Shown: positions 1 through 64,000 of the stretch, one piece after another
Layout of the letters: each line of letters opens with the position of its first letter
How positions within the stretch are numbered: position 1 is the first letter of the stretch
NCBI GenBank assembly: GCA_964555735.1
Contig: CAZKTS010000129.1
Coordinates: 624-64,623 of the forward strand
Source: an uncultured Bifidobacteriaceae bacterium
GTDB lineage: Bacteria > Actinomycetota > Acidimicrobiia > IMCC26256 > PALSA-555
Direction: 5' to 3'
Length of the DNA: 64,000 nt
Notes under the pieces: generated by a model
What the model was told of the DNA's origin: nothing
Database searches by the model: none
Seen by the model: only the letters and a program-made list of their open reading frames with translations
Program-made: the position numbers and the translations under genes

Positions 1-1
1 G

Positions 2-2605
2 GTGAACGGGCTCACGAGCGCCGAGGCAGCCGCACGCCTGCACCGCGACGGCCCGAACCTCCTGCCGGTCGCGCGCCCGCCGGCGGCATGGCGGCAGCTG
101 GTCGGCGAGCTCACCCACTTCTTCGCGCTCCTGTTCTGGGTCGCGGGCGCCCTGGCGTTCGTCGTGGGCTTGCCGGAGCTGGGCATCGCGGTGTTCGTCG
201 TGGTGCTGCTCAATGCGGCCTTCGCGTTCGTGCAGCAGCGTCGCGCCGAGCATGCCGCCGAGCAGCTCCGGCGGCTGCTCCCGCGTCGCGTGACCGTGGT
301 GCGCGACGGCGTGCGGGTGGAGATCGGCGCGGACGACCTCGTGGTCGGCGACGTGATGGCTCTCGACGAAGGCGACCAGATCTCCGCTGATGCGTCCCTC
401 GACGAGGTGCACGCGTTGGCCGTCGACACGTCGTCGCTGACCGGTGAGAGCGTGCCGGAGCACCCCGCGGCGGGCGAGCTGGTCGCGGCCGGGTGCTTCG
501 TGACCGAGGGTGAGGCCACCGCCACGGTCGTCGCCACCGGCGCGAACACGCGCCTCGCCGGCATCACCCGACTCACGGAGCGGGCCCATCCTCCGGCGAC
601 GCCACTTCGTCGCGAGCTCGACCGAGTGTCGCGGACCATCGCGGCGATCGCGATCACGGTCGGGGTCGGCTTCTTCGGCATCGCGGTGCTCGTCGGCACG
701 CCGGCCTCGGACGGGTTCCTGTTCGCCGTCGGTGTCACCGTCGCGGTCGTGCCCTGCGGGCTCCTGCCGACGGTGACGCTCTCGCTCGCGATCGGCGCCC
801 AGCGGATGGCCGCGCGCAACGCCTTGGTGCGCAACCTCGAGGCGGTCGAGACGCTCGGATCCACGACCTTCGTCTGTACCGACAAGACGGGGACACTGAC
901 CCTGAACCAGATGACGGTGGTCGAGGTCTGGATGCCGGACGGCTCCGCCCGGATCGACGGCCCGGGGTACGCGCCCGAGGCCGTCGTGGACGTGGCACCC
1001 CCGGCCGAGGCAGCGCTGCGCCGGGTGGCTGCGGTCGCCCTTCGCTGCTCGAACGGGCGCATCATGAACGTCGACGGCGCATGGGTGGCTCACGGTGACC
1101 CCATGGAGGCCGCGCTCGACGCGCTTGCCCGGCGCGTCGATGCGCCGCCGGTGGAGGGCGAAGAACGACACCGGTTTCCCTTCGATCCCCGGCGACGGCG
1201 GATGTCGGTCATCGTCGGCGAGCGACTGCTCGTGAAGGGTGCGCCGGACGCGGTGCTGCCGCGGTGCGCAGGATCGGTCGACGAAGCGGCGAAGGCAGTG
1301 GACGAGCTCGCGCGTCGTGGTCTGCGGGTGCTCGCGATCGCGGATCGCCCGGCGCCGTCCGACGACGAGCGGTCACCCGAACGCGTCGAGCGGGACCTCG
1401 AGCTGCTCGGCCTGGTCGCGCTGGAGGATCCGCCTCGTCCGGCCGCGCGCGGTGCGATCGCCTCGTGTCGCCGCGCCGGCATCCGGGTCGCCATGATCAC
1501 CGGCGATCACCCGTCGACCGCGGCGGCGATCGCGGCCGAGGTCGGGCTCGCGGCCGAGGTCGGGCTCGCGGGTGGTGACGCGACGGTGCTGCTCGGCGCG
1601 GACCTTCCCGACGACGACGCCGTGCTCGCCTCGCTGGTGGACCGGGACGGCATCGTGCTGGCGCGGGTGGCGCCGGAGGACAAGTTGCGCATCGCCCGCG
1701 CGCTCCAGGGTTGCGGGCACGTCGTGGCCATGACCGGTGACGGCGTGAACGACGCGCCGGCCCTTCGGGAAGCCGCCATCGGTGTGGCGATGGGGGAGTC
1801 CGGCACCGACGTGGCGCGCGAGGCAGCCGACCTGGTGCTCCTCGACGACGACTTCGCCACGATCGTCGCGGCGATCGAACAGGGGCGGTCGACGTTCTCG
1901 AACATCCGGCGCTTCCTCACGTACCACCTCACCGACAACGTCGCCGAGCTCGCTCCGTTCGTCGTCTGGGCCCTCTCGGGCGGCCGCTTCCCGCTTGCGC
2001 TCGGCGTCCTCCAGGTGCTCGCCCTCGATGTCGGCACCGACATCGCGCCGGCGCTCGCGCTCGGCGCCGAACCGCCGGCCGCGCACGTGCTCGATCGGCC
2101 GCCGGCCCAGCGTCACCTGATCGATCGCCGGCTGCTGCTGCGCGCCTTCGGCTGGCTCGGACCGACCGAGGCCCTGGTCTCGTTGACCGCCTTCGTCGCG
2201 ACCTTCGTGGCCTGGGGCTGGCGCCCGGGTGATCCATTCCCCGGGGGCGCGATCCTGCTCGCGGCATCGGGTGCGACCTTCACCGCGGTGGTGATCGGAC
2301 AGGTCGCCAACGCGTTCGCCTGTCGCAGCACCCGACTCTTCGCGTGGGAGGTGCCGGTCCGGCGCAACCCGCTGCTCCTCTGGGCGCTGGCGACCGAGGT
2401 CGGGCTGCTCGTCCTGTTCCTCGTCGTCCCGCCCCTCGCCGACCTGCTCGACCAGGCGCCGCCCACCTGGGTGGGTCTCGGCGTCGCCGTCCTCGCCGCG
2501 CCGGCCGTTCTGCTCGTCGACGCGGTGCAGAAGCAGGTCGCAGTGCGACCGCGGTTTGCGCGTCCCTCGGTGCCCGTCAGTCCGGACCGAACAGGCGCCG
2601 GGTGA
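2..2605 (+). CDS. P-type cation-transporting ATPase (P2-like architecture, CtpF-like)
   Basis: 867-aa ORF. Has TGES (SLTGESVPE), phosphorylation site DKTGTLT, hinge [11 protein letters not shown], and an N-terminal GLTSAEAAARL typical of the Cation_ATPase_N domain. GTG start sits at the window edge, so the true start could be upstream. Confidence 0.9.
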   Translation: MNGLTSAEAAARLHRDGPNLLPVARPPAAWRQLVGELTHFFALLFWVAGALAFVVGLPELGIAVFVVVLLNAAFAFVQQRRAEHAAEQLRRLLPRRVTVVRDGVRVEIGADDLVVGDVMALDEGDQISADASLDEVHALAVDTSSLTGESVPEHPAAGELVAAGCFVTEGEATATVVATGANTRLAGITRLTERAHPPATPLRRELDRVSRTIAAIAITVGVGFFGIAVLVGTPASDGFLFAVGVTVAVVPCGLLPTVTLSLAIGAQRMAARNALVRNLEAVETLGSTTFVCTDKTGTLTLNQMTVVEVWMPDGSARIDGPGYAPEAVVDVAPPAEAALRRVAAVALRCSNGRIMNVDGAWVAHGDPMEAALDALARRVDAPPVEGEERHRFPFDPRRRRMSVIVGERLLVKGAPDAVLPRCAGSVDEAAKAVDELARRGLRVLAIADRPAPSDDERSPERVERDLELLGLVALEDPPRPAARGAIASCRRAGIRVAMITGDHPSTAAAIAAEVGLAAEVGLAGGDATVLLGADLPDDDAVLASLVDRDGIVLARVAPEDKLRIARALQGCGHVVAMTGDGVNDAPALREAAIGVAMGESGTDVAREAADLVLLDDDFATIVAAIEQGRSTFSNIRRFLTYHLTDNVAELAPFVVWALSGGRFPLALGVLQVLALDVGTDIAPALALGAEPPAAHVLDRPPAQRHLIDRRLLLRAFGWLGPTEALVSLTAFVATFVAWGWRPGDPFPGGAILLAASGATFTAVVIGQVANAFACRSTRLFAWEVPVRRNPLLLWALATEVGLLVLFLVVPPLADLLDQAPPTWVGLGVAVLAAPAVLLVDAVQKQVAVRPRFARPSVPVSPDRTGAG
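1531..1566 (+). repeat. Perfect 18-bp tandem duplication (cgcggccgaggtcgggct x2) inside the ATPase gene
   Basis: Read directly. Gives an in-frame AAEVGL-AAEVGL duplication in the protein. Confidence 0.9.
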
Positions 2606-3239
2606 CGGCGGCGAAGCCGGCCCGATCGAGGGCGATCTGGAGTCCGTCGTCGTCGTGGTGGATGTCGAGCGACGGGCAGAAGTGGAGCTCGCCGTCGAGC
2701 ACGAACGTGGGCGAGCCGGGGACGCCGAGCGCGCGACCGTGCTCGAGCTCGGCGATGACCTCGGCGCGATCAGCGGCATCCGGGTACGGCAGCCCGTACT
2801 CGTGCGCGATCGCGTCGAGGTGCCGTGGCATGGAGATGTCGACGCCACGCTCGAAGAGGGCCGCGCGCAGCGCAAGGTTGACGCGTTCGCCGGTGGCGGC
2901 ATCGACGTGCGCGGCGTGCGCCGCGAGCGCCAGCGCCGGCAGCGAGGTCAGGGGCCACGTGTTCGGGTCGAAGCCGCGGAACAGCTCGGGCGCCACCGCA
3001 CGTCGGAGTGCTTCGATGTCCGCGGCCGCCGTGGTCGCGGCCAGCGGTGCCCCGTTCACCAGCTCGAGCGGCCAGGCGCGCACCCGCAAGAGCGGGCGGG
3101 ACTGACCGAGCGCGCTCCGACGGTCGACGAGGCGGCGCAGCCCGACGTACGCGAACGGGCAGACCACGTCCGCGTAGACGTCGACGACATCGGGAACCGG
3201 AGGGGCTGCGGCGTCGTCGCGCGGCGGCGTCGCGCTCAC
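2577..3239 (-). CDS. DsbA-family thioredoxin-fold oxidoreductase
   Basis: 220-aa ORF. N-terminal VVDVYADVVCPFAYVG matches the DsbA/2-hydroxychromene-2-carboxylate isomerase-like Cxx motif region. GTG start overlaps the upstream stop (GTGA). Confidence 0.7.
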   Translation of the reverse strand: MSATPPRDDAAAPPVPDVVDVYADVVCPFAYVGLRRLVDRRSALGQSRPLLRVRAWPLELVNGAPLAATTAAADIEALRRAVAPELFRGFDPNTWPLTSLPALALAAHAAHVDAATGERVNLALRAALFERGVDISMPRHLDAIAHEYGLPYPDAADRAEVIAELEHGRALGVPGSPTFVLDGELHFCPSLDIHHDDDGLQIALDRAGFAAVTRRLFGPD

Positions 3240-3439
3240 TGCTCGAGGCGTGCCCGCGCGTCGATGACGGTGACCTGGCGGGGAATGCCGTCGTCGTCGA
3301 TCTCGGCATCGATCTCGTCGACCACCTCGACGGTGGTCGTCTCGATGCCCTCCTCGACGTCCACGGTCACGGTCTCGACCGCGTCGATGACGCCGTCGTC
3401 GTCGAGGTCGAGATAGCGGTGGTCCGTCGATTCGTTCAT
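3236..3439 (-). CDS. 67-aa highly acidic protein with an EF-hand-like loop
   Basis: Internal ATG of the 3236..4195 ORF. ATGA overlap with the upstream gene's stop. Sequence MNESTDHRYLDLDDDGVIDAVE... fits the D-x-D-x-D-G-x-I-x-x-x-E calcium loop. Confidence 0.5.
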   Translation of the reverse strand: MNESTDHRYLDLDDDGVIDAVETVTVDVEEGIETTTVEVVDEIDAEIDDDGIPRQVTVIDARARLEQ

Positions 3440-4773
3440 GAGGCCAGTCCTCTCATCGTCGGGTTGGAACGGCTCGGCAGGTGCCAGGCGAACCAGGTGG
3501 CCGCGGCGTGGGCGACCGCATCGAGCTCGCCTGGGCCTTCGAACAGGTGACCGGCACCCGGCACCACCATCACGTGGTGCCGGCACCGCAGCAGCCGGGT
3601 CGCCTGACGGTTGAGCGCGAGCACCTCGGGGTCGGCCCCGCCGACGATGAGGAGCGTCGGCGCGGTGACCGCTGCGAGCCGGTCGCCGGCGAGATCCACA
3701 CGCCCGCCCCGCGAGACCACGGCGTGGGCGGTGATCCCCGGGTCGGCCGCGGCGCGAAGGGCGGCCGCTGCGCCGGTGCTCGCCCCGAAGAAGCCGACGG
3801 CGTGCGGCCCGATCTCGGCTTCGAGCCAGTGGGTCGCGGCGACCAGGCGACGGGTGAGGAGCTCGATGTCGAAGACGTTCGGGCGGTGCTCGGCCTCGGC
3901 GGGGGTGAGGAGATCGAACAGCAGGGTGCCGACGCGCTCGCGGTGGAGGTGCTCGGCGACCTGGCGGTTGCGGGGGCTCTGCGCGCTGCTGCCGCTGCCG
4001 TGGGCGAAGACGACGACGCCGCGTGCCCCCGCGGGGACGGTGAGGTGCCCCCGGAGCGTGACGCCGTCGACGGCCAGCTCGACGTCGCGATCGATGTCGT
4101 CCTCCGACGCCGGGGCGTCCGGATCGGCGTCCTGGGCTTCGGCGAGGAGACGGATCACCTCGTCGTCGCCAACCTGCGAGAAGTCGCGGTACCACTGGCC
4201 CACCGCGGAGAAGTGGGGCGGCGTCGCGACGCAGATGAAGGCATCGACGATCTGCTCCAGCGCGTCGGCAGTGTCGGGCGCGGCAACGGGCGTGGCGAGC
4301 ACCACGCGGGCTGCGCCACGGTGTCGGGCGATCTCGACCGCGACCCGCGCCGTGCTCCCCGTCGCGATGCCGTCGTCGACGATGATCACCGTGCGGCCCT
4401 GGATGGGAAGCAACGGTCGACCGGCGCGGTACACCTCCCCTCGGCGTTCGAGCTCGTGGCGCTCGCGCGCCTCGACCTCGGCCAGCTCCCGCGCGGTCAC
4501 GTCGATGCTGCGCAGGATCGTGGGCTCCAGCACCCGGCTGCCGTCCTCACCGATCGCGCCCATGGCGAGCTCGGGGTGGAACGGCACGCCCAGCTTGCGC
4601 ACCATCAGGACGTCGAGCGGAGCGCGCAGCCGAGCCGCGACCTCGGCCGCGACGGGCACGCCGCCCCGAGGAAGGGCGAGGACGATCGGACGCTCAGGCG
4701 CGAGCCGATCGAGTTGGGCCGCGAGTGCCTCGCCGGCCTCCCGGCGGTCGGCGAAGGGCAGCCCCGTGCTCAC
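3436..4773 (-). CDS. Phosphoribosyltransferase-like domain fused to dienelactone hydrolase / alpha-beta hydrolase domain
   Basis: 445 aa. N-terminal half has FADRREAG...ALPRGGVPVA...IIVDDGIATG (PRTase fold). C-terminal half has VVFAHGSGSS...GAGHLF (hydrolase). GTGA overlap with the upstream gene. Confidence 0.85.
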   Translation of the reverse strand: MSTGLPFADRREAGEALAAQLDRLAPERPIVLALPRGGVPVAAEVAARLRAPLDVLMVRKLGVPFHPELAMGAIGEDGSRVLEPTILRSIDVTARELAEVEARERHELERRGEVYRAGRPLLPIQGRTVIIVDDGIATGSTARVAVEIARHRGAARVVLATPVAAPDTADALEQIVDAFICVATPPHFSAVGQWYRDFSQVGDDEVIRLLAEAQDADPDAPASEDDIDRDVELAVDGVTLRGHLTVPAGARGVVVFAHGSGSSAQSPRNRQVAEHLHRERVGTLLFDLLTPAEAEHRPNVFDIELLTRRLVAATHWLEAEIGPHAVGFFGASTGAAAALRAAADPGITAHAVVSRGGRVDLAGDRLAAVTAPTLLIVGGADPEVLALNRQATRLLRCRHHVMVVPGAGHLFEGPGELDAVAHAAATWFAWHLPSRSNPTMRGLAS

Positions 4774-5951
4774 GCGCGGGCTCCGGTCGGGGTGCCGCGG
4801 CCGTGCACGCCGGTCTGCGCGCGGGGCGTGCGGAGCGACGCGAGGTCGAGGGCGCGACGCACGTCGGTCGCGGTCACGATCCCGACGACGTCGTTGCCCG
4901 CGAGCACGAGGGCGCGGCCGTTGGACGAGGGAGTGGTGGCGATCCGCTGGAGGAGGTCGGTCACGGACTCGTCGGCCGCGCCGGTGGCGAGCCGCTCCAG
5001 CGGTGTTGCGACGTCGCCGACCGTCGTGGTCGGCCAGTGCGCGCGGTCCACGCGCTTCACCTGCGCGAGCGTCACCAGGCCGCTCACGCTGCCGTCCCGC
5101 CGCACGGTCGGGAAGGCCGAGCAGTCGTAGCGAAGGAACCAGTCGTCGACGGCCGCGTCGAGCACGACGTCGGCCGGGATCGTCTGCGGGTGCTCACTCA
5201 TGATGTCGCGTACCCGTACGCCCGCCAGCGCATGCTCGAGCAGCTCGTGGGTGGCTTCGGCCCGCGCGGCCGAGAGCAGGAACCAGCCCAGCAGCACGAA
5301 CCAGACCGCGGCGACGTCGCCGAGGAAGAAGAGGACGATGCCCCCGCCGATCATGACGTAGCCGAGCACGGCACCTGACGTCGTCGCGATCTCGGTGGCT
5401 CGACCGCGGTCGTGCGTGCGCGCCCACACGATGGCGTGCAGCACGCGCCCGCCGTCGAGGGGGGCGCCGGGAAGCAGGTTGAACGCGGCGAGGATCAGGT
5501 TCAGCACGCCGAGCCACGCGAGGACCGCCACGACGAGGTCCGAGAGCCCGAGTCCGGCGGCAACCGCCGCGGCGGCCGTGAACACGCCGGCGAGCAGTGC
5601 GCTCGTGGCGGGCCCGACGATGGCGATGCGCAGCTCGTCGCGCGCCGAGTGCGCCTCGCCGTGCAGCTGCGAGACGCCACCGAGCAGCCAGAGGGTGATG
5701 CCGTCGACCTCGACGCCGTGGCGCTCGGCGACGACCGAGTGGGCGAGCTCGTGCGCGAGCAGGCTCGCGAACAGCGCGAGCACGCCGATCGCCGCCGCGA
5801 CCCAGTACGCCACGTCCGAGGATCCCGGGGCGAGGTCAGGGAGCGCGGCGTCGGCGAGGCTCCAGGTGAAGAGGGCCATCAGGACGATGACGCTCCAGTG
5901 GAGCCCGACGTCGATGCGGGCGATCCGGCCGAGGCGCAGCGTGGGATGCAT
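4770..5951 (-). CDS. M50 (site-2 protease family) zinc metalloprotease with C-terminal CBS pair
   Basis: 393 aa. HELAHSVV (HExxH) lies in a multi-TM N-terminal half, followed by a CBS-like C-terminal domain. Confidence 0.85.
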   Translation of the reverse strand: MHPTLRLGRIARIDVGLHWSVIVLMALFTWSLADAALPDLAPGSSDVAYWVAAAIGVLALFASLLAHELAHSVVAERHGVEVDGITLWLLGGVSQLHGEAHSARDELRIAIVGPATSALLAGVFTAAAAVAAGLGLSDLVVAVLAWLGVLNLILAAFNLLPGAPLDGGRVLHAIVWARTHDRGRATEIATTSGAVLGYVMIGGGIVLFFLGDVAAVWFVLLGWFLLSAARAEATHELLEHALAGVRVRDIMSEHPQTIPADVVLDAAVDDWFLRYDCSAFPTVRRDGSVSGLVTLAQVKRVDRAHWPTTTVGDVATPLERLATGAADESVTDLLQRIATTPSSNGRALVLAGNDVVGIVTATDVRRALDLASLRTPRAQTGVHGRGTPTGARA

Positions 5952-5985
5952 GCTCCGACCATCGTCGGGTCCGGCCGCAGGGACG

Positions 5986-6001
5986 AGGGTCGAAGGTCCC
6001 G
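5986..6001 (-). promoter_or_regulatory. Candidate operator, CGGGACCTTCGACCCT on the minus strand (GGGAC-N4-GACCC)
   Basis: 16-mer identical to 13445..13460. Lies 35-50 nt upstream of the M50 protease start, in the same orientation relative to its gene. Confidence 0.45.
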
Positions 6002-6024
6002 ACTCGGGACGGCGTCGGTCCCGG

Positions 6025-8733
6025 TCAGCCCCGAAGGCGTCGGAGGTCGCCCGGCGGGCCGGCGGGTGCCGGGGCCAGTCGGGCCCGCAGGTCGACGATC
6101 CGGGCGCCGTCGGTCCCCACCAGCACCGGGTTGGCGTCGAGCTCGACGAGCTCCGGCACTGCGGCGGCCAGGAGGCCGACCCGGAGCACCACCTCCTCGA
6201 GGGCGGCGACGTCGGCTGGTGGCCGGTTGCGGTACCCGAGGAGGAGTGGCGCGCCCCGCAGCGAGCGCACCGCGTCGTGGGCGTCCTGGTCGGTGAGCGG
6301 CGCGAAGCGCAGTGCGGTGTCCCGCAGCAGCTCGGCCTGGACGCCGCCGAGGCCCACCAGCACCAGCGGTCCGAAGAGCGGATCGCGGGTGCACCCGACG
6401 ATCATCTCGACGCCCTCGTCGGCCATCACCTGCACGACCGCGCCGCCCATGGTGTCGCCGAGCCGTTCGTGCATCGCGCTGAATGCTTCCCGGGTGGCGT
6501 CCGGCGTCGCGAGCTCCAGGGCGACCCCGCCCACGTCGGTCTTGTGCACGAGCGCGGGCGACGCGGCCTTGAGCGCCACGGGGCGATCGAACGCCGCCGC
6601 GGCATCGGCGGCTTCCTCTGCCGTCGCGACCACGCGGCTCGGGACCGTCGCGATGCCGAACGCCGCGAGCAGTGCCTGCACGGTCGCGTACGGCGCCCAG
6701 CCGCCGTCGGGGTGCTCACGAACGAACTCCTCGGCAACCGCGCGGGCGCGCTCTTCGTCGATGTCGTCGTACGACGGCAGGACGCCCGCGGGGCGGGACC
6801 GCCAGGCCGCGTGGCGGGCGACCCGTCCGAGCGCGCCGGCTGCCGCCTCGGGGAACGCGTACGTAGGGACGGTGCGCGCACCGGGATCCGAGCGCGGGAG
6901 GACGCCGGTGCGACCGAGGAAGCATGCGGTGATCGTCGTGTCGGTGGCCCGGGCTGCGGCGGCGACCAGCGCGGCGGCGACGTCGTCGGCTCGGGTCACG
7001 AGCGGGGGCACGAAGATCACCAGCAGCGCGTCGACGTCGGGGTCGGCGACGAGGATGTCGAGCGTGGCCCGGTACACGTCGGCGGAGGCCGAGGCCACGA
7101 GGTCGATCGGGTTGCTCACCGAGCCGTCGGGCGACACGACCGCGCGCAGGGCATCCTGGGTCGCCGCGGACAGCTCGTCCACCTGGAGACCCGCGGTGAC
7201 GCAGGCGTCCGCGGCGAGGATGCCGGGTCCGCCGCCGTTGCTGACGATCGCGACCCGCGGGCCACGGGGAAGCGGCTGGTGCACCGCGATGCTCGCGGTG
7301 TCGAAGAGCTCCTCGAGCGTGTCGACACGGATCACCCCGGCCTCGTGCAGGAGGGTGTCGACCACGTCGTCGGGCGCGGCGAGCGCCGCCGTGTGCGACG
7401 ACGTCCCCCGGGCGCCGGCCACGGTGCGGCCGCTCTTCACCGCGATGATCGGCGTGGTCCGGCCCACCTCCCGGGCCAGGCGGGCGAACTTCGTCGGGTT
7501 GCCGAACGACTCGAGGTAGAGGAGCACCACATGGGTGTCGGGGTCCTCGCCCCAGAGCTGGAGGAGGTCGTTGCTGCTCACGTCGGCCTTGTTGCCGAGG
7601 GAGACGAAGCTCGAGATCCCGAGATCCCGGACGCCGGACTCGGCGAGCAGCTCGATGCCGAGCCCTCCCGACTGCGATGCGAACGCGATGTGCCCGGGCA
7701 CCGGGGGATCGGGTGCGAAGGTGGCGTTCATCTGCACGCCGGGCGCGGTGTTGACCACACCCATGCAGTTGGGCCCGATCATGCGGATGCCGTTGGCGCG
7801 CAGCCGCCGCACCAAGGCGCGCTCCGCGTCCCGGTGCTCCCCGCCGAGCTCGGCGAACCCGGCCGAGATGACCACCAGCCCGCGGACGCCCTTGCGGATG
7901 CAGTCGTCGACGATGCCGTCCACGAGCTCGGCGCGCACGCAGACGACCGCGAGGTCGACCGGGCCGGGCACCGCGGCGAGGTCGGGATGCGCAGCCACGC
8001 CCGCCACGGAGCTCGCGTTCGGGTTGATCGGGTAGACCGGCCCGGCGAAGTCGCCGGCCAGCAGGTTGCGGAGGACGCCGTTGCCGATGGTGTCGGCGCG
8101 GCGACTGGCACCGATGACGGCGATGGAGCTCGGGGCCAGGATGCGCGCGACGGAGCGCGCCTCGCTGACCTGCTCGCGGTGCTCGCGTGCGCGGATCGAG
8201 GCACGGCTCGGGCGGAGGTCGAGCACGACGTCGACCTCGCCGTGGGAGGACGTGCGCCGGACGCCGAAGCCCGCGTCCGCAAAGACGTCGAGCATCGCCG
8301 TGTTGCTCGCGAGGACGACCGCGACGAACTGCTCGATGCCGTGGGTCTGCGCGTAGGCCGCGAGGTGCTCCAGCATCACGGTGGCGATGCCGCGTCCCTG
8401 CTGGTCGTCGGCGACCGTGAACGCGACCTCGGCCCGACCGTTGCTCACGAGCGCATACCGCGCCGCGGCGACGACACGCTCGCCCAGCTCGGCCACGAGT
8501 GCGTACCGCTGCGCGTAGTCGAGGTCGGTCAGGCGCTCGAGGTCTCGCGCGGTCGGCGCCGGCACCGGTGAGAAGAACCGCTGGAAGAGCGACTCGGCCG
8601 AGAGGTGGTCGTAGAGGTCGACGAGGCGGTCGCCGTCGTCCCCACGCATCGGCCGCAGGTGGACGGTGCCGCCGTCGGCGAGGGCGACGTCGACCGCCCA
8701 CGCCTCGGGGTACGGCAACCCCTCCCCGGCCAT
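6025..8733 (-). CDS. GNAT acetyltransferase fused to NDP-forming acyl-CoA synthetase (Pat-like protein acetyltransferase / acetate-CoA ligase family)
   Basis: N-terminal GNAT (QQGRGIATVMLEHL), CoA-binding/succinyl-CoA-synthetase-like middle, ATP-grasp C-terminus. Start moved to MAGEGLPYPEAW (ATG at 8733) because the longer ORF overlaps the adh gene. Confidence 0.85.
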   Translation of the reverse strand: MAGEGLPYPEAWAVDVALADGGTVHLRPMRGDDGDRLVDLYDHLSAESLFQRFFSPVPAPTARDLERLTDLDYAQRYALVAELGERVVAAARYALVSNGRAEVAFTVADDQQGRGIATVMLEHLAAYAQTHGIEQFVAVVLASNTAMLDVFADAGFGVRRTSSHGEVDVVLDLRPSRASIRAREHREQVSEARSVARILAPSSIAVIGASRRADTIGNGVLRNLLAGDFAGPVYPINPNASSVAGVAAHPDLAAVPGPVDLAVVCVRAELVDGIVDDCIRKGVRGLVVISAGFAELGGEHRDAERALVRRLRANGIRMIGPNCMGVVNTAPGVQMNATFAPDPPVPGHIAFASQSGGLGIELLAESGVRDLGISSFVSLGNKADVSSNDLLQLWGEDPDTHVVLLYLESFGNPTKFARLAREVGRTTPIIAVKSGRTVAGARGTSSHTAALAAPDDVVDTLLHEAGVIRVDTLEELFDTASIAVHQPLPRGPRVAIVSNGGGPGILAADACVTAGLQVDELSAATQDALRAVVSPDGSVSNPIDLVASASADVYRATLDILVADPDVDALLVIFVPPLVTRADDVAAALVAAAARATDTTITACFLGRTGVLPRSDPGARTVPTYAFPEAAAGALGRVARHAAWRSRPAGVLPSYDDIDEERARAVAEEFVREHPDGGWAPYATVQALLAAFGIATVPSRVVATAEEAADAAAAFDRPVALKAASPALVHKTDVGGVALELATPDATREAFSAMHERLGDTMGGAVVQVMADEGVEMIVGCTRDPLFGPLVLVGLGGVQAELLRDTALRFAPLTDQDAHDAVRSLRGAPLLLGYRNRPPADVAALEEVVLRVGLLAAAVPELVELDANPVLVGTDGARIVDLRARLAPAPAGPPGDLRRLRG

Positions 8734-8753
8734 AGGCGGCAGCGTATTGGGCG

Positions 8754-9803
8754 TCAGCCGGGCACGATCACGGCGCGGCCGTCGAGCTCGCCCCGCCGCA
8801 TCGCGTCGTAGGCGTCGACGGCTCGATCGAGCGGGTACGTGGTGACCCGAGGGCGGAGGCGGCCGGCCTCGGCCAGGGCGAGCACCTCCATCAGCTCGGT
8901 CACGCTCCCCCAATAGGTGGTCGCGACCGACACCTCGTACGGCGTGGTGAAGAACGTGAACGGGAGCGTGCCCCCGCCGATGCCCACGATCGTCAGGTCG
9001 CCGAGCGACCGGGCGACGCGGGCGCCGAACGCCATCGTGGCGTCGACGCCCACGAAGTCGAGGACGACGTCGGCGCCGAGGCCGCCCGTCGCGGCGCGCA
9101 CGTCGGCGACGAGGGCGTCGGCATCGGTCCCGACGAGGAAGGTCTGGTGCGCACCGGACTCGGTTGCGAGGGCGAGGGCACGCTCACGCGTGTCGACCGC
9201 GAGGATCGTGGTGGCGGTGAGGCTCTCCAGGAGCTGGACCGCCAGATGACCGAGCCCGCCCGTGCCGATGACGACGGCGTGCGAGCCGGCGCCGAGTCGG
9301 GGCAGCGAGCGCTTGACCGCGTGATACGGCGTCAGCCCCGCGTCGGTGAGCGGAGCCGCGACGACCGGGTCGAGCGATCCGAGCGGGACGAGGTGCCGAG
9401 CGCTCGGCACGAGCATGTGTTCGGCCATCCCGCCGTCGCGTCCGAGGCCGCCGCCCGCGCCGTCGACGCGCTCGGGATGGTCGCAGTAGTTCTCGATGCC
9501 GCCGCGACAGCGCGCGCACAGCCCGCAGCCCCACGGCCCGTGGATCGCGACCGGCTGACCCACCTCGAGGCCGCGCACACCCTCACCGATCTGGTCGACC
9601 CAGCCGGTGTTCTCGTGACCGAGCGTGAACGGCGGGTGCCAGGGGAGCAGGCCGGGCGCGAAGTCGTGGATGAGATGAAGGTCGGAGTGGCAGGCCCCGG
9701 CCGCGGCGATGCGCACCACGACCTCGCCGGGTCCGGCCTCTGGCTCCGGGACCTCCCGCAGCTCCGGGGCGTGCTGCCACTCGACCAGCTGGAGTGCGCG
9801 CAT
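8754..9803 (-). CDS. Zinc-dependent alcohol dehydrogenase (MDR family)
   Basis: 349 aa. GACHSDLH catalytic zinc motif, structural-zinc CGLCARC, GTGGLGH Rossmann motif. Confidence 0.9.
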   Translation of the reverse strand: MRALQLVEWQHAPELREVPEPEAGPGEVVVRIAAAGACHSDLHLIHDFAPGLLPWHPPFTLGHENTGWVDQIGEGVRGLEVGQPVAIHGPWGCGLCARCRGGIENYCDHPERVDGAGGGLGRDGGMAEHMLVPSARHLVPLGSLDPVVAAPLTDAGLTPYHAVKRSLPRLGAGSHAVVIGTGGLGHLAVQLLESLTATTILAVDTRERALALATESGAHQTFLVGTDADALVADVRAATGGLGADVVLDFVGVDATMAFGARVARSLGDLTIVGIGGGTLPFTFFTTPYEVSVATTYWGSVTELMEVLALAEAGRLRPRVTTYPLDRAVDAYDAMRRGELDGRAVIVPG

Positions 9804-9827
9804 GGTGTCCTCCTTCGCCTCAGCGAC

Positions 9828-10724
9828 TCAGGCTGCGGTCACGCGGGTGCCCGCCTGGCCGTCGATGATCGCGGCGGCGTCCTCGAGGGCGCCGATGGCG
9901 GCGAGTCCGCCCGTGGTGCGCACGAATCGTACGGCGGCATCGACCTTCGGTTGCATGGATCCCTCGGCGAACCGCAGTGCGGCGAGGTCGTCCGCGGCGA
10001 TGCTTCCGATGGGGTCGGTCCCGACGCCGTCGTGCCACGTGCGAAACACCGCCGGCGAGTCGGTGAGCAGCAGCAACGCCGCGGCGCCGAGCCGCTCGGC
10101 GAGCAGGCCAGACGTCGCGTCCTTGTCGATGACCGCGTCGACACCACGAAAGCCCCCGGCCTCCTCCACGACGGGCACCCCACCGCCACCGCCGCAGATC
10201 ACCAGCACGCCCGCATCGCTGAGCCGGCGGATGGCGTCCTCTTCCAGGATGCGGCGCGGGCGGGGAGACGCGACGACCCGCCGCCAGCGGGAACCTTCGG
10301 GCGCGACCGCCCAGCCCTTGCGCGTCGCCCACTGTCGGGCGCGCCGGGCATCGACGACGGGACCGACCGGCTTGGTGGGGTTGGCGAACGCGGGATCCTG
10401 CGCGTCGACGACGACCCGCGTGATGAGCGCGACGACATCGGTGCCGAGTGCGTTGGTCAGCTCCTGCTCGATGACGTAGCCGAGCATCCCCTCGGTCTCG
10501 GCGCCCAGCACGTCGAGCGGGGTGCGGGTGTCGGCTTGCTCGTCGGCGAGCGCGAGCAGGCCGATCTGAGGACCGTTGCCGTGCGTGACGACGAGTCGAT
10601 GCTCACCGGTCAGCCCGGCGAGGCTGGTCGCGGCCGAGCGGGCGTTCGCCCGTTGGGCCGCCATGGTCGTGGCCTGGCCGCGCCGCAGGAGGGCGTTCCC
10701 GCCGAGCGCGACGACGATCCGCAC
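9828..10724 (-). CDS. arcC: Carbamate kinase
   Basis: 298 aa. MRIVVALGGNALLRRGQ N-terminus and overall carbamate-kinase pattern. Lies 4 nt downstream of arcA. Confidence 0.9.
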   Translation of the reverse strand: MRIVVALGGNALLRRGQATTMAAQRANARSAATSLAGLTGEHRLVVTHGNGPQIGLLALADEQADTRTPLDVLGAETEGMLGYVIEQELTNALGTDVVALITRVVVDAQDPAFANPTKPVGPVVDARRARQWATRKGWAVAPEGSRWRRVVASPRPRRILEEDAIRRLSDAGVLVICGGGGGVPVVEEAGGFRGVDAVIDKDATSGLLAERLGAAALLLLTDSPAVFRTWHDGVGTDPIGSIAADDLAALRFAEGSMQPKVDAAVRFVRTTGGLAAIGALEDAAAIIDGQAGTRVTAA

Positions 10725-10728
10725 CGAG

Positions 10729-11949
10729 TCAGCGCCCTTCCCGCACGAGCGGGCAGCTCATGCACCGTGAGCCGCCGCGCCCACGCGACAGCTCGGCGCT
10801 CTCGAGCGTGATCACCTCGAACCCGGCCTTGCGGAGCTCGGTGTTCGTCGCCACGTTGCGGTCGTAGGCCATCACGACGCCGGGCTCGATGGCGAGCACG
10901 TTGTTCCCGTCGTCCCACTGCTCCCGGTCCGCCTCGTTGCGGTCACCGCCCGTGGTGATGATGCGCAGCGAGTCGAGCGCGAGCGCCTTCGAGATCGCCC
11001 CGAACACCTCGTCGCGATCGCTGACCACGAGGTCCTCGGGGTCGTCGCCGGGCTGGACGGTCCAGGCGGTCGCGCCGTCGACGACCTCCGGATAGACGAG
11101 GAACGCGTCCGTGTCGATCATCGTCATGACCGTGTCGAGGTGCATGGAGGAACGCTGCTTCGGGAGCTCGACGGCGATCACGGTCGACGCGCCGCCGTGC
11201 ACGAAGAGCATCCGGGCGAGCGCCTCCACCGCGACGGGCGAGGTGCGCTCGCCCATGCCGACGAGCACGGTGCCGTCGCCGAGGACGAGGACGTCGCCAC
11301 CCTCGAGCGTGGCGTGGCCCAGGTCCTGCTCGCAGCCGCCGAACCAGATCGGGAAGTGCTCGGCGCGAAAGCGCGGGTGGAACCGGTAGATCGCCTCCGT
11401 GTGCACGGTCTCGCGCCGCCGCGCGGGCTTCGCCATCGAGCTGATGACGACACCGCCGTAGACCCAGCAGGAGCTGTCGCGCGTGAAGTACTGGTTGGGG
11501 AGCGGATCGAGCACGAGATCGTCGGGCCCGATCGTCGCCCCGACCAGCCCCGGCGCGGCGAGGTCGAGGTCGGTGAGGGTCACGCCCCCGATGAGCGCCT
11601 CGGTCAGCGCGCGGTCATCGAGCGCTTCGAGGTGCTCTCGCACCGCCGGCGCGAGCACCGGCCCCAGGTTGCGGTCGTCGACGGTCTCGTCGAGGACCCA
11701 CGCGCGGCCCTCGGGGTCGCCGAGCACGTCGCGCAACAGGTCACCGAGGAGCAGGACTTCGACGCCGCGCTCGCGGAGCGCATCCGCGAAGGCGTCGTGC
11801 TCCTGGCGGGCTCGCTTCACCCAGAGCACGTCGTCGAACAGGAGCCGGTCGTGGTTGGCGGGCGTGAGGCGGCGCAGCTCGGGATCCGGACGGTGGAGCA
11901 GCACCGTGCGGAGCTGCCCCACCTCCGAGTCGACGTGGAAGGCGCTCAT
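10729..11949 (-). CDS. arcA: Arginine deiminase
   Basis: C-terminal 406 aa of the 935-aa ORF, starting [21 protein letters not shown] and ending ...[12 protein letters not shown] (catalytic Cys region). ATGA overlap with the permease stop. Confidence 0.92.
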
Positions 11950-13382
11950 CGGACGCCGTCCAGCTCGGTGACGGCCGGGTCGGTGGCAGGCGTGATGCCG
12001 GCCTTGGCGTCGTCGCGCGCGGCCCACCACTTCAGGAGCACGTACACGGGGATGCCGCCCATCAGGAGCATGAAACCCTTGAAGACGATCTCGTAGCCCG
12101 AGCCGGCGATGGCCCAGAGCGAGTACGCGAACGCCAGCAGCGCGATGACCGCGTCCTTGGTGAGCTTGCGCATGTCGAACGCCGCACGGTCGGTCACGAA
12201 CAGCTGGAGCTCCGCGGCCGCCGAGAACGCATACGGGACGAGGGTCGTGAGCGTCGCCAGCAGGATGATGAAGGTGAACTGGTCGACGAGGCTCTTCTCG
12301 TAGTTCATGAACACCAGGACGGTGATGAACACGCTCGAGAGCACGAGGCCGAACACCGGCGAGCCGTTGCGGCTCGTGCGGGCGAACGGCTTCGGGAAGA
12401 GCCGGTCCCGGGCCGCGGCGAGCGGCACCTGGCCCTGCAGCAGGATCCAGCCGTTGAGGGCACCGAAGGTCGCGACCAGCGCGCAGATCGTGATCACGTC
12501 TGCCGGCCAGCCGCCACCGAAGATCCCCTTGGCCGCGTCGGCGAACGGTGCACCGGAGTCGGCGAGAGCTCGCGGCGCGAGCTGCCCCATCACCGCGAAC
12601 GTGCCGAGGATGTACACGACGGTCGTGGCGATCGTGCCGATGATCGTCGAGCGCGGGATCGTGCGCTTCGGGTCGCGCACCTCCTCGGCCGGCACCGTCG
12701 CCGACTCGAGGCCGATGAACGCCCACAGGGTGAGGGCTGCCGCCGCGGTGATCGCGCCGAACGTCGAGTCGCCGCTCACGTTGAAGGTCGAGAAGTTGTC
12801 CCAGTCGACGAAGAAGACGCCGACCACCGCGATCACTGCCAGCGGCACGAACTTCACGATGGCGGTGACGAGCTGGACCATGCCGCCCTGGCGCACGCCG
12901 ACCGCGTTCACCAGCGTCAGCGTCCAGACCGCGGCGATGGCCACCAGCGCGGCCACCATGCCGTCGGTACGGACGGTCGGCCAGTACTCGCCCAGGTAGC
13001 TGACGAACGCCACCGCGATGGCGGCGTTCCCGGCCCACGCGGCGATCCAGTAGCCCCAGGCCTGCTGGAACCCGATGAAGTCGCCGAACGCGCGGCGGCT
13101 GTACACGTAGGGTCCTCCGGTCTTCGGGTACGCACGCCCGAGGCGGGCGAACACGATGGCGAGCAGCACGGCGCCGATGCCGGTGAGGCCGAACGCCACC
13201 AGCGAGATCGGGCCGTACGCCGCGAGCGACGCCGGCAGGAGGAACACGCCGGAGCCGATCATGTTGCCGACGACCAGGGCCGTCGCCATCGAGAGACCGA
13301 GCGCGCGGCGGCGCCCGCCCGCCGGCGTGGTGTCGGGCGGCACGGGCGCCGCGCTGTCGGTTCGGTCGAGGACCGTTGCCAT
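11946..13382 (-). CDS. APC-family amino-acid permease (arginine/ornithine antiporter-like)
   Basis: About 478 aa from MATVLDR (ATG preceded by GGGGGAGAA SD). Multi-TM with [12 protein letters not shown] signature. First gene of the ADI operon. Confidence 0.85.
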
Positions 13383-13444
13383 CGTTCTCCCCCTCTGGGT
13401 TGGTGGAACGAGGTCGAGTCTCCGAATGCAGGAGGTCGCGGCCC

Positions 13445-13460
13445 AGGGTCGAAGGTCCCG
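13445..13460 (-). promoter_or_regulatory. Candidate operator, CGGGACCTTCGACCCT on the minus strand (GGGAC-N4-GACCC)
   Basis: Identical 16-mer to 5986..6001. Lies 63-78 nt upstream of the permease ATG, in the divergent intergenic region. Confidence 0.45.
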
Positions 13461-13517
13461 GTCCCGTGCGCGAAACGGCCCTTGTCCCACGGGGCCCGTC
13501 GTCGCACGATCGTCGCC

Positions 13518-14858
13518 ATGACTCCGACGCGCTCACCCGAGGCCGCGACGCTCGCGGAGGCAGCGCGCGCCGTTGTGGGGAGCCGCGGCGACTACGACGG
13601 CTTGCTCGACCTGGTGGGCGACCGCCGGATCGTTCTGATCGGCGAGGCGTCGCACGGGACGCAGGACTTCTACCGGGAGCGGGCGCGCATCACCCGGCGT
13701 CTCGTCGACGAGCTCGGCTTCAACGTCGTGGCCGTGGAGGGCGACTGGCCCGACGCCTATCGGGTCAACCGGTACGTGATGGGCCGCTCGGGCGACGGCG
13801 GGGCCGAGCAGGCGCTCCGCGACTTCCAGCGCTTCCCGTCGTGGATGTGGCGCAACACCGACGTGCTCGACTTCGTGGAGTGGCTGCGCATCCGCAACGA
13901 GGCGCACCGCCACCCGGCGAGCCGCGTGCGCTTCCTGGGTCTCGATCTCTACAGCCTGCGCGCCTCGATCGAGGCGGTGATCGCCTACCTCGGCACGGTG
14001 GACCCCGCGGAGGCCGAGCGAGCGAGAGCTCGGTACGCGTGCTTCGACCACATCGGTGGCGACGGCCAGGCGTACGGGTACGCGCTCGCGCACCAGGGTG
14101 CGCTCCCGTGCGAGAACGAGGTGGTGGCGCAGCTCGTGGACCTGCGACGCAAGAGCGAGGCCTATCTGCGACGCGACGGTTGGATCGCGGAGGACGAGCT
14201 CTTCTTCGCGGAGCAGAACGCGATCGTGGTGCGTGACGCCGAGGAGTACTACCAGCAGATGTACCGAGCCGAGGTGTCGTCGTGGAACCTCCGCGACCGG
14301 CACATGGCCAACACGCTCGACGCGCTCGTCGACCACCTGGAGCATCAGCACTCCCATGCCAAGGTCGTCGTCTGGGAGCACAACTCACACGTCGGAGACG
14401 CCCGCGCCACGGCGATGGGAGCGCGCGGGGAGCTCAACGTCGGCCAGCTGGCGCGCGAGCGTCACCACGGCGACACGGTGCTGATCGGCCTGACCACCTA
14501 CGACGGGCGCGTCACGGCGGCGTCCGACTGGGGTGCGCCGGCCGAGCGCAAGGTCGTGCGGCCGGCCCGGCCCGACAGCCACGAGGCGCTCCTGCACGCG
14601 GTCGGCCGACCGGCGTTCTGGCTGCCGACGGCCGAGCCCGGAGTGGCCCGCGCGCTGGCGGAGCCACGGCTCGAGCGGGCGATCGGTGTCATCTACCGCC
14701 CGCAGACCGAGCTCCAGAGCCACTACTTCCCCGCGGACCTCGCCGCGCAGTTCGACGCGGTCCTCCACGTCGACCACACCCGCGCGCTCGTGCCGCTCGA
14801 ACGGTCCGGGCGCTGGGATCGGGGCGAGCCGCCGGAGACCTACCCGTCCGGCGTCTGA
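13518..14858 (+). CDS. Erythromycin esterase family protein
   Basis: [16 protein letters not shown]...[10 protein letters not shown]...[11 protein letters not shown] pattern typical of the Ere-like family. Start taken at MTPTRSPE. Confidence 0.8.
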
Positions 14859-14891
14859 CGTCGGGCCGCACCGGCGACCCGGCCATCCTCA

Positions 14892-15932
14892 TCAGCTGAG
14901 TGGGACCGTCCAGCGCACCGTCGTGCCCTGACCGTCGCCTCCCGGCGTGGCCGCCATGGTGCCGCCGAAGCGCTCAGCGCGTCGCGCCATGTTGCGAAGT
15001 CCCTCGCCGAGCGCGGGTTCGTCGGGGATCCCCGTGCCGTCGTCACTGACCTCGAGCACGAGCTCCGCGCCAGCGGTGATCGAGACCCGGACGTTCTCGG
15101 CCTCGGCGTGGCGAGCCACGTTCGAGAGCGCCTCCCGCAGTGTCGCGACGAGCTGCTCCGCGATCGGCTCCGGGGTGGTGTCGACGGGGCCGTCGAACTG
15201 CACCCGCGGTTCGACGCCGAGCACGTGGCGCTCGTCCGAGATGACGCGCAGCACGTCGCTGCGGAGCCCCAGCTGCGCGGTGGGGTCGGTTTGGAGCCCG
15301 AAGATCACGGTCCGGATCTCGCGGATGGTCTGGTCGAGCTCGTCGACAGCGCCGCCGATTCGGGCCGCGGCCGCCGGGCTCTCGACCATCGCGGTCGTCG
15401 CTTGCAGGGTCATGCCCGCCGCGAACAGGCGTTGGATGACGAGGTCGTGGAGATCCTCGGCGATGCGCTCGCGGTCCTCGAGGGTGTGCAGGTCCTGGGC
15501 GATCGCGCGCAGCCGTTCCTCCGCGTCGCGGGCTTCGGCCTCGGATCGCATCCGGTCGGTGATGTCGCGCACCGCGGCGACCGCCCGACCGGGGCCCGGT
15601 CCGGGCAGGGGACTGAGGCTCACCTCGACGGGGAACTCCGTGCCGTCGTGGCGGCGGGCCGAGAGCGCCATCGAGGCACCCATCGCCCGCGTCTTGGGCT
15701 CGGCGCGGTAACGGGTGCGGTGCGCCCGATGCACCTGACGCAGCTGCTCGGGCAGCAGGTCCTCGACCGGGTGCCCGACGATCGCGTCCTTCGCGCAGCC
15801 GAAGAGGACCTCGGCCTGGTGGTTGGCGAACACGACCGTGCCCTGCTCGTCGACGACGATGAGGGCGTCCGGCGCCGCTTCGACGATCGCCGTCAGCTGC
15901 TCCGGGTCGAGGGCTTTCGGCTCCGGTGCCAC
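14892..15932 (-). CDS. Soluble sensor histidine kinase (PAS + HisKA_3 + HATPase_c)
   Basis: PAS-like LTAIVEAAPDALIVVDEQGTVVFAN. H-box ERIAEDLHDLVIQRLF. ATPase N/G boxes. Start set at the GTG (VAPEPKAL) because the 16070 start leaves no divergent promoter space. No adjacent response regulator. Confidence 0.8.
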   Translation of the reverse strand: MAPEPKALDPEQLTAIVEAAPDALIVVDEQGTVVFANHQAEVLFGCAKDAIVGHPVEDLLPEQLRQVHRAHRTRYRAEPKTRAMGASMALSARRHDGTEFPVEVSLSPLPGPGPGRAVAAVRDITDRMRSEAEARDAEERLRAIAQDLHTLEDRERIAEDLHDLVIQRLFAAGMTLQATTAMVESPAAAARIGGAVDELDQTIREIRTVIFGLQTDPTAQLGLRSDVLRVISDERHVLGVEPRVQFDGPVDTTPEPIAEQLVATLREALSNVARHAEAENVRVSITAGAELVLEVSDDGTGIPDEPALGEGLRNMARRAERFGGTMAATPGGDGQGTTVRWTVPLS

Positions 15933-16090
15933 CTCGCCCCTTTTCCGTCCACCCTGACCGGGCCAGTCTCGCCCAGCTCCTGATTCCGTGCCAGCCGAAG
16001 GGCCCGCGTGCCCGGGCCGAGAGGCCCTGGATGGCGGCAACGGTCCGGCGTTCCATGGAGCCCGGGCCACGACCCGGAGGGAGGGCCACC

Positions 16091-16294
16091 ATGGACGCTC
16101 GAGTGGGCGATCGACTGGTGATCAGAGGCCACCACGTGGGTGAGCCGGATCGCGATGCCGAGATCATCGAGGTCCGGGGGAACGACGGCGCACCCCCGTG
16201 GGTCGTCCGCTGGGACGACGACGGCCACGAAGGGTTGTTCTTCCCGGGATCGGACGCGGTCGTCGAACATCTCCGCACGGGGTCAGAGCACTGA
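16091..16294 (+). CDS. DUF1918-family small protein
   Basis: 67 aa, MDARVGDRLVIRGHHVGEPDRDAEIIEVRGNDGAPPWVVRWDDDGHEGLFFPGSDA. GGAGGGAGGG SD upstream of the ATG. Confidence 0.75.
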   Translation: MDARVGDRLVIRGHHVGEPDRDAEIIEVRGNDGAPPWVVRWDDDGHEGLFFPGSDAVVEHLRTGSEH

Positions 16295-17739
16295 CGGGCC
16301 CGGCGGAGGTCCACGAGACCCACACGGCGTGGGTCGTGATGCTCGGTGACCGCGCCTACAAGCTCCGGAAGCCGGTCCGGTTCGACTTCGTCGACCTGTC
16401 GACGCGTGCCGCGCGTCGTCGGATGTCCGAGCGCGAGGTGCGGTTGAACCGTCGCCTGGCGCCCGACGTGTACTTGGGCGTGGCGGACGTCGTCGTCGGC
16501 GACGTCGTGCGCGACCACCTTGTCGTCATGCGGCGGCTGCCACCCGAGCGCAGGTTGAGCACGCTGCTCGCCGATCACGACGTGGGGCGAGAGATCGATG
16601 CGGTCGCGCGCCGCGTCGCCGCGTTCCATGCCTCGGTCGAGACCTCGGCGGAGATCTCGGCGGCCGCGTCGCCCGCCGTACTGCGTGAGAAGCTCGATGC
16701 CGACCTGGAAGGCCTCGCGAGCGCGGGCGGCGCCCGGGTGGATCTCCGGCAACTCGAGCGGGTGAGCGCCGATGCGCGCTCGTACCTCGACGGGCGGGAG
16801 CGACTGCTCGAGCAACGCATGCGCTCCGGTCTCGTGCGCGACGGGCACGGCGATCTGCTGGCCGACGACATTTTCTGCCTGGACGACGGACCGAGGATCC
16901 TCGACTGCCTCGAGTTCGACGACCGGCTGCGGTGGTGTGACGTCCTCGCGGACCTGGCGTTCCTCGCGATGGACCTGGAGCGTCTCGGCGCGCCCGCCGC
17001 GGCCGAGCGTCTGCTGGCTGCCTACCAGGAGTACTCCGGCGAGCATCATCCGGCCTCGCTGTTCCACTGGTACGTGGGGACCCGGGCCGTGATCCGGGCC
17101 AAGGTGACGTTCCTGCGGTGGGGGCAGTCCGGCGACGAGCGGGACGTCGAGGCGGCGTGCCGGCTCCTGGACATCGCCGAGCGGCGGTTCGCGCTAGCGC
17201 GGGTCCGACTGGTGCTCGTCGGCGGGTCACCCGGGACCGGCAAGTCCACGCTGGCGAAAGGGCTCAGCGATCGGGAGGGTTGGACGCTGCTCCGGTCCGA
17301 CGAGGTGCGCAAGGACATCAGCGGGCTCGGGCACGGTCCGAGCCCGGCCGATGCTCGGCGCGAGATCTACACCGACGACCGCACCCGGGCCACGTACGAA
17401 GAGCTGCTGCGGCGCGCCGAGGTCGCCATGGGGCTGGGCGAGAGCGTCGTGCTGGACGCGACCTGGGGTGACGCCGGCCAACGCGCCGAGGCGGCGGTGC
17501 TGGCCGGTCGCGCCCATGCCGAGCTGCACGAGCTCGTGTGCGACGCGCCGCCGTCCGTCGTCGCGGCGCGGATCGCCCGGCGCCGACAGGCCGGCCGGGA
17601 TGCGTCCGATGCCGACGAGTCGGTTGCCGTGCAGTTGCGCGCCGCGTTCGAGGCATGGCCGTCGGCGCGAGTCGTCGATACCTCGTACTCCGAGCGTGCC
17701 GCGCTCGACGGCGCGGTGGACGCGCTGTCAGCCCGGTGA
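16198..17739 (+). CDS. Bifunctional aminoglycoside-phosphotransferase-like / P-loop (AAA) kinase protein
   Basis: N-terminal ETHTAWVVMLGDRAYKLRKPV, then an HGDL...D kinase core. C-terminal GGSPGTGKSTLA Walker A. True start is uncertain: GTG 16198 overlaps DUF1918, and alternatives are GTG 16336 / ATG 16339. Confidence 0.8.
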   Translation: MGRPLGRRRPRRVVLPGIGRGRRTSPHGVRALTGPAEVHETHTAWVVMLGDRAYKLRKPVRFDFVDLSTRAARRRMSEREVRLNRRLAPDVYLGVADVVVGDVVRDHLVVMRRLPPERRLSTLLADHDVGREIDAVARRVAAFHASVETSAEISAAASPAVLREKLDADLEGLASAGGARVDLRQLERVSADARSYLDGRERLLEQRMRSGLVRDGHGDLLADDIFCLDDGPRILDCLEFDDRLRWCDVLADLAFLAMDLERLGAPAAAERLLAAYQEYSGEHHPASLFHWYVGTRAVIRAKVTFLRWGQSGDERDVEAACRLLDIAERRFALARVRLVLVGGSPGTGKSTLAKGLSDREGWTLLRSDEVRKDISGLGHGPSPADARREIYTDDRTRATYEELLRRAEVAMGLGESVVLDATWGDAGQRAEAAVLAGRAHAELHELVCDAPPSVVAARIARRRQAGRDASDADESVAVQLRAAFEAWPSARVVDTSYSERAALDGAVDALSAR

Positions 17740-18378
17740 ACGGGCGGCCGCGAGTGCGTCGTCGCGGATGACCCGGAGCATGCGGCGCATGATGAGCCCG
17801 ACGAAGGGTGAGACGACGAACCAGTAGCGGCGGAACGCGCGGCGCGACGCGTCGTCGAGGACCAGGGTGCGCACTCGATAGCGAACGCTCGTGCCGCCGT
17901 TCGCGGGCGTCACCGAGATCGAGCACGCGATCTTCGCCCGCCCTGCGTGCGAATACGTCAGGAACTCATCGGCCGAGATCGTCTCCCAGACCGTCTCGCC
18001 GCCCCAGAAGCGCCCGATGACACCGAACGCGACCTCGACACCCGGGCGTCGCCCGAGCAGGACCCATTGGCCCCGCGGCTCGAAGTCGGCGATGCGAAGG
18101 TGCTTGGGGTCGTCGACCGGCGGCCGGGGCCGCGAGCGCACCGCGCTGACGACCCATTCAAAGACCGCTCGGACGGCGAACGCAGCCCGCGCCACGACGC
18201 TGCGGCGTCCGACGTCGAGGAAGTCAGCGCGCTCCGCCGCGGCGAAGACGGTCGCCGGATCGGTCGCGACGAAGAGCGAGTGATCCTTGGTCGCGTCGGC
18301 CGTGGGGAGCAGCTCGTCGAGCAGCGTCGGTAGGTCGGTGACCTTGCCGCCTTCGGCGGACGCGGTGGTCTCGGTCAC
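17728..18378 (-). CDS. Hypothetical protein (possible SRPBCC/START-like fold)
   Basis: Protein-like composition. GTG at 18378 forms a GTGA overlap with the PNPOx stop. No confident family assignment. Confidence 0.55.
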   Translation of the reverse strand: MTETTASAEGGKVTDLPTLLDELLPTADATKDHSLFVATDPATVFAAAERADFLDVGRRSVVARAAFAVRAVFEWVVSAVRSRPRPPVDDPKHLRIADFEPRGQWVLLGRRPGVEVAFGVIGRFWGGETVWETISADEFLTYSHAGRAKIACSISVTPANGGTSVRYRVRTLVLDDASRRAFRRYWFVVSPFVGLIMRRMLRVIRDDALAAARSPG

Positions 18379-18818
18379 AGGTACGCCGACGGTTCGAACG
18401 GCCACGGCGCGTCGGGGTCGGCGAGGGCGCGTCCGGTGATCGAGAACGGTTCGATCGCGAGCCAGGCATCACGGTCGTCGTCGAGCCACGGCTCCGGGTC
18501 GAAGCGCTCGCGGAAGCCCGCGGCGTCGGGATCCACGCGCTGGAGCGTGCCCCGCACGAGCACGGACCAGCCGCGCTGGCGCTCGGCGTCCAAGCCGTCG
18601 ATCTCGAACGCGACGCCAGTCCCGGGGAGGTCGAGCACGTTGCCGCGGCGGGTGCGGATCGCGATCCACCGGATGCTCTCGATCTCGACCAGGCGGTAGG
18701 CGACCGGGAGGATGATCGGGCCGCCGTGCACGTTGCAGGCGATGCGCCCGACCGGCGTCGATCGGAGCAGGTCGAGGCAGGCGTCGTAGGACAGCTCGGT
18801 GGAGGACGTGGCGGTCAT
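18375..18818 (-). CDS. Pyridoxamine 5'-phosphate oxidase family (flavin/F420-binding split-barrel) protein
   Basis: 147 aa. LSYDACLDLLRSTPVGRIA...ILPVAY...GWSVLVRG pattern of the Pyridox_ox_2 family. Confidence 0.8.
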   Translation of the reverse strand: MTATSSTELSYDACLDLLRSTPVGRIACNVHGGPIILPVAYRLVEIESIRWIAIRTRRGNVLDLPGTGVAFEIDGLDAERQRGWSVLVRGTLQRVDPDAAGFRERFDPEPWLDDDRDAWLAIEPFSITGRALADPDAPWPFEPSAYL

Positions 18819-18881
18819 GGTCGCAACCTCGGGGCGGACGATCGTTTCGCCCGATCGTCGTCCGCGACGAGGGACGAGACC

Positions 18882-18897
18882 AGGGACGAAAGACCCT
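18882..18897 (+). promoter_or_regulatory. Candidate operator variant AGGGACGAAAGACCCT (GGGAC-N4-GACCC)
   Basis: Lies 58-73 nt upstream of ATG 18955. Same half-sites, spacing and gene-relative orientation as the 5986 and 13445 sites. Confidence 0.4.
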
Positions 18898-18954
18898 TCG
18901 CCTTCGGCCGTGCATCACCGGTTCGCCCGCCGCGGCTCCGTAGAGTTCCGGGCG

Positions 18955-20493
18955 ATGCTCCGAGCGCGATCGCCCCGCCGGGGTACCGCGGCCCTGCTGG
19001 TCCTTGCGATCGCGACCGCGGCGCTCGTCGGGGTCACCGCGCCCGCCGGCGCCGCCACCATCGACTGGCGGCCCTGCACCGATTCGCAGTTCGACCGTTG
19101 GAAGAAGGTCGACGGCGCCAGCCTCGACGGCTTCGACTGCGCGACGTTCACGCGACCGCTCGATCGCGAGGACCCGGGCGGCGCGGAGGTGCAGCTCGCG
19201 GTGGTGAGGCTGCCGGCGACGGGCACGGCCGCCGAGCGTCAGGGCACGCTCTTCCTCAACCCCGGCGGGCCGGGCCAGTCGGGCCTGGGGCTCTCCGAGA
19301 TCGCGTTGCTCCTCCCGCCCGAGGTTCGCGCTGCGTTCGACTTCGTCACCTACGACCCGCGGGGGATCGGCGCGTCGACCCCGGCGATCAAGGGTCCCGG
19401 CTGCAACATCCCGAAGCCGACGCGTCCTGCGACCGGCTCCGTCGACTGGCAGCGCGTGCTCGAGCGCCGGGTCGAGCAGGTCGATCGCGCCAACGCGCGC
19501 TGCTACGACGCCAACGCCGACCTCATCGACCACGCCGGAACCCTCGACGGTGCGTACGACCTCGACGCGCTCCGGGAAGCGGTCGGTGATCCGAAGATCA
19601 CGTACTGGGGGATCTCGTACGGCACGCTGCTCGGGTCGACCTACGCGCAGCTCTTCCCGGATCGGGTTCGCGCGCTGGTGTTCGACGGCAACATGGACCC
19701 GCAGATCTCGCTGTTCGGGATCAGCGCCGGGTCGGTTGCGCCCGACCACTCGATCACGTTCTTCCTCGAGGCGAACCCCGAGCTCGCAGCGCAGTACGAC
19801 GCGGTCATCGAGCACCTCGACCGAGAAACGCTCGCGCTCCCGGACGGCACCGAGTACACGCGATGGGACGTCCTCGACGTGCTCAACGACACCGTGCCGT
19901 TCTTCGCGGACCCCGGGGGCGACTGGTCGACGGCCGGCGAGGTCATCACGACCTCGCACCAGGCGATCTTCGGCGCAGGGACCGAGCAGCAGGCGGCGCT
20001 CGAGGCGCTGGCGCGCAACCCGAACTTGCGGAGCCCGACCACGGGAACGGTCGGCAGCCTGTGGTCCGCCGTGGTCTGTCAGGACTTCGCCGACCGCATC
20101 AGCGCCGCTCGCCAGCGCGACCAGCTGCGTTGGATCGTCCGCGAGGGCCCGATCTACGGCGGCTCGCTGGGCGTCGACTACCTGACCACCTGCAACGGCT
20201 ACGACGAGGCGCGGCCGCATCCGGTGCCGCGACCCGTCCGTTACGGACCGGACGTGCCCGGGGTCATCGCCAACACCACCCGCGACGGCGAGACGCCATA
20301 CCAATGGGCGGTGAACATGGCCCGCACCTACCGCAACATGCGGATGCTCACCCTGGTGGGCGGCATCCACGGGACGTTCGGCCTCAGCGAGTCGGACTGC
20401 GTCGACACCGCGATCGCCGAGTTCCTGCTCTCGGCCACGCCGCCGCCGACCGACCTCGCCTGCCCGTACACGCCGCCGCGCACCGCCGCGTAG
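18955..20493 (+). CDS. Secreted alpha/beta hydrolase (tripeptidyl aminopeptidase-like, S33)
   Basis: Signal peptide MLRARSPRRGTAALLVLAIATAALVGVTAPAGA. LNPGGPGQSG oxyanion region. GISYGT nucleophile elbow. Confidence 0.85.
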   Translation: MLRARSPRRGTAALLVLAIATAALVGVTAPAGAATIDWRPCTDSQFDRWKKVDGASLDGFDCATFTRPLDREDPGGAEVQLAVVRLPATGTAAERQGTLFLNPGGPGQSGLGLSEIALLLPPEVRAAFDFVTYDPRGIGASTPAIKGPGCNIPKPTRPATGSVDWQRVLERRVEQVDRANARCYDANADLIDHAGTLDGAYDLDALREAVGDPKITYWGISYGTLLGSTYAQLFPDRVRALVFDGNMDPQISLFGISAGSVAPDHSITFFLEANPELAAQYDAVIEHLDRETLALPDGTEYTRWDVLDVLNDTVPFFADPGGDWSTAGEVITTSHQAIFGAGTEQQAALEALARNPNLRSPTTGTVGSLWSAVVCQDFADRISAARQRDQLRWIVREGPIYGGSLGVDYLTTCNGYDEARPHPVPRPVRYGPDVPGVIANTTRDGETPYQWAVNMARTYRNMRMLTLVGGIHGTFGLSESDCVDTAIAEFLLSATPPPTDLACPYTPPRTAA

Positions 20494-20563
20494 CTCGACG
20501 AGTCACGCTCCCGATCGGAGCTTCCATTGCGCCGCCCTCCCTCCTTAGTGCTAAATTCAGCCC

Positions 20564-22261
20564 ATGGGCCGATCCCTTGAGGAGGCTGCGGTCGCGACCC
20601 CCACCGGCGTCCGTGAGGCGGAGCACGTGGTCGTCGTCGACCACCGGGGGCGACCGGCCGGCACCCTCGCGAAGGCCTCGGTGCACGGCCCGGCCACGCC
20701 CTTGCACCTGGGCTTCTCGGCCTACCTGGTGCGGAGCGACGGCTCGGTGCTGCTCGCTCGGCGAGCGGAGGAGAAGCGCACGTGGCCGGGCGTCTGGTCG
20801 AACTCGTGCTGCGGCCATCCGCAGCTGGGCGAGAGCCTGTTCGAGGCCGCGTCCCGGCGGCTGGACCAGGAGCTCGGGGTGACGGCGCGCGACCTCGCCG
20901 TGGTGCTGCCCGACTTCGCCTATCGAGCCGAGATGTCGGACGGCACGGTGGAGCACGAGCTCTGCCCCGTGGTCGTGGCCCGCACCGACGACGACCCCGC
21001 GCCCGAGCCGCAGGAGGTGAGCGGCGTCGAGTGGGTCACGTGGGCGGCGTTGCTCGAACGCGTGCGGTGTGCGCCGGAGACCCTGTCGCCGTGGTGCGTC
21101 GAGCAGGTCTTGCAGCTCGACGCGAACGGTTGGTCGCCCACGGACGCCGTCGCGACCACGGGTGTCCGTGCCCCGTGGACGCCGCGCTCCGACCGGCTCG
21201 ACGGTGAGCCCGACGTCGCGTCCTCGATCGCCACGGTCGAGCAGACCCTCGGCTCGTTCCTCGTCGAGAAGCAGGGGTCGTACGCGACGGGCTCGGCCGA
21301 GCGCGCCCTGTTCGACGAGGTGCAGCAGCTCGTCGCGGCAGGCGGTAAGCGGCTACGTCCCGCGTTCGCGTACTGGGGCCATCGCGCCACCGGTCACGCG
21401 CACGACGATGCGGTGCTCGCTCCGGCCGCCGCACTCGAGCTGTTGCACACGTTCGCTCTGCTCCACGACGACGTCATGGACCGTTCGGCGACACGCCGAG
21501 GACGGCCGAGCACGTTCGCGGCCAGTGCCGATGCGCACGAACGCCTCGGCGCGCTCGGGGACAGCGAGTGGTTCGGCTTGAGCGTGGCGATCCTGGCGGG
21601 CGACCTCGCATTCGTCCTCGCCGACGAGCTGTTCGAACGAGGCCACACGAACGCCGACGCTCTGGCGCGAGCCCGTCGCGTCTTCGACACGCTTCGGACG
21701 GAGGTGATCGGCGGCCAGCATCTCGACCTGCTGGTCGCGTCGCACCCGGCGAGCACCGAGCGGGACGCGCGGCGGGTGGCCGTCCTCAAGTCGGCGCGCT
21801 ACACGGTCACTCGGCCGCTGCTCCTCGGTGCGGCCTTGGCCGAGCCGGCTGAGGCCGGTCGGATCGAGCCCGCGCTGACGGCCTACGGCGACGCGATCGG
21901 GCTCGCGTTCCAGATGCGCGACGACGTGCTCGGCGTGTTCGGTGATCCGGCCGCCACCGGCAAGAGCCGCCTGGACGACCTTCAAGAGGGCAAGCGCACG
22001 GTCCTGGTCCTTCGCGCACTTCGGCTCGCCGACGGCGCCGGCCGTCGCGTCCTCGAACGCAGTCTCGGCAACCGGACGCTCGACGAGGACGAAGCAGGCC
22101 GCTGTCGCGAGATCATCGAGGCGAGCGGTGCGCTGGCATCCGTCGAAGCCCTCATCGCGGCCGAGCACGACCGCGCCATGACGTCGATCCAGACGCTGCC
22201 GCCCATCGCGCGCGCCGCCCTCGAGCACCTCGCGCTCGCCGCGATCGAGCGCGACCGGTAG
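20564..22261 (+). CDS. Fusion: type-1 isopentenyl-diphosphate isomerase (Nudix) + polyprenyl (GGPP/FPP-type) synthase
   Basis: N-terminal WSNSCCGHP and EHELCPV (IDI-1 catalytic Cys/Glu). C-terminal LLHDDVMD (FARM) and FQMRDDVLG (SARM). Single uninterrupted 565-aa ORF. Confidence 0.85.
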   Translation: MGRSLEEAAVATPTGVREAEHVVVVDHRGRPAGTLAKASVHGPATPLHLGFSAYLVRSDGSVLLARRAEEKRTWPGVWSNSCCGHPQLGESLFEAASRRLDQELGVTARDLAVVLPDFAYRAEMSDGTVEHELCPVVVARTDDDPAPEPQEVSGVEWVTWAALLERVRCAPETLSPWCVEQVLQLDANGWSPTDAVATTGVRAPWTPRSDRLDGEPDVASSIATVEQTLGSFLVEKQGSYATGSAERALFDEVQQLVAAGGKRLRPAFAYWGHRATGHAHDDAVLAPAAALELLHTFALLHDDVMDRSATRRGRPSTFAASADAHERLGALGDSEWFGLSVAILAGDLAFVLADELFERGHTNADALARARRVFDTLRTEVIGGQHLDLLVASHPASTERDARRVAVLKSARYTVTRPLLLGAALAEPAEAGRIEPALTAYGDAIGLAFQMRDDVLGVFGDPAATGKSRLDDLQEGKRTVLVLRALRLADGAGRRVLERSLGNRTLDEDEAGRCREIIEASGALASVEALIAAEHDRAMTSIQTLPPIARAALEHLALAAIERDR

Positions 22262-22289
22262 GAACGGCGCGATCTGACCGCGGTGGGCC

Positions 22290-22832
22290 TCAGGCCGACA
22301 GGGCGTCCACCAGCGCCTCGCAGAACGCGGGGAGGTCGTCGGGCTTGCGACTCGAGATCAATGTCCCGTCGCGGACGACGGGCTCGTCGACCCAGGTGGC
22401 GCCGGCGTTCTCGAGGTCCGTGCGCACGCTCGGCCACGAGGTAAGCGTCCGGTCCCGCACGACGCCGGCCTCGACGAGGGTCCACGGCCCATGACAGATC
22501 ACCGCGAGCGGTCGCCCTGAGTCCGCGAAGGAGCGCACGAACCCGACCGCGTCGTCATCGGTCCGGAGCTGGTCCGGGTTGGCGACACCGCCGGGAAGCA
22601 CGAGGCCGTCGAAGTCGGTCGGCGCGGCATCGCGCACTGCGAGGTCGGGCTCGAACTGGTCCGACGGGTCGAGGTGCTTCATCGCCTGGACGGGTTCGTC
22701 GGCGCGCGGCGCGAGCAGCACCGGCGTCCCGCCGGCTTCCTGTACTGCCTGCCAAGGCTCGGTCAGCTCCACCTGTTCCACGCCCTCGTTGGCCACGAGG
22801 AACGCAACTCGCTTGCCGTCCAGTGCACCCAT
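22290..22832 (-). CDS. DJ-1/PfpI family protease/glyoxalase-like protein
   Basis: 180 aa with the AVICHGPWTL nucleophile-elbow Cys. GAGGAG SD. Confidence 0.9.
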   Translation of the reverse strand: MGALDGKRVAFLVANEGVEQVELTEPWQAVQEAGGTPVLLAPRADEPVQAMKHLDPSDQFEPDLAVRDAAPTDFDGLVLPGGVANPDQLRTDDDAVGFVRSFADSGRPLAVICHGPWTLVEAGVVRDRTLTSWPSVRTDLENAGATWVDEPVVRDGTLISSRKPDDLPAFCEALVDALSA

Positions 22833-23113
22833 GTCGTCACTCCTCGGTCGACGTGTCGTTGTCGCGCGGACCGTTCGCGTGCCCGCTCCCGCGGATTCAG
22901 AAACGTTGAGCTCCGTCGCGCGCGATCGGGAGCGCCACCCGGCGAATCACGCGCGAACCATCACCTTCTTCGTCGTTCCCTTCTCAGGACGGCGTGACGA
23001 TATCCGTATGCCGCCGATCCGCGCGTCTGATCGCGCTTGCTGCGCAGCGTTGCGAGCGCCCTCGTGTGAAAATCGGGCTGGAGGCAGCGATGAATCGGTG
23101 CGGGTCTGCGGCA

Positions 23114-23821
23114 CTATGTGTCTTGGCCGACGAGCGACGCGACTCGAGCGCGGAAGATCCGCCACCGACGTTCGTTGTCGTGGACGAGGCCCGCTGAGTC
23201 GCTGAGGAGATCTGCACCGTGGTCGATCATCTCGGCCGCCGCGTAGAGGAACCCCGGAACCTGCTTGGCGGAGGTGAGATCGTCTCGTAGTGCCTGCGGT
23301 GTGAAGTCGACGATGTCGAGCAGATCGGCTGCGCGGTCGAGGAGCCGTCCCGCGAGGAGGCTCATCTCCGCGGCTTGCCAGTCGTTGGCGATGATGCGGT
23401 GGCGCTCGCCGAGCTGGTCGGCGAGGTCGGGGAACGCGAGGAGCGCCGTCGCGGCGTCCCATGTCGCCGTCATCGCGTCGGCGAGCCACCGTCCGGTGGT
23501 CGTCTGGTCTTCGGCGAGCGTCCGGAGATCGCGTTTGAGTCGGGTGATCTCGGCGGGTTCTCCCTGGCCTTCCATGAAGAGGATGCCGTCGAGCTGCAAC
23601 GCGGCCGAGTCGTTGAGATCGTTGCTTCCCTCGAAGGGGTTCAACGCAGCTTGTTGGTGAGGCTCGACCGTGGACCAACGATCGGCGAGCGCGTGCAGTG
23701 CCCGTGCGTGGCGCTGCAGCGTGACCGCGTGCAGACGCGGCTCCTGTGAGTAGTACTTCTCGTGATCCCGGTGGAACCTCGCGAGGTTCAGGATCGCGTC
23801 GAGGAGTGGATCGGTCGTCAA
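23114..23821 (-). CDS. Hypothetical protein (helical, no family recognised)
   Basis: 235-aa ORF with normal composition. TTG start overlaps the DMT stop (TTGA), suggesting translational coupling. Confidence 0.55.
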   Translation of the reverse strand: MTTDPLLDAILNLARFHRDHEKYYSQEPRLHAVTLQRHARALHALADRWSTVEPHQQAALNPFEGSNDLNDSAALQLDGILFMEGQGEPAEITRLKRDLRTLAEDQTTTGRWLADAMTATWDAATALLAFPDLADQLGERHRIIANDWQAAEMSLLAGRLLDRAADLLDIVDFTPQALRDDLTSAKQVPGFLYAAAEMIDHGADLLSDSAGLVHDNERRWRIFRARVASLVGQDT

Positions 23822-24894
23822 CGCGTGCCTCCGGCGCCGTGTCCATGCCGATGGTGGATGTCACTGACGTGCGCGTGTGAGTGTACGAGCCGGTCGTGAT
23901 GGTGCTCGTGCGAGTGGGGCTCGCGGACGTCGGATCCGGGCGGGTGACGGTGCTGATGGTGCTCGTCGTGCGTGTGGACGTGATCGTGGACGAGTGGTTC
24001 GTGCTGGTGCGTGTGCACGTGTCGTTCGCGCAGGATCGCGAGCACTCCGACCGCCATGACCACGCCGCCCGCGAGCTCTTGGACGCCGAGCCGCTCGCCG
24101 AGCAACGGCCACGCCGCGAGCGCGCCGACGAACGGTGCGACGGCGAAGATCGCGGCTTCTCGCGCCGCGCCGAGCATGCGGAGTGCGTAGGCGTCGAGGA
24201 CCACCGATGCGCCGAACGCGATCGCACCCAAGATCAAGGCGCCGATGAGGATCGTGAGACTCGGCACGCGCGCGCCGAGCGCGAGCGCGACACCGACGTT
24301 GACCGACGCCGCTACACCGGTCTTGACGGTGACGATCGAGAACGGGTCACGAATCGTCAGCGATTGCGTGAGGTTGTTGTCGAGACCCCAACACAAGCAC
24401 GCGGCGGCGATGCACGCGATCCCGCCCAGCTGCCCGCCGATCGGACCCTCATGGAACGTGAGCACCACCGCCCCCGCGAAGATGCACGCGGCGCCCCACG
24501 CAGCGCTTCTCCCCAGGTGCTCCCGGAAGACGAGCACGCCGAGCACCAGGGTCGCCGGACCTTCGAGGTTCAGGAGCAGTGATCCCGTGGTCGCCTGCAC
24601 CTGCTCGAGACCAACCAGCAACAGCAACGGCGCGGCGATCCCGCCCGCGAGCGTCAGCACGCCGAGCCGGGGAAGGTCCGCGCGCCGGATGCGCGCCTCG
24701 GCGGAACGGCGTCGTGCCGGGATCAACGTCGCCAGCGCCAAGAACGCACCCAGGTACAGCAAGCCGGCGAGGAGCTGCGGGCTCACGGAGTCGAGCAGCC
24801 CCTTCGAGATCGGCGTGCTCACGCCGAATGACACCGCCGCCGCCAACCCGAGCAGCGTGCCGACGGTCGCGGGACGTCTCGCCACACCCGTCAC
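23818..24894 (-). CDS. DMT/EamA-family transporter with a ~70-aa histidine-rich C-terminal tail
   Basis: About 10 TM segments, then RERHVHTHQHEPLVHDHVHTHDEHHQHRH...HSHEHHHDRLVHSHAHVSDIHHRHGHG. Start set at GTG 24894 (GGAG SD, downstream of the MFS stop). Confidence 0.8.
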   Translation of the reverse strand: MTGVARRPATVGTLLGLAAAVSFGVSTPISKGLLDSVSPQLLAGLLYLGAFLALATLIPARRRSAEARIRRADLPRLGVLTLAGGIAAPLLLLVGLEQVQATTGSLLLNLEGPATLVLGVLVFREHLGRSAAWGAACIFAGAVVLTFHEGPIGGQLGGIACIAAACLCWGLDNNLTQSLTIRDPFSIVTVKTGVAASVNVGVALALGARVPSLTILIGALILGAIAFGASVVLDAYALRMLGAAREAAIFAVAPFVGALAAWPLLGERLGVQELAGGVVMAVGVLAILRERHVHTHQHEPLVHDHVHTHDEHHQHRHPPGSDVREPHSHEHHHDRLVHSHAHVSDIHHRHGHGAGGTR

Positions 24895-24928
24895 GCTAGG
24901 ACTCCACAACGTCCAGCCAGACTCATCG

Positions 24929-26296
24929 TCACCGCTCGATGACGACGAGCGGTGTTCGCAGCGAGTGGTGCATCCACAGGCCGCCCGCCGGGCCCGAGGT
25001 GCCGTGGTGGGCGAGGACCAGATGGCCGCCGGGCCCGGCCGGGAGCTCACCGCGCATGCGGCCGCGGTGGACGGTGACCACCACGTAGCACGAGACCAGC
25101 AGGAGCACGCCGCCCATGCACCCGACGGTCGCGAACACGTTCATCGCCTCCGTGAGCCCGCTGAACACGAGGCCGCCGAGCGGGGCCAGGACGCTGAACA
25201 CGATGCCGTAGATCGCGAACACCTGGCCTTGGGACTCATCGGGGGCGTGGATCTGGAGGATGGCGCTGATCACCGACTGCGCGAGCGAGAGTGCCAGGCC
25301 GACGGGCAGGAGCGAGATGGCGATGAGCACGTAGAGCTCTGCCCCGTTCAGCGCGGCGCCACCGATGCCGAAGAGCACGAACGCGATCGAGCACAGGAAG
25401 AACGACGACTCGACGATCGTGGCGCGGTCGAGGAGTCGCTGCACCCGGGTGATGACCCACGCAACGGTCACGCCGCCGAGGGTGTAGCTGGCCGTCACGA
25501 AGCCGAGCGTGGTCGCGCCGGGCTCGATCTCACGTGCGATCGCGGGAAGGAGCTGGACGACGGGGATCGCCAGCACGGCGAGCAGTGCGACGTTGCGGAT
25601 CGCGCGGCGGAGCGGAGGATTGCTGCGCACGACAGCGAAGGTGCGCCGCAGGTCACCGCGACCGTACGCACGCCCCCGGGTTGTGGTCTGCTCGGGCCGC
25701 GTGCTCGCGATGACGACGATGAGCGGCACGAAGCTGAGCGCGTCGACGACGAACGACGTCGTCGCGCCGATGGTGGCCACGATCACGCCACCGGCCACGG
25801 CGCCGATCAAACCGGCCACGGACGACATCGACGAGAAGAGCGCGTTCACCGCAGCGAGCTGGTCACCAGGGATGAGGTCCTTCTCGTACTCCTCCCACGC
25901 CGGGAAGACGAGCGCGCTGAGCGAGCCGGCGACGAAGGACGCGACGAGCAGCCAGTTGGCATCGAGCACCCCGGCGAAGCTCATGGCCGCGATGGCCACG
26001 TAGGTGGCCGCCTTCGCGCAGCTCAGCCCGACGAGCAGCCGCCGCCGGTCGTGCCGGTCGGCGAGATGCCCGGCCCAGCCGCTGAGGACGGCGGCCGGGA
26101 ACGTGTACGCAGCCGTGACGAGCACCGTCCGGACCAGCGACCCTGTGGTCCGGTAGGTGACGAACGTGATGGTGATCGCGACGATCCCGCTGCCCAGCGC
26201 CGACACGAACTCTGCCCCCGCGAGGCGCCGGATCCTGCGGTCGCGCAGCAGGTCCCGGATGCCGGCGGGCGTGCTCCCCTTCGTCCCGCCGGCCAC
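24929..26296 (-). CDS. MFS transporter (EntS/efflux-like)
   Basis: 455 aa, 12-TM pattern, N-terminal RIRRLAGAEFVSALGSG typical of this MFS subgroup. Confidence 0.85.
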   Translation of the reverse strand: MAGGTKGSTPAGIRDLLRDRRIRRLAGAEFVSALGSGIVAITITFVTYRTTGSLVRTVLVTAAYTFPAAVLSGWAGHLADRHDRRRLLVGLSCAKAATYVAIAAMSFAGVLDANWLLVASFVAGSLSALVFPAWEEYEKDLIPGDQLAAVNALFSSMSSVAGLIGAVAGGVIVATIGATTSFVVDALSFVPLIVVIASTRPEQTTTRGRAYGRGDLRRTFAVVRSNPPLRRAIRNVALLAVLAIPVVQLLPAIAREIEPGATTLGFVTASYTLGGVTVAWVITRVQRLLDRATIVESSFFLCSIAFVLFGIGGAALNGAELYVLIAISLLPVGLALSLAQSVISAILQIHAPDESQGQVFAIYGIVFSVLAPLGGLVFSGLTEAMNVFATVGCMGGVLLLVSCYVVVTVHRGRMRGELPAGPGGHLVLAHHGTSGPAGGLWMHHSLRTPLVVIER

Positions 26297-26342
26297 GGCC
26301 GGAGGTTAGCGACGGGACCCGTTGACCGTCCGCCGGCTTCGG

Positions 26343-27524
26343 TCAGCGGAGCGTGTCGAGCCAGCCGGCGTAGTCGAGCCGTTCGACGGCCGCGGCCTCG
26401 CGCGTGAGCATCGTGCGCACGGTCTGTTCCTGCTCGGTGAAGCCACCGAGGCCGGTCGCGATCACGCCGACCATGAGCGCCTGGAAGGAGAACGCGCGGT
26501 AGTCGGTGCGCGTCTGGGCAGGATCGAGCTCCACGCCGAGCTTCGCGAGCTCGTCGAGGTAGTGGTCGATGAGCGAGTCCTCGTGCGTGGCGAGGAGGAC
26601 CGGATCGAGGGAGTTCGCGAGGAAGTAGACGACGTCGCGGATTCCCTTCGACCAGTGGGCACCTTGGAAGTCGATCATGCCGATCCGGCGGTCGTCCGCC
26701 GGGCCGTACTCGAAGCAGTTGGCGAGATGGCTGTCGCCATGGACCAGCGTGCGTGGCCCTCGGGACCATGCAGTGGTCACCTCGTCCCAGCGGTCGAGCG
26801 TGCGCCGGTACGTGTCGGCGAGCTCGGCGGTGAAGACGTCGGGCGCGGCCCGGTGGCAGCGGTCGATCGCGGCGGTGTTGAGCGCGATGGCGGTGCGGCG
26901 CGCCTGCTGGCCGACGTATGGGTGGCCGTCGAGCGGCATGAGCGCGTCCTGGTCCGGCTCGGGCAGGCCGTGGAACGAGGCGTGGAGCTCCGCGAGCGCG
27001 CGGAGCACCCGCTGCGCCCGCTCGATGGTGGTGCCGGCGGCGGTGTCCCGGTTGACGAACATCTCGACGGTCGGGTCTTCACCGAGGTTCTCGAGCAGGA
27101 GCACGAAGCGCGAGCCGCGCTGGTGGACAGCCGCCACCGTGGGGACGCGGATCGGCACCTGCGGCGCGACGCGCTCGCAGAACGTGCACTCCACGCCCCA
27201 GTAGCCGATGACGTTGGCAAAGACGCGCGGTCCGAGCTCGCGGGCGGGGAGCTTGGCGTAGAGCGAGCGGGCCGTGCCGTCGGCGAGCTCGACGTCGATG
27301 AGGAAGTTCTGGCAGTTGCTGGATTCGAACGTCACGCCGGGGAGGCTCGCGGCGCGCACGGGACGGCCGAGGAGGTCGGACAGCACCGCTGGATCGGCCA
27401 GCCGGTCGGGTGAGCGGGGGAGTGCTCCGCCGGTGCGGTCGCGCGCGGCGTCGAGACCGACCAGGCCGAGCGCGGCCGCGGTGCTGCCGGCGAGCTGGAG
27501 CCCTCGGGAGATCTGTCCGCGCAC
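26343..27524 (-). CDS. Phosphotransferase-family (APH/EcKL-like) kinase
   Basis: 393 aa. LVHGDSHLANCF catalytic loop and IDFQ metal-binding motif. Confidence 0.8.
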   Translation of the reverse strand: MRGQISRGLQLAGSTAAALGLVGLDAARDRTGGALPRSPDRLADPAVLSDLLGRPVRAASLPGVTFESSNCQNFLIDVELADGTARSLYAKLPARELGPRVFANVIGYWGVECTFCERVAPQVPIRVPTVAAVHQRGSRFVLLLENLGEDPTVEMFVNRDTAAGTTIERAQRVLRALAELHASFHGLPEPDQDALMPLDGHPYVGQQARRTAIALNTAAIDRCHRAAPDVFTAELADTYRRTLDRWDEVTTAWSRGPRTLVHGDSHLANCFEYGPADDRRIGMIDFQGAHWSKGIRDVVYFLANSLDPVLLATHEDSLIDHYLDELAKLGVELDPAQTRTDYRAFSFQALMVGVIATGLGGFTEQEQTVRTMLTREAAAVERLDYAGWLDTLR

Positions 27525-27551
27525 GGGGGCAGGTTCGCGTCTCGGCCGGTC

Positions 27552-29111
27552 TTACGAGTGGAGCGACGAGACGACCGCGTGACCGGCGTTGTAGCCGGGG
27601 ATGAAGGTCACGCCCGGGCCGCCGTGACAGCCGGTGCTCGAGAGGAACAGGCCGCCGACGGTGATCGGCCGGTCGATCCAGCCGCGTGGACCCGGACGGA
27701 ACGGCCCCATCATCTCGGGCTGCAGCAGTCCGTGGCAGAAGTCGCCGCCGGTCGCACCGAACATGAGGTCGAAGGTGTACGACGGGTACACGAGCTTGCG
27801 TTCGATGATGTCGGGGAAGTTGGGCGCGACCTCGGCGACGCGCGCGATGACGCGCTCGGTCATCTCGTCGGCCGCGTGGTTCTGCTCCTTCTGGGTGCCG
27901 GTCACCGGGAGGTACATCGCGAACGCGCTGGCTGCGTGCTTGCCCGGTGGCGCGAGCTCCGGGTCGAGCACGCTCGGGATCTGCAACCCGAACGACGGCC
28001 GCGCGGGCACCGCCCCGCGCAGGCACCCCTCGTAGTCGCTCTGCATCACCTCGGGCGGGCTGAAGAAGCTCACCGACGCCCGGTGGGCTCCCTCGTTGAT
28101 GAACGCGAAGTCACCGGTGAACTCGGGGAGACCGTTGAGCGCGAAGTGGATCTGGAGGTACGGCGCGCGGTGATCGATCGCGTCGACCCGAGCGCGGAAG
28201 TCGTCGGTGACGACCTCCGGGTCGAGGAGCTTGGTGAACGTGAGCGTCGGGTCGAGGTTGGAGACGACGACCGGCGCCGTGATCGTCTCGCCATCGACGA
28301 GTCGTACGCCCGTGACCGCGTTGGCGGCGGTGGTGATCTCCTCGACCTTGGCGTGGAGGCGGACCTCGCCACCGGCCTCGACGAAGAGGCGTTGCACGTG
28401 GTCGCAGAGCGCTCCGATGCCGCCCTTGACCTTGTTGACCATCTGCTGGCCGCCGGTCGCCATCGCGAATGCCAGGCAGATGGCGCTCCCGGGCGTATAA
28501 GGCCCGCGGTACGTGGAGTTGACCGAGAGGAACGCGAGCATGCCCCGCAGCACGGCATACCGCTCGCGGTCGGGGAGGTTGCGGTCGATCACGTCCATGA
28601 CCGAGCCGAACATCGCGGTCCGGATCGCGTCGCGCTCCTTCTCGTTGTCCGCGCAGGCGAACATCTCGTCGAGGGTCTTCGGCGCCGTCCGCACCTCGTG
28701 ACGACCGAGTGCGCGGGCCGGCGCCTCGCACCACGCGGCGATCTCGGCCATGCCGAGCACCGCCTCCATCCCGACCGTCTCCATGAGGTGGTTCACCAGC
28801 CGTTCGGGATCGGAGTAGAAGACCATCGGTGCGGAATCCGGGTCGCCAAGATTCACCGACTGCACGTCGGCGGCAAGTGTGCTGATCTCGTCGAGCTGGA
28901 GCGACTCCCAGATCTCGGGCGGCACCGGGAAGAGGACCGATCCCGCGATCTCGTGGCGGTACCCACGAATCAGCTCGGTGGTCGCGGCCATCCCACCCGT
29001 GTACTGGTTCTTCTCGACCACCAGGACCCGAATGCCGTCGCGCGCCATCACCGTGGCGGCGGTCAGACCGTTGTGACCCGCGCCGATGACGATTGCGTCG
29101 TAGTCGGCCAT
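27552..29111 (-). CDS. Phytoene-desaturase-family FAD-dependent oxidoreductase
   Basis: Starts MADYDAIVIGAGHNGLTAA (dinucleotide fold), about 519 aa. The longer ORF extension is translated repeat-element sequence. Confidence 0.85.
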   Translation of the reverse strand: MADYDAIVIGAGHNGLTAATVMARDGIRVLVVEKNQYTGGMAATTELIRGYRHEIAGSVLFPVPPEIWESLQLDEISTLAADVQSVNLGDPDSAPMVFYSDPERLVNHLMETVGMEAVLGMAEIAAWCEAPARALGRHEVRTAPKTLDEMFACADNEKERDAIRTAMFGSVMDVIDRNLPDRERYAVLRGMLAFLSVNSTYRGPYTPGSAICLAFAMATGGQQMVNKVKGGIGALCDHVQRLFVEAGGEVRLHAKVEEITTAANAVTGVRLVDGETITAPVVVSNLDPTLTFTKLLDPEVVTDDFRARVDAIDHRAPYLQIHFALNGLPEFTGDFAFINEGAHRASVSFFSPPEVMQSDYEGCLRGAVPARPSFGLQIPSVLDPELAPPGKHAASAFAMYLPVTGTQKEQNHAADEMTERVIARVAEVAPNFPDIIERKLVYPSYTFDLMFGATGGDFCHGLLQPEMMGPFRPGPRGWIDRPITVGGLFLSSTGCHGGPGVTFIPGYNAGHAVVSSLHS

Positions 29112-29245
29112 GCCCGCTCCTGTCGTTCGACGCCTACGGTCGAGGAAGACATCGATACTGACAGAGCTGAAGGGGTCTGTGCCGAGCGACGCTTCGAGCA
29201 CCTCGGCGGACGTGCGGGGGGTAGTAGTAGGGACGCGAGTAGGGA
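29112..29245 (-). repeat. Decayed third copy of the tRNA-like repeat element (copy C)
   Basis: Retains AGTAGGGA-CGCG-AGTAGGGA (29226..29245), CCCCCGC, and GATGTCTTCCTCGACCGT (compare GAATGTCTTCCTAAACCGT in A/B). The T-arm is degenerate. The element ends at the AGGAG SD/ATG of the oxidoreductase. Confidence 0.6.
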
Positions 29246-29260
29246 AGGTCAGCGCGTGGT

Positions 29261-29659
29261 TCAGTCGAACCGGACGCGTTCGCGGAGCCACTCCGCGAGC
29301 CACGCCTCGTCCACGTCGTGTGCTGCGACTGCGAGCATCGCTGCTTCGGCGTCGTCGACATCGGGCGGGTCCGGATCCCAGGTCCCGTCGTTGAGGTCGA
29401 CGAAGAGGGTGAGCGCTGCCCAGGCCGCGCGCTTGTTGCCGTCGGGCAGCGGATGGTTCCAGGACAGTCGGCAGGCGAGAACTGCTGCCTTGTCGAAGAG
29501 ATCCGGGTAGAAGTCCTCGTCACCGAAGCCGGCGCTGGGTGCGTGGAGCGCAGAGTCCGCGAGCTCGACGCGTGCTGCTTTCAGCAGCACCGTGGCGTTC
29601 GTGCCGGTGACCTGTTCCGCCAGCCAGAAGTACTCGGCCAGCGACAGGTATCGGGTCAC
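29261..29659 (-). CDS. doc: Doc (death-on-curing) / Fic-family toxin
   Basis: 132 aa with HPLPDGNKRAAW (Doc variant of the Fic motif). ATGA overlap with the upstream antitoxin. Confidence 0.85.
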   Translation of the reverse strand: MTRYLSLAEYFWLAEQVTGTNATVLLKAARVELADSALHAPSAGFGDEDFYPDLFDKAAVLACRLSWNHPLPDGNKRAAWAALTLFVDLNDGTWDPDPPDVDDAEAAMLAVAAHDVDEAWLAEWLRERVRFD

Positions 29660-29865
29660 TTCGCGAGTCGGTCCAAGAGCTCCTGGTCGCGCTCGATCAG
29701 CCGCCGGGCGCGCGTGGTGAAGTCCTTGTCCTCCTTGACCTTGGCGATCTCGGCCTCGAGGGACTCGACGATGAGGGCGTTGACGCTGGTGCCGCGCACT
29801 CGGGCGACGGCCTCGGCCTCGTCGGCGAGGTCGTCGGGGAGCCTGACGGTGGTCTGCTTGGCCAT
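29656..29865 (-). CDS. Ribbon-helix-helix antitoxin (Phd/CopG-like)
   Basis: 69 aa. MAKQTTVRLPDDLADEAEAVARVRGTSVNALIVESL is a typical RHH N-terminus. Confidence 0.75.
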   Translation of the reverse strand: MAKQTTVRLPDDLADEAEAVARVRGTSVNALIVESLEAEIAKVKEDKDFTTRARRLIERDQELLDRLAK

Positions 29866-29984
29866 GCAGTCATGCTATCGCGATATCACGAGGCGGGACT
29901 GGGACTGGGGGCCTGGTCTCGTGGTCCCGAAAGCGACCGCGATCGCCGGATGAAGGAACGGGATCAGCGGCGAGGATTGGAGGC

Positions 29985-30233
29985 GTGATGGATGGCCGTC
30001 AACGTCGCCCTTGGCGTGAGCTCCTTGTTCGTTCACTCACCAAGGCTGATCGGTGGGTTGTTCGGCACCCACTGCCGCCAGCGCTGCTCGGGGGAGCCCT
30101 GGCAGGAACCTTCTTCGCGTTCATGACCTCGGCCGCTGCCGGATCCGTGTTCGCGTTGGTCAGCACACTGACGATCTGGTTGGTGATGTCGGCACACAGC
30201 CGACACCAAGAGAAGCCAGGTGGCCTTGAGTGA
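29985..30233 (+). CDS. Small two-TM membrane protein (hypothetical)
   Basis: 82-aa ORF with two hydrophobic stretches. No homology recognised. Confidence 0.35.
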   Translation: MMDGRQRRPWRELLVRSLTKADRWVVRHPLPPALLGGALAGTFFAFMTSAAAGSVFALVSTLTIWLVMSAHSRHQEKPGGLE

Positions 30234-30378
30234 TCCGAACGGTCTCAGATCCGTCAGCCCTCAGCGACGCAGCGCGTGCGCGCGGCGGTTGTCGTGAGTA
30301 CTTGTGGACGGGACGCTACGGACGACGGCCGAGAAGTGCACCCAGCGAACGTGACTACTGCCATCGTGATTGCGTAAT

Positions 30379-30543
30379 GCGCCCCCGGGAGGATTCGAAC
30401 CTCCGCACACGGTTTAGGAAGACATTCCCGACCGTCCAGCCAGACTCATCGCGTCCAGCACGTGTTGTCCTGTCTCAGGGTACGTCCACCTGGCGACATC
30501 GAGTGTCGTAGCGAGCGGGGAGTAGTAGGGACGCGAGTAGGGA
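30379..30543 (-). ncRNA. tRNA-like repeat element copy A (direct repeat + acceptor-like helix + T-arm); function unknown
   Basis: Minus strand reads TCCCTACT-CGCG-TCCCTACT-ACTCCCCG...ACGGT-CGGGAATGTC-TTCCTAA-ACCGT-GTGC-GGAGG-TTCGAAT-CCTCC-CGGGGGCGC. It is homologous along its whole length to 58266..58432. Confidence 0.55.
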
Positions 30544-30572
30544 CGGTCCGTGTTCTATGGGGTTCGGACAGT

Positions 30573-31034
30573 TCACGACCGAACACTCCATGAAGATTCA
30601 TCGGTTCGCGCCGCCGTAGCGGAGGTCTTGCGACCACGACGCGTGATCACTCGTTGGCGCTTTTCGGGAGGACCTTCCGACTCCAGGCGACCGCACCACA
30701 GCGCGCGCTCACCGAGCTCGAGCACCAGGGTGAGATCGAGCCGACGGTTCGCGACCCGTCGTGAGGGCCTTCGGCGCGCTTCGGCGAGCTTTCGGCGTTG
30801 CGGACGCGTGGTCGTCGGCACACGGCCCACGTGGATGCCCGCGCAATATGGGCATTCGTACGGTTCGGCAGACGAGCCGACGATCGGTTGCACGAAGCTG
30901 TTCCACTCGATCGCCTGGTGTGCCTCTTCGAGCGAGGCGTAGGTGTGCTTGCGCCCACAGGCGGACCACTTTCTGCGTCGCTCACGCCGGCTGACCCGGC
31001 TGCTGCTCGGTGCATCCCGCGCGGAGGTGGTCAC
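30573..31034 (-). CDS. Arg-rich Cys/His (zinc-ribbon-like) protein, paralog 1
   Basis: 153 aa from a GTG. Paralog of 60212..60640, differing mainly by synonymous third-position changes. TACGTT (-10-like) lies exactly 7 nt upstream of the GTG and there is no SD, which suggests a leaderless mRNA. Confidence 0.65.
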   Translation of the reverse strand: MTTSARDAPSSSRVSRRERRRKWSACGRKHTYASLEEAHQAIEWNSFVQPIVGSSAEPYECPYCAGIHVGRVPTTTRPQRRKLAEARRRPSRRVANRRLDLTLVLELGERALWCGRLESEGPPEKRQRVITRRGRKTSATAARTDESSWSVRS

Positions 31035-31133
31035 GAGGGGAAACGTAGAAAAGAGGTGAGACACCCAAAGGCGAATGTATGAGGTGCGAACGGCAGTTCC
31101 GACGAGTCGCGTAACACGGGTATATTCCGGACC

Positions 31134-31526
31134 GTGGCAGATGCCCCCTCGACCTACGCGTTCACGAAGCTGGTGGTGCGGGATCTCGACGCGATGACTC
31201 GCTACTACGGCGAGGTCTTCGGTCTCGCCCCCATACAAGAGGTAGAAGCCGAGATCGACGGGGCGCCGATCCGGGAGCGGATCCTGGGCCGCGACGGGTC
31301 CTACGGTGGCCTGATCCTCCTGCAGTGGCTCGAGCGGGCGTCCGCGGCCGAGGGCGAGGTGATCCTCGGGTTCACGACGCCTGACATCGCGGCGCTGTTC
31401 GAGCGTGCGGTGGCGAACGGCGGGTCGGTACGAGAAGCGCCGAAGCCGTCGGACGTCGCGGGCGGCATCGTCGTCGGGTTCCTCAGCGACCCTGAGGGAC
31501 ACCTGGTCGAGGTCGTCGAGCAGTAG
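31134..31526 (+). CDS. VOC/glyoxalase-family protein
   Basis: 130 aa. TKLVVRDLDAMTRYY...DPEGHLVEVV is the typical VOC pattern. Confidence 0.8.
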   Translation: MADAPSTYAFTKLVVRDLDAMTRYYGEVFGLAPIQEVEAEIDGAPIRERILGRDGSYGGLILLQWLERASAAEGEVILGFTTPDIAALFERAVANGGSVREAPKPSDVAGGIVVGFLSDPEGHLVEVVEQ

Positions 31527-31534
31527 CCGCTGAC

Positions 31535-32674
31535 GTGACCCAGACCGAGGCTCCGACGCTCGATCGACGCACGAAGCGCCTCGCCGACGTCGCCGCGACA
31601 TCGCTTGCCGACCTGCTCGATGATCGCCGGTGGGGCGATGACGGCCGAGCGGAGCTTGCGAGGCGCGCCCAGCACGCGCTCGGACTGCCGCCGCTGGCGC
31701 TCGAGGTGGACGGTGAGAGTGCGACCCTCCACGAAGGTTGCGTCGAGCGGGGCGTGCGTACGGGGGCGCTGCGCATCGTCCTCGATCCTGCTCAGCTCTC
31801 GGAGCTCGTCGCCGGCACGAACACGATGTACGGACTCGTGTTCCAAAGCGGCGTCCAGCTTCCGGACGGCGCGATGGGAGACCTCCTGGCCTGGGAGCAT
31901 CCCCTCCGAGCGCTCGTCGACGGTCGGCCCCTCTACGAACCGGGAACGCTCTCGTTCACGCGCGAAGACGGTTCACCTCTCGACCTGACGCGATCGTTCT
32001 CGCCCGAGGATTCCGATGCGGAGATCGCACGGTTCCTCGCCGAGGCTGGGTTCCTCAGGCTGCGCGGGTGGATCGACCCGGACGTGTTGGACCCGATCTC
32101 GAGCGAGGTCGAGGCTGCAGCGGCTGCGGCAACGCGCGACCAACCGCACCGGTGGTGGGCTCGGTTGGATGACGGCACCGAGCGCTGCGTTCGCGTCATG
32201 TACGTGCTCGACGTCTCGCCGACGATGGCGCGCGTCGTCGAGGGCGACGCGTACCGACGGCTCCAGATGCTCTTCGACGACGGCCATCGGAGGTTTCCGG
32301 AACGAGCACAGAGCTCCGAAGCACTGATCAAACCCTTGAACGTGGTGGAAGGCATCACCGAGTTCCCGTGGCACCGCGACTGCTCGTTCGGCGGTCACGA
32401 GTTCCACTGTGCGGGATACGCGGTCGGTCTGCCGTTGAGCGCAACCGATGCTTCGGCCGGCCAGCTGCGCGTCGTCGCGGGGTCGCACCGGGTCTCGGTG
32501 CCGCCGCCGGGAATCGTGGCGGGCTACGAGTCGGATCTGCCGGTCGTCGAGCTGACGACCGAACCGGGTGACCTCACGATCCACATCGGCTGCGTCCTGC
32601 ACGGCACGAGCGCACCGCGCGCCCGGCCCCGCACGGTCGTCTACACGACGTTCTCCTTGCCGGAGCTTGCCTGA
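31535..32674 (+). CDS. Phytanoyl-CoA dioxygenase (PhyH) family Fe(II)/2OG oxygenase
   Basis: 379 aa. WHRD...GSH..., i.e. an HxD...H-like facial triad context. Confidence 0.7.
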   Translation: MTQTEAPTLDRRTKRLADVAATSLADLLDDRRWGDDGRAELARRAQHALGLPPLALEVDGESATLHEGCVERGVRTGALRIVLDPAQLSELVAGTNTMYGLVFQSGVQLPDGAMGDLLAWEHPLRALVDGRPLYEPGTLSFTREDGSPLDLTRSFSPEDSDAEIARFLAEAGFLRLRGWIDPDVLDPISSEVEAAAAAATRDQPHRWWARLDDGTERCVRVMYVLDVSPTMARVVEGDAYRRLQMLFDDGHRRFPERAQSSEALIKPLNVVEGITEFPWHRDCSFGGHEFHCAGYAVGLPLSATDASAGQLRVVAGSHRVSVPPPGIVAGYESDLPVVELTTEPGDLTIHIGCVLHGTSAPRARPRTVVYTTFSLPELA

Positions 32675-33474
32675 TGACCGTCACCCGACGGGCGGTCGGC
32701 GAGCACGTCGTTGAGCTCACGCTGGATCGCCCGGACCGACTGAACGCCATCTCGTTCGACCTGGTCGGGGATCTCCACGACGCGCTCGATGTGGTCGCCG
32801 GTGACGCTGACTGTCGTGTGGTGACGCTGACCGGCGCGGGCCGGGCCTTCTGCGCCGGGCTCGACCTGCGCGACTACGGCACGCCGCCGGAGCCGGGGGA
32901 CCATCCCCACGCACCGGTGGGAGTCGGCGGTCAGGAGTTCCTCGCCGACCTGATGGTGCATCTGCGGGAGCTGCCCCAGATCGTGATCGCGGCGGTGAAC
33001 GGCCCCGCGTTCGGCGGTGGTCTCTCGCTCGCGTGCGCGGCGGACATCCGGATCGCCGGCGAATCCGCTCGGTTCTGCTCGGCGTTCATCCGGACCGGGC
33101 TCAGCGGGACCGATGCCGGCATCAGCGTGCTGCTGCCACAGGTCATCGGGCCCGGTCCCGCCTTCGAGCTCATCGTCACCGGCCGGGAGGTCGACGCGGT
33201 TGAAGCCGCGCGTCTCGGGTTGGTCAGCCGTGTGGTCCGGGACGACGAGCTCACGCAGACGACCGCCCAGGTCGCGGCGTCGATCGCGGCGTACACGTCG
33301 TACGGGCTCACGCTGACGAAGGAAGCGTTCTGGCACAACGCGACTCGCGGCGATCTCCGGGCGGGGATCGCGTTGGAGAACCGCAACCAGCGGCTCGCGA
33401 GTGCGTCGCCCGAAGTGCAGGCGTACATGGCGACCTACGCGAGCCGGCACAAGAAAAAGGGTGACGACCGATGA
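32674..33474 (+). CDS. Enoyl-CoA hydratase/isomerase (crotonase) family
   Basis: 266 aa. LNAISFDL...TGAGRAFCAGLDL...AAVNGPAFGGG. Confidence 0.85.
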   Translation: MTVTRRAVGEHVVELTLDRPDRLNAISFDLVGDLHDALDVVAGDADCRVVTLTGAGRAFCAGLDLRDYGTPPEPGDHPHAPVGVGGQEFLADLMVHLRELPQIVIAAVNGPAFGGGLSLACAADIRIAGESARFCSAFIRTGLSGTDAGISVLLPQVIGPGPAFELIVTGREVDAVEAARLGLVSRVVRDDELTQTTAQVAASIAAYTSYGLTLTKEAFWHNATRGDLRAGIALENRNQRLASASPEVQAYMATYASRHKKKGDDR

Positions 33475-34649
33475 TCATCGACGTCGACTCGCACTGGGAG
33501 GTCGAGCAGTACGGCGGGGACTTCCCGCTCGAGCCGTGGCGCGACCAGCTCCCGCCGGACCGCCTCGCGGGCATCGCGCACGGTGTCGCCGGCGACCTCC
33601 TCGCGGCGCTGCCGGCTGACCGGCGCCCGTCGCCCGCCGAGCTCTTCCCGGGTTTGCTGCAGATCGCGGATCAGACCGGCGGACCAGCCGTCCTCCATCC
33701 CGTCCACGAGTCGTCGGCGCGGGAGCGCACGGAGTGGATGGACTCGGTCGGCATCGATCACTGCCTGGTGAACCCGGGCGCGTGGTGGCAGATGCTCGAA
33801 TACCTCGGCGACGACCGAGCAGCGGGCGCGAGACGGTGCAACGACTTCCTCACCGAGCAGCTCGCCGATCAGGCCGATCGGCTCCATGCGGTCGCCGTGC
33901 TCGACCTCAGCGATCCCGCCGTCGCGGTCGCCGAGCTCGAGCACGCGCGCAGCCGCGGTGCTCGAGCGTTCTTCCTCTACACGGTCAAGGGCAGGCCCCC
34001 GACGAGGGTCTCGCCCGGCCATCCGAGCTGGGATCCGGTGTGGGAAGCAGCGACGCGCCTCGGGATGCTGGCGGTGATCCACGTCGGGAACACCGCGACC
34101 GACTTCGACGGCTGGGCCGACATCGGCTGGGACGAGGAGTCAGGCGCGGGAGTCTCCGGCATCGTCCGCCTCGCGAACACCCAGCGGTGGCACGCCGCGC
34201 AGAACCTCCTCTCCGCGCTGCTCTACGGTGGCGTGTTCGCACGACACCCGTCGCTCACGGTCCTGCTTGCCGAGCTGCGCATCAACTGGGTGCCACCCTT
34301 CCTCGACACGCTCGCGGCGCAGTCGGAGCCGTCGTTCATCCTCGGCGACTGGCCGTGGGCGACCTCCGGTGCCGACATGTTGCGGGACAACGTGCGCGTC
34401 ACGCCCCTTCCGGGCTTCGGCGACCTGCGCCCACTCGACTACGTGCGCGAGGCGCCCGAGACCTTCGTCTTCTCATCGGACTATCCGCACCACGAGGGCA
34501 ACGCCGATCCCATCGCCCTGTACGGCCCCGAGCTGGACGAGCTCGACGTGACGCTGCGCAACGCCTTCCTCGGCGCCAACATCGCCGGCTGCTTCGAGCG
34601 CATGGGCGACCCGCTGGCCTCTGTCCTCGGGGAGGCGCAAGGAATATAA
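33471..34649 (+). CDS. Amidohydrolase-2 (ACMSD-like) family protein
   Basis: 392 aa. MIIDVDSHWE N-terminal metal motif and C-terminal FSSDYPHHEG. Confidence 0.8.
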   Translation: MIIDVDSHWEVEQYGGDFPLEPWRDQLPPDRLAGIAHGVAGDLLAALPADRRPSPAELFPGLLQIADQTGGPAVLHPVHESSARERTEWMDSVGIDHCLVNPGAWWQMLEYLGDDRAAGARRCNDFLTEQLADQADRLHAVAVLDLSDPAVAVAELEHARSRGARAFFLYTVKGRPPTRVSPGHPSWDPVWEAATRLGMLAVIHVGNTATDFDGWADIGWDEESGAGVSGIVRLANTQRWHAAQNLLSALLYGGVFARHPSLTVLLAELRINWVPPFLDTLAAQSEPSFILGDWPWATSGADMLRDNVRVTPLPGFGDLRPLDYVREAPETFVFSSDYPHHEGNADPIALYGPELDELDVTLRNAFLGANIAGCFERMGDPLASVLGEAQGI

Positions 34650-34700
34650 TGATGTTACGAAACAGCGGCCCGACCTGACGCGGCCGCTCGAGGAGGCACC

Positions 34701-35891
34701 GTGCCGATCATCGATGTCGACGCCCACTTCGAGCCTGCCGACGACTGGCTGGACGAGTTCCCGTCGCTGCGGGACCGCCTGCCGGCGCGCTTCCCGACCG
34801 ACGATCCCCGCTTCACGCTGCGGTCGCCCGAGATGTTCGCCTACTTCGTCAGTGATGACCTGCTGCGCGGCGTCCCGCGTGAGCAGCGCATGCCGATCGA
34901 CCGCATCGTCACCGCGGGGATGCGTGAGCTCTACGACCCGAACCGTGGCCCCGAGACCGGCTACCCGGGCTCCGATCAGCACCTGCCGATGCTCGACATC
35001 GATGCTCGCCTTCGGTGGCTCGACGATCAAGGGATCGACGTGCAGAACGTCATCAGCGGCACGGGGTACACGCTGGCGCGATCGATCGCCGACCCCGCAC
35101 TCGGGATGGAGACGTTGACCGCGGTCAACACGTGGATGAGCGAGCGCGCTGCAGCGGCCGGCGGTCGCCTCATGGTCGCAGCGAACCTGCGGTTCGAGGA
35201 CCTGGACTGGGCCATCGAGGAGCTCACCCGCATGCGCGCGAGCGGCAGCCGCACGTTCCTCTTCCCATCGGAGCCCACGGGTGACACGCCGCCGAACCAT
35301 CCCGACTACGACCGCTTCTGGTCGGCCGTCACCGACCTGGGCATGGTCCCGATCGTGCACGTCGGCCTCAGCCCCGCGATCTACCACCCCGCCTGGGCGA
35401 ACACCGACAACGCTTCGATCATCCGTGCGATCTCCGTCCTGCAACCCGCGCAGCAGGCGCAGGTGTTCCTCAACGCGATGGTGCTCGGCGGCGTCTTCGA
35501 ACGACACCCGAACCTCACCATCGTGTTCGCCGAGCACGGCATCGACTGGATCACCGCGACGACGTTCCGCATGGACGTGCTCGCCTCTCCGGGCGTGAGC
35601 ACGCTGGTGATCCCCGACTACGCGCTGCCGCTGACACCCGTGGAGTACGTCCAGCGCAACGTCCGGGTCACGCCCCTCCCGGTCGCCCATGAGTCGCCGG
35701 TCGAGACGTTCGAGTATCTCCCGACCGTCCCGATCTTCTCCTCCGACTATCCGCACTTCGAGGGCAGCGGTGATCCGATCGGCCACTACGCGAAGGAGCT
35801 GGCGCCATTGGGCGACGACGTGTTGGCGTCGTTCGAAGGCGAGAACCTCGCTGGATGCTTCGCCCGGATGGGTGACCCGATCGCCGCCTGA
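34701..35891 (+). CDS. Amidohydrolase-2 (ACMSD-like) family protein
   Basis: 396 aa. MPIIDVDAHFE and FSSDYPHFEG. Paralogous architecture to the preceding gene. Confidence 0.8.
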   Translation: MPIIDVDAHFEPADDWLDEFPSLRDRLPARFPTDDPRFTLRSPEMFAYFVSDDLLRGVPREQRMPIDRIVTAGMRELYDPNRGPETGYPGSDQHLPMLDIDARLRWLDDQGIDVQNVISGTGYTLARSIADPALGMETLTAVNTWMSERAAAAGGRLMVAANLRFEDLDWAIEELTRMRASGSRTFLFPSEPTGDTPPNHPDYDRFWSAVTDLGMVPIVHVGLSPAIYHPAWANTDNASIIRAISVLQPAQQAQVFLNAMVLGGVFERHPNLTIVFAEHGIDWITATTFRMDVLASPGVSTLVIPDYALPLTPVEYVQRNVRVTPLPVAHESPVETFEYLPTVPIFSSDYPHFEGSGDPIGHYAKELAPLGDDVLASFEGENLAGCFARMGDPIAA

Positions 35892-35925
35892 CAGTCACGC
35901 GCCGCCTGGCGGCGGCGCGCTGTGC

Positions 35926-36672
35926 TCAGAGGATCTCGCAGGACTCCCGATAGGGGTCGAGGCGGGTATCGCTCGGGTTGAGCTCGGTCACCAAGACGTC
36001 GATCGCTGCGAGCTCGAACGTCCGTGCCGGTGCGCGGCTGCCCAGCTTCGACGAATCCACCGCGAGGACGACCCGCGTGGCCGATGCGGCGAACGCGATC
36101 TTCACCTCGGCCTCGGCGAGCGATGCCTCACTGGACCCGAACGTCGGGTCGATCGCGGCGGCGCTGACGAAGAGCGTGCTGACCAAGATCTCCCGGGCAG
36201 CTCGGACCGCGAGGGGCCCGACAAGGCTTCCGGTTCGGCGGTCGAGCTCACCCCCGGTGAGGAGCGCGGTGACACCCGAGCGTTCGTGGAGCACCTTGAA
36301 CGTCTCTGGGCCATTGGTGACGACGGTCAGGTCGTGCGCCCGTTCCAGGCGAGTCGCGAGCCGTTGCAGCGTCGACGAGGCGTCGATGCCGACCGCGCCG
36401 CTGGCCGGCACCATCTGGTCGAGCTTTTGCCCGATCGCCGACTTGGCTCGAGCGTGCTCGCGCGATCGCGTGCCGAACTCCTGCGGCGCGATCGCGACGG
36501 CGCCGCCGCGCACGCGTCGGGCGACTCCCTCGTCGGACAAGAGCTCCAGGTCCCGACGGATGGTCATCTCGCTCACTCGCAGGTCCCGCGCGAGCTCGCC
36601 GATGCGGACGTGCCCGTCCCGCTCCAGCGAGGCCCGGATCAGGTCGAGACGATCGAGTGCGTCGACGTTCAT
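35926..36672 (-). CDS. DeoR-family transcriptional regulator
   Basis: 248 aa. N-terminal HTH (IGELARDLRVSEMTIRRDL) plus a DeoR C-terminal sugar-phosphate sensor domain. Confidence 0.85.
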   Translation of the reverse strand: MNVDALDRLDLIRASLERDGHVRIGELARDLRVSEMTIRRDLELLSDEGVARRVRGGAVAIAPQEFGTRSREHARAKSAIGQKLDQMVPASGAVGIDASSTLQRLATRLERAHDLTVVTNGPETFKVLHERSGVTALLTGGELDRRTGSLVGPLAVRAAREILVSTLFVSAAAIDPTFGSSEASLAEAEVKIAFAASATRVVLAVDSSKLGSRAPARTFELAAIDVLVTELNPSDTRLDPYRESCEIL

Positions 36673-37997
36673 CGAGGTACGAGGTCGCTCGTGCCCGCGG
36701 CTCGCGCCTCGTCGAGCGACCGGTAGACGCCGAGGGCTACACCTTGGGTGAGGGCGTTCCCGAGCGCGCTCGCTTCGAGCGGTCCGAGCCGCACCGGGAG
36801 TCCGCTTCGCTCGAGGAGGCGTTGGGTGAACAGGCCCGGGCGCGCGCCGCCGCCGAAGACGCGGATGCCTGATGCTGGCTCGAGCTCCGTGACGAGGCGC
36901 GCGGTGGTGTCGACCATGGACTCGACGATGGCACGTGTGACCACTGCCGGCGCGGCATCCGCGGGAAGGCCGGCTGCCGCGCGGATCTCGGCCGCCATGT
37001 CCGCCGGCGCGAGGAACCGGTCGTCGGTCGTGTCGAACGGCTGCCCCGCGGAACGGACCGACGCGGCCGCGGCGAGGAGCTCAGGGACGCCGGTACCGCC
37101 CCACGCGCGACGGCATTCGTCGAGCAGCCACCATCCCGCGGTGTTGCGCAGGAAACGGACCGCGCCGAAGGTGCCCTGCTCGTTCGCGAACCCAGAACGT
37201 CGGGCAGCTTCGGTTGTGTCCCACGCCGACTGCTCGCGGCCGACGAGCATCCACGTGCCTGTCGACAGGAAGACCTCGCCGGACGCACCGCCCGCGACGA
37301 CGGCCGACGCGGTGTCATGGCCGCCGACGAGGCGGACCGGCGTCCCGCCGAACTCGATCGCCCGCCCGACCAGGGTGCCTGGCTCCTGGATGTCGGGCAG
37401 CAGCTCGGCGTCGAGACCGATCGCATCGCAGAGCTCGGCCGACCAGCCCCCGCTCCGGAGGTCGAAGAGCGACGTCGTCCCTGCGGAGGTGCGCTCGGCC
37501 ACGACGGCGCCGGTCAGCTCGTGGGCGAGGAGCTCGGGCAGCATCAACACGTGGCGGGCGAGGGCCATCTCGGTCTCGTCGTGCGCGGCGAGCTGGAACA
37601 GCGTGTTGATCGGCGAGAGCTGCAGTCCGCTGATCTCGAACAGTCGACGCTCGCCGATCCGCTCCGCCACGGTCCGGTAGCCCGACGTCCGCGCGTCGCG
37701 GTACGACCACGGTGACGCGACGAGCTCGCCCGCCGCGTCGAGCAGTCCGTAGTCGACGCCCCACGTGTCGATCCCGATGGACTCGACGGGCCCGTGCTCG
37801 AGCGCGGCCGCGATGCCGTCGCGCATCACCGTGACCAGGCGGGGCCAGTCCCAGCGCAGGCCGCCGTGGGCATCCCGCACCGGATGGTGCTCGGCGCGGG
37901 TGACAACGCGGAGGGCGACGTGGTCGGCGTCGAGCTCGGCACGGCAGATCCGTACGGACGCCGCACCGAAATCCACCGCGACGACGGGCGTCGTCAT
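36669..37997 (-). CDS. rhaB: Rhamnulokinase (FGGY carbohydrate kinase)
   Basis: 442 aa. VAVDFGAASVR N-terminus and FGGY layout. Sits in an operon with the rhamnose isomerase and aldolase. Confidence 0.8.
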   Translation of the reverse strand: MTTPVVAVDFGAASVRICRAELDADHVALRVVTRAEHHPVRDAHGGLRWDWPRLVTVMRDGIAAALEHGPVESIGIDTWGVDYGLLDAAGELVASPWSYRDARTSGYRTVAERIGERRLFEISGLQLSPINTLFQLAAHDETEMALARHVLMLPELLAHELTGAVVAERTSAGTTSLFDLRSGGWSAELCDAIGLDAELLPDIQEPGTLVGRAIEFGGTPVRLVGGHDTASAVVAGGASGEVFLSTGTWMLVGREQSAWDTTEAARRSGFANEQGTFGAVRFLRNTAGWWLLDECRRAWGGTGVPELLAAAASVRSAGQPFDTTDDRFLAPADMAAEIRAAAGLPADAAPAVVTRAIVESMVDTTARLVTELEPASGIRVFGGGARPGLFTQRLLERSGLPVRLGPLEASALGNALTQGVALGVYRSLDEARAAGTSDLVPR

Positions 37998-38001
37998 GGG
38001 T

Positions 38002-39294
38002 CTAGAGGCCGGTCGCCAGGGCGTCGCTGCCGCGAGCGTCGATCGCGTCCCGCCGGTAGCCGCTCGCGCGGAACGTCGCGAGCGGGTGCAGCGCGGCGCC
38101 GTTGCGCCGGCGAGCCTCCGCGACGAGCGGTCGCACGTCGAAGCGGAACGCGTCGGCGAGCAGCTCTGCAGCCATGGCCGGGTCCGTCGCGTCCTGGTAG
38201 TCGCGCAGTCGGGCGCGATCGACCAGGAGTGCTTGCGCGAGCGTGACCTGGATCTGGTCGGTGGCCTGGATCAGGTCCTCGATCGGGTCCTTGAGGTTGT
38301 GAGAGGCGTCGATCATGTAGCTCAGCGCGGGCAGGGCACCGCCGCCGACCTCGACGAGCTCGAGGAGGATCAGGAAGAACTGGTACGGGTTGATCGAGCC
38401 GACGGTGAGGTCGTCGTCGCCGTACTTCGAGTCGTTGAAGTGGAATCCGCCGAGGCGTCCGGTCATCGCGAGTCGGCTCACGACCTGCTCGATGTTGGTG
38501 CCGGGCAGGTGGTGACCCAGGTCGACGAGGCACTTCGCGCGTGGTCCCGCGTGCTGCGCGAGCAGCAGCGAGGTTCCCCAGTCGGGGTTCACGCTCGCGT
38601 AGAACGCGGGCTCGTAGGGCTTGTGCTCGGTGAACATCTCCCAGTCATGGGGGAGCGCGTCGTGGAGCTCGTGGAGGCACTCGGCGACCCGTTCGAACTG
38701 GTCCCGGAAGCTCGCCTGGCCGGGGTGGTTCATGCCGTCGCCGAGCCACACGGTGAGCGCACGGGAGCCGAGGGCGACACCGAGCTCGATGACCTGACGG
38801 TTGTGCTCGACGGCTCGCTTGCGCACATCGGGGTCCGGGTGGGCAAAGGAACCGAACTTGTACGAGATCTCCCCGTCGGCGGTGGTGGACGGGTTGTCCT
38901 GGAAGGTGTTGGAGTTCATCGCGTCGAAGCCGATGCCCGCCGCCAGCGCGTACTCGCGAAGCGCCGCAGGATCGGACGGGTCGTCCCAGGGCACGTGCAG
39001 GCTGACCGTGCGGTTCGCGCCCGTGACCGCATTGAGCGCGGCGACGTCGTCGATCTTCTCCTCGGTCGTCCTCGGCTCACCGCCGCCCGGGAAGCGACCG
39101 AAGCGGGTGCCACCGGTGCCGACGGCCCAGGAGGGAGCAGCCACCGAGAACTCCGCGACCCCGTCGATCACCTGCTCGGCGTCGACCGTGGTCGCCGCCA
39201 GGCGCTCGCGTGCCTGCGCGAGGGCGAGCTCGTGCGCGGGCAGCGCCTCCGCTTCGATCGCGGCGATGGCGTCGGGTCGGATGCTCGGTGTCAT
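38002..39294 (-). CDS. rhaI: L-rhamnose isomerase (xylose-isomerase-like TIM barrel type)
   Basis: 430 aa. FHFNDSKYGDDDLTVGS and HVPWD motifs typical of actinobacterial/Pseudomonas stutzeri-type RhaI. Confidence 0.85.
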   Translation of the reverse strand: MTPSIRPDAIAAIEAEALPAHELALAQARERLAATTVDAEQVIDGVAEFSVAAPSWAVGTGGTRFGRFPGGGEPRTTEEKIDDVAALNAVTGANRTVSLHVPWDDPSDPAALREYALAAGIGFDAMNSNTFQDNPSTTADGEISYKFGSFAHPDPDVRKRAVEHNRQVIELGVALGSRALTVWLGDGMNHPGQASFRDQFERVAECLHELHDALPHDWEMFTEHKPYEPAFYASVNPDWGTSLLLAQHAGPRAKCLVDLGHHLPGTNIEQVVSRLAMTGRLGGFHFNDSKYGDDDLTVGSINPYQFFLILLELVEVGGGALPALSYMIDASHNLKDPIEDLIQATDQIQVTLAQALLVDRARLRDYQDATDPAMAAELLADAFRFDVRPLVAEARRRNGAALHPLATFRASGYRRDAIDARGSDALATGL

Positions 39295-41327
39295 CGGAGG
39301 AAGGCCTGGGCCACACCACCATCCACCGGGATGATGGTGCCGGTCGTGCGGGCAAGGGAGCCATCGACGAGCGCGAGCACCGCGCTGGCGACGTGTTCGG
39401 GGAGCACCTCGAGCCCCAGGAGCGTGCGGGACGCGTAGAAGCCGCCGAGGTCGTCGGGTTCGACCCCGTGCGCGCTCGCCCGCTGCTCGAGCCAGTCGCC
39501 CGAGAAGATCCCGGACCCGCGGATGACCGCGTCGGGGTTCACGCCGTTGACCCGGATCCCGCGCGGACCGAGCTCAGCCGCGAGGAGGCGAACCTGATGG
39601 GCCTGATCTGCCTTCGCTGCTCCGTACGCGATGTTGTCGGGACCGGCCGCCACCGCGTTCTTCGACACGATGTACACGATGTCACCGGGGAGGCCGGCTC
39701 GCGCGATGAGGTCGGCACCGGCTCGACTCACCAGGAACGAGCCGCGGGCGAGCACGTCGTGGAGCCGGTCCCACGACGCGACGGTCGTGTCGGCCAACGG
39801 CGCCGAGTCCGCGAACCCTGCGTTGTTGACCACGATGTCGACACCGCCGAACCGAAGCGCCGTCGCCCGGAACGCGGCGGCGACGCTTGCCTCGTCGCTC
39901 ACGTCGACCGCGACCGCCATGGTTCGGTCCGTGCCGAGGTCTGCGGCCACCTTCTCGGCCCGCTCGACGTCGATGTCGGCGACGACGGTGCACGCTCCCG
40001 CGACGGTGCACGCGGTCGCGATCGCCCGACCGATGCCCGAGCCGGCACCGGTGACGAACGCGACGTGTCCCCGGAGCGGCGGCGCCGGTGGTCGCATGCG
40101 AAGCTTGCGTTCTTCGAGCTCCCAGTACTCGATGCGGAACGCTTCCTGTTCCGCGATCGGGTCGTAGTGTGCGATGGACTCGGCGCCGCGCATCACGTTG
40201 ATCGCGTTGATGTAGAACTCGCCGGCGACTCGCGCGGTGTGTGCGTCGTCACCGAAGCTCCACATGCCGACGCCGGGAACGAGCACGATCGCCGGATCGG
40301 CGCTCCGGATCGCGGGGGAGTCTGCTCCTGCGTGGCGGTCGTAGTACGCGCGGTAGGCGTCGCGGTAGGTCTGGTGCTCCGCGCGCAGCGCGGCGATCTT
40401 CTCGTCGACGGGTGCGGCTGCGGGGACGTCGACGACGAGCGGCCGGATCTTGGTGCGCAGGAAGTGGTCGGGACACGAGGTGCCGAGCCCGGCGAGGCGC
40501 CGCATCTGCTCGCGGGCGAGGAAGTCCAGCACGACGGGCGCGTCCGAGTAGTGGGCGGCGACGAGGCGGTCGGTGCTGGCGAGACCTCGGATGACCGGAG
40601 CGAGTGCGGCAGCCTGCTCGTGACGCTCGTCGTCGGCCAACGGCGCGGCAGAAGGGATGACCGGGCCGAACGGCTCGGCTCGTCCGTGCTCGGCGAGGAA
40701 GTCGTCCGCGCGGGCGACCAGGGCCATGGAGGTCGCCTCGCAGGCCTCGCTCGTCGCACCCCAGCAGATGAGCCCGTGACCCTGGAGCACCGCGCCGATG
40801 AGATGGGGGTGCTCATGGTGGAGATCCCGCAGCGCGACCGCGAGCTCGAAGCCCGGTCGCTGCCAGGGGAGCCAGCCCACGTCGTCGCCGAAGCACGCCG
40901 CGACCACCGACCGGCTGGTGTCGGCGGCGGCCAGGGCGATGACGCTGTCGGGGTGGAGGTGGTCGACGTGGGCGGCGTCGATCAACGCGTGCAGCGGCGT
41001 GTCGATGGACGGGACCGCCCCGCCGGCTCCGAACCGGCAGTGCTCGTAGAGGGGCACGAGCTCGTCTTCCGAGCACTCGCCGAGGCGCTGCTCCAGCGCG
41101 CGGACCCGGTCGAGCGCCAGGAGCGCGAGCCCGGACTCCGTGAGCGTGGCGAGGTCGCCGCCCGAGCCCTTGACCACCAGCACCGAGACCGGGGCACCGG
41201 TGACCGGGTCGTCGACCGTGACCTTCGCGGAGGTGTTCCCGCCCCCGAAGTTCGTGATCCGCCGATCGGCCCCGAGCCGGTGCGAGCGCTCGAGCAGGCG
41301 TTGGACATCGGGACTCATGTGCTTCAC
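39291..41327 (-). CDS. Bifunctional rhamnulose-1-phosphate aldolase / short-chain dehydrogenase (RhaEW-type)
   Basis: 678 aa. N-terminal class II aldolase (NFGGGNTSAK) plus C-terminal SDR (TGAGSGIGRA...YGAAK). Start is GTG 41327 or ATG 41318. Confidence 0.85.
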   Translation of the reverse strand: MKHMSPDVQRLLERSHRLGADRRITNFGGGNTSAKVTVDDPVTGAPVSVLVVKGSGGDLATLTESGLALLALDRVRALEQRLGECSEDELVPLYEHCRFGAGGAVPSIDTPLHALIDAAHVDHLHPDSVIALAAADTSRSVVAACFGDDVGWLPWQRPGFELAVALRDLHHEHPHLIGAVLQGHGLICWGATSEACEATSMALVARADDFLAEHGRAEPFGPVIPSAAPLADDERHEQAAALAPVIRGLASTDRLVAAHYSDAPVVLDFLAREQMRRLAGLGTSCPDHFLRTKIRPLVVDVPAAAPVDEKIAALRAEHQTYRDAYRAYYDRHAGADSPAIRSADPAIVLVPGVGMWSFGDDAHTARVAGEFYINAINVMRGAESIAHYDPIAEQEAFRIEYWELEERKLRMRPPAPPLRGHVAFVTGAGSGIGRAIATACTVAGACTVVADIDVERAEKVAADLGTDRTMAVAVDVSDEASVAAAFRATALRFGGVDIVVNNAGFADSAPLADTTVASWDRLHDVLARGSFLVSRAGADLIARAGLPGDIVYIVSKNAVAAGPDNIAYGAAKADQAHQVRLLAAELGPRGIRVNGVNPDAVIRGSGIFSGDWLEQRASAHGVEPDDLGGFYASRTLLGLEVLPEHVASAVLALVDGSLARTTGTIIPVDGGVAQAFLR

Positions 41328-41353
41328 TGTTTAATCGCACAGGCATCAAACAG
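41327..41353. promoter_or_regulatory. Inverted repeat CTGTTT-N15-AAACAG in the AT-richer divergent region
   Basis: Read directly. Sits at the 5' end of the rhamnose operon, between it and the ABC transporter genes. Candidate DeoR operator. Confidence 0.3.
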
Positions 41354-41553
41354 CAAGATCGCGGGCCGCAAGGTCCTACCAGCTGCTTGCGGAGGGTAGG
41401 TCTGTTCGTTAGCGTCCGATCGCACACGAACGCTCAGGCGTTCGGCGAAGCGCGAGGGGGGAGCGGCGTGGTGCCCAGAACCGTGACGAGCGGGTTGCGG
41501 CGAGAGATAACGCTGGTACATTCCCGCGCTTGCCCGGGGACGGCGGTGCACGC

Positions 41554-43758
41554 GTGACGCAGACGTCGGACGACGCGAGCGCTTCTGACCTCGCGGTCGC
41601 GGTCCTCGACGCCGAGGCCGAGCGCGAGGCGCGCCAAGCCGCCGAACAGCACGAGGTGGTCTTCCCCGACGACCTCCTGCCCGGCGTCGGCGGGCCGCAG
41701 CTCACGCTGCGCGAAGGCCTGCGCGTCGGCGGGATCGCCACGTTCGTCGTGTTGCTCATCCTCGCGTCGCTCGACGAGCTCGAGGCCGCGGCGCTCAGCG
41801 TCCTTGCCCCCGATCTGCGCGACGCGCTCGGCGTGAGCAACGGCACCATCGTCTTCCTCGCCGCGGCGTCGGGTGCCTTCATCGTGCTCGGTGCCCTCCC
41901 GATGGGATGGCTCGCCGATCGCCACCGCCGGCCGCCGATCATCGGCTGGGCCAACATCGCGTTCGCGGCGTTCGTCACCTGCTGTGGACTCGTGACGAGC
42001 GCCTTCCAGCTCTTCTGGGCGCGTCTCGGTGTCGGCATCGCGAAGTCGAACAACATCCCCGTGCACTCGTCGTTGATCGCGGACACCTACCCGATCACGG
42101 TGCGCGGCCGCATCAGCGCCTCGATGGCCATGGGCGCGCGTCTCGTCGGCGTCCTGAGTCCCGTCCTGGTCGGCGGCATCGTCGCATTGGCCGGCGGCGA
42201 CGACGCCTGGCGGTGGCCGTTCCTCCTGCTCGGGTTCCCGGTGGCGATCGTCGCCCTCTTCGCCTTCAAGCTCCGCGAGCCGCCGCGAGGCCAGTTCGAG
42301 ATGCAGGACGTCCTCGGCGAGGTCATCGACGACGCGCAGCCCGCCCCGATCTCCGTGGAAGCGGCGTTCGCCCGCCTCTGGCAGATCCGGACGATCAAGA
42401 CCGTGATCGTCGCGTTTGCCGCGATGGGCTTCGGTCTCTTCACCGGCCCGGTGCTCGCGAACCTCTACATGGACGAGCACTTCGGCACGAAGGCCTTCGA
42501 ACGAGGCGTGCTCGGCACCGTCGGCGGTCTCGGGGTGCTGCTCGTCCTCCCGTTCGTCGGACGCCACTACGACCGGCTGTACCGCCGAGACCCCGCTCGC
42601 GCGCTGGGTCTGCTGGGCATCGTGATCCTGCCGGCAGCGTTGCTCGCACCCGTCCAGTACTTCATGCCGAACGTCGTGCTGTTCACGATCCTCGGCATCC
42701 CGCAGCTCATCCTGTTGACGATCTCGTACACGATGGTCGCGCCCGTCTTGCAGTCCGTCGTCCCGTACCGCCTGCGCGGCATGGGCGCGGCACTGGGTGC
42801 GATCTACATCTTCTTCATCGGCGCCACGGGCGGAGCGCTGCTCTCGGCCCTGCTCACCGACGAGTTCGGTCCCCGGGTCGCGGCCCTCACGCTCGTCATC
42901 CCGTCGACGCTGATCGGTGGCTTCCTGATCATTCGCGGCGCGTCGTTCATCAAGAACGACCTCTCCCTCGTCGTCGCCGAGCTCCGAGAGGAGCTCGACG
43001 AGCACCAGCGTCAACAAGCTGCCCCCGATGACATCCCGGCACTCCAGGTGAACGACATCGACTTCGCGTACGGACCCGTCCAGGTGCTCTTCGACGTCGA
43101 CTTCGAGGTTCGACGGGGTGAGGTCCTCGCGCTCCTCGGCACCAACGGCGCCGGGAAGTCCACGCTCCTGCGTGCCATCGCCGGACTCGGGACGCCGGCG
43201 CGCGGCGTCGTGCGACTCCACGGGCGCACGATCACGTACACGACCCCCGAACAGCGCGCCCGGATGGGTATCCGGATGCTGCTCGGCGGCAAGGGCGTCT
43301 TCCCTGCGATGACGGTGCGGGAGAACCTCGAGATGGCCGCGTTCGTCTACCGGGACGACCGCGACGACTTCGACCGGCGGCTGCGCCGCGCCGTGGACCT
43401 GTTCCCGACGCTCGGCGACAAGCACGGCGCGCTCGCGTCGACGCTTTCCGGGGGCCAGCAGCAGATGCTCGCCCTCGCGATGACGCTCCTGCACGATCCG
43501 GAGGTCCTCGCGATCGACGAGCTCTCCCTCGGGCTCGCGCCCGTGCTCGTCCAGGAGCTGCTCTCGGTGCTCGAGCGCCTCAAGGCCGAGGGGATGACGA
43601 TCATCCTCGTCGAGCAGTCGCTCAACATCGCCCTCTCGGTCGCCGACCGCGCGGTGTTCCTCGAGAAGGGCCAGGTTCGATTCAGCGGCCCCGCCGGCGA
43701 TCTCGTCGGCCGTGACGATCTCGCGCGCGCGGTGTTCCTCGGCACGGAGGGCGGCTAG
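41554..43758 (+). CDS. Fusion: MFS-type membrane domain + LivF-like ABC ATPase
   Basis: N-terminal ~460 aa is multi-TM with MFS motif A (GWLADRHRRPPI). C-terminus has GTNGAGKSTL (Walker A), LSGGQQQMLAL (signature) and LAIDELSLGL (Walker B). GTG start 41554 (alternative 41530). Confidence 0.8.
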   Translation: MTQTSDDASASDLAVAVLDAEAEREARQAAEQHEVVFPDDLLPGVGGPQLTLREGLRVGGIATFVVLLILASLDELEAAALSVLAPDLRDALGVSNGTIVFLAAASGAFIVLGALPMGWLADRHRRPPIIGWANIAFAAFVTCCGLVTSAFQLFWARLGVGIAKSNNIPVHSSLIADTYPITVRGRISASMAMGARLVGVLSPVLVGGIVALAGGDDAWRWPFLLLGFPVAIVALFAFKLREPPRGQFEMQDVLGEVIDDAQPAPISVEAAFARLWQIRTIKTVIVAFAAMGFGLFTGPVLANLYMDEHFGTKAFERGVLGTVGGLGVLLVLPFVGRHYDRLYRRDPARALGLLGIVILPAALLAPVQYFMPNVVLFTILGIPQLILLTISYTMVAPVLQSVVPYRLRGMGAALGAIYIFFIGATGGALLSALLTDEFGPRVAALTLVIPSTLIGGFLIIRGASFIKNDLSLVVAELREELDEHQRQQAAPDDIPALQVNDIDFAYGPVQVLFDVDFEVRRGEVLALLGTNGAGKSTLLRAIAGLGTPARGVVRLHGRTITYTTPEQRARMGIRMLLGGKGVFPAMTVRENLEMAAFVYRDDRDDFDRRLRRAVDLFPTLGDKHGALASTLSGGQQQMLALAMTLLHDPEVLAIDELSLGLAPVLVQELLSVLERLKAEGMTIILVEQSLNIALSVADRAVFLEKGQVRFSGPAGDLVGRDDLARAVFLGTEGG

Positions 43759-46592
43759 TGGTCCTCGCGACGACGTGGATCACCGAGCAGCTCGTCTTCG
43801 ACGGCGTGATCACCGGTCTCGTGATCGGCCTCCTCGCGATGGGCATCGTGCTCATCTATCGCTCGACGCGCGTCATCAACTTCGCGGTCGGGAACATGGG
43901 ACTGGTCGGAGCGAGCCTTCTCGCGATCTTGTCGATCAACTACGGCGTCCCGTTCTGGATCGCGGCGATCGTCGCCCTCTTCGTCGGCACGCTCTTCGGC
44001 GTCGCGATGGAGCTCATCGTCATCCGGCGCTTGTTCTTCGCGCCGCGTGTCATCGTGCTCGTGGCCACCATCGGGATCTCCGGCCTCGCGCTCGCGATCG
44101 TCACTGCCTATCCGGAGCTCGACAGCTTCTCGTCCGGATATCCGGTGGCGACCGACACGATCTGGAGCGATGTGGCCGGTGTGCGGATCACCGGCCCGCA
44201 GCTCTCCGTGCTCGTCGCGGTCCCGATCGTCACGCTGGTCCTCGGCTGGTTCCTCAACCGCACCTTGCTCGGCAAGACGGTCAAGGCGTCGGCCGAGAAT
44301 CCCGACCTCGCCCGTCTCCAAGGCATCAACCCGAAGCTCGTCTCAACCGCGGTGTGGGCCATCGCCGGCTTCCTCGCGACGCTCACCATGATCCTCGTCG
44401 CCGGCCAGAGCGGCTCTGCGACCGACCTCGTCACGCTCGGTCCCAACACGCTCGTCCGTGCGCTCGCCGCGGCGGTGATCGCCGGGATGGTCTCGTTCCC
44501 CCGAGCCATGTTCGCCGGCGTCGCGATCGGGATCGTTCAAGCCGTCATCGGCTTCAACTACCTCGACAAGCCCGGCCTCATCGACGGGTTGCTCTTCGTC
44601 GCGATCCTGATCGCCGTCGCGGTCCAGAGTCGCCACGGTCGCCAAGAGACCCAGACCTTCGCGTTCACGCCGAAGGTGCGAGCGATCCCCGACCAGCTGC
44701 GGGATCTGTGGTGGGTGCGCCACCTCAACCGGATCGTCCTCGGCGCGCTCGTCGTCGTCGCGATCCTCGTGCCATTGGTCATCACCGCCCCGTCGCGACA
44801 CCTCCTCTACGCGACGATCGGGGGCTTCGCGATCTGCGCGCTCTCGCTCACGGTCCTCACGGGATGGGGCGGCCAGCTGTCGCTCGGGCAGATGGCGTTC
44901 GCGGGCATCGGTGCGCTCACCGCCGCCGCCCTGACTCGTGGGTTGGAGCTCGATCTCGGCGTCGTCAACCTCGAGCTCGGGGGCTTGCCGTTCCTCGTTT
45001 CGATCCTTCTCGCGGCCATGGTCACCGCAGCGTTCGCGGCGCTCATCGGGCTCGGCGCGCTCCGAGTCCGAGGGCTCTTGCTCGCGGTCAGCACCTTCGC
45101 GTTCGCGGTCGCGGCCCAGCAGTACCTCTACCGCCAGCCGGTGTTCTCGGACGGCTCCTCGTCGACCGTGGCGTTTCCTCGCGGGACGCTGTTCGGTCTC
45201 GACCTCTCGTCGCAGCGCTCCTACTACTACGTCGTCCTCGCCGTGTTGGTCCTCGCGGTGCTCTTCGTCAGCCGGCTTCGGCGGACCGGGATCGGACGCA
45301 CGACGATCGCGGTGCGCGACAACGAGGACAGCGCAGCGGGGTACACCGTCTCGACCGCGGTGACCAAGCTGCGCGCGTTCGCGATCGCCGGCGGTCTCGC
45401 GGGCGTCGGAGGCGCGCTCCTCGCCGGCGCACTCGAGAGTGTGCCGTTCACGGAGCGGTTCTTCCTCGTCGGCGACTCGCTGCTGCTCGTGTCGATCGTC
45501 GTGATCGGCGGGATCGCGTCGCCGATGGGCGCGGTCCTCGGCGCGCTCTGGGTGATCGGTCTGCCGGCGTTCTTCCCCGACAACAACCTCGTGCCGCTCT
45601 TCACCTCGAGCATCGGGCTCCTGGTGCTCCTGCTCTACTTCCCGGGCGGCTTCGTCCAGATCGCGTACGCGACACGAGATGCGTTCCTGGCCTGGGCCGC
45701 GCAGCGGACCCAGGCACCGACGCAGCCGCGTCAGGTCGAGACCCCGGCGATGCTCCGCCGTGCCCCCGACCCACTCCCGGAGGGCATCGCCGCGCTCGAG
45801 GTCCGCGACGTCCGGGTGCGCTTCAGCGGCATCGTCGCCGTCGATGGCGCCTCCATCACCGTGGGGGCCAACGAGATCGTCGGTCTGATCGGGACGAACG
45901 GCGCGGGCAAGTCGACGCTGATGAACGCCATCGGAGGCTTCGTCCGATCGACGGGCACGGTCACGCTGCTCGGCCAGGACGTCTCGCGACTGTCATCCGC
46001 GCAGCGCGCGCGGCGGGGGCTCGGCCGCACGTTCCAGGCTGCCCGCCTCTTTCCCGAGCTGACCGTGCGCGAGACGATCGAGGTCGCACTCGAAGCCCGG
46101 GGACGTACCGGCTTCCTGGGCACTTCCCTCTGCCTTCCCCGTGCCACCGCGCGCGAGCGAGCTCGGCACGCGGAAGCCGGAGAGCTCGTGGCGTTCCTCG
46201 GGCTCGGTCGCTACGCGGACGCCCGCATCGCGGACCTCTCGACGGGCACTCGCCGGATCGTCGAGCTCGCCGGCCTGCTCGCGCTCGATGCGCGCGTCTT
46301 GTGCCTCGACGAGCCGACCGCAGGGCTCGCGCAGCGCGAGACGGAGGCGTTCGGCCCGCTGATCGCGGAGATCCGCCGCGAGCTCGGAGCCTCGATGCTC
46401 GTCATCGAGCACGACATGCCGCTGATCATGGGCATCAGCGACCGGGTCTACTGCCTCGAAGTCGGCAAGGTCATCGCGGAAGGCCTTCCCGACGTCGTGC
46501 GGCACGACGTCAAGGTCGTCGCGAGCTACCTCGGCACCGACGAGCGAGCGATCGCTCGCAGCGGTGCCGCAACTGATGGCACGTCAACCTGA
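43758..46592 (+). CDS. Fusion: LivH-like + LivM-like permeases + LivG-like ABC ATPase
   Basis: 944-aa single ORF. Two branched-chain-type permease domains, then GTNGAGKSTLMNAIGG...LSTGTRRIVELA...LCLDEPTAGL. Its start overlaps the previous stop by 1 nt. Confidence 0.85.
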   Translation: MVLATTWITEQLVFDGVITGLVIGLLAMGIVLIYRSTRVINFAVGNMGLVGASLLAILSINYGVPFWIAAIVALFVGTLFGVAMELIVIRRLFFAPRVIVLVATIGISGLALAIVTAYPELDSFSSGYPVATDTIWSDVAGVRITGPQLSVLVAVPIVTLVLGWFLNRTLLGKTVKASAENPDLARLQGINPKLVSTAVWAIAGFLATLTMILVAGQSGSATDLVTLGPNTLVRALAAAVIAGMVSFPRAMFAGVAIGIVQAVIGFNYLDKPGLIDGLLFVAILIAVAVQSRHGRQETQTFAFTPKVRAIPDQLRDLWWVRHLNRIVLGALVVVAILVPLVITAPSRHLLYATIGGFAICALSLTVLTGWGGQLSLGQMAFAGIGALTAAALTRGLELDLGVVNLELGGLPFLVSILLAAMVTAAFAALIGLGALRVRGLLLAVSTFAFAVAAQQYLYRQPVFSDGSSSTVAFPRGTLFGLDLSSQRSYYYVVLAVLVLAVLFVSRLRRTGIGRTTIAVRDNEDSAAGYTVSTAVTKLRAFAIAGGLAGVGGALLAGALESVPFTERFFLVGDSLLLVSIVVIGGIASPMGAVLGALWVIGLPAFFPDNNLVPLFTSSIGLLVLLLYFPGGFVQIAYATRDAFLAWAAQRTQAPTQPRQVETPAMLRRAPDPLPEGIAALEVRDVRVRFSGIVAVDGASITVGANEIVGLIGTNGAGKSTLMNAIGGFVRSTGTVTLLGQDVSRLSSAQRARRGLGRTFQAARLFPELTVRETIEVALEARGRTGFLGTSLCLPRATARERARHAEAGELVAFLGLGRYADARIADLSTGTRRIVELAGLLALDARVLCLDEPTAGLAQRETEAFGPLIAEIRRELGASMLVIEHDMPLIMGISDRVYCLEVGKVIAEGLPDVVRHDVKVVASYLGTDERAIARSGAATDGTST

Positions 46593-46611
46593 TCTCGATG
46601 AAAGGAACGTC

Positions 46612-47847
46612 ATGCGAAAGCTGATCGGAGCGTGCACCGCGCTCGTTCTCGTCCTGGGGAGCGTCGGCATCGCCGGCGCGTCGGCCCCGACGCAGAGCAC
46701 GCCCGGTGTCACCAAGGACGACATCAAGGTCGGAGTCACCTACATCGACTTCTCGGAGATCCGAGACATCGTCGACATCGACCACGGTGACTACGAAGCT
46801 GCGTACAACGCGGTCATCGCGGACCTGAACAAGAACGGGGGGATCAACGGCCGCAAGGTCGTCCCGGTGTTCGCTCCGGTCAGCCCGGTCGGCACCGTCC
46901 CGTCCCAGGAAGCGTGCGTCAAGCTCACCGAGGACGAGAAGGTCTTCGCGGCCATCGGCTTCTTCAACCAGGACGCGCCGCTGTGCTACTTGGAGCAACA
47001 CGACACGCCGATCGTGGGCGGCAACATGACGCAGGAGTACCTCGCGCGCGCGAAGGCGCCCTGGTTCTCGGCCGAGAGCGGTGACGGCACCGTCGAGCAG
47101 GTCGTCCAGGCGTTCGCCGACGACGGGGCGTTCAAGCAGAAGAAGCTCGGCATCGTGACGACCGTCCAGGAGAAGGGCGTGCTCGACGACACCGTGCTGC
47201 CGACGCTGAAGAAGAACAAGGTCAAGGGCACCTCGGCGATCATCGATGTCGCCGCCGACGACGTCACGGCCGGCGAGCAGCAGGCCGGGGTCATCGCGGA
47301 ACGATTCGGCCAGGACGGCGTGGACACCGTGCTCGTCGTCGGGAACGCCATCCAGCTGTTCGCGTCGGCCCTCGGGAAGACCGATTACCGCCCACAGCTG
47401 CTGGCGACGAACCAGAACACGTACCTCGGCTACCTGGGGAACCCGGGCCACGACAAGACGGTCCTGGAGAACTCCATCACCGGCGGCGTCGCGGTCGACT
47501 TCAACGAACCCGGCTACCTGAAGTGCAAGAAGCTCGTCGAGAAGGCCATCGGTGAGAAGATCAAGCACCCCGACGATGTGGCTGACGGCGAGAAGGACTC
47601 GAGCGTCTCGACGTCGAACGCCTGCTACAACGTCGCGCTCTTCGCCGCCATCGCGAAGGCGGCCGGCAAGAACCTCACGGTGAAGAGCTTCGGGAAGGCT
47701 GGCGACTCGTTGCAGACGGTCGACCTCCCCGGCTACGGGACCGTCACCTACGACCCGACGACCCGCGCCTACTCCCAGCCGATCTACCTGAACCGGTACG
47801 ACGCCGCCCAAGACGACGTCGTCCAGGACGACCAGCCGGTCGGCTGA
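46612..47847 (+). CDS. Periplasmic-binding-protein type I (LivK-like) substrate-binding protein
   Basis: Signal peptide MRKLIGACTALVLVLGSVGIAGASA, about 411 aa. GAAAGGAA SD. Confidence 0.85.
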   Translation: MRKLIGACTALVLVLGSVGIAGASAPTQSTPGVTKDDIKVGVTYIDFSEIRDIVDIDHGDYEAAYNAVIADLNKNGGINGRKVVPVFAPVSPVGTVPSQEACVKLTEDEKVFAAIGFFNQDAPLCYLEQHDTPIVGGNMTQEYLARAKAPWFSAESGDGTVEQVVQAFADDGAFKQKKLGIVTTVQEKGVLDDTVLPTLKKNKVKGTSAIIDVAADDVTAGEQQAGVIAERFGQDGVDTVLVVGNAIQLFASALGKTDYRPQLLATNQNTYLGYLGNPGHDKTVLENSITGGVAVDFNEPGYLKCKKLVEKAIGEKIKHPDDVADGEKDSSVSTSNACYNVALFAAIAKAAGKNLTVKSFGKAGDSLQTVDLPGYGTVTYDPTTRAYSQPIYLNRYDAAQDDVVQDDQPVG

Positions 47848-47855
47848 GGAGCAAC

Positions 47856-50678
47856 GTGCTGAACGTCCTCGATCTCCGCTGCGAGCACCACGTCGATCCT
47901 CTGGGGATCGATGCCACCCGACCACGCCTGTCGTGGCGCACCGACACCGACGTCGCCGACTGGACCCAGGCGGCGTACGAGCTCGACGTGCGCGACGCCG
48001 CGACCGGCGACGTGGTCTGGGGGACCGGCCGAGTCGAGTCGGACGACTCGGTCCTCGTTGCGTGGGCCGGACCCGACCTGCGGGCCCGCCAGGCGTGCAC
48101 CTGGCGGGCCCGGGTCTGGGGTGCCGACGGCATCGCGTCGGAGTGGAGCGCCCCGGCGACCTTCGAGGTCGGGCTGCTCGAGCCCGACGACTGGTCGGCG
48201 AGGTTCATCACGCCCGCGCTCGACGACGATGGGCGGGCGCGCACTCGCCCGTCGCCGTACCTACGGCGGCCCTTCACGCTCGACGCGTCGGTGACGTCGG
48301 CGCGCCTGTACGTCACCGCCCTCGGCGTGTACGAGGTCGAGCTCAACGGTGTGCGGGTCGGTGACGAGGTGCTCGCGCCCGGGTGGTCGAGCTACCACCA
48401 CCGCCTGCGGTATCAGACCCATGACGTCACCGATCTGGTCCGCGAGGGCGACAACGTCATCGGAGCCGTGCTCGCCGACGGCTGGGCACGCGGCAACCTG
48501 ATCGAGACGCGCGCGGTCTACACCGACCGCCTGGGTGTCTTGGCGCAGCTGGAGGTCACGCTGTCCGACGGCAGCACGTGTGTCGTCGCCACCGACGACG
48601 CGTGGGTGACGTCGCCCGACGGCCCGATCCGTGAAGCCGATCTCTACAACGGCGAGGTCTACGACGCTCGCCAGGAGCTCGTCGGCTGGTCGGCCCCCGG
48701 CTACGACGCGTCGGCCTGGGCGGCGGTCGAGCCGCTCGAGCAGCCGCTCGACGTCCTGTGCGCACCGCCCGGTCCACCCGTCCGGCGCATCGAGGAGGTC
48801 GCGCCGGTCGGGATCACCTCGGCCGCGTCCGGCGAGACGGTGATCGACTTCGGGCAGAACCTCGTGGGATGGGTTCGCATCCGCGTGCGCGGGGACGCGG
48901 GGGCGACCGTCACGCTGCGCCACGCCGAGATCGTCGAGGACGGCGAGCTCGTGGTGCGGCCGCTTCGATCGGCGAAGGCGACCGACATCTACACGCTGCG
49001 TGGGGATCCTGACGGCGAATCGTGGGAGCCGCGCTTCACGTTCCACGGCTTCCGCTACGTCGGGGTGAGTGGGTGGCCGGGCGAGCTCGCCACGGACGAC
49101 GTGCGGGCAGTGGTCGTGCACTCCGACATGGCGCGGACCGGTTGGTTCGAGTGCTCGAACGCCCTCGTCAATCAGCTGCACGAGAACATCGTGTGGGGGA
49201 TGCGCGGCAACTTCCTGGATGTGCCGACGGACTGCCCGCAACGCAGCGAGCGCCTCGGCTGGACCGGCGACATCCAGGTCTTCGGGCCCACCGCAGCCTT
49301 GCTCTACGACGTCTCCGGTGTGCTCACGAGCTGGCTCGCCGACCTCGCCGCGGAACAGACCGCAGAAGGCGTCGTGCCCTACGTGGTGCCGTCCGTCGAA
49401 TCCGGCATGGTGAGTGCGACCTGTGGGTGGGGAGATGTCGCGACCATCCTGCCGATGGTGCTGCACGCGCACTATCGCGACGTCGGACTGCTCGAAGCGC
49501 ACTACGAGTCCATGCGTCGCTGGGTCGAGTGTGAACGACGCGCCGCGGGTCCTGACCTGATCTGGGCGGGGGACTGGCAGTTCGGCGACTGGCTCGATCC
49601 CAAGGCGCCTCCGGATGATCCGAGCGCGGCGCGCACGAACCCTGACCTCCTCGCGACGGCCTTCTTCGCGTACTCGGCGCGGCTCCTCGCCGACGCGGCG
49701 GCGATCGTCGGCCGCTCCGATGATGCGCGCCGGTTCGGGCGGCTCGCCGAGGATGCTCGCGAAGCGTTTCGGGACGAGTTCAGCACCCGACGAGGGCGCC
49801 TGACCTCCGAGGCCCAGACCGCCTACGCGATCGCCCTCGGGTTGGAGCTCCTCGACGAGGAGCAGCGCGCCGGTGCGACGGAGCGACTGGCGGTCCAGGT
49901 GCGCAACGACGGCAACGTCCTGGGCACCGGCTTCCTCGGCACGCCGTGGCTGTGTCCCGCACTCAGCGAGAACGGGCGCGACGACTTGGCGTACCGACTG
50001 CTCCTGCAGCAGCGATGTCCCTCGTGGCTCTATCCCGTCACCAAGGGCGCGACGACGATCTGGGAGCGCTGGGACGCGATCCGTCCGGACGGCTCCATCA
50101 ACCCCGGAGGGATGCTGTCGTTCAACCACTACGCGTTCGGCGCGATCGGGGCCTGGCTGTACCACCGCGTCGCCGGCCTCGCGCCGGACGCGGCCGCCCC
50201 GGGGTGGAAGCGCTTCATCGTGGCGCCCCTCCCTGGTGGCGACCTGACGTCGGCGTCGGCGCGAGTCCGCACGCCGTTCGGCGTCGCATCGTCGGCGTGG
50301 ACCCTCGACGATGGCCGGCTCGAGCTGCGGGTGACGGTCCCGCCGAACACTCGAGCGATCGTGACCGTCCCGGGCGAGCATGGGTCACCGCACGAGGTCG
50401 GTGCCGGCGAGCACATCTGGTCCGTCGACGTCGATCAGGAGGCGCTCGATCGGTGGATGCCGTCGCTCGCCGCGCCGTCGTTCGGTCCGGACACGCGGAT
50501 GGCGGAGATCGCGAGTGCCCCGACCGTCATGGACGTGATCGTCAGCGTGGGGATGAAGGTCGTGAAGGTGGGTTCCCGCGAGGTGATCGGTGCGTGCACC
50601 GTGGCGGAGCTGATCGAGCGAGCCGAGCTCGACGACGAGGAAGCCGAGCGGCTGCTCGCCGCCGTGGCGGCACTCTGA
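47856..50678 (+). CDS. Alpha-L-rhamnosidase (GH78)
   Basis: 940 aa. N-terminal LRCEHHVDPLGIDATRPRLSWR, catalytic (alpha/alpha)6 region DCPQRSERLGWTGD. Confidence 0.9.
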   Translation: MLNVLDLRCEHHVDPLGIDATRPRLSWRTDTDVADWTQAAYELDVRDAATGDVVWGTGRVESDDSVLVAWAGPDLRARQACTWRARVWGADGIASEWSAPATFEVGLLEPDDWSARFITPALDDDGRARTRPSPYLRRPFTLDASVTSARLYVTALGVYEVELNGVRVGDEVLAPGWSSYHHRLRYQTHDVTDLVREGDNVIGAVLADGWARGNLIETRAVYTDRLGVLAQLEVTLSDGSTCVVATDDAWVTSPDGPIREADLYNGEVYDARQELVGWSAPGYDASAWAAVEPLEQPLDVLCAPPGPPVRRIEEVAPVGITSAASGETVIDFGQNLVGWVRIRVRGDAGATVTLRHAEIVEDGELVVRPLRSAKATDIYTLRGDPDGESWEPRFTFHGFRYVGVSGWPGELATDDVRAVVVHSDMARTGWFECSNALVNQLHENIVWGMRGNFLDVPTDCPQRSERLGWTGDIQVFGPTAALLYDVSGVLTSWLADLAAEQTAEGVVPYVVPSVESGMVSATCGWGDVATILPMVLHAHYRDVGLLEAHYESMRRWVECERRAAGPDLIWAGDWQFGDWLDPKAPPDDPSAARTNPDLLATAFFAYSARLLADAAAIVGRSDDARRFGRLAEDAREAFRDEFSTRRGRLTSEAQTAYAIALGLELLDEEQRAGATERLAVQVRNDGNVLGTGFLGTPWLCPALSENGRDDLAYRLLLQQRCPSWLYPVTKGATTIWERWDAIRPDGSINPGGMLSFNHYAFGAIGAWLYHRVAGLAPDAAAPGWKRFIVAPLPGGDLTSASARVRTPFGVASSAWTLDDGRLELRVTVPPNTRAIVTVPGEHGSPHEVGAGEHIWSVDVDQEALDRWMPSLAAPSFGPDTRMAEIASAPTVMDVIVSVGMKVVKVGSREVIGACTVAELIERAELDDEEAERLLAAVAAL

Positions 50679-50679
50679 G

Positions 50680-51666
50680 CTAGTCGTCGCCGGGGTAGCG
50701 GACGCCGATCTGGGCGCGGATGCCGTCCAGGACGTCGAGCACACCGCAGGTCTCGTCGAGCGGCAGGGTCGGGCTCTCGAGGAGTCCCTGCTCGAGACAC
50801 CGGTGCACTTCGCGTGCTTGGGCGGCGAGCCCGGGCCCTTCGGGGGGACAGTCGACCGCCTGCACCCCGGCGGTGGTCGTGACGGTGAGTCGTTCCGGCC
50901 GGTGCATCGGCGCCGCGATCTCGATGCTGCCCTCGGTTCCGGTGATGCGTCCGTGACCGGGGAGATCGAGGGCGAGGCTGGCCCGGACGACCGCGAGTGC
51001 TCCGCCGTCGTAGCCCAGCGTCGCGACCACGGTGTCGTCGACGCCGCTGGGTGCGAGCCGTGCCTGCGCCGAGACCTCGCTCGGGAGGCCGAGCACCATG
51101 GTGGCGAGGTGTACCGGGTAGACACCCAGATCGAGGAGCGCGCCGCCCCCGAGGTCGGGATCGAAGAGACGGTGGGCGGGATCGGGGTTCGGGATGCGGA
51201 AGCCGAACTCGCCCTCGACGAGGCGCGGCTCGCCGATCGCGCCCGCCGCGACGAGCTCACAGATCGAGCGATACGAGGGCAGGAATCGGCTCCACAGCGC
51301 TTCCATCAGGAAGAGCCCCCGGTCGCGGGCCGTTGCGGCCATGTGGCGTGCCTGGCGAGCGTTCAACGCGAACGGCTTCTCGCACAGGACGTGCTTGCCG
51401 TGTTCGAGGGAGAGGACGGTGTCGGGCTCGTGGCACGAGTGGGGTGTCGCGACGTAGACGATGTCGACGGACGGATCGGCGGCGAGCGCCTCGTAGGACC
51501 CGTGGGCTCGGCCGATGTCGTGCTCGCTCGCGAACTCGTCGGCGCGTGCCGCCGTGCGTGACCCGACCGCGACGATCGACGCGCCGTCGACCTCGTGGAG
51601 GGCCCGCGCGAAGTCGTGCGCGATCCGGCCCGTCCCCGCGATGCCCCAGCGATGACTCGCGGTCAC
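50680..51666 (-). CDS. Gfo/Idh/MocA-family oxidoreductase
   Basis: 328 aa. WGIAGTGRIAHDF Rossmann N-terminus and EKP motif (LCEKPF). Confidence 0.85.
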   Translation of the reverse strand: MTASHRWGIAGTGRIAHDFARALHEVDGASIVAVGSRTAARADEFASEHDIGRAHGSYEALAADPSVDIVYVATPHSCHEPDTVLSLEHGKHVLCEKPFALNARQARHMAATARDRGLFLMEALWSRFLPSYRSICELVAAGAIGEPRLVEGEFGFRIPNPDPAHRLFDPDLGGGALLDLGVYPVHLATMVLGLPSEVSAQARLAPSGVDDTVVATLGYDGGALAVVRASLALDLPGHGRITGTEGSIEIAAPMHRPERLTVTTTAGVQAVDCPPEGPGLAAQAREVHRCLEQGLLESPTLPLDETCGVLDVLDGIRAQIGVRYPGDD

Positions 51667-52520
51667 CGGATGGGTGCCCGCTCGGCGTCCCAGCGTCGTT
51701 GGCGCTCCGAGACGACGCGCTCACGGGGCCCGGTCGCCCTGAAGGTACGAGCGGCGGGGCCGAGCGCGTCGTGGACGACCTGCTCGATGGGCGTGGCGAT
51801 CCCGTCGCGGCGGTCGAGCTGCAGCGGCGCGCGGAGCATCACCGACGTGTTCGACAGCACCCGAGGTCGCGTCGTCTGGTTCACCGACTTGGAGTGGACC
51901 AGGAACGGGTGGGCCCACACGATCGTGCCTTGACGGCCGGTCAAGGCACGAAAGTCGCGGCATTCCTCGAGGATGTGGGCGATGCCGAGCTCGGAGGGCA
52001 GGAGTCCCTCGGGGTGCGCGGCGAGGCGCCGCGCGACCGGGGCGATCGAGTCCGGCACGATGTAGGTCGCGCCCTGATCCGCGTCGACGTCGCGCCAGAA
52101 GACCACCCCGAGCAGCCCTTGCTCGGGCGAGTCGAGGAAGTGGCGGAACCAGTCGCCGTCCTTGTGATAGCCGGCGCCGTCGGCGCGCCAGTCCGGCGGG
52201 TCCCAGGGTGGCTCGTCGCTCGCGAAGTTGAAGATCAGGTTGTCGGGGATGTCTCCGAACTTGACGTTGTCGAGGCCACCGGTGAGCTCGTCGAGGAGCG
52301 CGGCGGCCCGCGGTGCGACGTCGTGGACAGGAAAGACATCCGCGGCGGGGAGGTTGTGCCAGCCCGGCGGCCAGGTCGACGGATCGTCGGGTGACGCGCC
52401 GAGACGTTGGAACCCCCGGCGCACGACGTCGTCACAGAAGTCGGGCTCGAGGGCGTGCTCGACGGCCACGAAGCCCTGATCGATGAAGGTCTGCGCGGCG
52501 GGGGAGCGCGCGGTGGTCAC
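51663..52520 (-). CDS. Phytanoyl-CoA dioxygenase (PhyH) family protein
   Basis: 285 aa. GYHKDGD...H pattern. 4-nt overlap with the downstream gene. Confidence 0.7.
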   Translation of the reverse strand: MTTARSPAAQTFIDQGFVAVEHALEPDFCDDVVRRGFQRLGASPDDPSTWPPGWHNLPAADVFPVHDVAPRAAALLDELTGGLDNVKFGDIPDNLIFNFASDEPPWDPPDWRADGAGYHKDGDWFRHFLDSPEQGLLGVVFWRDVDADQGATYIVPDSIAPVARRLAAHPEGLLPSELGIAHILEECRDFRALTGRQGTIVWAHPFLVHSKSVNQTTRPRVLSNTSVMLRAPLQLDRRDGIATPIEQVVHDALGPAARTFRATGPRERVVSERQRRWDAERAPIR

Positions 52521-52551
52521 CGGCTCGCCCGACCGCCGCGGTCAGTGGACC

Positions 52552-53028
52552 TCATCGGCGCAGCTCCCGCAGCGGGACGGACGTCATGGTGTCGAGGACG
52601 ACGTGGAGCGCCGCGATCCGCAGCGTGCCCTCGTCATCACGCACGGTGCCGCGCACGATCGCGGTCGAGAGGTTCGAGACGCCGTCGACGATCTGCGTCA
52701 CGAAGATGTACGAGGCGAAGTCGGCCTCGGTCGCGCGGCGGCCCGTGATGTGGACGTCGGTGCCGTGATGGCGGAGCGGGTACGGGCTGTCGAGGCGGTG
52801 TTGACGCTGCCACGCCATCACGGCGTCGCGACCCTGCTGGTCGGCACGAACGAACTCTTCGTAGTCGGTCGTGCCGGTGTCGGTGCGGCAGGTGAAGTGC
52901 GTGTCGCCGGTGAGCAAGCCGTCGAGCACGTCGAACTGGCCTTCGTCGTAGTTCCACCACCAGCGTGCGACCAGGTCTTGGACCTCGGCCGCTCCGATGG
53001 TGCTCCGCGTCGTCTCGGTGTCCGTCAC
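52552..53028 (-). CDS. NTF2/SnoaL-like fold protein
   Basis: 158 aa. DLVARWWWNYDEGQFDVL is typical of SnoaL_4-like proteins. Confidence 0.6.
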   Translation of the reverse strand: MTDTETTRSTIGAAEVQDLVARWWWNYDEGQFDVLDGLLTGDTHFTCRTDTGTTDYEEFVRADQQGRDAVMAWQRQHRLDSPYPLRHHGTDVHITGRRATEADFASYIFVTQIVDGVSNLSTAIVRGTVRDDEGTLRIAALHVVLDTMTSVPLRELRR

Positions 53029-53798
53029 TTCTGCATCCCTCCGCAGACGGCGATCTCGTCGCCGGTCACGTACGACGACGCCTCGCTCGCCAGGTAGAGG
53101 ACCGGCCCGACGATCTCGGCCGGATCGGCGACGCGCTTCATGAGCGTTCCGTTGGCGATCAGCTGCTTGAAGCCCGGCGCGGTCCGCTCACCGCCTTCGG
53201 TCATCTCGCTCTCGAACGGGCCCGGGGCGAGCACGTTGACCCGTACGTTCCACTGCGCCCACTCCTGCGCCATGCTCTTCGAGATGTTCACGAGGGCGGC
53301 CTTCGAGGACCCGTACGCGCAGATCGTCGCACCACCGGAGTAGGCCGCCATGGTGGCGATGTTGATGATGCTCCCGCCGCCTTGCTCGCGCATGACCGGG
53401 AGGACGCACTGGCTCATGCGCAGGGGTCCCTCGAGGTTGACCGCGAAGAGCTTGCGCCAGTACTCGAGCGTCATGTCGGCCGGGCCCATGCGAGCAGGGT
53501 TGATGCCCGCGTTGTTGACGAGGACGTCGATCCGTCCGAAGCGCTCGACGACACCGTCGACGAAGCCGGGGATCGCATCCCAGTCGCCGACGTGGCACGC
53601 GAGGCCGATCGCCGGCCGCCCGGTGCGCTCGGCGACTTCGGCAGCCACGGCGTCACAGGCGTCCTGCTTGCGGCTGCTCACGACCACCGACGCGCCGGCC
53701 TCGGCCAGTCCCTCGACCATCGCCCGGCCGAGGCCCTTGGTCGAGCCGGTCACCACCGCCACCTTGTCCGTCAGATCGAACAGCGTCTGCGTCGACAT
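53025..53798 (-). CDS. Short-chain dehydrogenase/reductase
   Basis: KVAVVTGSTKGLG cofactor motif, YGSSK catalytic motif. Start at MSTQTLFD. Confidence 0.85.
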   Translation of the reverse strand: MSTQTLFDLTDKVAVVTGSTKGLGRAMVEGLAEAGASVVVSSRKQDACDAVAAEVAERTGRPAIGLACHVGDWDAIPGFVDGVVERFGRIDVLVNNAGINPARMGPADMTLEYWRKLFAVNLEGPLRMSQCVLPVMREQGGGSIINIATMAAYSGGATICAYGSSKAALVNISKSMAQEWAQWNVRVNVLAPGPFESEMTEGGERTAPGFKQLIANGTLMKRVADPAEIVGPVLYLASEASSYVTGDEIAVCGGMQK

Positions 53799-53906
53799 GT
53801 GCACACCACGCAAAGAAGGAGAGGGGAATCGCGACGGGCTCGCCGCGTCAATATAACGACGCTACATTCCGTGGGTTCAGGACGGCAACCGCCGAGGAGC
53901 CCGGTC

Positions 53907-54842
53907 ATGACCAAGAGCGAAGGTGCGGGCGCGTGTGCCGGCAAGGTCGCGCTCGTGACCGGCGCCAGCCGCGGCATCGGACGCGCGGTGGCACTCCGGC
54001 TCGCGGCGGAGGGAGCCGCGGTCGCCGTGTGCTCCCGCCCGACGCCGGCGCACGCCGAGCTGGGCACGCTCGATGACGTCGCCGCCGAGCTCGCCGCGAC
54101 CGGAGCCCGCACGATGGCGGTGCCGTTCGACCTCCGCAAGTCGGGTCCGGTGGCCGAGCTCGCCGACGCGGTCGCCGACGAGCTGGGGCCGATCGACATC
54201 CTGGTCAACAACGCCGCGGCGGGCACGTTCCGCTCGTTCCTCGACTGGTCGGACGAGTCGATCGCCGCCGTGCTCGACCTCAACTTCTGGGCACCGTGGC
54301 GCCTCACCCGCGCCGTGTTGCCCGCCATGCTCGAGCGGCAGCAGGGCTGGATCCTCAACATGAGCTCCCAGACCGCGGTCATCCCCACCGGTCCGCCGTT
54401 CCCAGCGACGCACCCGGCGCGCCACGGCACGATGTACGGCGGCACCAAGGCGCTGCTCAACCGCTGGACCGCGAGCCTTGCCGTCGAGGTCTTCGACGCC
54501 GGCATCGCGGTCAACACGCTCGCTCCGCAGGCGGCCGCCGCGACCGAGCTCCTCGTCGAGTACTCGGACCTCGACGAGGCCGCGTACGAGCCGCTCGAGA
54601 CGATGGCGGAGGCGTCGCTCGCGCTGTGCTCGGCGGATCCGGGCGTCCTCACGGGTCGTGTCGCGACGAGCCTCGAGCTGCTCTGCGAGCTCGACCGACC
54701 CGTACGAACGCTGGATGGCTCGGCGTTGCTGGACGGATGGCAGCCCGACGACCTTCCCGACCGCATCGCGGCGATGAGCGAGCTGGCACACGGACCGCCG
54801 TCAAACGTCGACGCGGTGCTGGGTCAACGGGCCCCGTCGTGA
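53907..54842 (+). CDS. Short-chain dehydrogenase/reductase
   Basis: Only the C-terminal 311 aa of the 625-aa ORF is protein-like. KVALVTGASRGIG and YGGTK motifs. ATG at 53907. Confidence 0.8.
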   Translation: MTKSEGAGACAGKVALVTGASRGIGRAVALRLAAEGAAVAVCSRPTPAHAELGTLDDVAAELAATGARTMAVPFDLRKSGPVAELADAVADELGPIDILVNNAAAGTFRSFLDWSDESIAAVLDLNFWAPWRLTRAVLPAMLERQQGWILNMSSQTAVIPTGPPFPATHPARHGTMYGGTKALLNRWTASLAVEVFDAGIAVNTLAPQAAAATELLVEYSDLDEAAYEPLETMAEASLALCSADPGVLTGRVATSLELLCELDRPVRTLDGSALLDGWQPDDLPDRIAAMSELAHGPPSNVDAVLGQRAPS

Positions 54843-54861
54843 TCGGCCGTACACTCCGAGC

Positions 54862-55515
54862 GTGAGCGACGGCGCCCCGGTCACCGAGCCGACGACACCA
54901 CCGGTTCCGGAGCGGTCGACGCCCAAGGCCAGGGCAACTCGCGCTCGCCTGATCGATGTGGCCGGCACCGTCTTCGTCGACGCCGGCTACGCGTCGACGT
55001 CGGTTCGAGACGTCGCCGAGCAGGCGGACATGACCACCGGCGCGATCTACGGCCACTTCCGCGGCAAGGCCGACCTCCTCAGCGAAGCCGTCCGGCGGCG
55101 CCTCGAAGACGACCTTCGCGACCACGGCGGTCGTCCCTACGACGAGACGACCGTCGCTGCATGGGTCGCCCACAGCTTCGCCGACTTCCCGACGCGCCGG
55201 GCCATGCGCGCGCTCCTCGTGGAGGCCGCGGCGGCCGCTCGTGTCGATCCCGAGGTCCGTGAGCCGCTTCGCGACGTCCTCGAGGACCAGCTCGGGGAGT
55301 GGGCGGCTCTCTACGACGAGATCTGGGCCCGCGAGCACCTCGATCCCGACGTCGATCCGGGCGCGGCGATGCGCCTCTTCTTCGCCATGGAGGTCGGGCT
55401 CGGGATCTTCGAAGCCCTCGGGCTCGAGGTCCCCGCACCGGAGACCGCGGCCGATCTGGTGCGCCGCTTCCTCGACGGCTTGCGGCCCGAAGCACCCCTC
55501 GACCGGAAAAGATAA
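54862..55515 (+). CDS. TetR-family transcriptional regulator
   Basis: 217 aa. RARLIDVAGTVFVDAGYASTSVRDVAEQADMTTGAIYGHF HTH region. Confidence 0.85.
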   Translation: MSDGAPVTEPTTPPVPERSTPKARATRARLIDVAGTVFVDAGYASTSVRDVAEQADMTTGAIYGHFRGKADLLSEAVRRRLEDDLRDHGGRPYDETTVAAWVAHSFADFPTRRAMRALLVEAAAAARVDPEVREPLRDVLEDQLGEWAALYDEIWAREHLDPDVDPGAAMRLFFAMEVGLGIFEALGLEVPAPETAADLVRRFLDGLRPEAPLDRKR

Positions 55516-55556
55516 CAACGGTATGATCTCCCCTCATCGCACGAGGGGGAGTCGGG

Positions 55557-56891
55557 ATGCGATCGTCGTTGCGCGCGCTGGCCGTTGGGGCTGCCGTCAT
55601 CTTGTCCGTCACCGTGGTCGCCACCGGCGCCGTCGCCCAGAGCGACGCCGAGAAGCCGACGGCCACCGAGGTCGGTGTCACGGCCGACGAGATCCGCATC
55701 GCCGTGATCGCCGACGTCGACACGCAGGTCGCACCGGGACTGTTCCAGGGATCCCGGCAAGCAGTCGAGGGCTTCGCGAAGTACATCAACTCCACCGGTG
55801 GGCTGGCCGGCCGCAAGCTCGTCGTCGACTTCATCGACTCGAAGCTCAGCGCCGACAACGCTCGGAATGCCGTGATCGACGCGTGCGAGAACGACTTCGC
55901 CATGGTCGGCACCGCCGCACTGTTCCTGACCAACGTCGATGACCAGCTCGCGTGCGTCGACAAGGCGGGTGTGGCGACCGGTCTGCCCGACATCCCCTTC
56001 CTGACGACCGAGGTCGTGCAGCAGTGCTCGCCGATCACGTACCCGGTGTCGCCGCCGACCATCGACTGCGCGACCAAGGACGATCCGACGCCGACATACC
56101 GCGCCAGCGTCGGGCGAGCCAACTACTACGAGAAGAAGTACGGCAAGGATCTGCACGGCGTCTACGTCTTCGGTGCCGATCTCAAGTCGGCGCGTGACAC
56201 CTCGTTCGCGAGCGGCCTCGGCCAGATCCGGGAGCTGTGCTGCACGTCGGACCGGGACTTCGACCTGCCGTCGACGTCGATCCAGAGCGCCTACACGCCG
56301 GTCGTGTCTGCGCTGCGCGAGGGCAACGGCAACTACGCGCAGAGCGCCGGCCCGTTCAACACCACGGTGAACCTTCGCAAGGAAGCAAAGCTCCAGGGCG
56401 TCACTGACGTCGACGTCTGGGACTGCGGTACGCAGTGCTACGACCCGCAGCTGCTCCAGCAAGGTGGCCCGGACGTCGAAGACCAGTACGCCGACACCCT
56501 CTATCTGCCCTTCTACAACGCCGCGGACCGCAAGGCGAACAAGATGCTCGCCACCTTCTACAAGTACCTCGGCGCCGAAGATGCCGGCCACCTCGGCGCC
56601 CCGTACTCTTGGATCGCCGCGGTGGCGTTCCGCGACGCGGTCGAGGCGGTCGTCGCCGACCATGGCGTGAACGGCCTCACCCGCGCGAACCTCCTCGAAG
56701 CCCTGGGGTCGATTCACGAGTTCGACGCCGATGGCATGTACAGCACCGTCGACCTCGCCGGTCGGACACCCACGTCGTGCCACGTGCTCAACCAGGTCCA
56801 GGACGGCAAGTTCGTGCGGGTGTTCCCGAAGAAGCCCGGCACGTTCGACTGCCCGAAGAACGGCGTCGTCGAGGTGAAGCTCGACCTCTGA
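55557..56891 (+). CDS. Orphan LivK-like ABC substrate-binding protein
   Basis: 444 aa with signal peptide MRSSLRALAVGAAVILSVTVVATGAVA. No adjacent permease or ATPase. Confidence 0.8.
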   Translation: MRSSLRALAVGAAVILSVTVVATGAVAQSDAEKPTATEVGVTADEIRIAVIADVDTQVAPGLFQGSRQAVEGFAKYINSTGGLAGRKLVVDFIDSKLSADNARNAVIDACENDFAMVGTAALFLTNVDDQLACVDKAGVATGLPDIPFLTTEVVQQCSPITYPVSPPTIDCATKDDPTPTYRASVGRANYYEKKYGKDLHGVYVFGADLKSARDTSFASGLGQIRELCCTSDRDFDLPSTSIQSAYTPVVSALREGNGNYAQSAGPFNTTVNLRKEAKLQGVTDVDVWDCGTQCYDPQLLQQGGPDVEDQYADTLYLPFYNAADRKANKMLATFYKYLGAEDAGHLGAPYSWIAAVAFRDAVEAVVADHGVNGLTRANLLEALGSIHEFDADGMYSTVDLAGRTPTSCHVLNQVQDGKFVRVFPKKPGTFDCPKNGVVEVKLDL

Positions 56892-56995
56892 GCTCTCGGC
56901 GCAGGCCGAGGACCGGCACACCCCCCTCGTCGGCACCTTGGCCTGCGCCGTGACCCGCACGCGACCTCGGAGGACCTGGACGAGCTGTGCGCCGG

Positions 56996-58252
56996 ATGCT
57001 GAACAACCTGCGATCCGTCCTGCGGTTCCGGCGTCGGACCGGGGACCGCATCACCCGCCGCCTCGACCGCGTCGTCAACGTCGGCGATCTGCGAGCGCTC
57101 GCCCGACGGCGCTTGCCTCGCGGTGTGTTCGACTACATCGACGGCGGCGCTGAAGACGAGATCACTCTCGCGGACAACACGGATGCCTTCCGGCGCATCC
57201 GCTTCGTGCCCGACGTCCTCAACGACGTCGGCTCCGTCGACACCCGCACCACGATCTTCGGCGACGAAGCCGCGTATCCCCTCGTGCTCGCGCCGACCGG
57301 CTTCACGCGCATCGCCGACCCGGCCGGCGAGCTCGCTGTCGCACGAGCAGCAGGCCGGGCGGGGCTGCCGTACGTGCTGTCGACGCTCGCGACGAGGTCG
57401 ATCGAGGAGGTCGCTGCGGTAGCGACCGGTCCGCTCTGGTTCCAGGTCTACATGTGGCGCGACCGGGACCTCGTGGCATCGCTGATCGAGCGAGCCGCCC
57501 AGGCGAGCTACCGAGCGCTCGTCCTGACGGTCGACACCGCAGTGTTCGGACGCAGGGAACGAGATGTCCGGCGCGGGTTCGAGCTGCCACCCTCGATCGG
57601 ACCGGGAACGATCGTCGATGGGATGCGCCATCCTGGCTGGACCTGGCAGTTCTTGCGATCGGATCCGATCCGATTCGCGAACGTCACCGGTCGCGAAGAC
57701 GTCGGCGACGGTGCTGACCCCGTGACGCTCGCCGACTACATCAACGCTCAGTTCGACCCGACGCTGAGCTGGTCCGACATCGAGTGGCTGCGCGACCGGT
57801 GGGCCGGTCCAATCGTGTTGAAGGGCATCCAGTCGGCCGGCGACGCAGTTCGAGCGGTCGACCACGGCGTAGAGGCGATCGCCGTCTCCAACCACGGCGG
57901 ACGTCAGCTCGACGGCGCGATCGCGCCGATCGACCGCATCCCGGCGATCACCGACCGCATCGGCGATCACGCCGTCGTCATCTGCGACGGCGGCATCCGA
58001 CGAGGGAGCGATCTCGTGAAGGTGATCGCTGCGGGCGCCACAGCCGGGATGACCGGCCGCCCGTATCTCTACGGGCTCGGCGCAGCGGGCGAGCGGGGTG
58101 TCGACCATGTGCTCGAGCACATTCGCGAAGGCGTCGTGCGAACGATGTCGCTTCTCGGCACTCCGACGCTCGCGGACGTCGGACCGAATCTCCTCGACGA
58201 GACGGATGGCTGGGTGACTCGCAGGGATTCCTCGAACCGATCGCGGGTCTGA
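56996..58252 (+). CDS. FMN-dependent alpha-hydroxy-acid dehydrogenase/oxidase (LldD-like)
   Basis: FDYIDGGAEDE, VSNHGGRQLD and DGGIRRGSD motifs. Start at MLNNLRS (alternative 56987). Confidence 0.85.
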   Translation: MLNNLRSVLRFRRRTGDRITRRLDRVVNVGDLRALARRRLPRGVFDYIDGGAEDEITLADNTDAFRRIRFVPDVLNDVGSVDTRTTIFGDEAAYPLVLAPTGFTRIADPAGELAVARAAGRAGLPYVLSTLATRSIEEVAAVATGPLWFQVYMWRDRDLVASLIERAAQASYRALVLTVDTAVFGRRERDVRRGFELPPSIGPGTIVDGMRHPGWTWQFLRSDPIRFANVTGREDVGDGADPVTLADYINAQFDPTLSWSDIEWLRDRWAGPIVLKGIQSAGDAVRAVDHGVEAIAVSNHGGRQLDGAIAPIDRIPAITDRIGDHAVVICDGGIRRGSDLVKVIAAGATAGMTGRPYLYGLGAAGERGVDHVLEHIREGVVRTMSLLGTPTLADVGPNLLDETDGWVTRRDSSNRSRV

Positions 58253-58265
58253 CCTGCAGGTTGGC

Positions 58266-58432
58266 TGGCGCCCCCGGCAGGATTCGAACCTGCGCACACG
58301 GTTTAGGAAGACATTCCCGACCGTCCAGCCAGACCACTCGCGTCCAGCGGGTGTTGTCCTGCTTGATGGTAGGTCCATCTGGTGACGGCGAGTGACGTGG
58401 TGTGCGGGGAGTAGTAGGGACGCGAGTAGGGA
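58266..58432 (-). ncRNA. tRNA-like repeat element copy B (direct repeat + acceptor-like helix + T-arm + encoded CCA); function unknown
   Basis: The minus strand ends ...ACGGT-CGGGAATGTC-TTCCTAA-ACCGT-GTGC-GCAGG-TTCGAAT-CCTGC-CGGGGGC-G-CCA. The 5' part is TCCCTACT-CGCG-TCCCTACT-ACTCCCCG. Its T-stem differs from copy A by a compensatory pair. Confidence 0.55.
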
Positions 58433-58455
58433 TGAAAGGCGTCGTGTTCGCGCTT

Positions 58456-59178
58456 CTACGGGTTCGACGGTCGGAGGCGCACAATGGCCTCTCGACCAGG
58501 TTGGCCTCCGAGGTCGACTGCCCAGATGTACTGAGGGTGCTGGGAAAGCGACGCGCGGGTCAGTGCGTGTCGCCATGCATCGGTACTTCCGAACACCCAG
58601 TGGATCACTGCAAGGTGGGTCTCATACCCGGCGGCGCCGGCGGCTTCGAGCTTCGGGCTGCAATCGGCAACCGCCGTCAAGAAGCGGTCGTGTGCTTCAG
58701 TGCCGAGCTCGAACTCGGCTGCGGAACGCATCGGGCTGACGATCAGCCTTGGGTTCGTTGCTATCCGAGCGACGCTCAGGTTCCGCGTGATCTTCCGGTC
58801 GCTTGACCGGGCTTGACCGATCTCGATGATCCGGTCGGCAGTCAGTCCGACCAAGCTCTTGAGCTGTTGGCGTGACCCATGATGGAGGGTGACGGCGAAG
58901 TGTCCGGTCAGGGTCGGTGCGCGCTCTTCGACTGCGAGTCGAACGCGTTCGGCAAATTGATCGAACGGTGCCTGGTCTTCGAGCCAGCCGCGATCCCACG
59001 CGCGAGTGACCTCGATGGCGAGGCGCCATCCATCCGTGCGCTCCGCTGCGAAGTCGAACGTCTGACCGGGGTGGCGTGCATTGAGGCCGTCGACGCGTTC
59101 GGGCGGACCGATGAGCTCGCCGAGGTGCGGGGCGAGAAGCGCGAGAGCGTCGTCGCCGCGGTCGTCAATTGCGTTCAT
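58456..59178 (-). CDS. Hypothetical protein (possible PD-(D/E)xK-like nuclease fold, weak)
   Basis: 240-aa ORF in lower-GC DNA. FDFAAE...RLAIEVTR resembles a D...ExK-type motif. A decayed paralog fragment lies at 61420..61575. Confidence 0.55.
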   Translation of the reverse strand: MNAIDDRGDDALALLAPHLGELIGPPERVDGLNARHPGQTFDFAAERTDGWRLAIEVTRAWDRGWLEDQAPFDQFAERVRLAVEERAPTLTGHFAVTLHHGSRQQLKSLVGLTADRIIEIGQARSSDRKITRNLSVARIATNPRLIVSPMRSAAEFELGTEAHDRFLTAVADCSPKLEAAGAAGYETHLAVIHWVFGSTDAWRHALTRASLSQHPQYIWAVDLGGQPGREAIVRLRPSNP

Positions 59179-59187
59179 CGGTGTTCA

Positions 59188-60024
59188 TCAGGAGCGTGCG
59201 TCTGTGCGCCCAGCGAAATCGCGCATCGTGAAGACCTCAAGATGGTTGAGGAACTTGTCTCGCCCGCGCACCTTTCGCAAGGCATCTGCTAGATGCCGCT
59301 CCGTCGCGACGGCCTCTACATAGGGGAGAGAGGAGGCGATCAGGACGTCGAAGGCGTCCGAGGCGCCTGGTGTGCGGTCGCGATCTGCGTAGAACTTGTA
59401 GAACACGGTGTACGCCATCGCCTTGAGCGATGGAAAGGCGTCGACATCGACTACTTGTTCCGTGGCCGCTTCGCGTTGCGCGAAGGCCATCTGGTGTTCG
59501 CATAGCTGTGAGTAGGCGGTCATCCAGGCGAAGAGACGAACCTCTTCTCGGGTGTAGTTCTCGCGTGCAGGTTGGTAGTTCTGCACGAGTGAAACCATGC
59601 CATCGACGATGGACGCTCCGGCGTTCCGCCAGATCGACGCCTGGTGCTCAAGCTGCCCGAGGAGACTCGGGAGAACGGTGAGCTGGTGGCCAGCGCCTCC
59701 GAGCGGCGTGAAGGCGATCGACCCAGGCTCGACAACGGTCGGATCGGGGTAGCAGCGGACTTCTTCTTCGATCAGTTCCCGGTAGCTCTTGATGAGCAGG
59801 CATGGCTCGCATTGAAACGCGGTAATGAACTGGTCGAAGACGTCGACCCGCCTCTGCAGCTCCAGCAGCGTGAACACGCTGAAGCACGGAATGAACGGCG
59901 GATCGGTCGCACTCCAGGTGTCGCGGAACTGTTGGCCAACACCAGTGGGGTCCTTGGCGATCTCGCTCGCCGCCATCGTGTCGAGCAAGAACAATGGATA
60001 GCGCGTGCCGTTGAGGCTGAGCAT
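59188..60024 (-). CDS. Hypothetical protein with PIN-like signature (weak)
   Basis: 278 aa from an ATG with a perfect AAGGAGA SD. LFLLDTMAAS (Asp), FTLLELQ (Glu) and C-terminal DAFDVLIASSLPYVEAVATERH resemble PIN acidic residues. Confidence 0.55.
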   Translation of the reverse strand: MLSLNGTRYPLFLLDTMAASEIAKDPTGVGQQFRDTWSATDPPFIPCFSVFTLLELQRRVDVFDQFITAFQCEPCLLIKSYRELIEEEVRCYPDPTVVEPGSIAFTPLGGAGHQLTVLPSLLGQLEHQASIWRNAGASIVDGMVSLVQNYQPARENYTREEVRLFAWMTAYSQLCEHQMAFAQREAATEQVVDVDAFPSLKAMAYTVFYKFYADRDRTPGASDAFDVLIASSLPYVEAVATERHLADALRKVRGRDKFLNHLEVFTMRDFAGRTDARS

Positions 60025-60035
60025 TGTTCGTCTCC

Positions 60036-60215
60036 TTAGGGCCTGCGCTCGCGGCCGTCGAGATGCAACGTGTCGCCGTCGAGGTGCAGGCGCTTGATCA
60101 CGTGTGGTGCGGCGTGCTCGGCGCAGATCCGAAGGTTCGTATCGGGGTAGAGCGCCGACGAGTAGTTGTTGACCACGTTTGGACAGGCTTCGACCGAGCA
60201 GTCCATGACGATCAT
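60036..60215 (-). CDS. 59-aa Cys/His micro-protein (hypothetical)
   Basis: ATGA overlap with the stop of paralog 2. Has C6-x4-C11...C31-x2-H34. Too short for the ORF track's real-gene cues. Confidence 0.4.
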   Translation of the reverse strand: MIVMDCSVEACPNVVNNYSSALYPDTNLRICAEHAAPHVIKRLHLDGDTLHLDGRERRP

Positions 60216-60640
60216 CGGTTCGCGGCGGAGGCCTTGCGGCCGCGACGTGCAATCACTCGTTGGCGCTTTTCGGGAGCACCTTCGGACTCGAGGCGACCGC
60301 ACCACACGACTCGCTCGCCGAGCTCGATGACCAGGGCGAGATCGAGCCGACGGTCGGCGACGCGTCGCGAGGGCCGTCGGCGTGCTTCGGAGATCTTCCG
60401 GCGTTGCTGACGTGTTGCCGCCGGCGCACGGCCGACGTGGATGCCGGCGCAGTACGTGCATTCATACGGCTCGGCGGAGGAACCGGCGATCGGCTGCACG
60501 AAGCTGTTCCACTCGATCGCCTCGCGTGCCTCCTCGATCGACGCGTAGGAGTGCTTACGCCCGCAGGCAGACCACCGTCGCCGCAGCTCGCGGCGGCTGA
60601 CCTGACGGCCGCTCGACGCAGTTCGAGTGGAGGTGCTCAC
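60212..60640 (-). CDS. Arg-rich Cys/His (zinc-ribbon-like) protein, paralog 2
   Basis: 142 aa from a GTG. WSACGRKHSYAS...EPYECTYCAGIHVG...RRLDLALVIELGERVVWCGRLE. TACCGT lies exactly 7 nt upstream of the GTG, which suggests a leaderless mRNA. Confidence 0.65.
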   Translation of the reverse strand: MSTSTRTASSGRQVSRRELRRRWSACGRKHSYASIEEAREAIEWNSFVQPIAGSSAEPYECTYCAGIHVGRAPAATRQQRRKISEARRRPSRRVADRRLDLALVIELGERVVWCGRLESEGAPEKRQRVIARRGRKASAANR

Positions 60641-60777
60641 GATGACGACGGTAGAAGCGGGGTGAGACAGTCGAACGACTCTCGCTGCCGGCCCGCCGGT
60701 CCTGGCGTTCGCGAGCCACGCGCGGAAGAGTCTCCCCGGGCCTGCACGGCAACGCCAAAGCCGTCGGCTAGGCAGTT

Positions 60778-61014
60778 TCAGGTCGTGGCCGAATCGCTCC
60801 GCGTGATGGACCAGTCCGGGAACTCGGCCTTGAGCTCGGCGAGCGAGCGAAGGACCTCGGCCTCGTCGTCGGTCCGGGGCCGGGTGATCTGGATCTCGAC
60901 GAAGCGGGTGACGAGACCGAGGCCCCACCACGGACGCCACTGACGTCGGAGGGTGTAGCGGTACTGGTCGTCGCGCGCGTGCGCGATATCGCGCCACTTG
61001 GAGTAGCCGGGCAT
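60778..61014 (-). CDS. Small hypothetical protein (78 aa)
   Basis: ATG preceded by a GGGAGG SD at good spacing. No family recognised. Confidence 0.5.
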   Translation of the reverse strand: MPGYSKWRDIAHARDDQYRYTLRRQWRPWWGLGLVTRFVEIQITRPRTDDEAEVLRSLAELKAEFPDWSITRSDSATT

Positions 61015-61046
61015 CGTGAACCTCCCTAGGTTTCAGGGTTCTAGGT

Positions 61047-61256
61047 TCACGACCGCTCCCGCTTGCTTCTCTGTGGACGACGATGGCGCGCCTTGCGCGA
61101 CCTGCCCAGGGGCCGCTGTCGGACGCCGCACTCCTGCAGGTAGTACTCCCAGAAGTGGTGCTCGCACCAGTCTGCAAGTTCGTGTGAGCGCTCGAGGATC
61201 TCTTCGCGCGTCCAGTGGTCGCCTTCGGGCTCAGGTGGCTCCGGCACACTTGGCAC
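61047..61256 (-). CDS. Small hypothetical protein with Arg-rich tail (69 aa)
   Basis: ORF immediately upstream of 60778..61014 on the same strand. Composition is plausible, but there is no SD or homology support. Confidence 0.3.
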   Translation of the reverse strand: MPSVPEPPEPEGDHWTREEILERSHELADWCEHHFWEYYLQECGVRQRPLGRSRKARHRRPQRSKRERS

Positions 61257-61419
61257 TCTGTTCGTCGGGATTTCTGGCTTTGGCGGCCCCGACGCGCGCC
61301 GCCTCGACGAACGTACCTCACTGGTCCATTCGCGCGCCGCTCATCAGTGAACGCGACATCCAGGAGGTGCGACTTCCTTTCGCACTCCATCGAACTCTCG
61401 GTGTCTAAGACGACGGAGA

Positions 61420-61575
61420 GTCTTGCTGCCGCTATGAGCTCGAACTCGGCCGTGGAACGCATCGCGCTGCCGACCAGGCTTGGGGGTCGTTGCGATCCGA
61501 GCGACACTTAGGTTCGCGTGATCCTCCAGCCCTTGACAGGCGTTGACCGATCTCGATGATCCGGTCGTCATCGTT
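61420..61575 (-). pseudogene. Frameshifted fragment paralogous to the 3' half of 58456..59178
   Basis: The DNA aligns by eye with 58690..58850 (e.g. gaccgatctcgatgatccggtcg is shared). The homologous peptide (RIIEIGQ / NLSVARIAT) is split over two frames. Confidence 0.5.
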
Positions 61576-61577
61576 CG

Positions 61578-61706
61578 CTAGAGGTGGACTCCGGCGAGGT
61601 CGTGAGGAGCGTCGAACGCGACGGCGATGCCTACGAGCATTCCGAACGCCGCGAGCAGAGCAAGGGTGAACATTGTGACGACGAGCGTGCTGGTTCCCAT
61701 ATGCAT
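61578..61706 (-). CDS. Candidate 42-aa hydrophobic peptide
   Basis: Hand-translated as MHMGTSTLVVTMFTLALLAAFGMLVGIAVAFDAPHDLAGVHL. AGGA lies 5 nt upstream. Below the ORF-track size cutoff. Confidence 0.25.
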   Translation of the reverse strand: MHMGTSTLVVTMFTLALLAAFGMLVGIAVAFDAPHDLAGVHL

Positions 61707-61912
61707 GCAGTCCTGAGTTTTGTCGGGAGCATTGCCGTCGCCTCTCCCGCATCTCACCTCCGGTCAAGGCGAGGCGGGCTTCCGGAGAGGCGGCGAACGC
61801 GAGCCCGACTGGGTGTACAGGCTCTCGATGAGTTCTCCAGTCGCTGGGCGTGCCGTGCCCACCCGCGACCTCCGCCCGGGGGATGGGAGGCGCGGGTGGG
61901 CAAGCACGTGAG

Positions 61913-62353
61913 CTACTGGACGACGATCGTGCCCTTCATGCCAGCAGCGCGGTGTCCTTCGACGGTGCACCAGAACTTGTAGGTGCCGGGCTCCTCGATC
62001 ATGAGACCGCCCTTCTTGGTCTTCTTCGCCTTCGCGCCGACGACATGGCCGGTGCCCTTTACGAAGAAGTCATGGAACAAGTCCTTCGACGACAGGACGA
62101 TGGTCACATCTTCGCCCGCGCCGACCGTGATCTCGTTCGGCTTGAAGCGAAAGCGTCCTGCTGTTACGTCGATCTCTCGCGCGCCGGTGGCCGTCGGAGT
62201 GTTCGTGTGGCTGCTTCCGCCGCCGCCGTGTTCGTCCATGCCGCCGTGGTCATCCATGCTCCCACCATGTCCGCCGTCTTCTCCTGCGAAGGCTGCGACA
62301 GGTGCGAACGTCGCGGTTGTCGCGATCGCGATCGCGATGAGAATCCTCTTCAT
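61913..62353 (-). CDS. Secreted cupredoxin (plastocyanin/azurin-like) copper protein with His/Met-rich N-terminal region
   Basis: Signal peptide MKRILIAIAIATTATFAPVAAFA. GHGGSMDDHGGMDEHGGGG. Type-1 Cu ligands H...C-x4-H-x4-M (FWCTVEGHRAAGM). AAGGAG SD. Confidence 0.8.
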   Translation of the reverse strand: MKRILIAIAIATTATFAPVAAFAGEDGGHGGSMDDHGGMDEHGGGGSSHTNTPTATGAREIDVTAGRFRFKPNEITVGAGEDVTIVLSSKDLFHDFFVKGTGHVVGAKAKKTKKGGLMIEEPGTYKFWCTVEGHRAAGMKGTIVVQ

Positions 62354-62401
62354 GTCGATCTCCTTTGAGATGAGGCCGAGTGTCAAGTCATCTCGAAGAG
62401 A

Positions 62402-62773
62402 TCAACAGCGCATCGCGACTCCGAGAAGGGTTGCGTCTGGGGATCGACCTACGGGCGTTGGGCGGGTGGCTCTCGGCCCGATCGAACCGCGCCATACCGC
62501 TCGCGGTTGGCGCAGTCGCAGGAAGAGTCGCTTGCACGCCGCGACGACGATCCCGGCGGCGATGATCCAGAGGCAGAGCTCGCCGACCGTGTGCATTGCA
62601 TTGGGCTCGTGGCCGCCGCTGTCATGGGAGTCTGCGCCGAGAGCGTCGACTGTTGTTGCCACGGAATCGTGCATTCCGCTGGCGGTCGCCGTAGAGAGAC
62701 CGTGCATGCTGAGCACGCCGGCAGCGAGCACGACGATGAGGAAAGCGCGTCGGAGCCGGATCGACGACAACAT
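62402..62773 (-). CDS. Small membrane protein (DUF6153-like, frequently copper-locus associated)
   Basis: 123 aa. N-terminal TM with LSMHGL, a His-rich middle and a second TM. Confidence 0.5.
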   Translation of the reverse strand: MLSSIRLRRAFLIVVLAAGVLSMHGLSTATASGMHDSVATTVDALGADSHDSGGHEPNAMHTVGELCLWIIAAGIVVAACKRLFLRLRQPRAVWRGSIGPRATRPTPVGRSPDATLLGVAMRC

Positions 62774-62831
62774 GTAGGAGAGCCTATCGCCCTACAAGCC
62801 TCCGGTTCGACGCGGATGCGAGACTCGAGGC

Positions 62832-63497
62832 ATGGCAGATGATGCAAGCGAGGGCGCGGTGCTCTTCGCCGACCTGTCAGGGTTCACGGCGCTCACCGAG
62901 GCGCACGGTGATGGCGCCGCGGCAGACATCGCGGATCGTTTCTCCCGCCTCGCCTCCTCCGTGATCGGAGGCGATGGCCGGGTGGTGAAGACGATCGGCG
63001 ACGCTGTCATGGTCGCGACGGCTGACAGCCGGAGCGGCCTGAAAGTCGCGGTTGCGCTCCTGCACGCGGTCGATGCGGAGCCGGCCTTCCCGGGCGTGCG
63101 AATCGGGGCGCACGCCGGTCCTGTGGTCGAGCGTGCGGGCGATCTCTTCGGTGCCACCGTGAACCTTGCTGCTCGGGTCGCAGGGCATGCGCACGTGGGC
63201 CAGGCGCTCGTGACGATGCCGATCGCGAGCTGTGTGAGTCCGCACGATGGCGTTCGAGTCCGTCGCTTGGGTTCCACGTATCTCAGGAACGTCTCGCAGC
63301 CGGTGGAGCTGTTCTCCGTTGAGGATCTCTTCTACGAGCCGCGAGCTCAGGTGTTGGATCCGGTGTGTCGGATGTTCGTCGATGCGGACGAGGCGCCAGC
63401 GCAGTTGCCATGGGCAGATCGTGTGTGGCGCTTCTGCTCGTTCGAATGCGCGCGCGCCTTCAGCGAGGAGCCGGACCGGTACTCCTCACCAGCGTGA
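62832..63497 (+). CDS. Class III adenylate/guanylate cyclase domain fused to a C-terminal YHS (metal-binding) domain
   Basis: VLFADLSGFT and KTIGDAVM metal-binding Asp motifs plus GATVNLAAR. C-terminal DPVCRMFVD...FCSFECARAF is the YHS/TRASH-like signature. Confidence 0.8.
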   Translation: MADDASEGAVLFADLSGFTALTEAHGDGAAADIADRFSRLASSVIGGDGRVVKTIGDAVMVATADSRSGLKVAVALLHAVDAEPAFPGVRIGAHAGPVVERAGDLFGATVNLAARVAGHAHVGQALVTMPIASCVSPHDGVRVRRLGSTYLRNVSQPVELFSVEDLFYEPRAQVLDPVCRMFVDADEAPAQLPWADRVWRFCSFECARAFSEEPDRYSSPA

Positions 63498-63504
63498 AAA
63501 CGAC

Positions 63505-64000
63505 TTAGGCCACCTCGCGCTGAGACGCGAACGCCTCGGCTGGCGGCGGCGCGATCTTGGTGACCTCCGTGCCGGGATCCGGAAGATGGAGTCGCTTCAA
63601 CATCAGCGCGTTGACGGCGACGATGAAGCTCGAACCCGACATGCTGAGTGCGGCAATTTCGGGACGGAGAACGAGCCCGAACATCGGGTCGAACACGCCA
63701 GCCGCGATTGGAAGCGCGATCGCGTTGTAACCGATTGCCCAGCCGAGGTTCTGGCGCATCTTCCGCAGAGTGCCTCGACCAATGCTGAGCGCTGTTGGGA
63801 TGTCGAGGGGGTCGGAGCGCATGAGTACGACGTCGGCAGTCTCGATCGCGACATCAGTACCCGCGCCGATGGCGATGCCGAGGTCGGCCTGCGCGAGGGC
63901 TGGTGCGTCGTTGACGCCGTCGCCGACCATCGCAACCTTTGAGCCGTCGCGTTGGAGCTCTGCGATCTTGGCGGCCTTGTCGCCCGGCAGAACCTCCGCA
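63505..64000 (-). CDS. Heavy-metal (copper) P1B-type ATPase, C-terminal part (gene continues beyond the window)
   Basis: [37 protein letters not shown]. The reading frame stays open to position 64000 (…[27 protein letters not shown]). Confidence 0.9.

Follow-up and report, generated by a model that had tools for sequence, protein, structure and literature searches.

The window, that is, the whole 64,000-nt stretch of DNA that was analysed, carries two long copies, A and B, of a repeated unit on the minus strand, together with two short fragments of the same unit, C and D. The features of the two loci to which the analyses refer are the following.

30379-30543, minus strand: copy A, arm DNA plus the 3' half of tRNA-Arg(CCU), with no CCA (nhmmer E = 3e-55)
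30380-30420, minus strand: tRNA-Arg(CCU) 3' half in copy A, from the anticodon loop to the discriminator (sequence reading, alignment, blastn)
30421-30543, minus strand: arm (P-arm-like) of copy A, with direct repeats and a near-neutrally diverged middle
58266-58432, minus strand: copy B, arm DNA plus the 3' half of tRNA-Arg(CCU), with an encoded CCA (58266-58268)
29191-29250, minus strand: copy C, decayed, a 5' motif block of about 40 nt with the tRNA part lost (family D13; nhmmer E = 3.8e-5)
24910-24928 (about 24908-24930 in the profile search), minus strand: copy D, a 19-nt exact match to A in the central arm, CGATGAGTCTGGCTGGACG (family D20)
30573-31040, minus strand: Arg-rich small protein paralog 1, start codon uncertain, at the same element end as A
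60212-60643, minus strand: Arg-rich small protein paralog 2, in the element ending at B
58456-60230, minus strand: three ORFan cargo genes (240, 280, and 64 aa) with low GC3, between paralog 2 and B
29261-29865, minus strand: Doc (Fic/DOC) toxin and overlapping ribbon-helix-helix antitoxin, between C and A (Pfam E = 2e-9 for Doc)

The repeat search of the window revealed that A and B form a direct repeat with a spacing of 27,889 nt, and that A (30379-30543) aligns with B (58268-58432; family D2) at 145 of 165 positions (87.9% identity) and free of gaps. The ungapped alignment contained identical runs of 42 nt (30404-30445) and 29 nt (30515-30543), while the 43-nt middle segment (30472-30514) was 70% identical, and thus the description given in the first-pass annotation, an end-to-end alignment with identical end blocks and a middle of about 70% identity, was reproduced, and all its other factual statements held as well. 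Within the tRNA-like part, the two copies differ at 30403 and 30389 only, and these are precisely the two halves of the paired T-stem double substitution noticed earlier, which is truly compensatory (GGAGG/CCTCC in A versus GCAGG/CCTGC in B). The CCA is present in B, where it reads TGG on the plus strand (58266-58268), and A has GCA-TT at that place, confirming that A is devoid of an encoded CCA. Copy A begins 29 nt past the TGA (30573-30575) of the minus-strand Arg-rich ORF, at the distance first reported, and B begins about 23 nt past the TAG of another minus-strand ORF (58456-59178). Next to B, on its tRNA-3' side, an FMN-dependent dehydrogenase gene of native appearance terminates at 58252, at a distance of 16 nt, and the homology between A and B stops exactly at the tRNA 3' end. 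Both copies lie outside the ORFs having the genome codon bias, and no frame on the relevant strand is open in both of them, in accordance with the earlier view of the unit as non-coding. The repeat exceeds chance expectation by far: only 6 instances of TCCCTACT are present in the 64 kb, and all of them stand in pairs within A, B, or C.

The last 41-44 nt of each copy (minus strand) correspond to the 3' half of a tRNA. Read on the minus strand, this core runs through the anticodon loop TTCCTAA (anticodon CCT), the 3' anticodon-stem strand ACCGT, the 4-nt variable loop GTGC, the T arm G[G/C]AGG-TTCGAAT-CCT[C/G]C (GGAGG-TTCGAAT-CCTCC in copy A), the 3' acceptor strand CGGGGGC, and the discriminator G, to which CCA is added in B. 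Neither a 5' acceptor strand nor a D arm nor a 5' anticodon-stem strand was found upstream of the core, and ATGTC, the five bases that precede the anticodon loop, does not form a stem with ACCGT. ARAGORN detected 0 tRNA and 0 tmRNA genes in the whole window, and 0 genes in L007, a JGI metagenome contig that carries a homolog of the unit. No Rfam family reached its gathering score in the window; with permissive settings, the Rfam tRNA model scored 14.5 bits against a threshold of 29, and covered model positions 46-63 only. The term "tRNA-like element", used at first, was therefore too broad, as the whole fold is absent, and of a tRNA the copies contain no more than the T arm and the 3' acceptor strand.

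Several other identities were considered for this segment and rejected. A tRNA gene, or cloverleaf, was ruled out by the ARAGORN result and the sub-threshold Rfam score, only a 3' half being present, and a tmRNA by the ARAGORN tmRNA search and the lack of an Rfam match. A weak match to YrlA (Y RNA-like; 17.8 bits versus 69, E = 0.3) was taken as an artefact of the T arm. The stretch CTCCCCG in the 5' motif was considered as a 5' acceptor strand; it could pair with CGGGGGC in A and B, but the acceptor strand of L007 (CGGCGGC) finds no complement upstream of it.

Alignment of the core with a genuine tRNA-Arg(CCT) showed that similarity starts exactly at the anticodon loop and stops at the discriminator/CCA. 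In blastn comparisons with phage records, the core matched the annotated "core of attP" of the actinophage RP3 (91% over 46 nt) and the attP of the Streptomyces phage VWB (92.5%), and genuine tRNA-Arg genes were matched by the core as well. The alignments with tRNA-Arg(CCT), with the RP3 attP, and with a tRNA fragment of Nonomuraea gerenzanensis agree with the anatomy of an attachment (att) site, i.e., a 3' tRNA portion starting from the anticodon loop and devoid of the 5' part. An att-site origin, which the first-pass annotation had mentioned as the alternative to its own reading, is strongly indicated by this equivalence of the half-tRNA and the actinophage att core.

Upstream of the half-tRNA core lies an arm of about 120 nt. 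On the minus strand, its 5' block reads TCCCTACT-CGCG-TCCCTACT-ACTCCCCGC, which is followed by a variable stretch of about 45 nt, then by GCTGGACGCGA...GGCTGGACGGTCGGGAATGTC, and then by the core. In A, the two copies of TCCCTACT stand at the far end of the arm (30524-30531 and 30536-30543), and CTGGACG is present twice near the core; both pairs are conserved. Pairs of TCCCTACT spaced by 12 nt occur within A, B, and C only in the 64-kb window, and the outer limit of conservation is the outermost repeat. Between A and B, the core-proximal block (42 nt) and the distal block (29 nt) do not differ at a single position, compared with a pS of 0.39 for the adjacent gene, while the middle of the unit, about 30% diverged, is roughly neutral; conservation of the repeat ends far above the neutral rate is thus evident. 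This block-wise constraint is the pattern that would be expected of a protein-binding core and arm sites separated by a spacer, and the arm direct repeats are candidate binding sites for an integrase or accessory proteins. A 12-mer, TCCCTACTCGCG, was additionally observed as about 8 tandem copies in each of two low-GC metagenome contigs (L006, about 1059-1158; L008, about 2801-2900). It is the same unit as the arm motif of A, B, and C, and this is probably a coincidence.

The base composition changes at the repeats. On the tRNA-5' side, GC is 0.62-0.67 at 58-64 kb and 0.64-0.66 at 29-31 kb, compared to 0.72-0.76 for 1-22 kb, and the ORFs on this side fail the filter of GC3 ≥ 0.8 that all surrounding genes pass. 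The tRNA fragment adjoins foreign DNA in both cases (GC 0.62-0.67 and low GC3 at 58.3-64 and 29.2-31.1 kb), as att sites do. Copy A has low-GC DNA on both sides, and the toxin-antitoxin pair sits in a low-GC islet of about 2 kb bounded by C and A. Copy B looks like a true junction between an element and the chromosome, given the native-looking dehydrogenase gene next to its tRNA-3' side; from composition and gene content, it would be the place where native DNA meets a low-GC island that extends from 58.3 kb to 64 kb or further. The ORFs on the tRNA-5' side could not usefully be assigned to any Pfam, NCBIfam, or PHROG family, the sole PHROG match being a marginal one of Arg-rich paralog 2 (E = 0.008) to a family of unknown function.

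Global alignment of the two loci revealed that B 60669-60193 is collinear with A 31063-30578, a segment that comprises the Arg-rich gene and its upstream sequence (82% or more), that about 1.7 kb with the three ORFan genes is present in the B locus only and absent from the A locus, and that collinearity continues beyond this indel between B 58432-58269 and A 30543-30380. Because the loci are collinear across both the Arg-rich gene and the att unit, A and B are homologous ends of related elements. Judged from this alignment, A arose by deletion from an element end like that of B, and the two copies are not independent insertions of the 165-nt unit.

The Arg-rich paralogs are real coding genes under purifying selection (dN/dS 0.15-0.20, dS about 0.55), and their products carry conserved Cys/His residues (C..CxYC..H). 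Members of the family are very rare: 5.8 billion clustered proteins yielded 1 close homolog, a profile search of 1.8 billion representatives yielded 20 hits, and 185,579 species genomes yielded 0 matches; the AlphaFold model of the protein (pLDDT 38) was unusable. A distant relative (L016, 35-442) is located on a contig that also encodes a WhiB-like protein and the large subunit of a terminase, and this member of the family is therefore phage-borne. Another relative (L001, 736-1143) adjoins a ComF-like phosphoribosyltransferase.

The collinearity of the A and B loci, which are paralogs, would also fit a simple segmental duplication within this genome, about 650 bp long and now without a role in recombination, whose blocks are kept alike by gene conversion with each other or with the real tRNA gene; no integrase was found nearby, and the tRNA part could be homogenised against a genuine tRNA gene. 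Such a duplication is nevertheless quite unlikely. Conversion with a tRNA gene cannot yield the perfect 29-nt distal block or the 22 nt of core-adjacent arm, the adjacent gene has reached a dS of 0.55 while the blocks are identical, both blocks and their spacing are kept in L007, which comes from another organism, and both loci are in compositionally foreign DNA.

Other observations were made on the DNA around and between the two copies. A 49-nt piece of the 240-aa ORFan gene (58705-58753) recurs with 88% identity at 61436-61484, 2.7 kb upstream, inside a 75-aa ORF (61344-61571), a recurrence that suggests internal duplication or decay within the 58-64 kb island. The end of the low-GC island (61913-64000) contains copper-related genes, including one for a cupredoxin/plastocyanin-like protein and, by eye and with no Pfam match, the C-terminal part of a P-type ATPase; an adenylate/guanylate cyclase-YHS fusion protein is encoded there at 62832-63497. 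The 27 kb between A and B have native-like codon usage and carry genes for rhamnose catabolism, ABC transport, and similar functions. The rhamnose cluster (35926-50678) consists of a DeoR regulator, an FGGY kinase, an isomerase-like TIM barrel, an aldolase-SDR fusion, and an alpha-L-rhamnosidase, and the ORFs at 41530-43758 (MFS and ABC ATPase) and 43758-46592 (permease and ABC ATPase) look like unusual fusions or mis-joined ORFs. Exact-protein look-ups aimed at extending the locus past 64 kb returned just Logan/JGI contigs of 1-2 kb. One Logan contig, L002 (SRR13076506), is identical to the B locus and breaks off at 2260, after the first 29 nt of the 42-nt block that A and B have in common, which is consistent with a branch in the assembly graph and hence with the presence of both copies in that sample. 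Genes identical or related to those analysed here occur in the SRA runs SRR13076506, SRR13076517, and SRR13076540. An empty site beside the FMN-dehydrogenase gene was not found in relatives, the closest homologs being only 69% identical.

A profile search of the window retrieved A, B, C, and D only, all on the same strand. Copy C is located just past the stop codon of the Doc toxin and retains a perfect TCCCTACTCGCGTCCCTACTACT, and copy D lies directly 3' of the stop of an MFS gene. The copies can be arranged as an erosion series, in which B has the CCA, A is without it, C is reduced to the 5' block, and D to a 19-nt core-proximal piece. An apparent match of C to ATGTCTTCCT was not upheld by local alignment, and C consists of the 5' block of about 40 nt only. 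As C combines a perfect 23-nt motif with the loss of the tRNA part, it must be supposed either that the deletion is recent or that the motif has a function of its own.

Searches with the 19-mer motif against JGI metagenomes returned 8 loci, among which L007 is the only true homolog; of the other seven, five share the 19-mer alone, which is about the number estimated to occur by chance in a database of this size, and two are 12-mer tandem arrays. The 20-mer motif had 0 matches in 185,579 species-representative genomes, and the conserved blocks (20 and 22 nt) had 0 matches in IMG/VR. L007 is thus the one homolog on which the comparative evidence on the unit outside the window rests. In this contig, the 5' block begins 8 nt past the stop of an unrelated 917-aa gene and is followed by a divergent middle and then by the half-tRNA, with both conserved blocks and their spacing kept. 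The anticodon of L007 is CAT, one substitution from CCT, the T stem (CCAGG/CCTGC) has an uncompensated C.C at its first pair, and the acceptor strand is CGGCGGC. At 2955-2975 of the contig, the half-tRNA (…CCTGCCGGCGGCA) is followed by a second stub, CTGCCGGGGGCG, which equals the acceptor end of B, as if att cores were nested.

Four occurrences in 34 kb, each by a different upstream gene (MFS, Doc, Arg-rich, and the 240-aa ORF), and the sharp 5' boundary in L007 behind yet another gene are features that a small non-autonomous mobile repeat would display, MITE- or SINE-like with a tRNA-derived end, inserting itself downstream of genes. This explanation is quite improbable, however, as all copies share one orientation and no terminal inverted repeats or target duplications were seen by eye in the flanks that were read. 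Moreover, the homology of A and B reaches into the Arg-rich gene with a simple 1.7-kb indel, which implies that the unit moved within a larger element; C and D are internal fragments and not full insertions; and the motif and blocks are absent from the species-representative genomes and from IMG/VR, respectively.

Taken together, these results indicate, with a probability of about 0.8, that A and B are attR-type or hybrid att sites of phage-derived integrative elements targeting tRNA-Arg(CCU), some of which are decaying. An element of the tyrosine-integrase type, probably a phage-derived island, would enter the 3' end of a tRNA-Arg(CCU) gene; we infer both the type of recombinase and the order of the integration events. 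In such elements, attP duplicates the stretch of the tRNA that runs from its anticodon loop through its 3' end, and integration restores the tRNA at one end of the element, leaving at the other end the displaced 3' half-tRNA behind the element arm. The 165-nt unit would then consist of the arm (about 120 nt) and the half-tRNA core (41-44 nt), with the direct repeats of the arm bound by the integrase or its accessory proteins. Copy A would be a related element end minus 1.7 kb, contained in the small low-GC islet with the toxin-antitoxin pair, while C and D would be older and more eroded fragments in the same orientation, and the series from A to D would fit repeated integration (accretion) and decay. 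The part of the core located 3' of the crossover in an attR-type junction would come from a tRNA gene that was functional at the time of integration, and the T-stem difference would have been inherited from the functional tRNA-Arg genes, different for A and B, that served as templates of the two cores.

Neither an integrase nor an excisionase was detected in the 64-kb window by motif scan and Pfam analysis of 50 ORFs, and ARAGORN found no intact tRNA-Arg gene in it. The element that starts at B runs past the end of the window, and its far end, the usual place of int, lies outside; the contig from which the window comes measures about 66.6 kb. As the 27 kb between A and B are native-like, no simple island bounded by the two copies is evident; this block may be a captured att-bounded (CIME-like) segment, or the two loci may have been separated by rearrangement.

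The first-pass annotation had argued for selection on RNA or DNA structure. A transcribed tRNA-like RNA, 3'-UTR module, or sRNA was weighed, whose T arm and acceptor-like end would mimic a tRNA, so that tRNA-processing or CCA-adding enzymes would recognise them and the 3' ends of the upstream mobile-element mRNAs would be defined or stabilised. All full copies do start 8-29 nt past the stop of a co-oriented gene, A and B show one compensatory T-stem pair, and CCA is encoded in B. Copy B also folds better than its shuffles (z = -2.19), and RNAalifold applied to A, B, and L007 proposed an 8-bp helix between the 5' motif GCGUCCCU and a 3' G-run beside the T arm. Copy A, in contrast, is indistinct from its shuffles (z = +0.24), its MFE structure is unlike that of B, and the covariation term of the consensus was +2.56, i.e., a penalty; the RNAalifold check envisaged earlier thus gave no support from covariation. 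Variation without compensation, one of the outcomes named beforehand as refuting, was observed: L007 has the C.C mismatch in the T stem, which gives one compensatory and one broken pair across the homologs, and it breaks 2 of the 8 pairs of the long-range helix with no compensation. Copy C keeps the 5' motif without the tRNA part, that is, without the 3' partner, so the helix cannot explain the perfect conservation of the motif in C. Furthermore, the helix recruits the discriminator together with the initial C of CCA, unlike the geometry of a tRNA. There is no cloverleaf, since the unit lacks the 5' acceptor strand, the D arm, and the anticodon stem, and no promoter-like or terminator-like signal is associated with A or B.

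A structured RNA was accordingly rejected, as the single folds and RNAalifold gave no consistent or covarying structure, and a transcribed tRNA-like RNA is very unlikely: only a 3' half, an att-core segment, is present, and the RNA tests were negative. A paired T stem is expected when each copy has been templated by a working tRNA gene, and the compensatory change is better explained by ancestry than by selection on an RNA made from the locus. The variant in which att sites are merely the origin of a 165-170-nt 3'-UTR module, with the half-tRNA closed by the 5' motif and G-run and tRNA-end enzymes protecting the 3' ends of mRNAs, is hardly credible for the same unit.

The feature at A and B is thus probably of a well-known kind and not a new tRNA-like RNA, and att sites at these positions leave current understanding unchallenged. 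The element family, defined by this arm motif and ORFan cargo, is undescribed, with no match in the phage, plasmid, IMG/VR, and species-genome collections searched. The value of the assignment lies mainly in annotation, since the repeats mark the boundaries of integrated and partly decayed mobile elements in the genome of an uncultured member of the Actinomycetota, whose closest relatives at the protein level bear Acidimicrobiia names. As att scars, they explain the low-GC island with ORFan and copper genes (58-64 kb) and the toxin-antitoxin islet (29-31 kb), and the conserved arm blocks become candidate integrase-binding sites of a family targeting tRNA-Arg(CCU). They also call for caution, as a compensatory T-stem change in a half-tRNA is not proof of a new RNA.

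Among the known systems, CIMEs are cis-mobilizable, att-bounded DNA without a recombinase of its own (Pavlovic et al., 2004, cited in PMC3218068). In the window, A and B are likewise att-type repeats in direct orientation, 27.9 kb from each other; an identical block of 42 nt spans the presumed crossover region, and no integrase was found between them. The difference is that the DNA between A and B is native-looking, and that neither a helper element nor an excision product is known.

Actinobacterial elements integrate into the 3' ends of tRNA genes and form tandem arrays at tRNA-Arg, where tRNA remnants serve as att sites (PMC3218068), and accretion with decayed remnants has been described at a tRNA-Arg gene (PMC9513070). 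AICEs and their defective derivatives share with the window copies the integration at tRNA 3' ends, the direct-repeat att remnants, and the occurrence of remnants without mobility genes (PMC3218068; PMC9513070). They differ in that no tra, rep, or int genes were found in the window, that the cargo genes are ORFans, and that the one relative of the Arg-rich protein that is informative sits in a phage-like contig and not in an AICE.

In attP sites of the lambda type, the core is flanked by arms that carry arm-type integrase sites. The window copies resemble this layout in the arm of about 120 nt, the repeat pair at its far end, the second pair near the core, and the poorly conserved spacer. In contrast to it, the core lies in a tRNA gene and not in an intergenic attB, an arm is recognisable on the P side only, and the sites are putative.

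In the attP or attR sites of RP3 and VWB (tRNA-Arg, AGG codon, CCU anticodon), the core is likewise the 3' portion of tRNA-Arg, and its T arm and acceptor strand (GCAGGTTCGAATCCTGCCGGGGGC) match those of copy B at every position. Short direct repeats, comparable to those in the arms of the window copies, precede the core of RP3 by about 60-110 nt. The arm sequences of these phages are, however, unrelated to those of the window copies, the anticodon-stem and variable region differs (ACCGTGTGC against AGCGGGTGTC), the core of RP3 reaches further 5', into the anticodon stem, and the window copies are without an adjacent integrase.

The record of Nonomuraea gerenzanensis (NZ_LT559118.1) contains an intact tRNA-Arg(CCT) and, 25.8 kb downstream of it, a direct-repeat 3' fragment, which has the anticodon loop as its first part and for which no tRNA is called (L013, 2969-3042; L014, about 2990-3045). 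The record, labelled as a plasmid but of 11.85 Mb, contains 4-5 such places. One or more integrated elements are probably present at tRNA-Arg in this organism, and the intact gene and its fragment form a standard attL/attR pair, whose breakpoint is the same as that of A and B.

Follow-up and report, generated by a model that had tools for sequence, protein, structure and literature searches.

Paralogous genes for a phage-derived Cys/His-knuckle protein beside predicted tRNA-Arg(CCU) att scars in an Acidimicrobiia-like genome

Two paralogous genes in the DNA analysed here (the window, a stretch of 64 kb) encode a small, very basic protein of phage origin, and each copy is followed on the same strand by an element that resembles part of a tRNA. 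We consider it probable (roughly 0.6) that the whole arrangement is explained by phage-derived protein genes lying in island-end cargo, beside att scars left at a tRNA-Arg(CCU) gene. The genes are called A1 and A2 below, their product protein A, and the genes that follow A2 are called B, C and D.

Two paralogous genes and their start region

The two copies and the conserved sequence upstream of each are as follows.

30573..31034, minus strand: gene A1, 153 aa, GTG start; putative zinc knuckle, Arg-rich tracts and C-terminal helical module
60212..60640, minus strand: gene A2, 142 aa, GTG start; paralog of A1, heads the A-B-C-D block
31035..31063, minus strand: A1 upstream region, conserved 29 nt, TGTCTCACC-N7-TACGTT-N7-GTG; the repeat unit begins here
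60641..60669, minus strand: A2 upstream region, conserved 29 nt, TGTCTCACC-N7-TACCGT-N7-GTG

Both open reading frames put forward in the original prediction are real, with these coordinates and on this strand. Their DNA identity, estimated there by eye at about four-fifths, is 80.3% by alignment (30562-31063 against 60177-60669), and the proteins are 77% identical. All the synonymous changes listed for the SSAEPYEC.YCAGIHVG core were found (TCG/TCC, GAA/GAG, TAC/TAT, TAT/TAC, GCG/GCC and GTG/GTC). Identity at the first, second and third codon positions is 83%, 93% and 71%, with differences in excess at the third. Nei-Gojobori estimates for A1 and A2 gave a dS of 0.56 and a dN/dS of 0.225 over the whole gene and 0.15 over the core, and comparison of the A genes with a third homolog (L001) gave dN/dS values of 0.19-0.20. 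The purifying selection that had been proposed for the paralogs is borne out by these values, which lie at 0.15-0.23 in all three pairs. A1 and A2 are therefore genuine, selectively maintained genes for a phage-derived protein of ~150 aa. The final ~10 codons of A1 are read-through of a remnant of the start of gene B. In the A genes GC3 is 0.71-0.77; the ORFs treated as host genes, selected by a filter of GC3 > 0.8, have 0.80-0.93.

Promoters with a TANNNT -10 and no -35 box, as well as abundant leaderless mRNAs, have been described in Actinobacteria (PMC3898074). We took as the mark of a leaderless start a TANNNT -10 hexamer ~6-12 nt upstream of the start codon together with the lack of an SD (PMC3898074). 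The hexamers TACGTT (A1) and TACCGT (A2) stand exactly 7 nt upstream of the GTG, and neither gene has an SD, both points agreeing with the original prediction. TAnnnT is rare in the window, at 3.4e-4 per position. In the L001 homolog, TAGTTT precedes an in-frame ATG by 8 nt, in the same upstream architecture. A scan for the sigma-70 consensus upstream of gene A found no promoter. A leaderless start is plausible given the rightly spaced -10-like hexamer and the lack of an SD, unlike gene C, which has a textbook AAGGAG. Most likely, the gene A mRNA would be leaderless and GTG-initiated, from a putative -10-only promoter. A2 has no gene call in the public annotation of the identical contig (L135). 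Such missed calls likely reflect a leaderless start at GTG, a missing RBS and unusual composition, and the two genes flagged here as being under selection seem to be ones that public gene callers miss.

Protein A and its phage relatives

Protein A has a pI of 11.3 and an Arg content of 18-20%, which upholds the description of a Cys/His metal knuckle with Arg-rich tracts. Among 21 sequences of the family, C26, K29, A38, C61, C64 and H68 are conserved in at least 90%, and Y59 is invariant. The motif first suggested, C-x3-H ... C-x2-C-x3-H, survives in part: C...CxxCxxxH is conserved, but the histidine of the C-x3-H half (H30) is not conserved in the family. The candidate ligands are thus C26, C61, C64 and H68, a Cys3His set in an N-terminal C...CxxCxxxH knuckle. 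In the AF2 model (pLDDT 82.8 overall and >90 over the knuckle) the CxxC sits between strands E56-60 and E67-71, and the four conserved candidate ligands surround a beta-hairpin knuckle, as in zinc ribbons and knuckles. The N-terminal helix-helix-beta-hairpin module would hold one metal ion, probably Zn, via C26/C61/C64/H68. Arg-rich tracts flank this module, and behind it comes a C-terminal module of three helices (D..lG.RA..CG..ES.G..kR), found in ~12 of the 21 family members.

As had been anticipated, protein A could not be placed in a named family. A1 and A2 have no match in Pfam, NCBIfam or PADLOC, and Pfam searches with all 21 family members returned scattered noise and nothing else. Sequence searches of the PDB with two profiles returned either no match or the eL43 zinc-ribbon knuckle at E = 0.07, and Foldseek found no PDB fold match with E < 0.17. 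An exhaustive HMMER search of 1.84 billion (1.84e9) representatives yielded 20 clusters, so that homologs are rare rather than widespread. Membership of a well-known family such as the excisionases/RDFs, named beforehand as an outcome that would speak against the prediction, was not observed: none of the 21 members matched an excisionase by HMM in Pfam, NCBIfam or PHROG, and there was none by fold. Searches with the family alignment detected no gene A loci in GTDB genomes, JGI metagenomes or IMG/VR, and annotated phages and plasmids gave no tblastn match to A1. The sole match of a short family member was an unannotated ORF in the early region of Bordetella phage PY223; P0014 gave no match.

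The direct PHROG match of A1 and A2 is weak (phrog_14788, E = 0.015-0.062), while phrog_15216 matches 14 of the 21 family members (best 1.3e-7) and phrog_14788 matches 11 (best 1.2e-11). Since the window proteins match weakly and their HMMER-linked relatives match well, their membership of PHROGs 15216/14788 would be transitive. The model of protein A also matched small phage proteins of 48-124 aa in BFVD with a probability of ~1.0 and an rmsd of 1.6-2.1 Å, the superposition spanning 41-54 alignment columns that we take to be the knuckle, with E-values of 1e-3 to 0.5 (Foldseek). These relatives include proteins of the Pseudomonas phage Persinger (A0A7D7J6W6), the Mycobacterium phages Thonko and Dylan and the Clavibacter phage CN1A. 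The PHROG and BFVD relatives are phage-borne, like the protein A family, and the C...CxxCxxxH knuckle is taken as common to them, but the window proteins carry an extra Arg-rich linker and the C-terminal helical module, which are absent from the 50-95-aa phage proteins. Protein A is a rare two-module architecture attached to a recurrent phage zinc-knuckle fold.

The surroundings of the homologs are those of phages as well. In L130 and L003 the gene A homologs lie 2-7 genes upstream of TerL, amid small ORFs and a WhiB protein, whose gene in L130 is three genes downstream of the homolog; in L002 the upstream neighbour is an HNH gene. Protein A is of phage origin. WhiB-like (Wbl) proteins, common in actinophage early regions, are also small and Cys-containing, with basic tails, but they hold a 4Fe-4S cluster via four Cys (Pfam PF02467) where protein A has Cys3His, and protein A had no PF02467 match at E <= 10. 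The Ogr protein of P2 and the Delta protein of P4 are small, basic zinc-finger transcription regulators of phages, standing before the late genes, with a single zinc site that is Cys4 (C-x2-C-x22-C-x4-C). Protein A matches them neither in sequence nor in fold, and the likeness is by analogy alone. Excisionases/RDFs of the Xis, AlpA and HTH_17 types share with it a small size, a basic character and a mobile-element origin, and act near att; protein A differs from them in that its architecture is not winged-helix and its gene does not adjoin an integrase gene. It would most likely be a nucleic-acid-binding protein, a small regulator of mobile-element genes.

The downstream element and the island reading

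Downstream of A1 and A2, on the same strand, lie 165-bp elements (30379-30543 and 58268-58432) that are 87.9% identical to each other. Their parts, and a further partial copy, are listed here.

30421..30543, minus strand: arm of element 1; CCCTACT x2, TGGAC x3; 85% identical to arm 2
30379..30420, minus strand: tRNA-Arg(CCU) 3' fragment of element 1, anticodon loop to discriminator; T-stem GGAGG/CCTCC
58310..58432, minus strand: arm of element 2
58268..58309, minus strand: tRNA-Arg(CCU) 3' fragment of element 2; T-stem GCAGG/CCTGC, then CCA
29218..29250, minus strand: third arm copy, partial (5' 32 nt only), just after a Doc toxin gene

The terminal 42 nt of the element, starting at the anticodon loop, have exactly the sequence of genuine tRNA-Arg(CCT) genes, and the likeness between the two copies ends exactly at the tRNA 3' end (discriminator). 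The element holds the T-arm and the acceptor 3' strand without a 5' half, and both of its T-stem variants occur in real tRNA-Arg genes. ARAGORN found 0 genes, with no tRNA, tmRNA or Rfam RNA in the element, and the Rfam tRNA model aligned with the T-arm alone at 13.6 bits, against a threshold of 29 bits. With these results negative and the 5' half lacking, the element was discarded as a tRNA gene.

The Islander principle takes a displaced 3' piece of a tDNA as the mark of an island end, and anticodon-centred attP sites are the commonest class (PMC4383910). Such a fragment is present here, as 42 nt that match the 3' part of the tRNA and end at its 3' end. The 123 nt before it contain repeated TGGAC and CCCTA[C/G]T motifs. 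TGGAC occurs 3 times per window arm and 5-6 times in the arms of an Acidimicrobiia MAG (L008), against 0.12 expected per arm, and the six occurrences of CCCTA[CG]T in the window all fall within the three arm copies, a repeat pattern of the arm type. Identity between the two arms is 85%, compared with 60% at the fourfold-degenerate sites of A1 and A2, and arms within one genome are more alike than arms across genomes. Judged from its letters, the "tRNA-like element" is a predicted integrase att scar, a displaced tRNA-Arg(CCU) 3' fragment plus arm DNA. The position claimed for it, downstream and on the same strand, is correct for both copies, but in copy 2 it is separated from gene A by B, C and D (~1.78 kb), and the element itself is read as an att scar. 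These companion genes and their remnants are the following.

60036..60215, minus strand: gene B, 59-aa Cys/His ORF; ATGA overlap with A2
59188..60024, minus strand: gene C, 278 aa; SD AAGGAG; PIN-like candidate
58456..59178, minus strand: gene D, 240 aa; no family match; last gene before element 2
61436..61570, minus strand: D-like fragment (D'), frameshifted; 85% identical to 58705-58840; upstream of the block
30562..30601, minus strand: gene B remnant of copy 1, first ~35 nt of B; left edge of a ~1.7-kb deletion

Copy 1 corresponds to copy 2 (A-B-C-D-att) minus a clean stretch of ~1.7 kb whose junctions were mapped. The ancestral unit would be promoter-A-B-C-D-arm-fragment, as retained in copy 2; in copy 1 a single ~1.7-kb deletion would have removed C entirely, together with the greater part of B and almost the whole of D, leaving gene A intact. 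Gene B is kept beside gene A in L001 (68% identity). B, C and D gave no sequence match in NCBIfam or the PDB. Gene C was rejected as a constant partner of gene A, its homologs elsewhere being solo, without A, B or D.

We propose that each gene A copy is probably the first gene of a cargo block at the far (attR-type) end of an island or prophage remnant integrated into a tRNA-Arg(CCU) gene. The junction scar would consist of ~123 nt of element-derived arm with putative protein-binding-type motifs, followed by the 42-nt displaced tRNA 3' fragment. As in tDNA islands and prophages (Islander; lambda-type attP), the displaced 3' fragment starts from the anticodon loop and has the island-end orientation, the arm DNA carries short direct repeats, and the neighbours are low-GC cargo and toxin-antitoxin (TA) genes. 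From 58.2 kb onward the GC content of the window is lower, at 0.60-0.66, and the 27 kb between the scars resemble ordinary high-GC3 metabolic genes. Unlike typical tDNA islands, the 64 kb contain neither a cognate intact tRNA nor an integrase, the arms are unusually conserved between copies, and the two scars are separated by 28 kb of ordinary-looking genes. We found no intact tRNA-Arg and no tRNA 5' half in the window, and the cognate tDNA is predicted to lie beyond position 64000. Likewise, no integrase signature was detected anywhere in the window, and no tyrosine-recombinase motif or suitably sized ORF in 58.2-64 kb or near 30-31 kb; either only remnants of the integrase are present or its gene is off-window. 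With intact tRNA-Arg, 5' half and integrase all absent from the 64 kb, the island reading is drawn from the scars only.

The two copies might instead descend from a single A-B-C-D-att block through segmental duplication within the chromosome, with no tandem accretion, an origin we regard as unlikely. It would account for a whole unit, beginning 29 nt before gene A and ending with the tRNA fragment, that is common to both copies and colinear, and for arms that are more alike within the genome than across genomes. However, the fragments carry different T-stem variants of real tRNAs, which tandem integration predicts and simple duplication does not, the copies are deeply divergent (dS = 0.56), and the third partial arm and the D' fragment point to repeated events.

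Relation of gene A to the element and its companion genes

The original prediction tied gene A specifically to the tRNA-like element, and this part was not supported, as each occurs without the other. The L008 MAG has the element twice, behind unrelated toxin-antitoxin cassettes, with gene A absent nearby. Conversely, the gene A homologs in phage contigs and L001 have no arm or tRNA fragment (on contigs of 1.2-10.7 kb). Gene A was present in 0/120 tRNA-Arg loci of a metagenome scan, among the matches listed. The comparison of neighbourhoods, which had been suggested as a check, therefore showed essentially no linkage of gene A to the repeat. Because the element is found without gene A and gene A without the element, the link is one of position, as island-end cargo. 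The association is positional and not a dedicated functional pairing.

A functional pairing would have gene A encode a dedicated att-arm-binding factor, a new zinc-finger type of RDF or architectural protein that recognises the TGGAC or CCCTA[C/G]T repeats and controls excision/integration. We think this quite unlikely. Gene A does lie on the arm side of both window scars, the arms are constrained (85% identity, with neutral sites at 60%), protein A combines a small size and a strongly basic character with probable DNA binding, and A1 has remained intact and under selection after the deletion of B-D. Nevertheless, L008 carries the element twice with no gene A nearby, L001 and the phage homologs show neither arm nor tRNA fragment on their short contigs, the phage genes lie near the terminase and not near int/att, no excisionase or HTH family matches, and the window offers no integrase to cooperate with. 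A broader version, in which protein A would be the first of a new class of zinc-finger DNA-binders with two modules, encoded by actinobacterial phages and islands and serving as unconventional RDF/architectural factor of tRNA-Arg(CCU)-integrating elements or as lysogeny-stage regulator, is very doubtful. The same low expectation applies to its putative targets, the att arm repeats (TGGAC / CCCTA[C/G]T) or its own TGTCTCACC promoter motif. If true, it would explain why A1 is intact beside the arm after the block was deleted.

A role for the block as a toxin-antitoxin-like or defence module, with A (and B) as DNA-binding regulator or antidote of a PIN-like nuclease C, also seems improbable to us. 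The gene C family comprises at least 71 clusters, its residues D15, E55, D223 and D226 do not vary across 32 sequences, and the AF2 model has a pLDDT of 91.7; these invariant residues and weak PIN-fold matches favour such a module, as do the tight coupling of A and B through the ATGA overlap and the TA systems in the cassettes neighbouring the scars. However, the fold matches to Utp24, VapC20 and SMG6 are non-significant (E = 0.5-1), and gene C has no Pfam PIN match. Searches of PADLOC, Pfam and NCBIfam were negative, with no PADLOC match at E <= 1 for A1, A2, B, C, D, u78 or u69. Homologs of C stand solo elsewhere, C is absent beside the phage gene A homologs, and A1 remains under selection although copy 1 has lost C.

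A functional tRNA-like RNA, for instance a 3'-UTR processing/stability module co-transcribed with the gene A operon, is most improbable: it fits an element directly downstream on the same strand in both copies, a compensatory T-stem difference and a copy 2 that folds better than its shuffles (z = -2.2), but the tRNA likeness starts only at the anticodon loop with the 5' half absent, neither ARAGORN nor Rfam recognises it, shuffled versions of copy 1 fold as well as copy 1 itself (z = 0.06), the T-stem variants come straight from real tRNAs, and the element also stands behind unrelated cassettes in L008. A stable RNA fold was rejected on the inconsistency of the copies, and RNA covariation as the source of the T-stem swap on the existence of both variants in real tRNA-Arg genes.

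Read as island-end cargo beside att scars, the odd pairing of a gene with a "tRNA-like repeat" becomes legible mobile-element anatomy in an Acidimicrobiia-like genome. The value of the finding is modest. This is ordinary mobile-element anatomy around an uncharacterised and apparently unannotated protein. If the function of the knuckle fold were determined, it would annotate PHROGs 15216/14788 and many small actinophage ORFs.

Two genes under selection and their start region

Gene A is present in two copies, A1 and A2, the second followed by genes B, C and D. These genes and the conserved sites ahead of gene A are as follows:

30573..31034, minus strand: A1, an ORF of 153 aa
60212..60640, minus strand: A2, an ORF of 142 aa
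60036-60215, minus strand: B, a 59-aa Cys/His ORF with an ATGA overlap with A2
59188-60024, minus strand: C, 278 aa, with an AAGGAG Shine-Dalgarno (SD) sequence
Last gene ahead of the element in copy 2: D, 240 aa
31054-31063 and 60660-60669, and ~679-687 of L001 (a metagenome contig with a third gene A homolog): TGTCTCACC sites

The original prediction held that A1 and A2 are about four-fifths identical in DNA, that their core (SSAEPYEC.YCAGIHVG) differs mostly by synonymous changes, and that they are under purifying selection. A self-BLAST of the window gave 80.3% DNA identity between 30562-31063 and 60177-60669, and the synonymous differences can be read directly in both sequences; the proteins are 77% identical. 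By the Nei-Gojobori method the whole gene has a dN/dS of 0.225 and the core one of 0.15, and the value is 0.19-0.20 when the window genes are compared with the L001 homolog. Identity at codon positions 1, 2 and 3 is 83%, 93% and 71%, falling to 60% at fourfold-degenerate sites. The dN/dS values and codon-position identities therefore show that A1 and A2 are genuine genes on which purifying selection acts in the predicted frame. Their GC3 is 0.71-0.77, against 0.80-0.93 in the ORFs taken as host, a set defined by a GC3 > 0.8 filter.

The upstream regions of A1 and A2 share the layout TGTCTCACC-N7-TA(C)nnT-N7-GTG, in agreement with the TAnnnT hexamer earlier noticed 7 nt ahead of a GTG start; neither gene has an SD upstream, whereas gene C has one. 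In L001 the arrangement is TGTCTCACC-N7-TAGTTT-N8-ATG, where the ATG is in frame, 27 nt upstream of the called start, and gives an N-terminus as long as those of the window copies. Since TAnnnT occurs at only 3.4e-4 per position in the window, a hexamer 6-8 nt ahead of a start is expected by chance in ~0.1% of cases. Actinobacteria use TANNNT -10-only promoters and have abundant leaderless mRNAs (PMC3898074), and the gene A layout fits both; a sigma-70 consensus scan returned nothing for its promoter. Leaderless expression of gene A is thus plausible on the basis of the start layout. At all three gene A loci, TGTCTCACC and the -10-like hexamer that follows it are spaced by exactly 7 nt. Because TGTCTCACC is conserved despite a different reading frame in L001, it is a signal in the DNA itself: an operator, or else the boundary of the repeat unit. 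A public contig, L135, matches copy 2 at 100% identity, and the A2 ORF (331-756 there) is not called in it; the window A proteins were not found in a collection of 5.8 billion clusters, which does include gene C from this genome (P0025, NCBI). Public annotation seems to lack gene A, consistent with a leaderless start.

The 165-bp elements and their surroundings

The 'tRNA-like' element is made of a 123-nt arm and a 42-nt tRNA fragment. It occurs in the following context:

30379-30543: element 1, full 165-bp copy
58268-58432: element 2, full 165-bp copy
29218-29250, minus strand: third arm copy, a 32-nt partial, 5' only
29261-29865, minus strand: RHH and Doc toxin-antitoxin pair, between element 1 and the third arm copy
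61436-61570: D', frameshifted remains of another D-like gene, matching 58705-58840 at 85% identity
61913-64000: copper-handling block, GC 0.60-0.66, extending past the window end

The two full elements are 87.9% identical and their similarity ends exactly after ...CCGGGGGCGC. Neither ARAGORN nor Rfam finds a tRNA in them, the sole scoring part being the T-arm (13.6 bits). Their final 42 nt match tRNA-Arg(CCU) without a single difference, starting at the first anticodon-loop base and ending at the discriminator; alignment with metagenome tRNA-Arg revealed no tRNA similarity upstream of this block, and the 64-kb window holds no tRNA 5' half. Metagenomes scanned with the element's 34-nt 3' block gave at least 120 loci. 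In 39 of the 51 loci examined by ARAGORN the block lies inside a genuine tRNA-Arg gene with a CCT or CCG anticodon, and at a few scanned loci an intact tRNA is accompanied, some kb away, by a displaced fragment. A G:C to C:G change in the T-stem, considered as covariation, was rejected, both variants being found in real tRNA-Arg genes.

The arms are constrained, because they are 85% identical against 60% at neighbouring neutral sites. CCCTA[C/G]T is found twice per arm, and all six occurrences in the window fall within the three arm copies; TGGAC is found 3 times per arm in the window and 5-6 times in the arms of L008, an Acidimicrobiia MAG locus (~0.12 expected). Inside an ordinary gene, 19 nt at 24910-24928 coincide exactly with part of arm 1 (the GCTGGACGCGATGAGTC region), probably by chance.

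The predicted anatomy of the element is that of an attR-type junction, in which an arm adjoins a displaced 3' tDNA fragment and the anticodon loop is the crossover site. Such crossovers are the commonest class in the Islander survey, and tandem arrays are documented too (PMC4383910). The elements are explained as att scars of elements integrating into tRNA-Arg(CCU). No tRNA and no integrase were found anywhere in the window, and the 27 kb separating the two scars are ordinary-looking.

Copy 2, the repeat unit holding A2, reads A2, B, C, D and then the element; L001 keeps A and B, overlapping by ATGA as in copy 2, together with a stub of C. The alignment of copies 1 and 2 begins 29 nt ahead of gene A, breaks off ~35 nt into B, and picks up again from the last dozen bases of D into the arm. 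Copy 1 is the product of a single ~1.7-kb deletion, after which the A1 frame continues for 10 further codons into what used to be the start of B. On the right side of copy 2, where GC is 0.60-0.66, the copper block encodes a cupredoxin, a membrane protein, a cyclase-like protein with a YHS/TRASH-type C-terminus and the C-terminus of a P-type ATPase, and is probably cargo of the copy 2 island. The D' fragment, upstream of small ORFs at 61047-61256 and 60778-61014, is further debris of repeated insertion or duplication. Since low GC and copper cargo run off the window, copy 2 resembles the distal end of an island that extends past the 64 kb. Of copy 1 a small remnant is left, adjoining the RHH-Doc pair; the order element-RHH-Doc recurs in L008 (6510-7271), so that the junction is likely to be orthologous, which also gives a hint of the window's taxonomy. 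Elsewhere, the adjacent ORFs 33465-34649 (matching amidohydrolase, PF04909) and 34653-35891 look like tandem paralogs by a 65% DNA match (34207-34619 against 35467-35885).

Gene A, its companions and the element

Coding status, the metal knuckle described below and a probable leaderless start stand from the original prediction; its tie between gene A and the tRNA-like element does not. Gene A and the arm are both missing at all of the tRNA-Arg loci listed (at least 120). L008 has the element without gene A, its copies (2684-3605 and 5808-6672) directly following toxin-antitoxin-type cassettes (AbrB+PIN; Phd+toxin) in a layout reminiscent of a cassette array, and no tRNA lies within the 8 kb of L008 examined. 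L001 and the phage contigs, all short, carry gene A without the element. As each occurs without the other, the linkage is positional, as far as these short contigs show. Gene A would be the head of a cargo block at the island end, and it is improbable that its protein binds the arm.

Of the companion genes, B (C-x3-C...C-x2-H), with a counterpart in L001 (1140-1319, 68% identity), is predicted to be translationally coupled to gene A through the ATGA overlap; neither B nor D had matches in family or PADLOC searches. C belongs to an unnamed family of ~280-aa proteins (at least 71 clusters), whose members elsewhere (70-odd homolog clusters) stand solo, without A, B or D, and in which D15, E55, D223 and D226 are invariant and the N-terminal consensus is 'LLDTN'. 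Its AlphaFold2 model is confident (pLDDT 91.7), with PIN nucleases as recurrent, weak fold matches (E = 0.5-1). A PIN-like identity is suggestive only; C may stand for a PIN-like family that is new and contains a large helical insertion.

A putative phage zinc-knuckle family

Protein A, earlier left without a family name, indeed matches no Pfam, NCBIfam or PADLOC model. A word-indexed search of 5.8 billion clusters gave 2 relatives and an exhaustive HMMER search of 1.84 billion representatives gave 20, all unnamed metagenome proteins. In the family alignment Y59 is invariant and C26, K29, A38, C61, C64 and H68 are at least 90% conserved. The proposed motif C-x3-H...C-x2-C-x3-H therefore survives in its C-x2-C-x3-H part and in C26, and fails at H30, which is not conserved; the conserved residues predict the metal site C-x34-C-x2-C-x3-H. 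The AlphaFold2 model (pLDDT 82.8, >90 across residues 20-70) comprises two helices, a beta-hairpin bearing the CxxC, a basic linker and three helices, upholding the knuckle. The Arg-rich tracts are likewise borne out: pI is 11.3 and Arg makes up 18-20%, densest in residues 1-22, 72-98 and 123-150. A C-terminal module (D..lG.RA..CG..ES.G..kR) is present in ~12 of 21 family members, the rest being single-module proteins of 65-95 aa.

Foldseek gave no significant match in the PDB, and in BFVD a series of small uncharacterised phage proteins (probability ~1.0, rmsd 1.6-2.1 A, 41-54 alignment columns). The only PDB profile match was the eL43 zinc-ribbon knuckle (E = 0.07). When each family member was scanned against PHROG, 14/21 matched phrog_15216 and 11/21 phrog_14788 (N-terminal module), both of function unknown. 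A phage origin of gene A is also indicated by the GC3 values given above and by the contexts of the homologs, which are phage-like. The two-module P0004 belongs to a tightly packed run of small genes, all on one strand, that includes a WhiB-domain protein and an RNase E-like protein, and a large terminase lies seven genes downstream; the one-module P0022 has a large terminase two genes downstream, and its contig also encodes a prohead protease; P0024 directly follows an HNH endonuclease; and in Bordetella phage PY223 the relative is an unannotated early-region ORF.

The BFVD and PHROG matches place protein A in a recurrent, uncharacterised phage zinc-knuckle fold with an added basic, helical C-terminal half. 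It is a rare, unannotated two-module member of this family and, judging by its charge and architecture, would act in nucleic-acid-binding regulation.

What the first reader, a model, noticed from the sequence alone, without database searches (positions are those of the whole stretch)
58456..60640. Lower-GC four-gene cassette of unknown function: candidate toxin/defence-like module
The four minus-strand genes are tightly coupled:
- Arg-rich zinc-ribbon-like protein (60640-60212);
- 59-aa Cys/His micro-protein (ATGA overlap);
- 278-aa protein with PIN-like acidic motifs (strong SD);
- 240-aa protein with a possible D...ExK nuclease-like motif (9-nt gap).

The tRNA-like element follows immediately.

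Hand counts of 60-nt blocks give about 38/60 G+C (59581-59640) and about 31/60 (59761-59820), versus about 44/60 in a housekeeping block (12001-12060). That is consistent with horizontal acquisition. I do not recognise two predicted nuclease-like proteins plus two small Zn-binding proteins next to a structured RNA as a described system.
Basis: partly seen in the sequence, partly recalled or inferred. Interest (0 to 1): 0.65.

Follow-up and report, generated by a model that had tools for sequence, protein, structure and literature searches.

The report
Nuclease-like cargo at a genomic-island end
The four genes are real and foreign-looking, but they are not one system with an RNA partner: they sit at the end of a horizontally acquired island whose border is a leftover half of a tRNA-Arg gene, and two of them are stand-alone, nuclease-like cargo genes of unknown function.

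Summary

- **The "tRNA-like element".** It is the 3' half of a tRNA-Arg(CCU) gene (58309-58266). Such a fragment is the classic mark of one end of an island integrated into a tRNA gene. Two more copies lie at 30.4 kb and 29.1 kb.
- **Gene C (278 aa).** It belongs to a large uncharacterised family (571 clusters at 50% identity, many phyla). The family has the four acidic residues of a VapC-like PIN nuclease and a roughly 120-aa helical insert. No sequence or fold search reaches significance. C has no conserved neighbour, and several homologues lie near integrases, transposases and defence genes.
- **Gene D (240 aa).** It is a rare family found alone in mobile elements. The nuclease idea is not supported.
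- **Genes A and B.** These small Cys/His proteins are lineage-specific and form the conserved backbone. B-C-D is kept in one related contig, deleted in the window's second copy, and replaced by a weakly HEPN-like gene in another contig.

This is swappable cargo at an island end, plausibly toxin or defence genes, and not a described or co-evolved four-gene system.

The parts
60212..60640 (-). Gene A: a 142-aa Arg-rich protein with a C...H / CxxC...H pattern. It is the conserved backbone gene next to the island border.
   Evidence: ORF. It has only 2 homologues among 5.8 billion proteins. A paralogue lies at 31034-30573, with a substitution pattern skewed to third codon positions. A third copy at 83% identity is in L091. 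No family hit except phrog_14788 at E=0.015.
60036..60215 (-). Gene B: a 59-aa Cys/His mini-protein, overlapping A by ATGA.
   Evidence: It is conserved in L091 (68%) and L092 (60%), retaining C6, C11, C31 and H34. B stays with A in L091, where C is lost. No family or PDB sequence hit.
59188..60024 (-). Gene C: a 278-aa stand-alone PIN-like protein. D15, E55, D223 and E242 form the acidic pattern, and a roughly 120-aa helical insert lies between residues ~100 and ~220.
   Evidence: Alignment A3. AlphaFold model with pLDDT 91.5. The best Foldseek PDB hits are PIN domains, but only at E 0.3-1. The family has 571 cluster representatives and 39 genome loci in many phyla. No conserved neighbour.
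58456..59178 (-). Gene D: a 240-aa alpha/beta protein of unknown fold family. It is a rare cargo gene of mobile elements.
   Evidence: 13 homologues and alignment A4. AlphaFold model with pLDDT 85.6. No significant PDB or viral fold match. Contexts elsewhere: TrwC relaxase with a coupling protein, IS110 with a serine recombinase, an integrase with Prim-Pol and ArdC, and a phage capsid gene.
58310..58431 (-). Conserved 122-nt arm between D and the tRNA fragment. It begins with the direct-repeat 22-mer CCCTACTCGCGTCCCTACTACT. I infer it is element-derived att arm sequence.
   Evidence: It is 88% identical to 30421-30542, with sharp homology boundaries. The 22-mer occurs 3 times exactly, against 0 expected by chance. 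The RAATGTC directly 5' of the tRNA part is shared with metagenome loci L098-L100.
58266..58309 (-). Displaced 3' half of a tRNA-Arg(CCU) gene. It runs from the anticodon loop through the T-arm, acceptor strand and G73 to CCA, and marks the island border.
   Evidence: A pattern taken from it finds 10 viral contigs, 9 of which carry true tRNA-Arg(cct) genes. It matches their 3' halves at 39/42 and 42/45 positions, starting exactly at TTCCTAA. No full tRNA is present.
30380..31034 (-). Second copy of the module. A' is 31034-30573. The first ~38 nt of B are 30601-30562. The arm is 30542-30421 and the half tRNA-Arg is 30420-30380. C and D are absent.
29112..29244 (-). Third, decayed copy of the arm plus tRNA fragment. 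It keeps the exact 22-mer and ATGTCTTCCT..ACCGT, and abuts the start codon (29110) of an oxidoreductase gene.
61420..61570 (-). Frameshifted fragment of a D-like gene, covering D residues ~112-160.
   Evidence: Repeat D19 at 88% identity. It also matches the D homologue of L092. The reading-frame breaks are visible.

Best explanation
The cassette is the border-proximal end of a horizontally acquired genomic island that integrated into a tRNA-Arg(CCU) gene.

**Shown**
- The 44-nt 'tRNA-like' piece is the displaced 3' half of that tRNA.
- It is preceded by a conserved 122-nt arm.
- The low-G+C DNA (the cassette, a D-gene fragment and copper-resistance genes) lies on its 5' side and runs to the window end.
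- C and D are each found alone in other genomes, and the cargo between A-B and the arm differs between copies.

**Inferred**
- The intact tRNA and the integrase lie beyond position 64000.
- The copies at 30.4 kb and 29.1 kb are borders of older islands stacked in tandem at the same tRNA.
- A and B, two small basic Cys/His proteins, are the conserved backbone of this island family. They probably bind nucleic acid, as regulators or recombination accessories.
- C and D are two unrelated single-gene cargo modules. They became neighbours only in this lineage, at a spot where cargo is gained, lost and swapped.
- C most likely works as a metal-dependent PIN-type endonuclease, probably on RNA. Its helical insert may gate or target the active site in place of a separate antitoxin.
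- D's chemistry is unknown.
- The likeliest role for both is conflict-related: abortive-infection or toxin-type defence, or island maintenance.
For: **Border**
- The half tRNA matches real tRNA-Arg(cct) genes from the anticodon loop to the 3' end. No full tRNA is present in the window.
- Homology between the window's two copies stops sharply at the acceptor end.
- The same half tRNA with the same 5' RAATGTC, and the same sharp break, occurs in L098-L100.
- Islander (PMC4383910) states that a displaced tDNA fragment marks an island end. It reports 3' fragments in 3760 of 3919 islands and anticodon-centred sites in 2083.

**Foreign DNA**
- G+C is 0.644 for 58268-64000 against 0.724 for 1-22000.
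- Cupredoxin and cyclase-YHS genes match Pfam. I read a P-type ATPase C-terminus at 63505-63930 from its translation; it was not scanned.

**Cargo swapping**
- B-C-D is kept in L092 at about 75% nucleotide identity.
- In L091, A-B is followed by a 26-aa remnant of C and then an unrelated 193-aa protein with weak HEPN hits.
- The 30-kb copy keeps A, the first ~38 nt of B and the arm.

**C and D as solo genes**
- No A, B or D homologue lies next to C in the 46 loci compared, apart from the three near-identical contigs L001-L003 and the later-found L092.
- C has no conserved neighbour.
- D appears in four different mobile-element contexts.

**C as PIN-like**
- The conserved residues are D15-T16, E55, S222-D223, T241 (all invariant) and E242 (nearly invariant). 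They sit after strand 1, in the helix after strand 2, at the start of helix 223-230, and after strand 238-240. This is the VapC-like layout described in PMC5499597.
- PIN domains head the Foldseek list.

**Conflict context of C homologues**
- TIR, an RT-cyclase fusion and type I restriction-modification genes.
- KAP NTPase, kinase and CoiA nuclease.
- Integrase and Mrr.
- Integrases, transposases, caspases and PADLOC candidate-defence models among 113 flanking proteins.
Against: - No intact tRNA-Arg and no integrase is visible in the window, so the island is bounded on one side only.
- The stretch between the 30.4-kb and 58.3-kb fragments (28 kb, G+C 0.695) carries metabolic genes and no obvious mobility gene. 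The tandem-stacking reading is therefore weak, and a segmental duplication is possible instead.
- The PIN assignment has no statistical support. Foldseek gives E >= 0.3 and TM <= 0.2 on the query. Pfam PIN is hit by 1 of 26 family members at E=0.046. A profile with the insert removed finds nothing among PDB sequences.
- Many neighbours of C are ordinary housekeeping genes, and no background rate was computed.
- No function was tested.
Confidence: 0.6

Rival explanations
1. One reading: A, B, C, D and the adjacent structured RNA form one integrated toxin or defence system of a new kind.
For: - The genes are tightly spaced, with an ATGA overlap, an 11-nt gap with a Shine-Dalgarno sequence, and a 9-nt gap.
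- B-C-D order is retained in L092.
- The arm plus tRNA fragment folds with a z-score of -2.2, and there is one compensatory change in the T-stem between the two window copies.
Against: - C is alone in more than 40 loci and D is alone in 4.
- A-B and the RNA-like piece occur without C and D at 30 kb. A-B occurs with a different cargo gene in L091.
- The RNA-like piece is a tRNA-Arg(CCU) 3' half.
- The long-range pairing predicted is not kept in L098-L100.
- There are no PADLOC hits.
Confidence: 0.06
2. B-C, or C-D, is a VapBC-like type II toxin-antitoxin pair. The PIN-like toxin C is neutralised by a small neighbouring protein, and the pair stabilises the island.
For: - C has a PIN-like acidic pattern.
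- A small gene lies directly upstream with tight coupling.
- The neighbouring small island carries a ribbon-helix-helix plus Doc toxin-antitoxin pair at the same relative position next to its tRNA fragment.
Against: - C homologues have no conserved upstream or downstream partner, and several have no same-strand ORF within 250 nt.
- B persists with A when C is lost.
- B has a Cys/His knuckle pattern and matches no ribbon-helix-helix, AbrB or HTH family typical of VapB antitoxins.
- D is found without C everywhere else.
Confidence: 0.15
3. C and D serve the mobile element's own life cycle, such as DNA or RNA processing during excision, replication or transfer, rather than conflict with phages or the host.
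For: - D sits among relaxase, coupling-protein, Prim-Pol and capsid genes.
- C often lies near integrases and transposases.
Against: - Neither gene is a constant part of any one element type.
- Both occupy variable, border-proximal positions.
- In L091 the C-D position is occupied by a protein with weak HEPN hits, and in island I the equivalent border-proximal position holds a Doc toxin-antitoxin pair. This looks like accessory cargo rather than core machinery.
Confidence: 0.15
4. The roughly 165-nt conserved element is a functional structured RNA with a tRNA-like domain, for example a Y-RNA-like or processing signal, and not a recombination scar.
For: - Two copies are 88% identical, with differences concentrated in the predicted unpaired region and one compensatory T-stem change.
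- There is a weak YrlA match of 17.8 bits at E=0.8.
Against: - The tRNA-like part equals the 3' half of real tRNA-Arg(cct) genes and starts exactly in the anticodon loop.
- The gathering score for YrlA is 69 bits.
- The predicted closing stem is not conserved in L098-L100.
- The third copy is decayed in the tRNA part but keeps the 22-mer intact. That pattern fits a protein-binding site better than an RNA fold.
Confidence: 0.05

Closest known systems
Genomic islands integrated in tRNA genes and bounded by a displaced 3' tDNA fragment (Islander-type islands; anticodon-centred att site)
   Same: - A 44-nt 3' half of tRNA-Arg(CCU), starting in the anticodon loop, marks the border.
- Low-G+C foreign DNA lies on its 5' side.
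- Further fragment copies suggest tandem stacking.
- Accessory cargo sits next to the border.
   Different: - The intact tRNA and an integrase are not visible in the window.
- The 122-nt arm with its CCCTACT direct repeats, and the A-B gene pair, are lineage-specific and undescribed.
VapC-like PIN-domain nucleases (Pfam PF01850; group 2 of the PIN-like classification, PMC5499597)
   Same: C has the N-terminal hhLDTN motif, a Glu in the helix after strand 2, an Asp at the start of the helix before strand 4, and T-E after strand 4. The predicted strand and helix order fits, and PIN domains are its best, though weak, structural matches.
   Different: - C is about twice the size, because of a ~120-aa helical insert between strand 3 and helix 4.
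- It has no partner antitoxin gene.
- It shows no significant sequence or profile similarity to any Pfam or PDB PIN.
- An extra invariant K-F-Y-x-D-x-x-R motif lies at the end of the insert.
Defence and accessory-gene hotspots of prophages, satellites and integrative elements
   Same: A fixed position between conserved backbone genes and the att site holds different nuclease-type genes in different copies: PIN-like C plus D, a weakly HEPN-like protein, or nothing. An adjacent small island carries a Doc toxin-antitoxin pair at its border.
   Different: None of the cargo genes matches a validated defence system (PADLOC 2023), and no phage-protection data exist.
PD-(D/E)xK nucleases (the proposed identity of D)
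   Same: D42 lies at the start of one strand and E56 in the next strand of a hairpin. An N-terminal helix carries conserved acidic residues. A few weak viral fold hits carry that label.
   Different: The motif reads E-V-T-R, with no lysine. No fold hit is better than E=0.04, and those hits have TM about 0.15. The C-terminal half, with its GYETHLAVIHW motif, has no counterpart.

Membership tests
PIN domain-like superfamily, VapC-like group (for C) | Invariant Asp just after strand S1 | tested here: met
   D15 (LLDT) is invariant in 26 of 26 sequences and follows predicted strand 11-14.
PIN domain-like superfamily, VapC-like group (for C) | Catalytic Glu in the helix that follows S2 | tested here: met
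   E55 is invariant, in helix 50-56 after strand 45-48.
PIN domain-like superfamily, VapC-like group (for C) | [quoted passage not shown] | tested here: met
   S222-D223 (invariant) opens helix 223-230. T241 (invariant) and E242 (at least 90% conserved) follow strand 238-240. This was judged on sequence and predicted secondary structure only. The 3D clustering of the residues was not checked.
PIN domain-like superfamily, VapC-like group (for C) | Five-stranded parallel alpha/beta/alpha fold, detectably similar to solved PIN structures | tested here: inconclusive
PIN domain-like superfamily, VapC-like group (for C) | Significant sequence or profile match to a PIN family | tested here: not met
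   The window protein has no Pfam PIN hit. 1 of 26 family members hits PF01850 at E=0.046. The full-length profile finds only non-PIN hits at E >= 0.23 among PDB sequences, and the insert-deleted profile finds none.
Type II toxin-antitoxin pair of VapBC type (B-C) | A conserved small antitoxin gene adjacent to the toxin across the family | tested here: not met
   No conserved neighbour in 46 loci, and several loci have no same-strand ORF within 250 nt. B stays without C in L091.
PD-(D/E)xK nuclease superfamily (for D) | D...(D/E)xK motif on the core beta-hairpin | tested here: not met
   D42 is invariant and E56 nearly invariant, but the motif reads E56-V-T-R. No lysine is conserved at +2.
PD-(D/E)xK nuclease superfamily (for D) | Fold similarity to known members | tested here: inconclusive
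tRNA gene | Complete cloverleaf recognised by tRNA finders | tested here: not met
   ARAGORN finds no tRNA in the window. The Rfam tRNA model scores 14.5 bits against a gathering score of 29. The 5' acceptor strand GCCCCCG is absent, and the anticodon stem is interrupted.
tDNA-fragment-bounded genomic island (Islander criteria) | A 3' fragment of a tRNA gene marking one end, with foreign DNA on its 5' side | tested here: met
   (fragment identity). (G+C 0.644 on the 5' side). (sharp boundary).
tDNA-fragment-bounded genomic island (Islander criteria) | Intact cognate tRNA gene and an integrase gene at the other end | not testable with these tools
   Neither is present in 58.3-64 kb. There is no tRNA, and none of the proteins scanned there is an integrase, though the ORFs were not all scanned. 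The island runs off the window, and the source contig could not be fetched.
Known anti-phage defence systems (PADLOC-DB v2.0.0) | Match to any model of a known or candidate defence protein | tested here: not met
   No family at E <= 1 for A, B, C or D, or for their relatives in L091 and L092.

The most novel reading that the evidence does not exclude
The C family is a new single-gene conflict system. It comprises about 275-aa stand-alone PIN-like proteins with a built-in helical insert (571 clusters at 50% identity, across many phyla), is absent from Pfam and PADLOC, and several members lie beside defence and mobility genes. In this reading, the insert replaces the antitoxin as an in-cis gate or sensor for an abortive-infection RNase. 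D would be a second, unrelated orphan defence gene with a new fold. The slot between A-B and the att site would be a defence-cargo hotspot of an undescribed family of islands that integrate into tRNA-Arg(CCU).
Probability: 0.25. Interest if true: 0.55.

Novelty: new member of a known kind. Interest (0 to 1): 0.33.

Why it matters
The locus does not reveal a new multi-gene system with an RNA component, so the most exciting reading falls away. Three things remain.

- **A cautionary example.** A "tRNA-like structured RNA" next to unknown genes turned out to be a displaced tRNA half marking an island border.
- **A testable protein family.** C belongs to a sizeable, widespread and entirely unannotated family with a PIN-like active-site pattern and no antitoxin. 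Some members sit next to TIR, restriction-modification and retroelement genes. It is a reasonable candidate for a toxicity and phage-challenge screen.
- **A small natural experiment in cargo exchange.** At one att-proximal slot the window and its relatives show PIN-like C plus D, a weakly HEPN-like gene, or a deletion.

Tried and rejected
- **Family scans.** Pfam, NCBIfam, PADLOC and PHROGs scans of A-D and two upstream small ORFs gave nothing usable.
- **Rfam.** At gathering score it found nothing. At relaxed E-value it gave only a weak YrlA match (17.8 of 69 bits) and a tRNA match (14.5 of 29 bits).
- **Structured-RNA reading.** I first treated the 165-nt element as a possible structured RNA, using RNAalifold. 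I dropped this once the tRNA-Arg half was identified and the closing stem proved not to be conserved in L098-L100.
- **The 22-mer.** An exact search of metagenomes found nothing. The relaxed version gave 41 viral hits, consistent with my rough chance estimate, and these were ignored. Two arm-specific patterns found nothing in viral contigs.
- **Sequence searches against PDB.** Profile searches for C, for C with the insert removed, and for D, and single-sequence searches for A and B, gave no meaningful hits. The TAL-effector hits for D are low-complexity noise.
- **L008.** I checked whether the 280-aa gene next to D's homologue there is a C relative. It is not.
- **Names and source.** Cluster look-up gave no source names. 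The source contig itself could not be retrieved beyond the window.
- **L091 tail.** Its alignment to the arm was ambiguous, and I make no claim from it.
Full report
**Observation**

The four minus-strand ORFs are exactly as described.
- A is 60640-60212 (GTG start, 142 aa).
- B is 60215-60036 (59 aa), and its ATG overlaps A's TGA as ATGA.
- C is 60024-59188 (278 aa), 11 nt after B's stop, with AAGGAG upstream.
- D is 59178-58456 (240 aa), 9 nt after C's stop.

At 0.638 the cassette is lower in G+C than any equal-sized window in positions 1-58000, where the minimum is 0.647 and the median 0.705. The low G+C continues to the window end: 0.644 for 58268-64000, against 0.724 for 1-22000.

**The proteins**

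No Pfam, NCBIfam, PADLOC or PHROGs model matches A-D. The only hit is a weak phrog_14788 match for A at E=0.015.

*C.* C is a real, widespread family. The word-indexed search found 71 homologues. The exhaustive profile search found 571 cluster representatives at 50% identity. Nearly all full-length members are stand-alone proteins of about 265-300 aa. Genome hits come from Gaiellaceae and other Actinomycetota, Chloroflexota, Planctomycetota, Bacteroidales, Acidobacteriota, Halanaerobium and Lachnospiraceae.

The alignment has these conserved residues:
- invariant D15-T16 (LLDTNAVSE), E55, S222-D223, D226 and T241;
- near-invariant E242;
- an invariant K-F-Y-x-D-x-x-R motif.

The AlphaFold model is confident (pLDDT 91.5, pTM 0.89). 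Its secondary structure places the acidic residues as follows:
- D15 after strand 11-14;
- E55 in the helix after strand 45-48;
- D223 at the start of helix 223-230;
- T241-E242 after strand 238-240.

This is the layout the PIN classification paper gives for VapC-like nucleases: Asp after S1, Glu in the helix after S2, an acid at the N-terminus of H4, and an acid after S4 (PMC5499597). A helical insert of about 120 residues lies between strand 3 and helix 4.

Statistical support is lacking. Foldseek against the PDB gives no hit below E=0.3, although PIN domains (Utp24, Utp23, three VapCs, SMG6) dominate the sensible hits. One of 26 family members touches Pfam PIN at E=0.046. Profiles with and without the insert find no PIN among PDB sequences. 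I therefore call C [quoted passage not shown].

*D.* D has 13 homologues. Its model has pLDDT 85.6. It has no significant fold match in the PDB or the viral library. The proposed motif is D42...E56-V-T-R, without a lysine. The nuclease idea is not supported, though a few very weak PD-(D/E)xK-labelled hits mean it is not excluded.

*A and B.* A has only two homologues among 5.8 billion proteins plus a paralogue in the window. Differences between the two window copies fall 25/13/44 on codon positions 1/2/3, with 36 synonymous and 32 non-synonymous codon changes. A is therefore probably a real gene. B is conserved at 60-68% identity in two related contigs, with C6, C11, C31 and H34 retained.

**Co-conservation**

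- Across the 49 loci compared (46 carrying a C homologue), A, B and D co-occur with C only in the three near-identical contigs L001-L003 and in the later-found L092, where B, C and D are 60, 77 and 72% identical in protein.
- C has no conserved neighbour, and several homologues have no same-strand ORF within 250 nt.
- D's homologues sit alone in four different mobile-element settings:
  - between a TrwC relaxase with a coupling protein and other genes;
  - next to IS110 and a serine recombinase;
  - after an integrase and Prim-Pol, before ArdC;
  - after a phage capsid gene.
- The 280-aa gene next to D in L008 is not a C relative.
- In L091, a third copy of A (83%) and B (68%) is followed by a 26-residue remnant of C's N-terminus. 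Next comes an unrelated 193-aa protein with an R-x4-H motif and weak HEPN hits (Swt1-like HEPN at E=0.009). Upstream lies a ComF/ShosT-like phosphoribosyltransferase.
- In the window's own second copy (31.0-30.4 kb), A' is followed by the first ~38 nt of B and then directly by the conserved arm. C and D are missing.

So A-B plus the arm is the conserved frame, and what lies between them is variable cargo.

**The "tRNA-like element"**

ARAGORN finds no tRNA in the window, and Rfam finds nothing at gathering score. The element is duplicated: 58431-58268 matches 30542-30379 at 88% identity. Homology starts sharply at the 22-mer CCCTACTCGCGTCCCTACTACT and ends at the acceptor-like GGGGGCGC. The 22-mer occurs three times in the window against none expected by chance.

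I first considered a structured RNA. RNAalifold gave a closing stem and one compensatory T-stem change. A pattern search then settled the matter. TTCCTAAACCGT-N3-6-GSAGGTTCGAATCCTSC hits ten viral contigs, nine of which carry bona fide tRNA-Arg(cct) genes at that spot.

The window sequence 58309-58266 (TTCCTAAACCGTGTGCGCAGGTTCGAATCCTGCCGGGGGCGCCA) matches their 3' halves at 39/42 and 42/45 positions. The match begins exactly in the anticodon loop and runs through the T-arm and acceptor strand to CCA. The sequence 5' of it is not tRNA.

Metagenome loci L098-L100 carry the same half tRNA, preceded by the same RAATGTC. They also have no full tRNA, and their sequence also breaks sharply right after the acceptor end. 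The viral contig L110 carries another such half.

A displaced 3' tRNA fragment that starts at the anticodon loop is the standard mark of one end of an island integrated in a tRNA gene. In Islander, 3760 of 3919 islands have a 3' fragment, 2083 have an anticodon-centred site, and 125 are tandem arrays (PMC4383910). The long-range stem predicted is not conserved in L098-L100.

**Island model (inference)**

With the fragment on the minus strand, the island lies on its 5' side, from 58.3 kb to beyond 64 kb. That stretch holds:
- A-D;
- two small ORFs;
- a frameshifted fragment of a D-like gene at 61420-61570;
- a copper-type cluster of cupredoxin, DUF6153 and cyclase-YHS genes, plus an ORF that reads as a P-type ATPase C-terminus but was not scanned.

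The intact tRNA-Arg(CCU) and the integrase should lie beyond the window. They could not be seen.

The 30.4-kb copy, and a third, decayed copy at 29244-29112 that abuts the start codon of an oxidoreductase, suggest tandem stacking at one tRNA. The third copy keeps the 22-mer exactly while its tRNA part has degenerated. The proposed stack has three islands:
- island I at 29.1-30.4 kb, carrying a ribbon-helix-helix plus Doc toxin-antitoxin pair;
- island II at 30.4-58.3 kb, with A' at its border;
- island III, the one in question.

This part is weak. Island II carries metabolic genes, has G+C 0.695 and shows no obvious mobility gene. A segmental duplication is an alternative.

**How it most likely works**

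*Shown:* the border is a tRNA-Arg half; the cargo between A-B and the arm differs between copies; C and D are individually mobile, stand-alone genes.

*Inferred:*
- A and B are nucleic-acid-binding backbone proteins of this island family. The CCCTACT direct repeats in the arm are a candidate binding site.
- C is a metal-dependent PIN-type endonuclease whose insert takes the place of a separate antitoxin or sensor.
- C and D are conflict-type cargo (abortive infection, toxin or island maintenance).

The context of C homologues supports this only by association:
- TIR_2, an RT-guanylate-cyclase fusion and a type I restriction-modification system;
- KAP NTPase, kinase, trypsin-like protease and CoiA nuclease;
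- integrase and Mrr;
- an RHS toxin;
- among 113 flanking proteins from 30 genome loci, integrases (3), IS110/DDE/IS66 transposases (5), HTH_17 (2), caspases (2), and PADLOC models PDC-S05 (3), PDC-S65, PDC-S01, a type I specificity subunit, mad5 and PD-Lambda-2_B.

These are mixed with ordinary metabolic genes, and no background rate was computed.

**Comparison and novelty**

As a locus this is a known kind of thing: accessory genes at the att-proximal end of a tRNA-integrated island. It is not a member of any described defence or toxin-antitoxin system. Three things are new in a modest sense: the unannotated PIN-like family with an insert, the orphan D family, and the lineage-specific A-B plus arm frame.

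**Limits**
- There are no coordinates beyond 64 kb.
- The 3D clustering of C's acidic residues was not inspected.
- One comparison used a VapC sequence recalled from memory.
- There is no experimental evidence of any kind.

Noticed in passing
window 30380-31034 (minus strand): A second, 85-88% identical copy of gene A plus the arm and half tRNA-Arg. C and D are missing, and only the first ~38 nt of B are retained. An 8-nt insertion lengthens A' to 153 aa.
   Followed up: yes
window 29261-29865 (minus strand): A ribbon-helix-helix antitoxin (69 aa) and a Fic/Doc toxin (132 aa, HPLPDGNKR motif) lie between the second and third tRNA-fragment copies. This is a small toxin-antitoxin 'islet' with G+C about 0.65.
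   Followed up: partly
window 29112-29244 (minus strand): A third, decayed copy of the arm plus tRNA half. The 22-mer is exact, but the tRNA part has degenerated. It ends directly at the AGGAG/ATG of the FAD-type oxidoreductase gene (29110-27552). This may be the original chromosomal position of the tRNA-Arg gene.
   Followed up: partly
window 61420-61570 (minus strand): A frameshifted fragment of about 150 nt from a D-like gene (88% identical to 58705-58753), upstream of the cassette. The + strand of both copies carries a sigma-70-like match (TTGACA/TTGACC, 16 nt, GATGAT).
   Followed up: partly
window 61913-64000: A metal-handling cluster in the same low-G+C stretch: a secreted His/Gly-rich cupredoxin, a DUF6153 membrane protein (weak match), an adenylate-cyclase plus YHS-domain fusion, and an ORF that reads as the C-terminus of a P-type ATPase (by eye from its translation; not scanned).
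   Followed up: partly
window 60778-61014 and 61047-61256 (minus strand): Two small ORFs upstream of A. The 78-aa ORF has a strong Shine-Dalgarno sequence and GC3 of 0.90. The 69-aa ORF has a basic tail. Neither has a family hit. The 78-aa ORF is present in the near-identical contig L002.
   Followed up: no
L091 1-2174: A variant of the module in another metagenome: a ComF/ShosT-like phosphoribosyltransferase, then A and B, then a remnant of C, then a 193-aa protein with an R-x4-H motif and weak HEPN hits.
   Followed up: partly
L098 2420-2615; L100 7310-7505: Other actinobacterial-type contigs (G+C 0.67-0.69) carry a half tRNA-Arg(CCU) preceded by the same RAATGTC, but with a different arm. 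In L100 the far side holds an excisionase-like HTH protein, and SbcC/SbcD-like and NurA-like genes as judged by eye from the translations (not scanned).
   Followed up: partly
L095 5029-6735: Next to a C homologue lies a 568-aa fusion of a reverse transcriptase (RVT_1) with a guanylate/adenylate cyclase domain, beside a TIR_2 protein and a type I restriction-modification system. The architecture is unusual.
   Followed up: no
window 58310-58354 (minus strand): Ten nucleotides upstream of the anticodon-loop start there is an ACGGT that would pair with the tRNA's ACCGT. The fragment therefore looks like a tRNA anticodon arm with a 10-nt insert (CGGGAATGTC). Whether this is chance or a trace of the recombination event is unexplained.
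   Followed up: no
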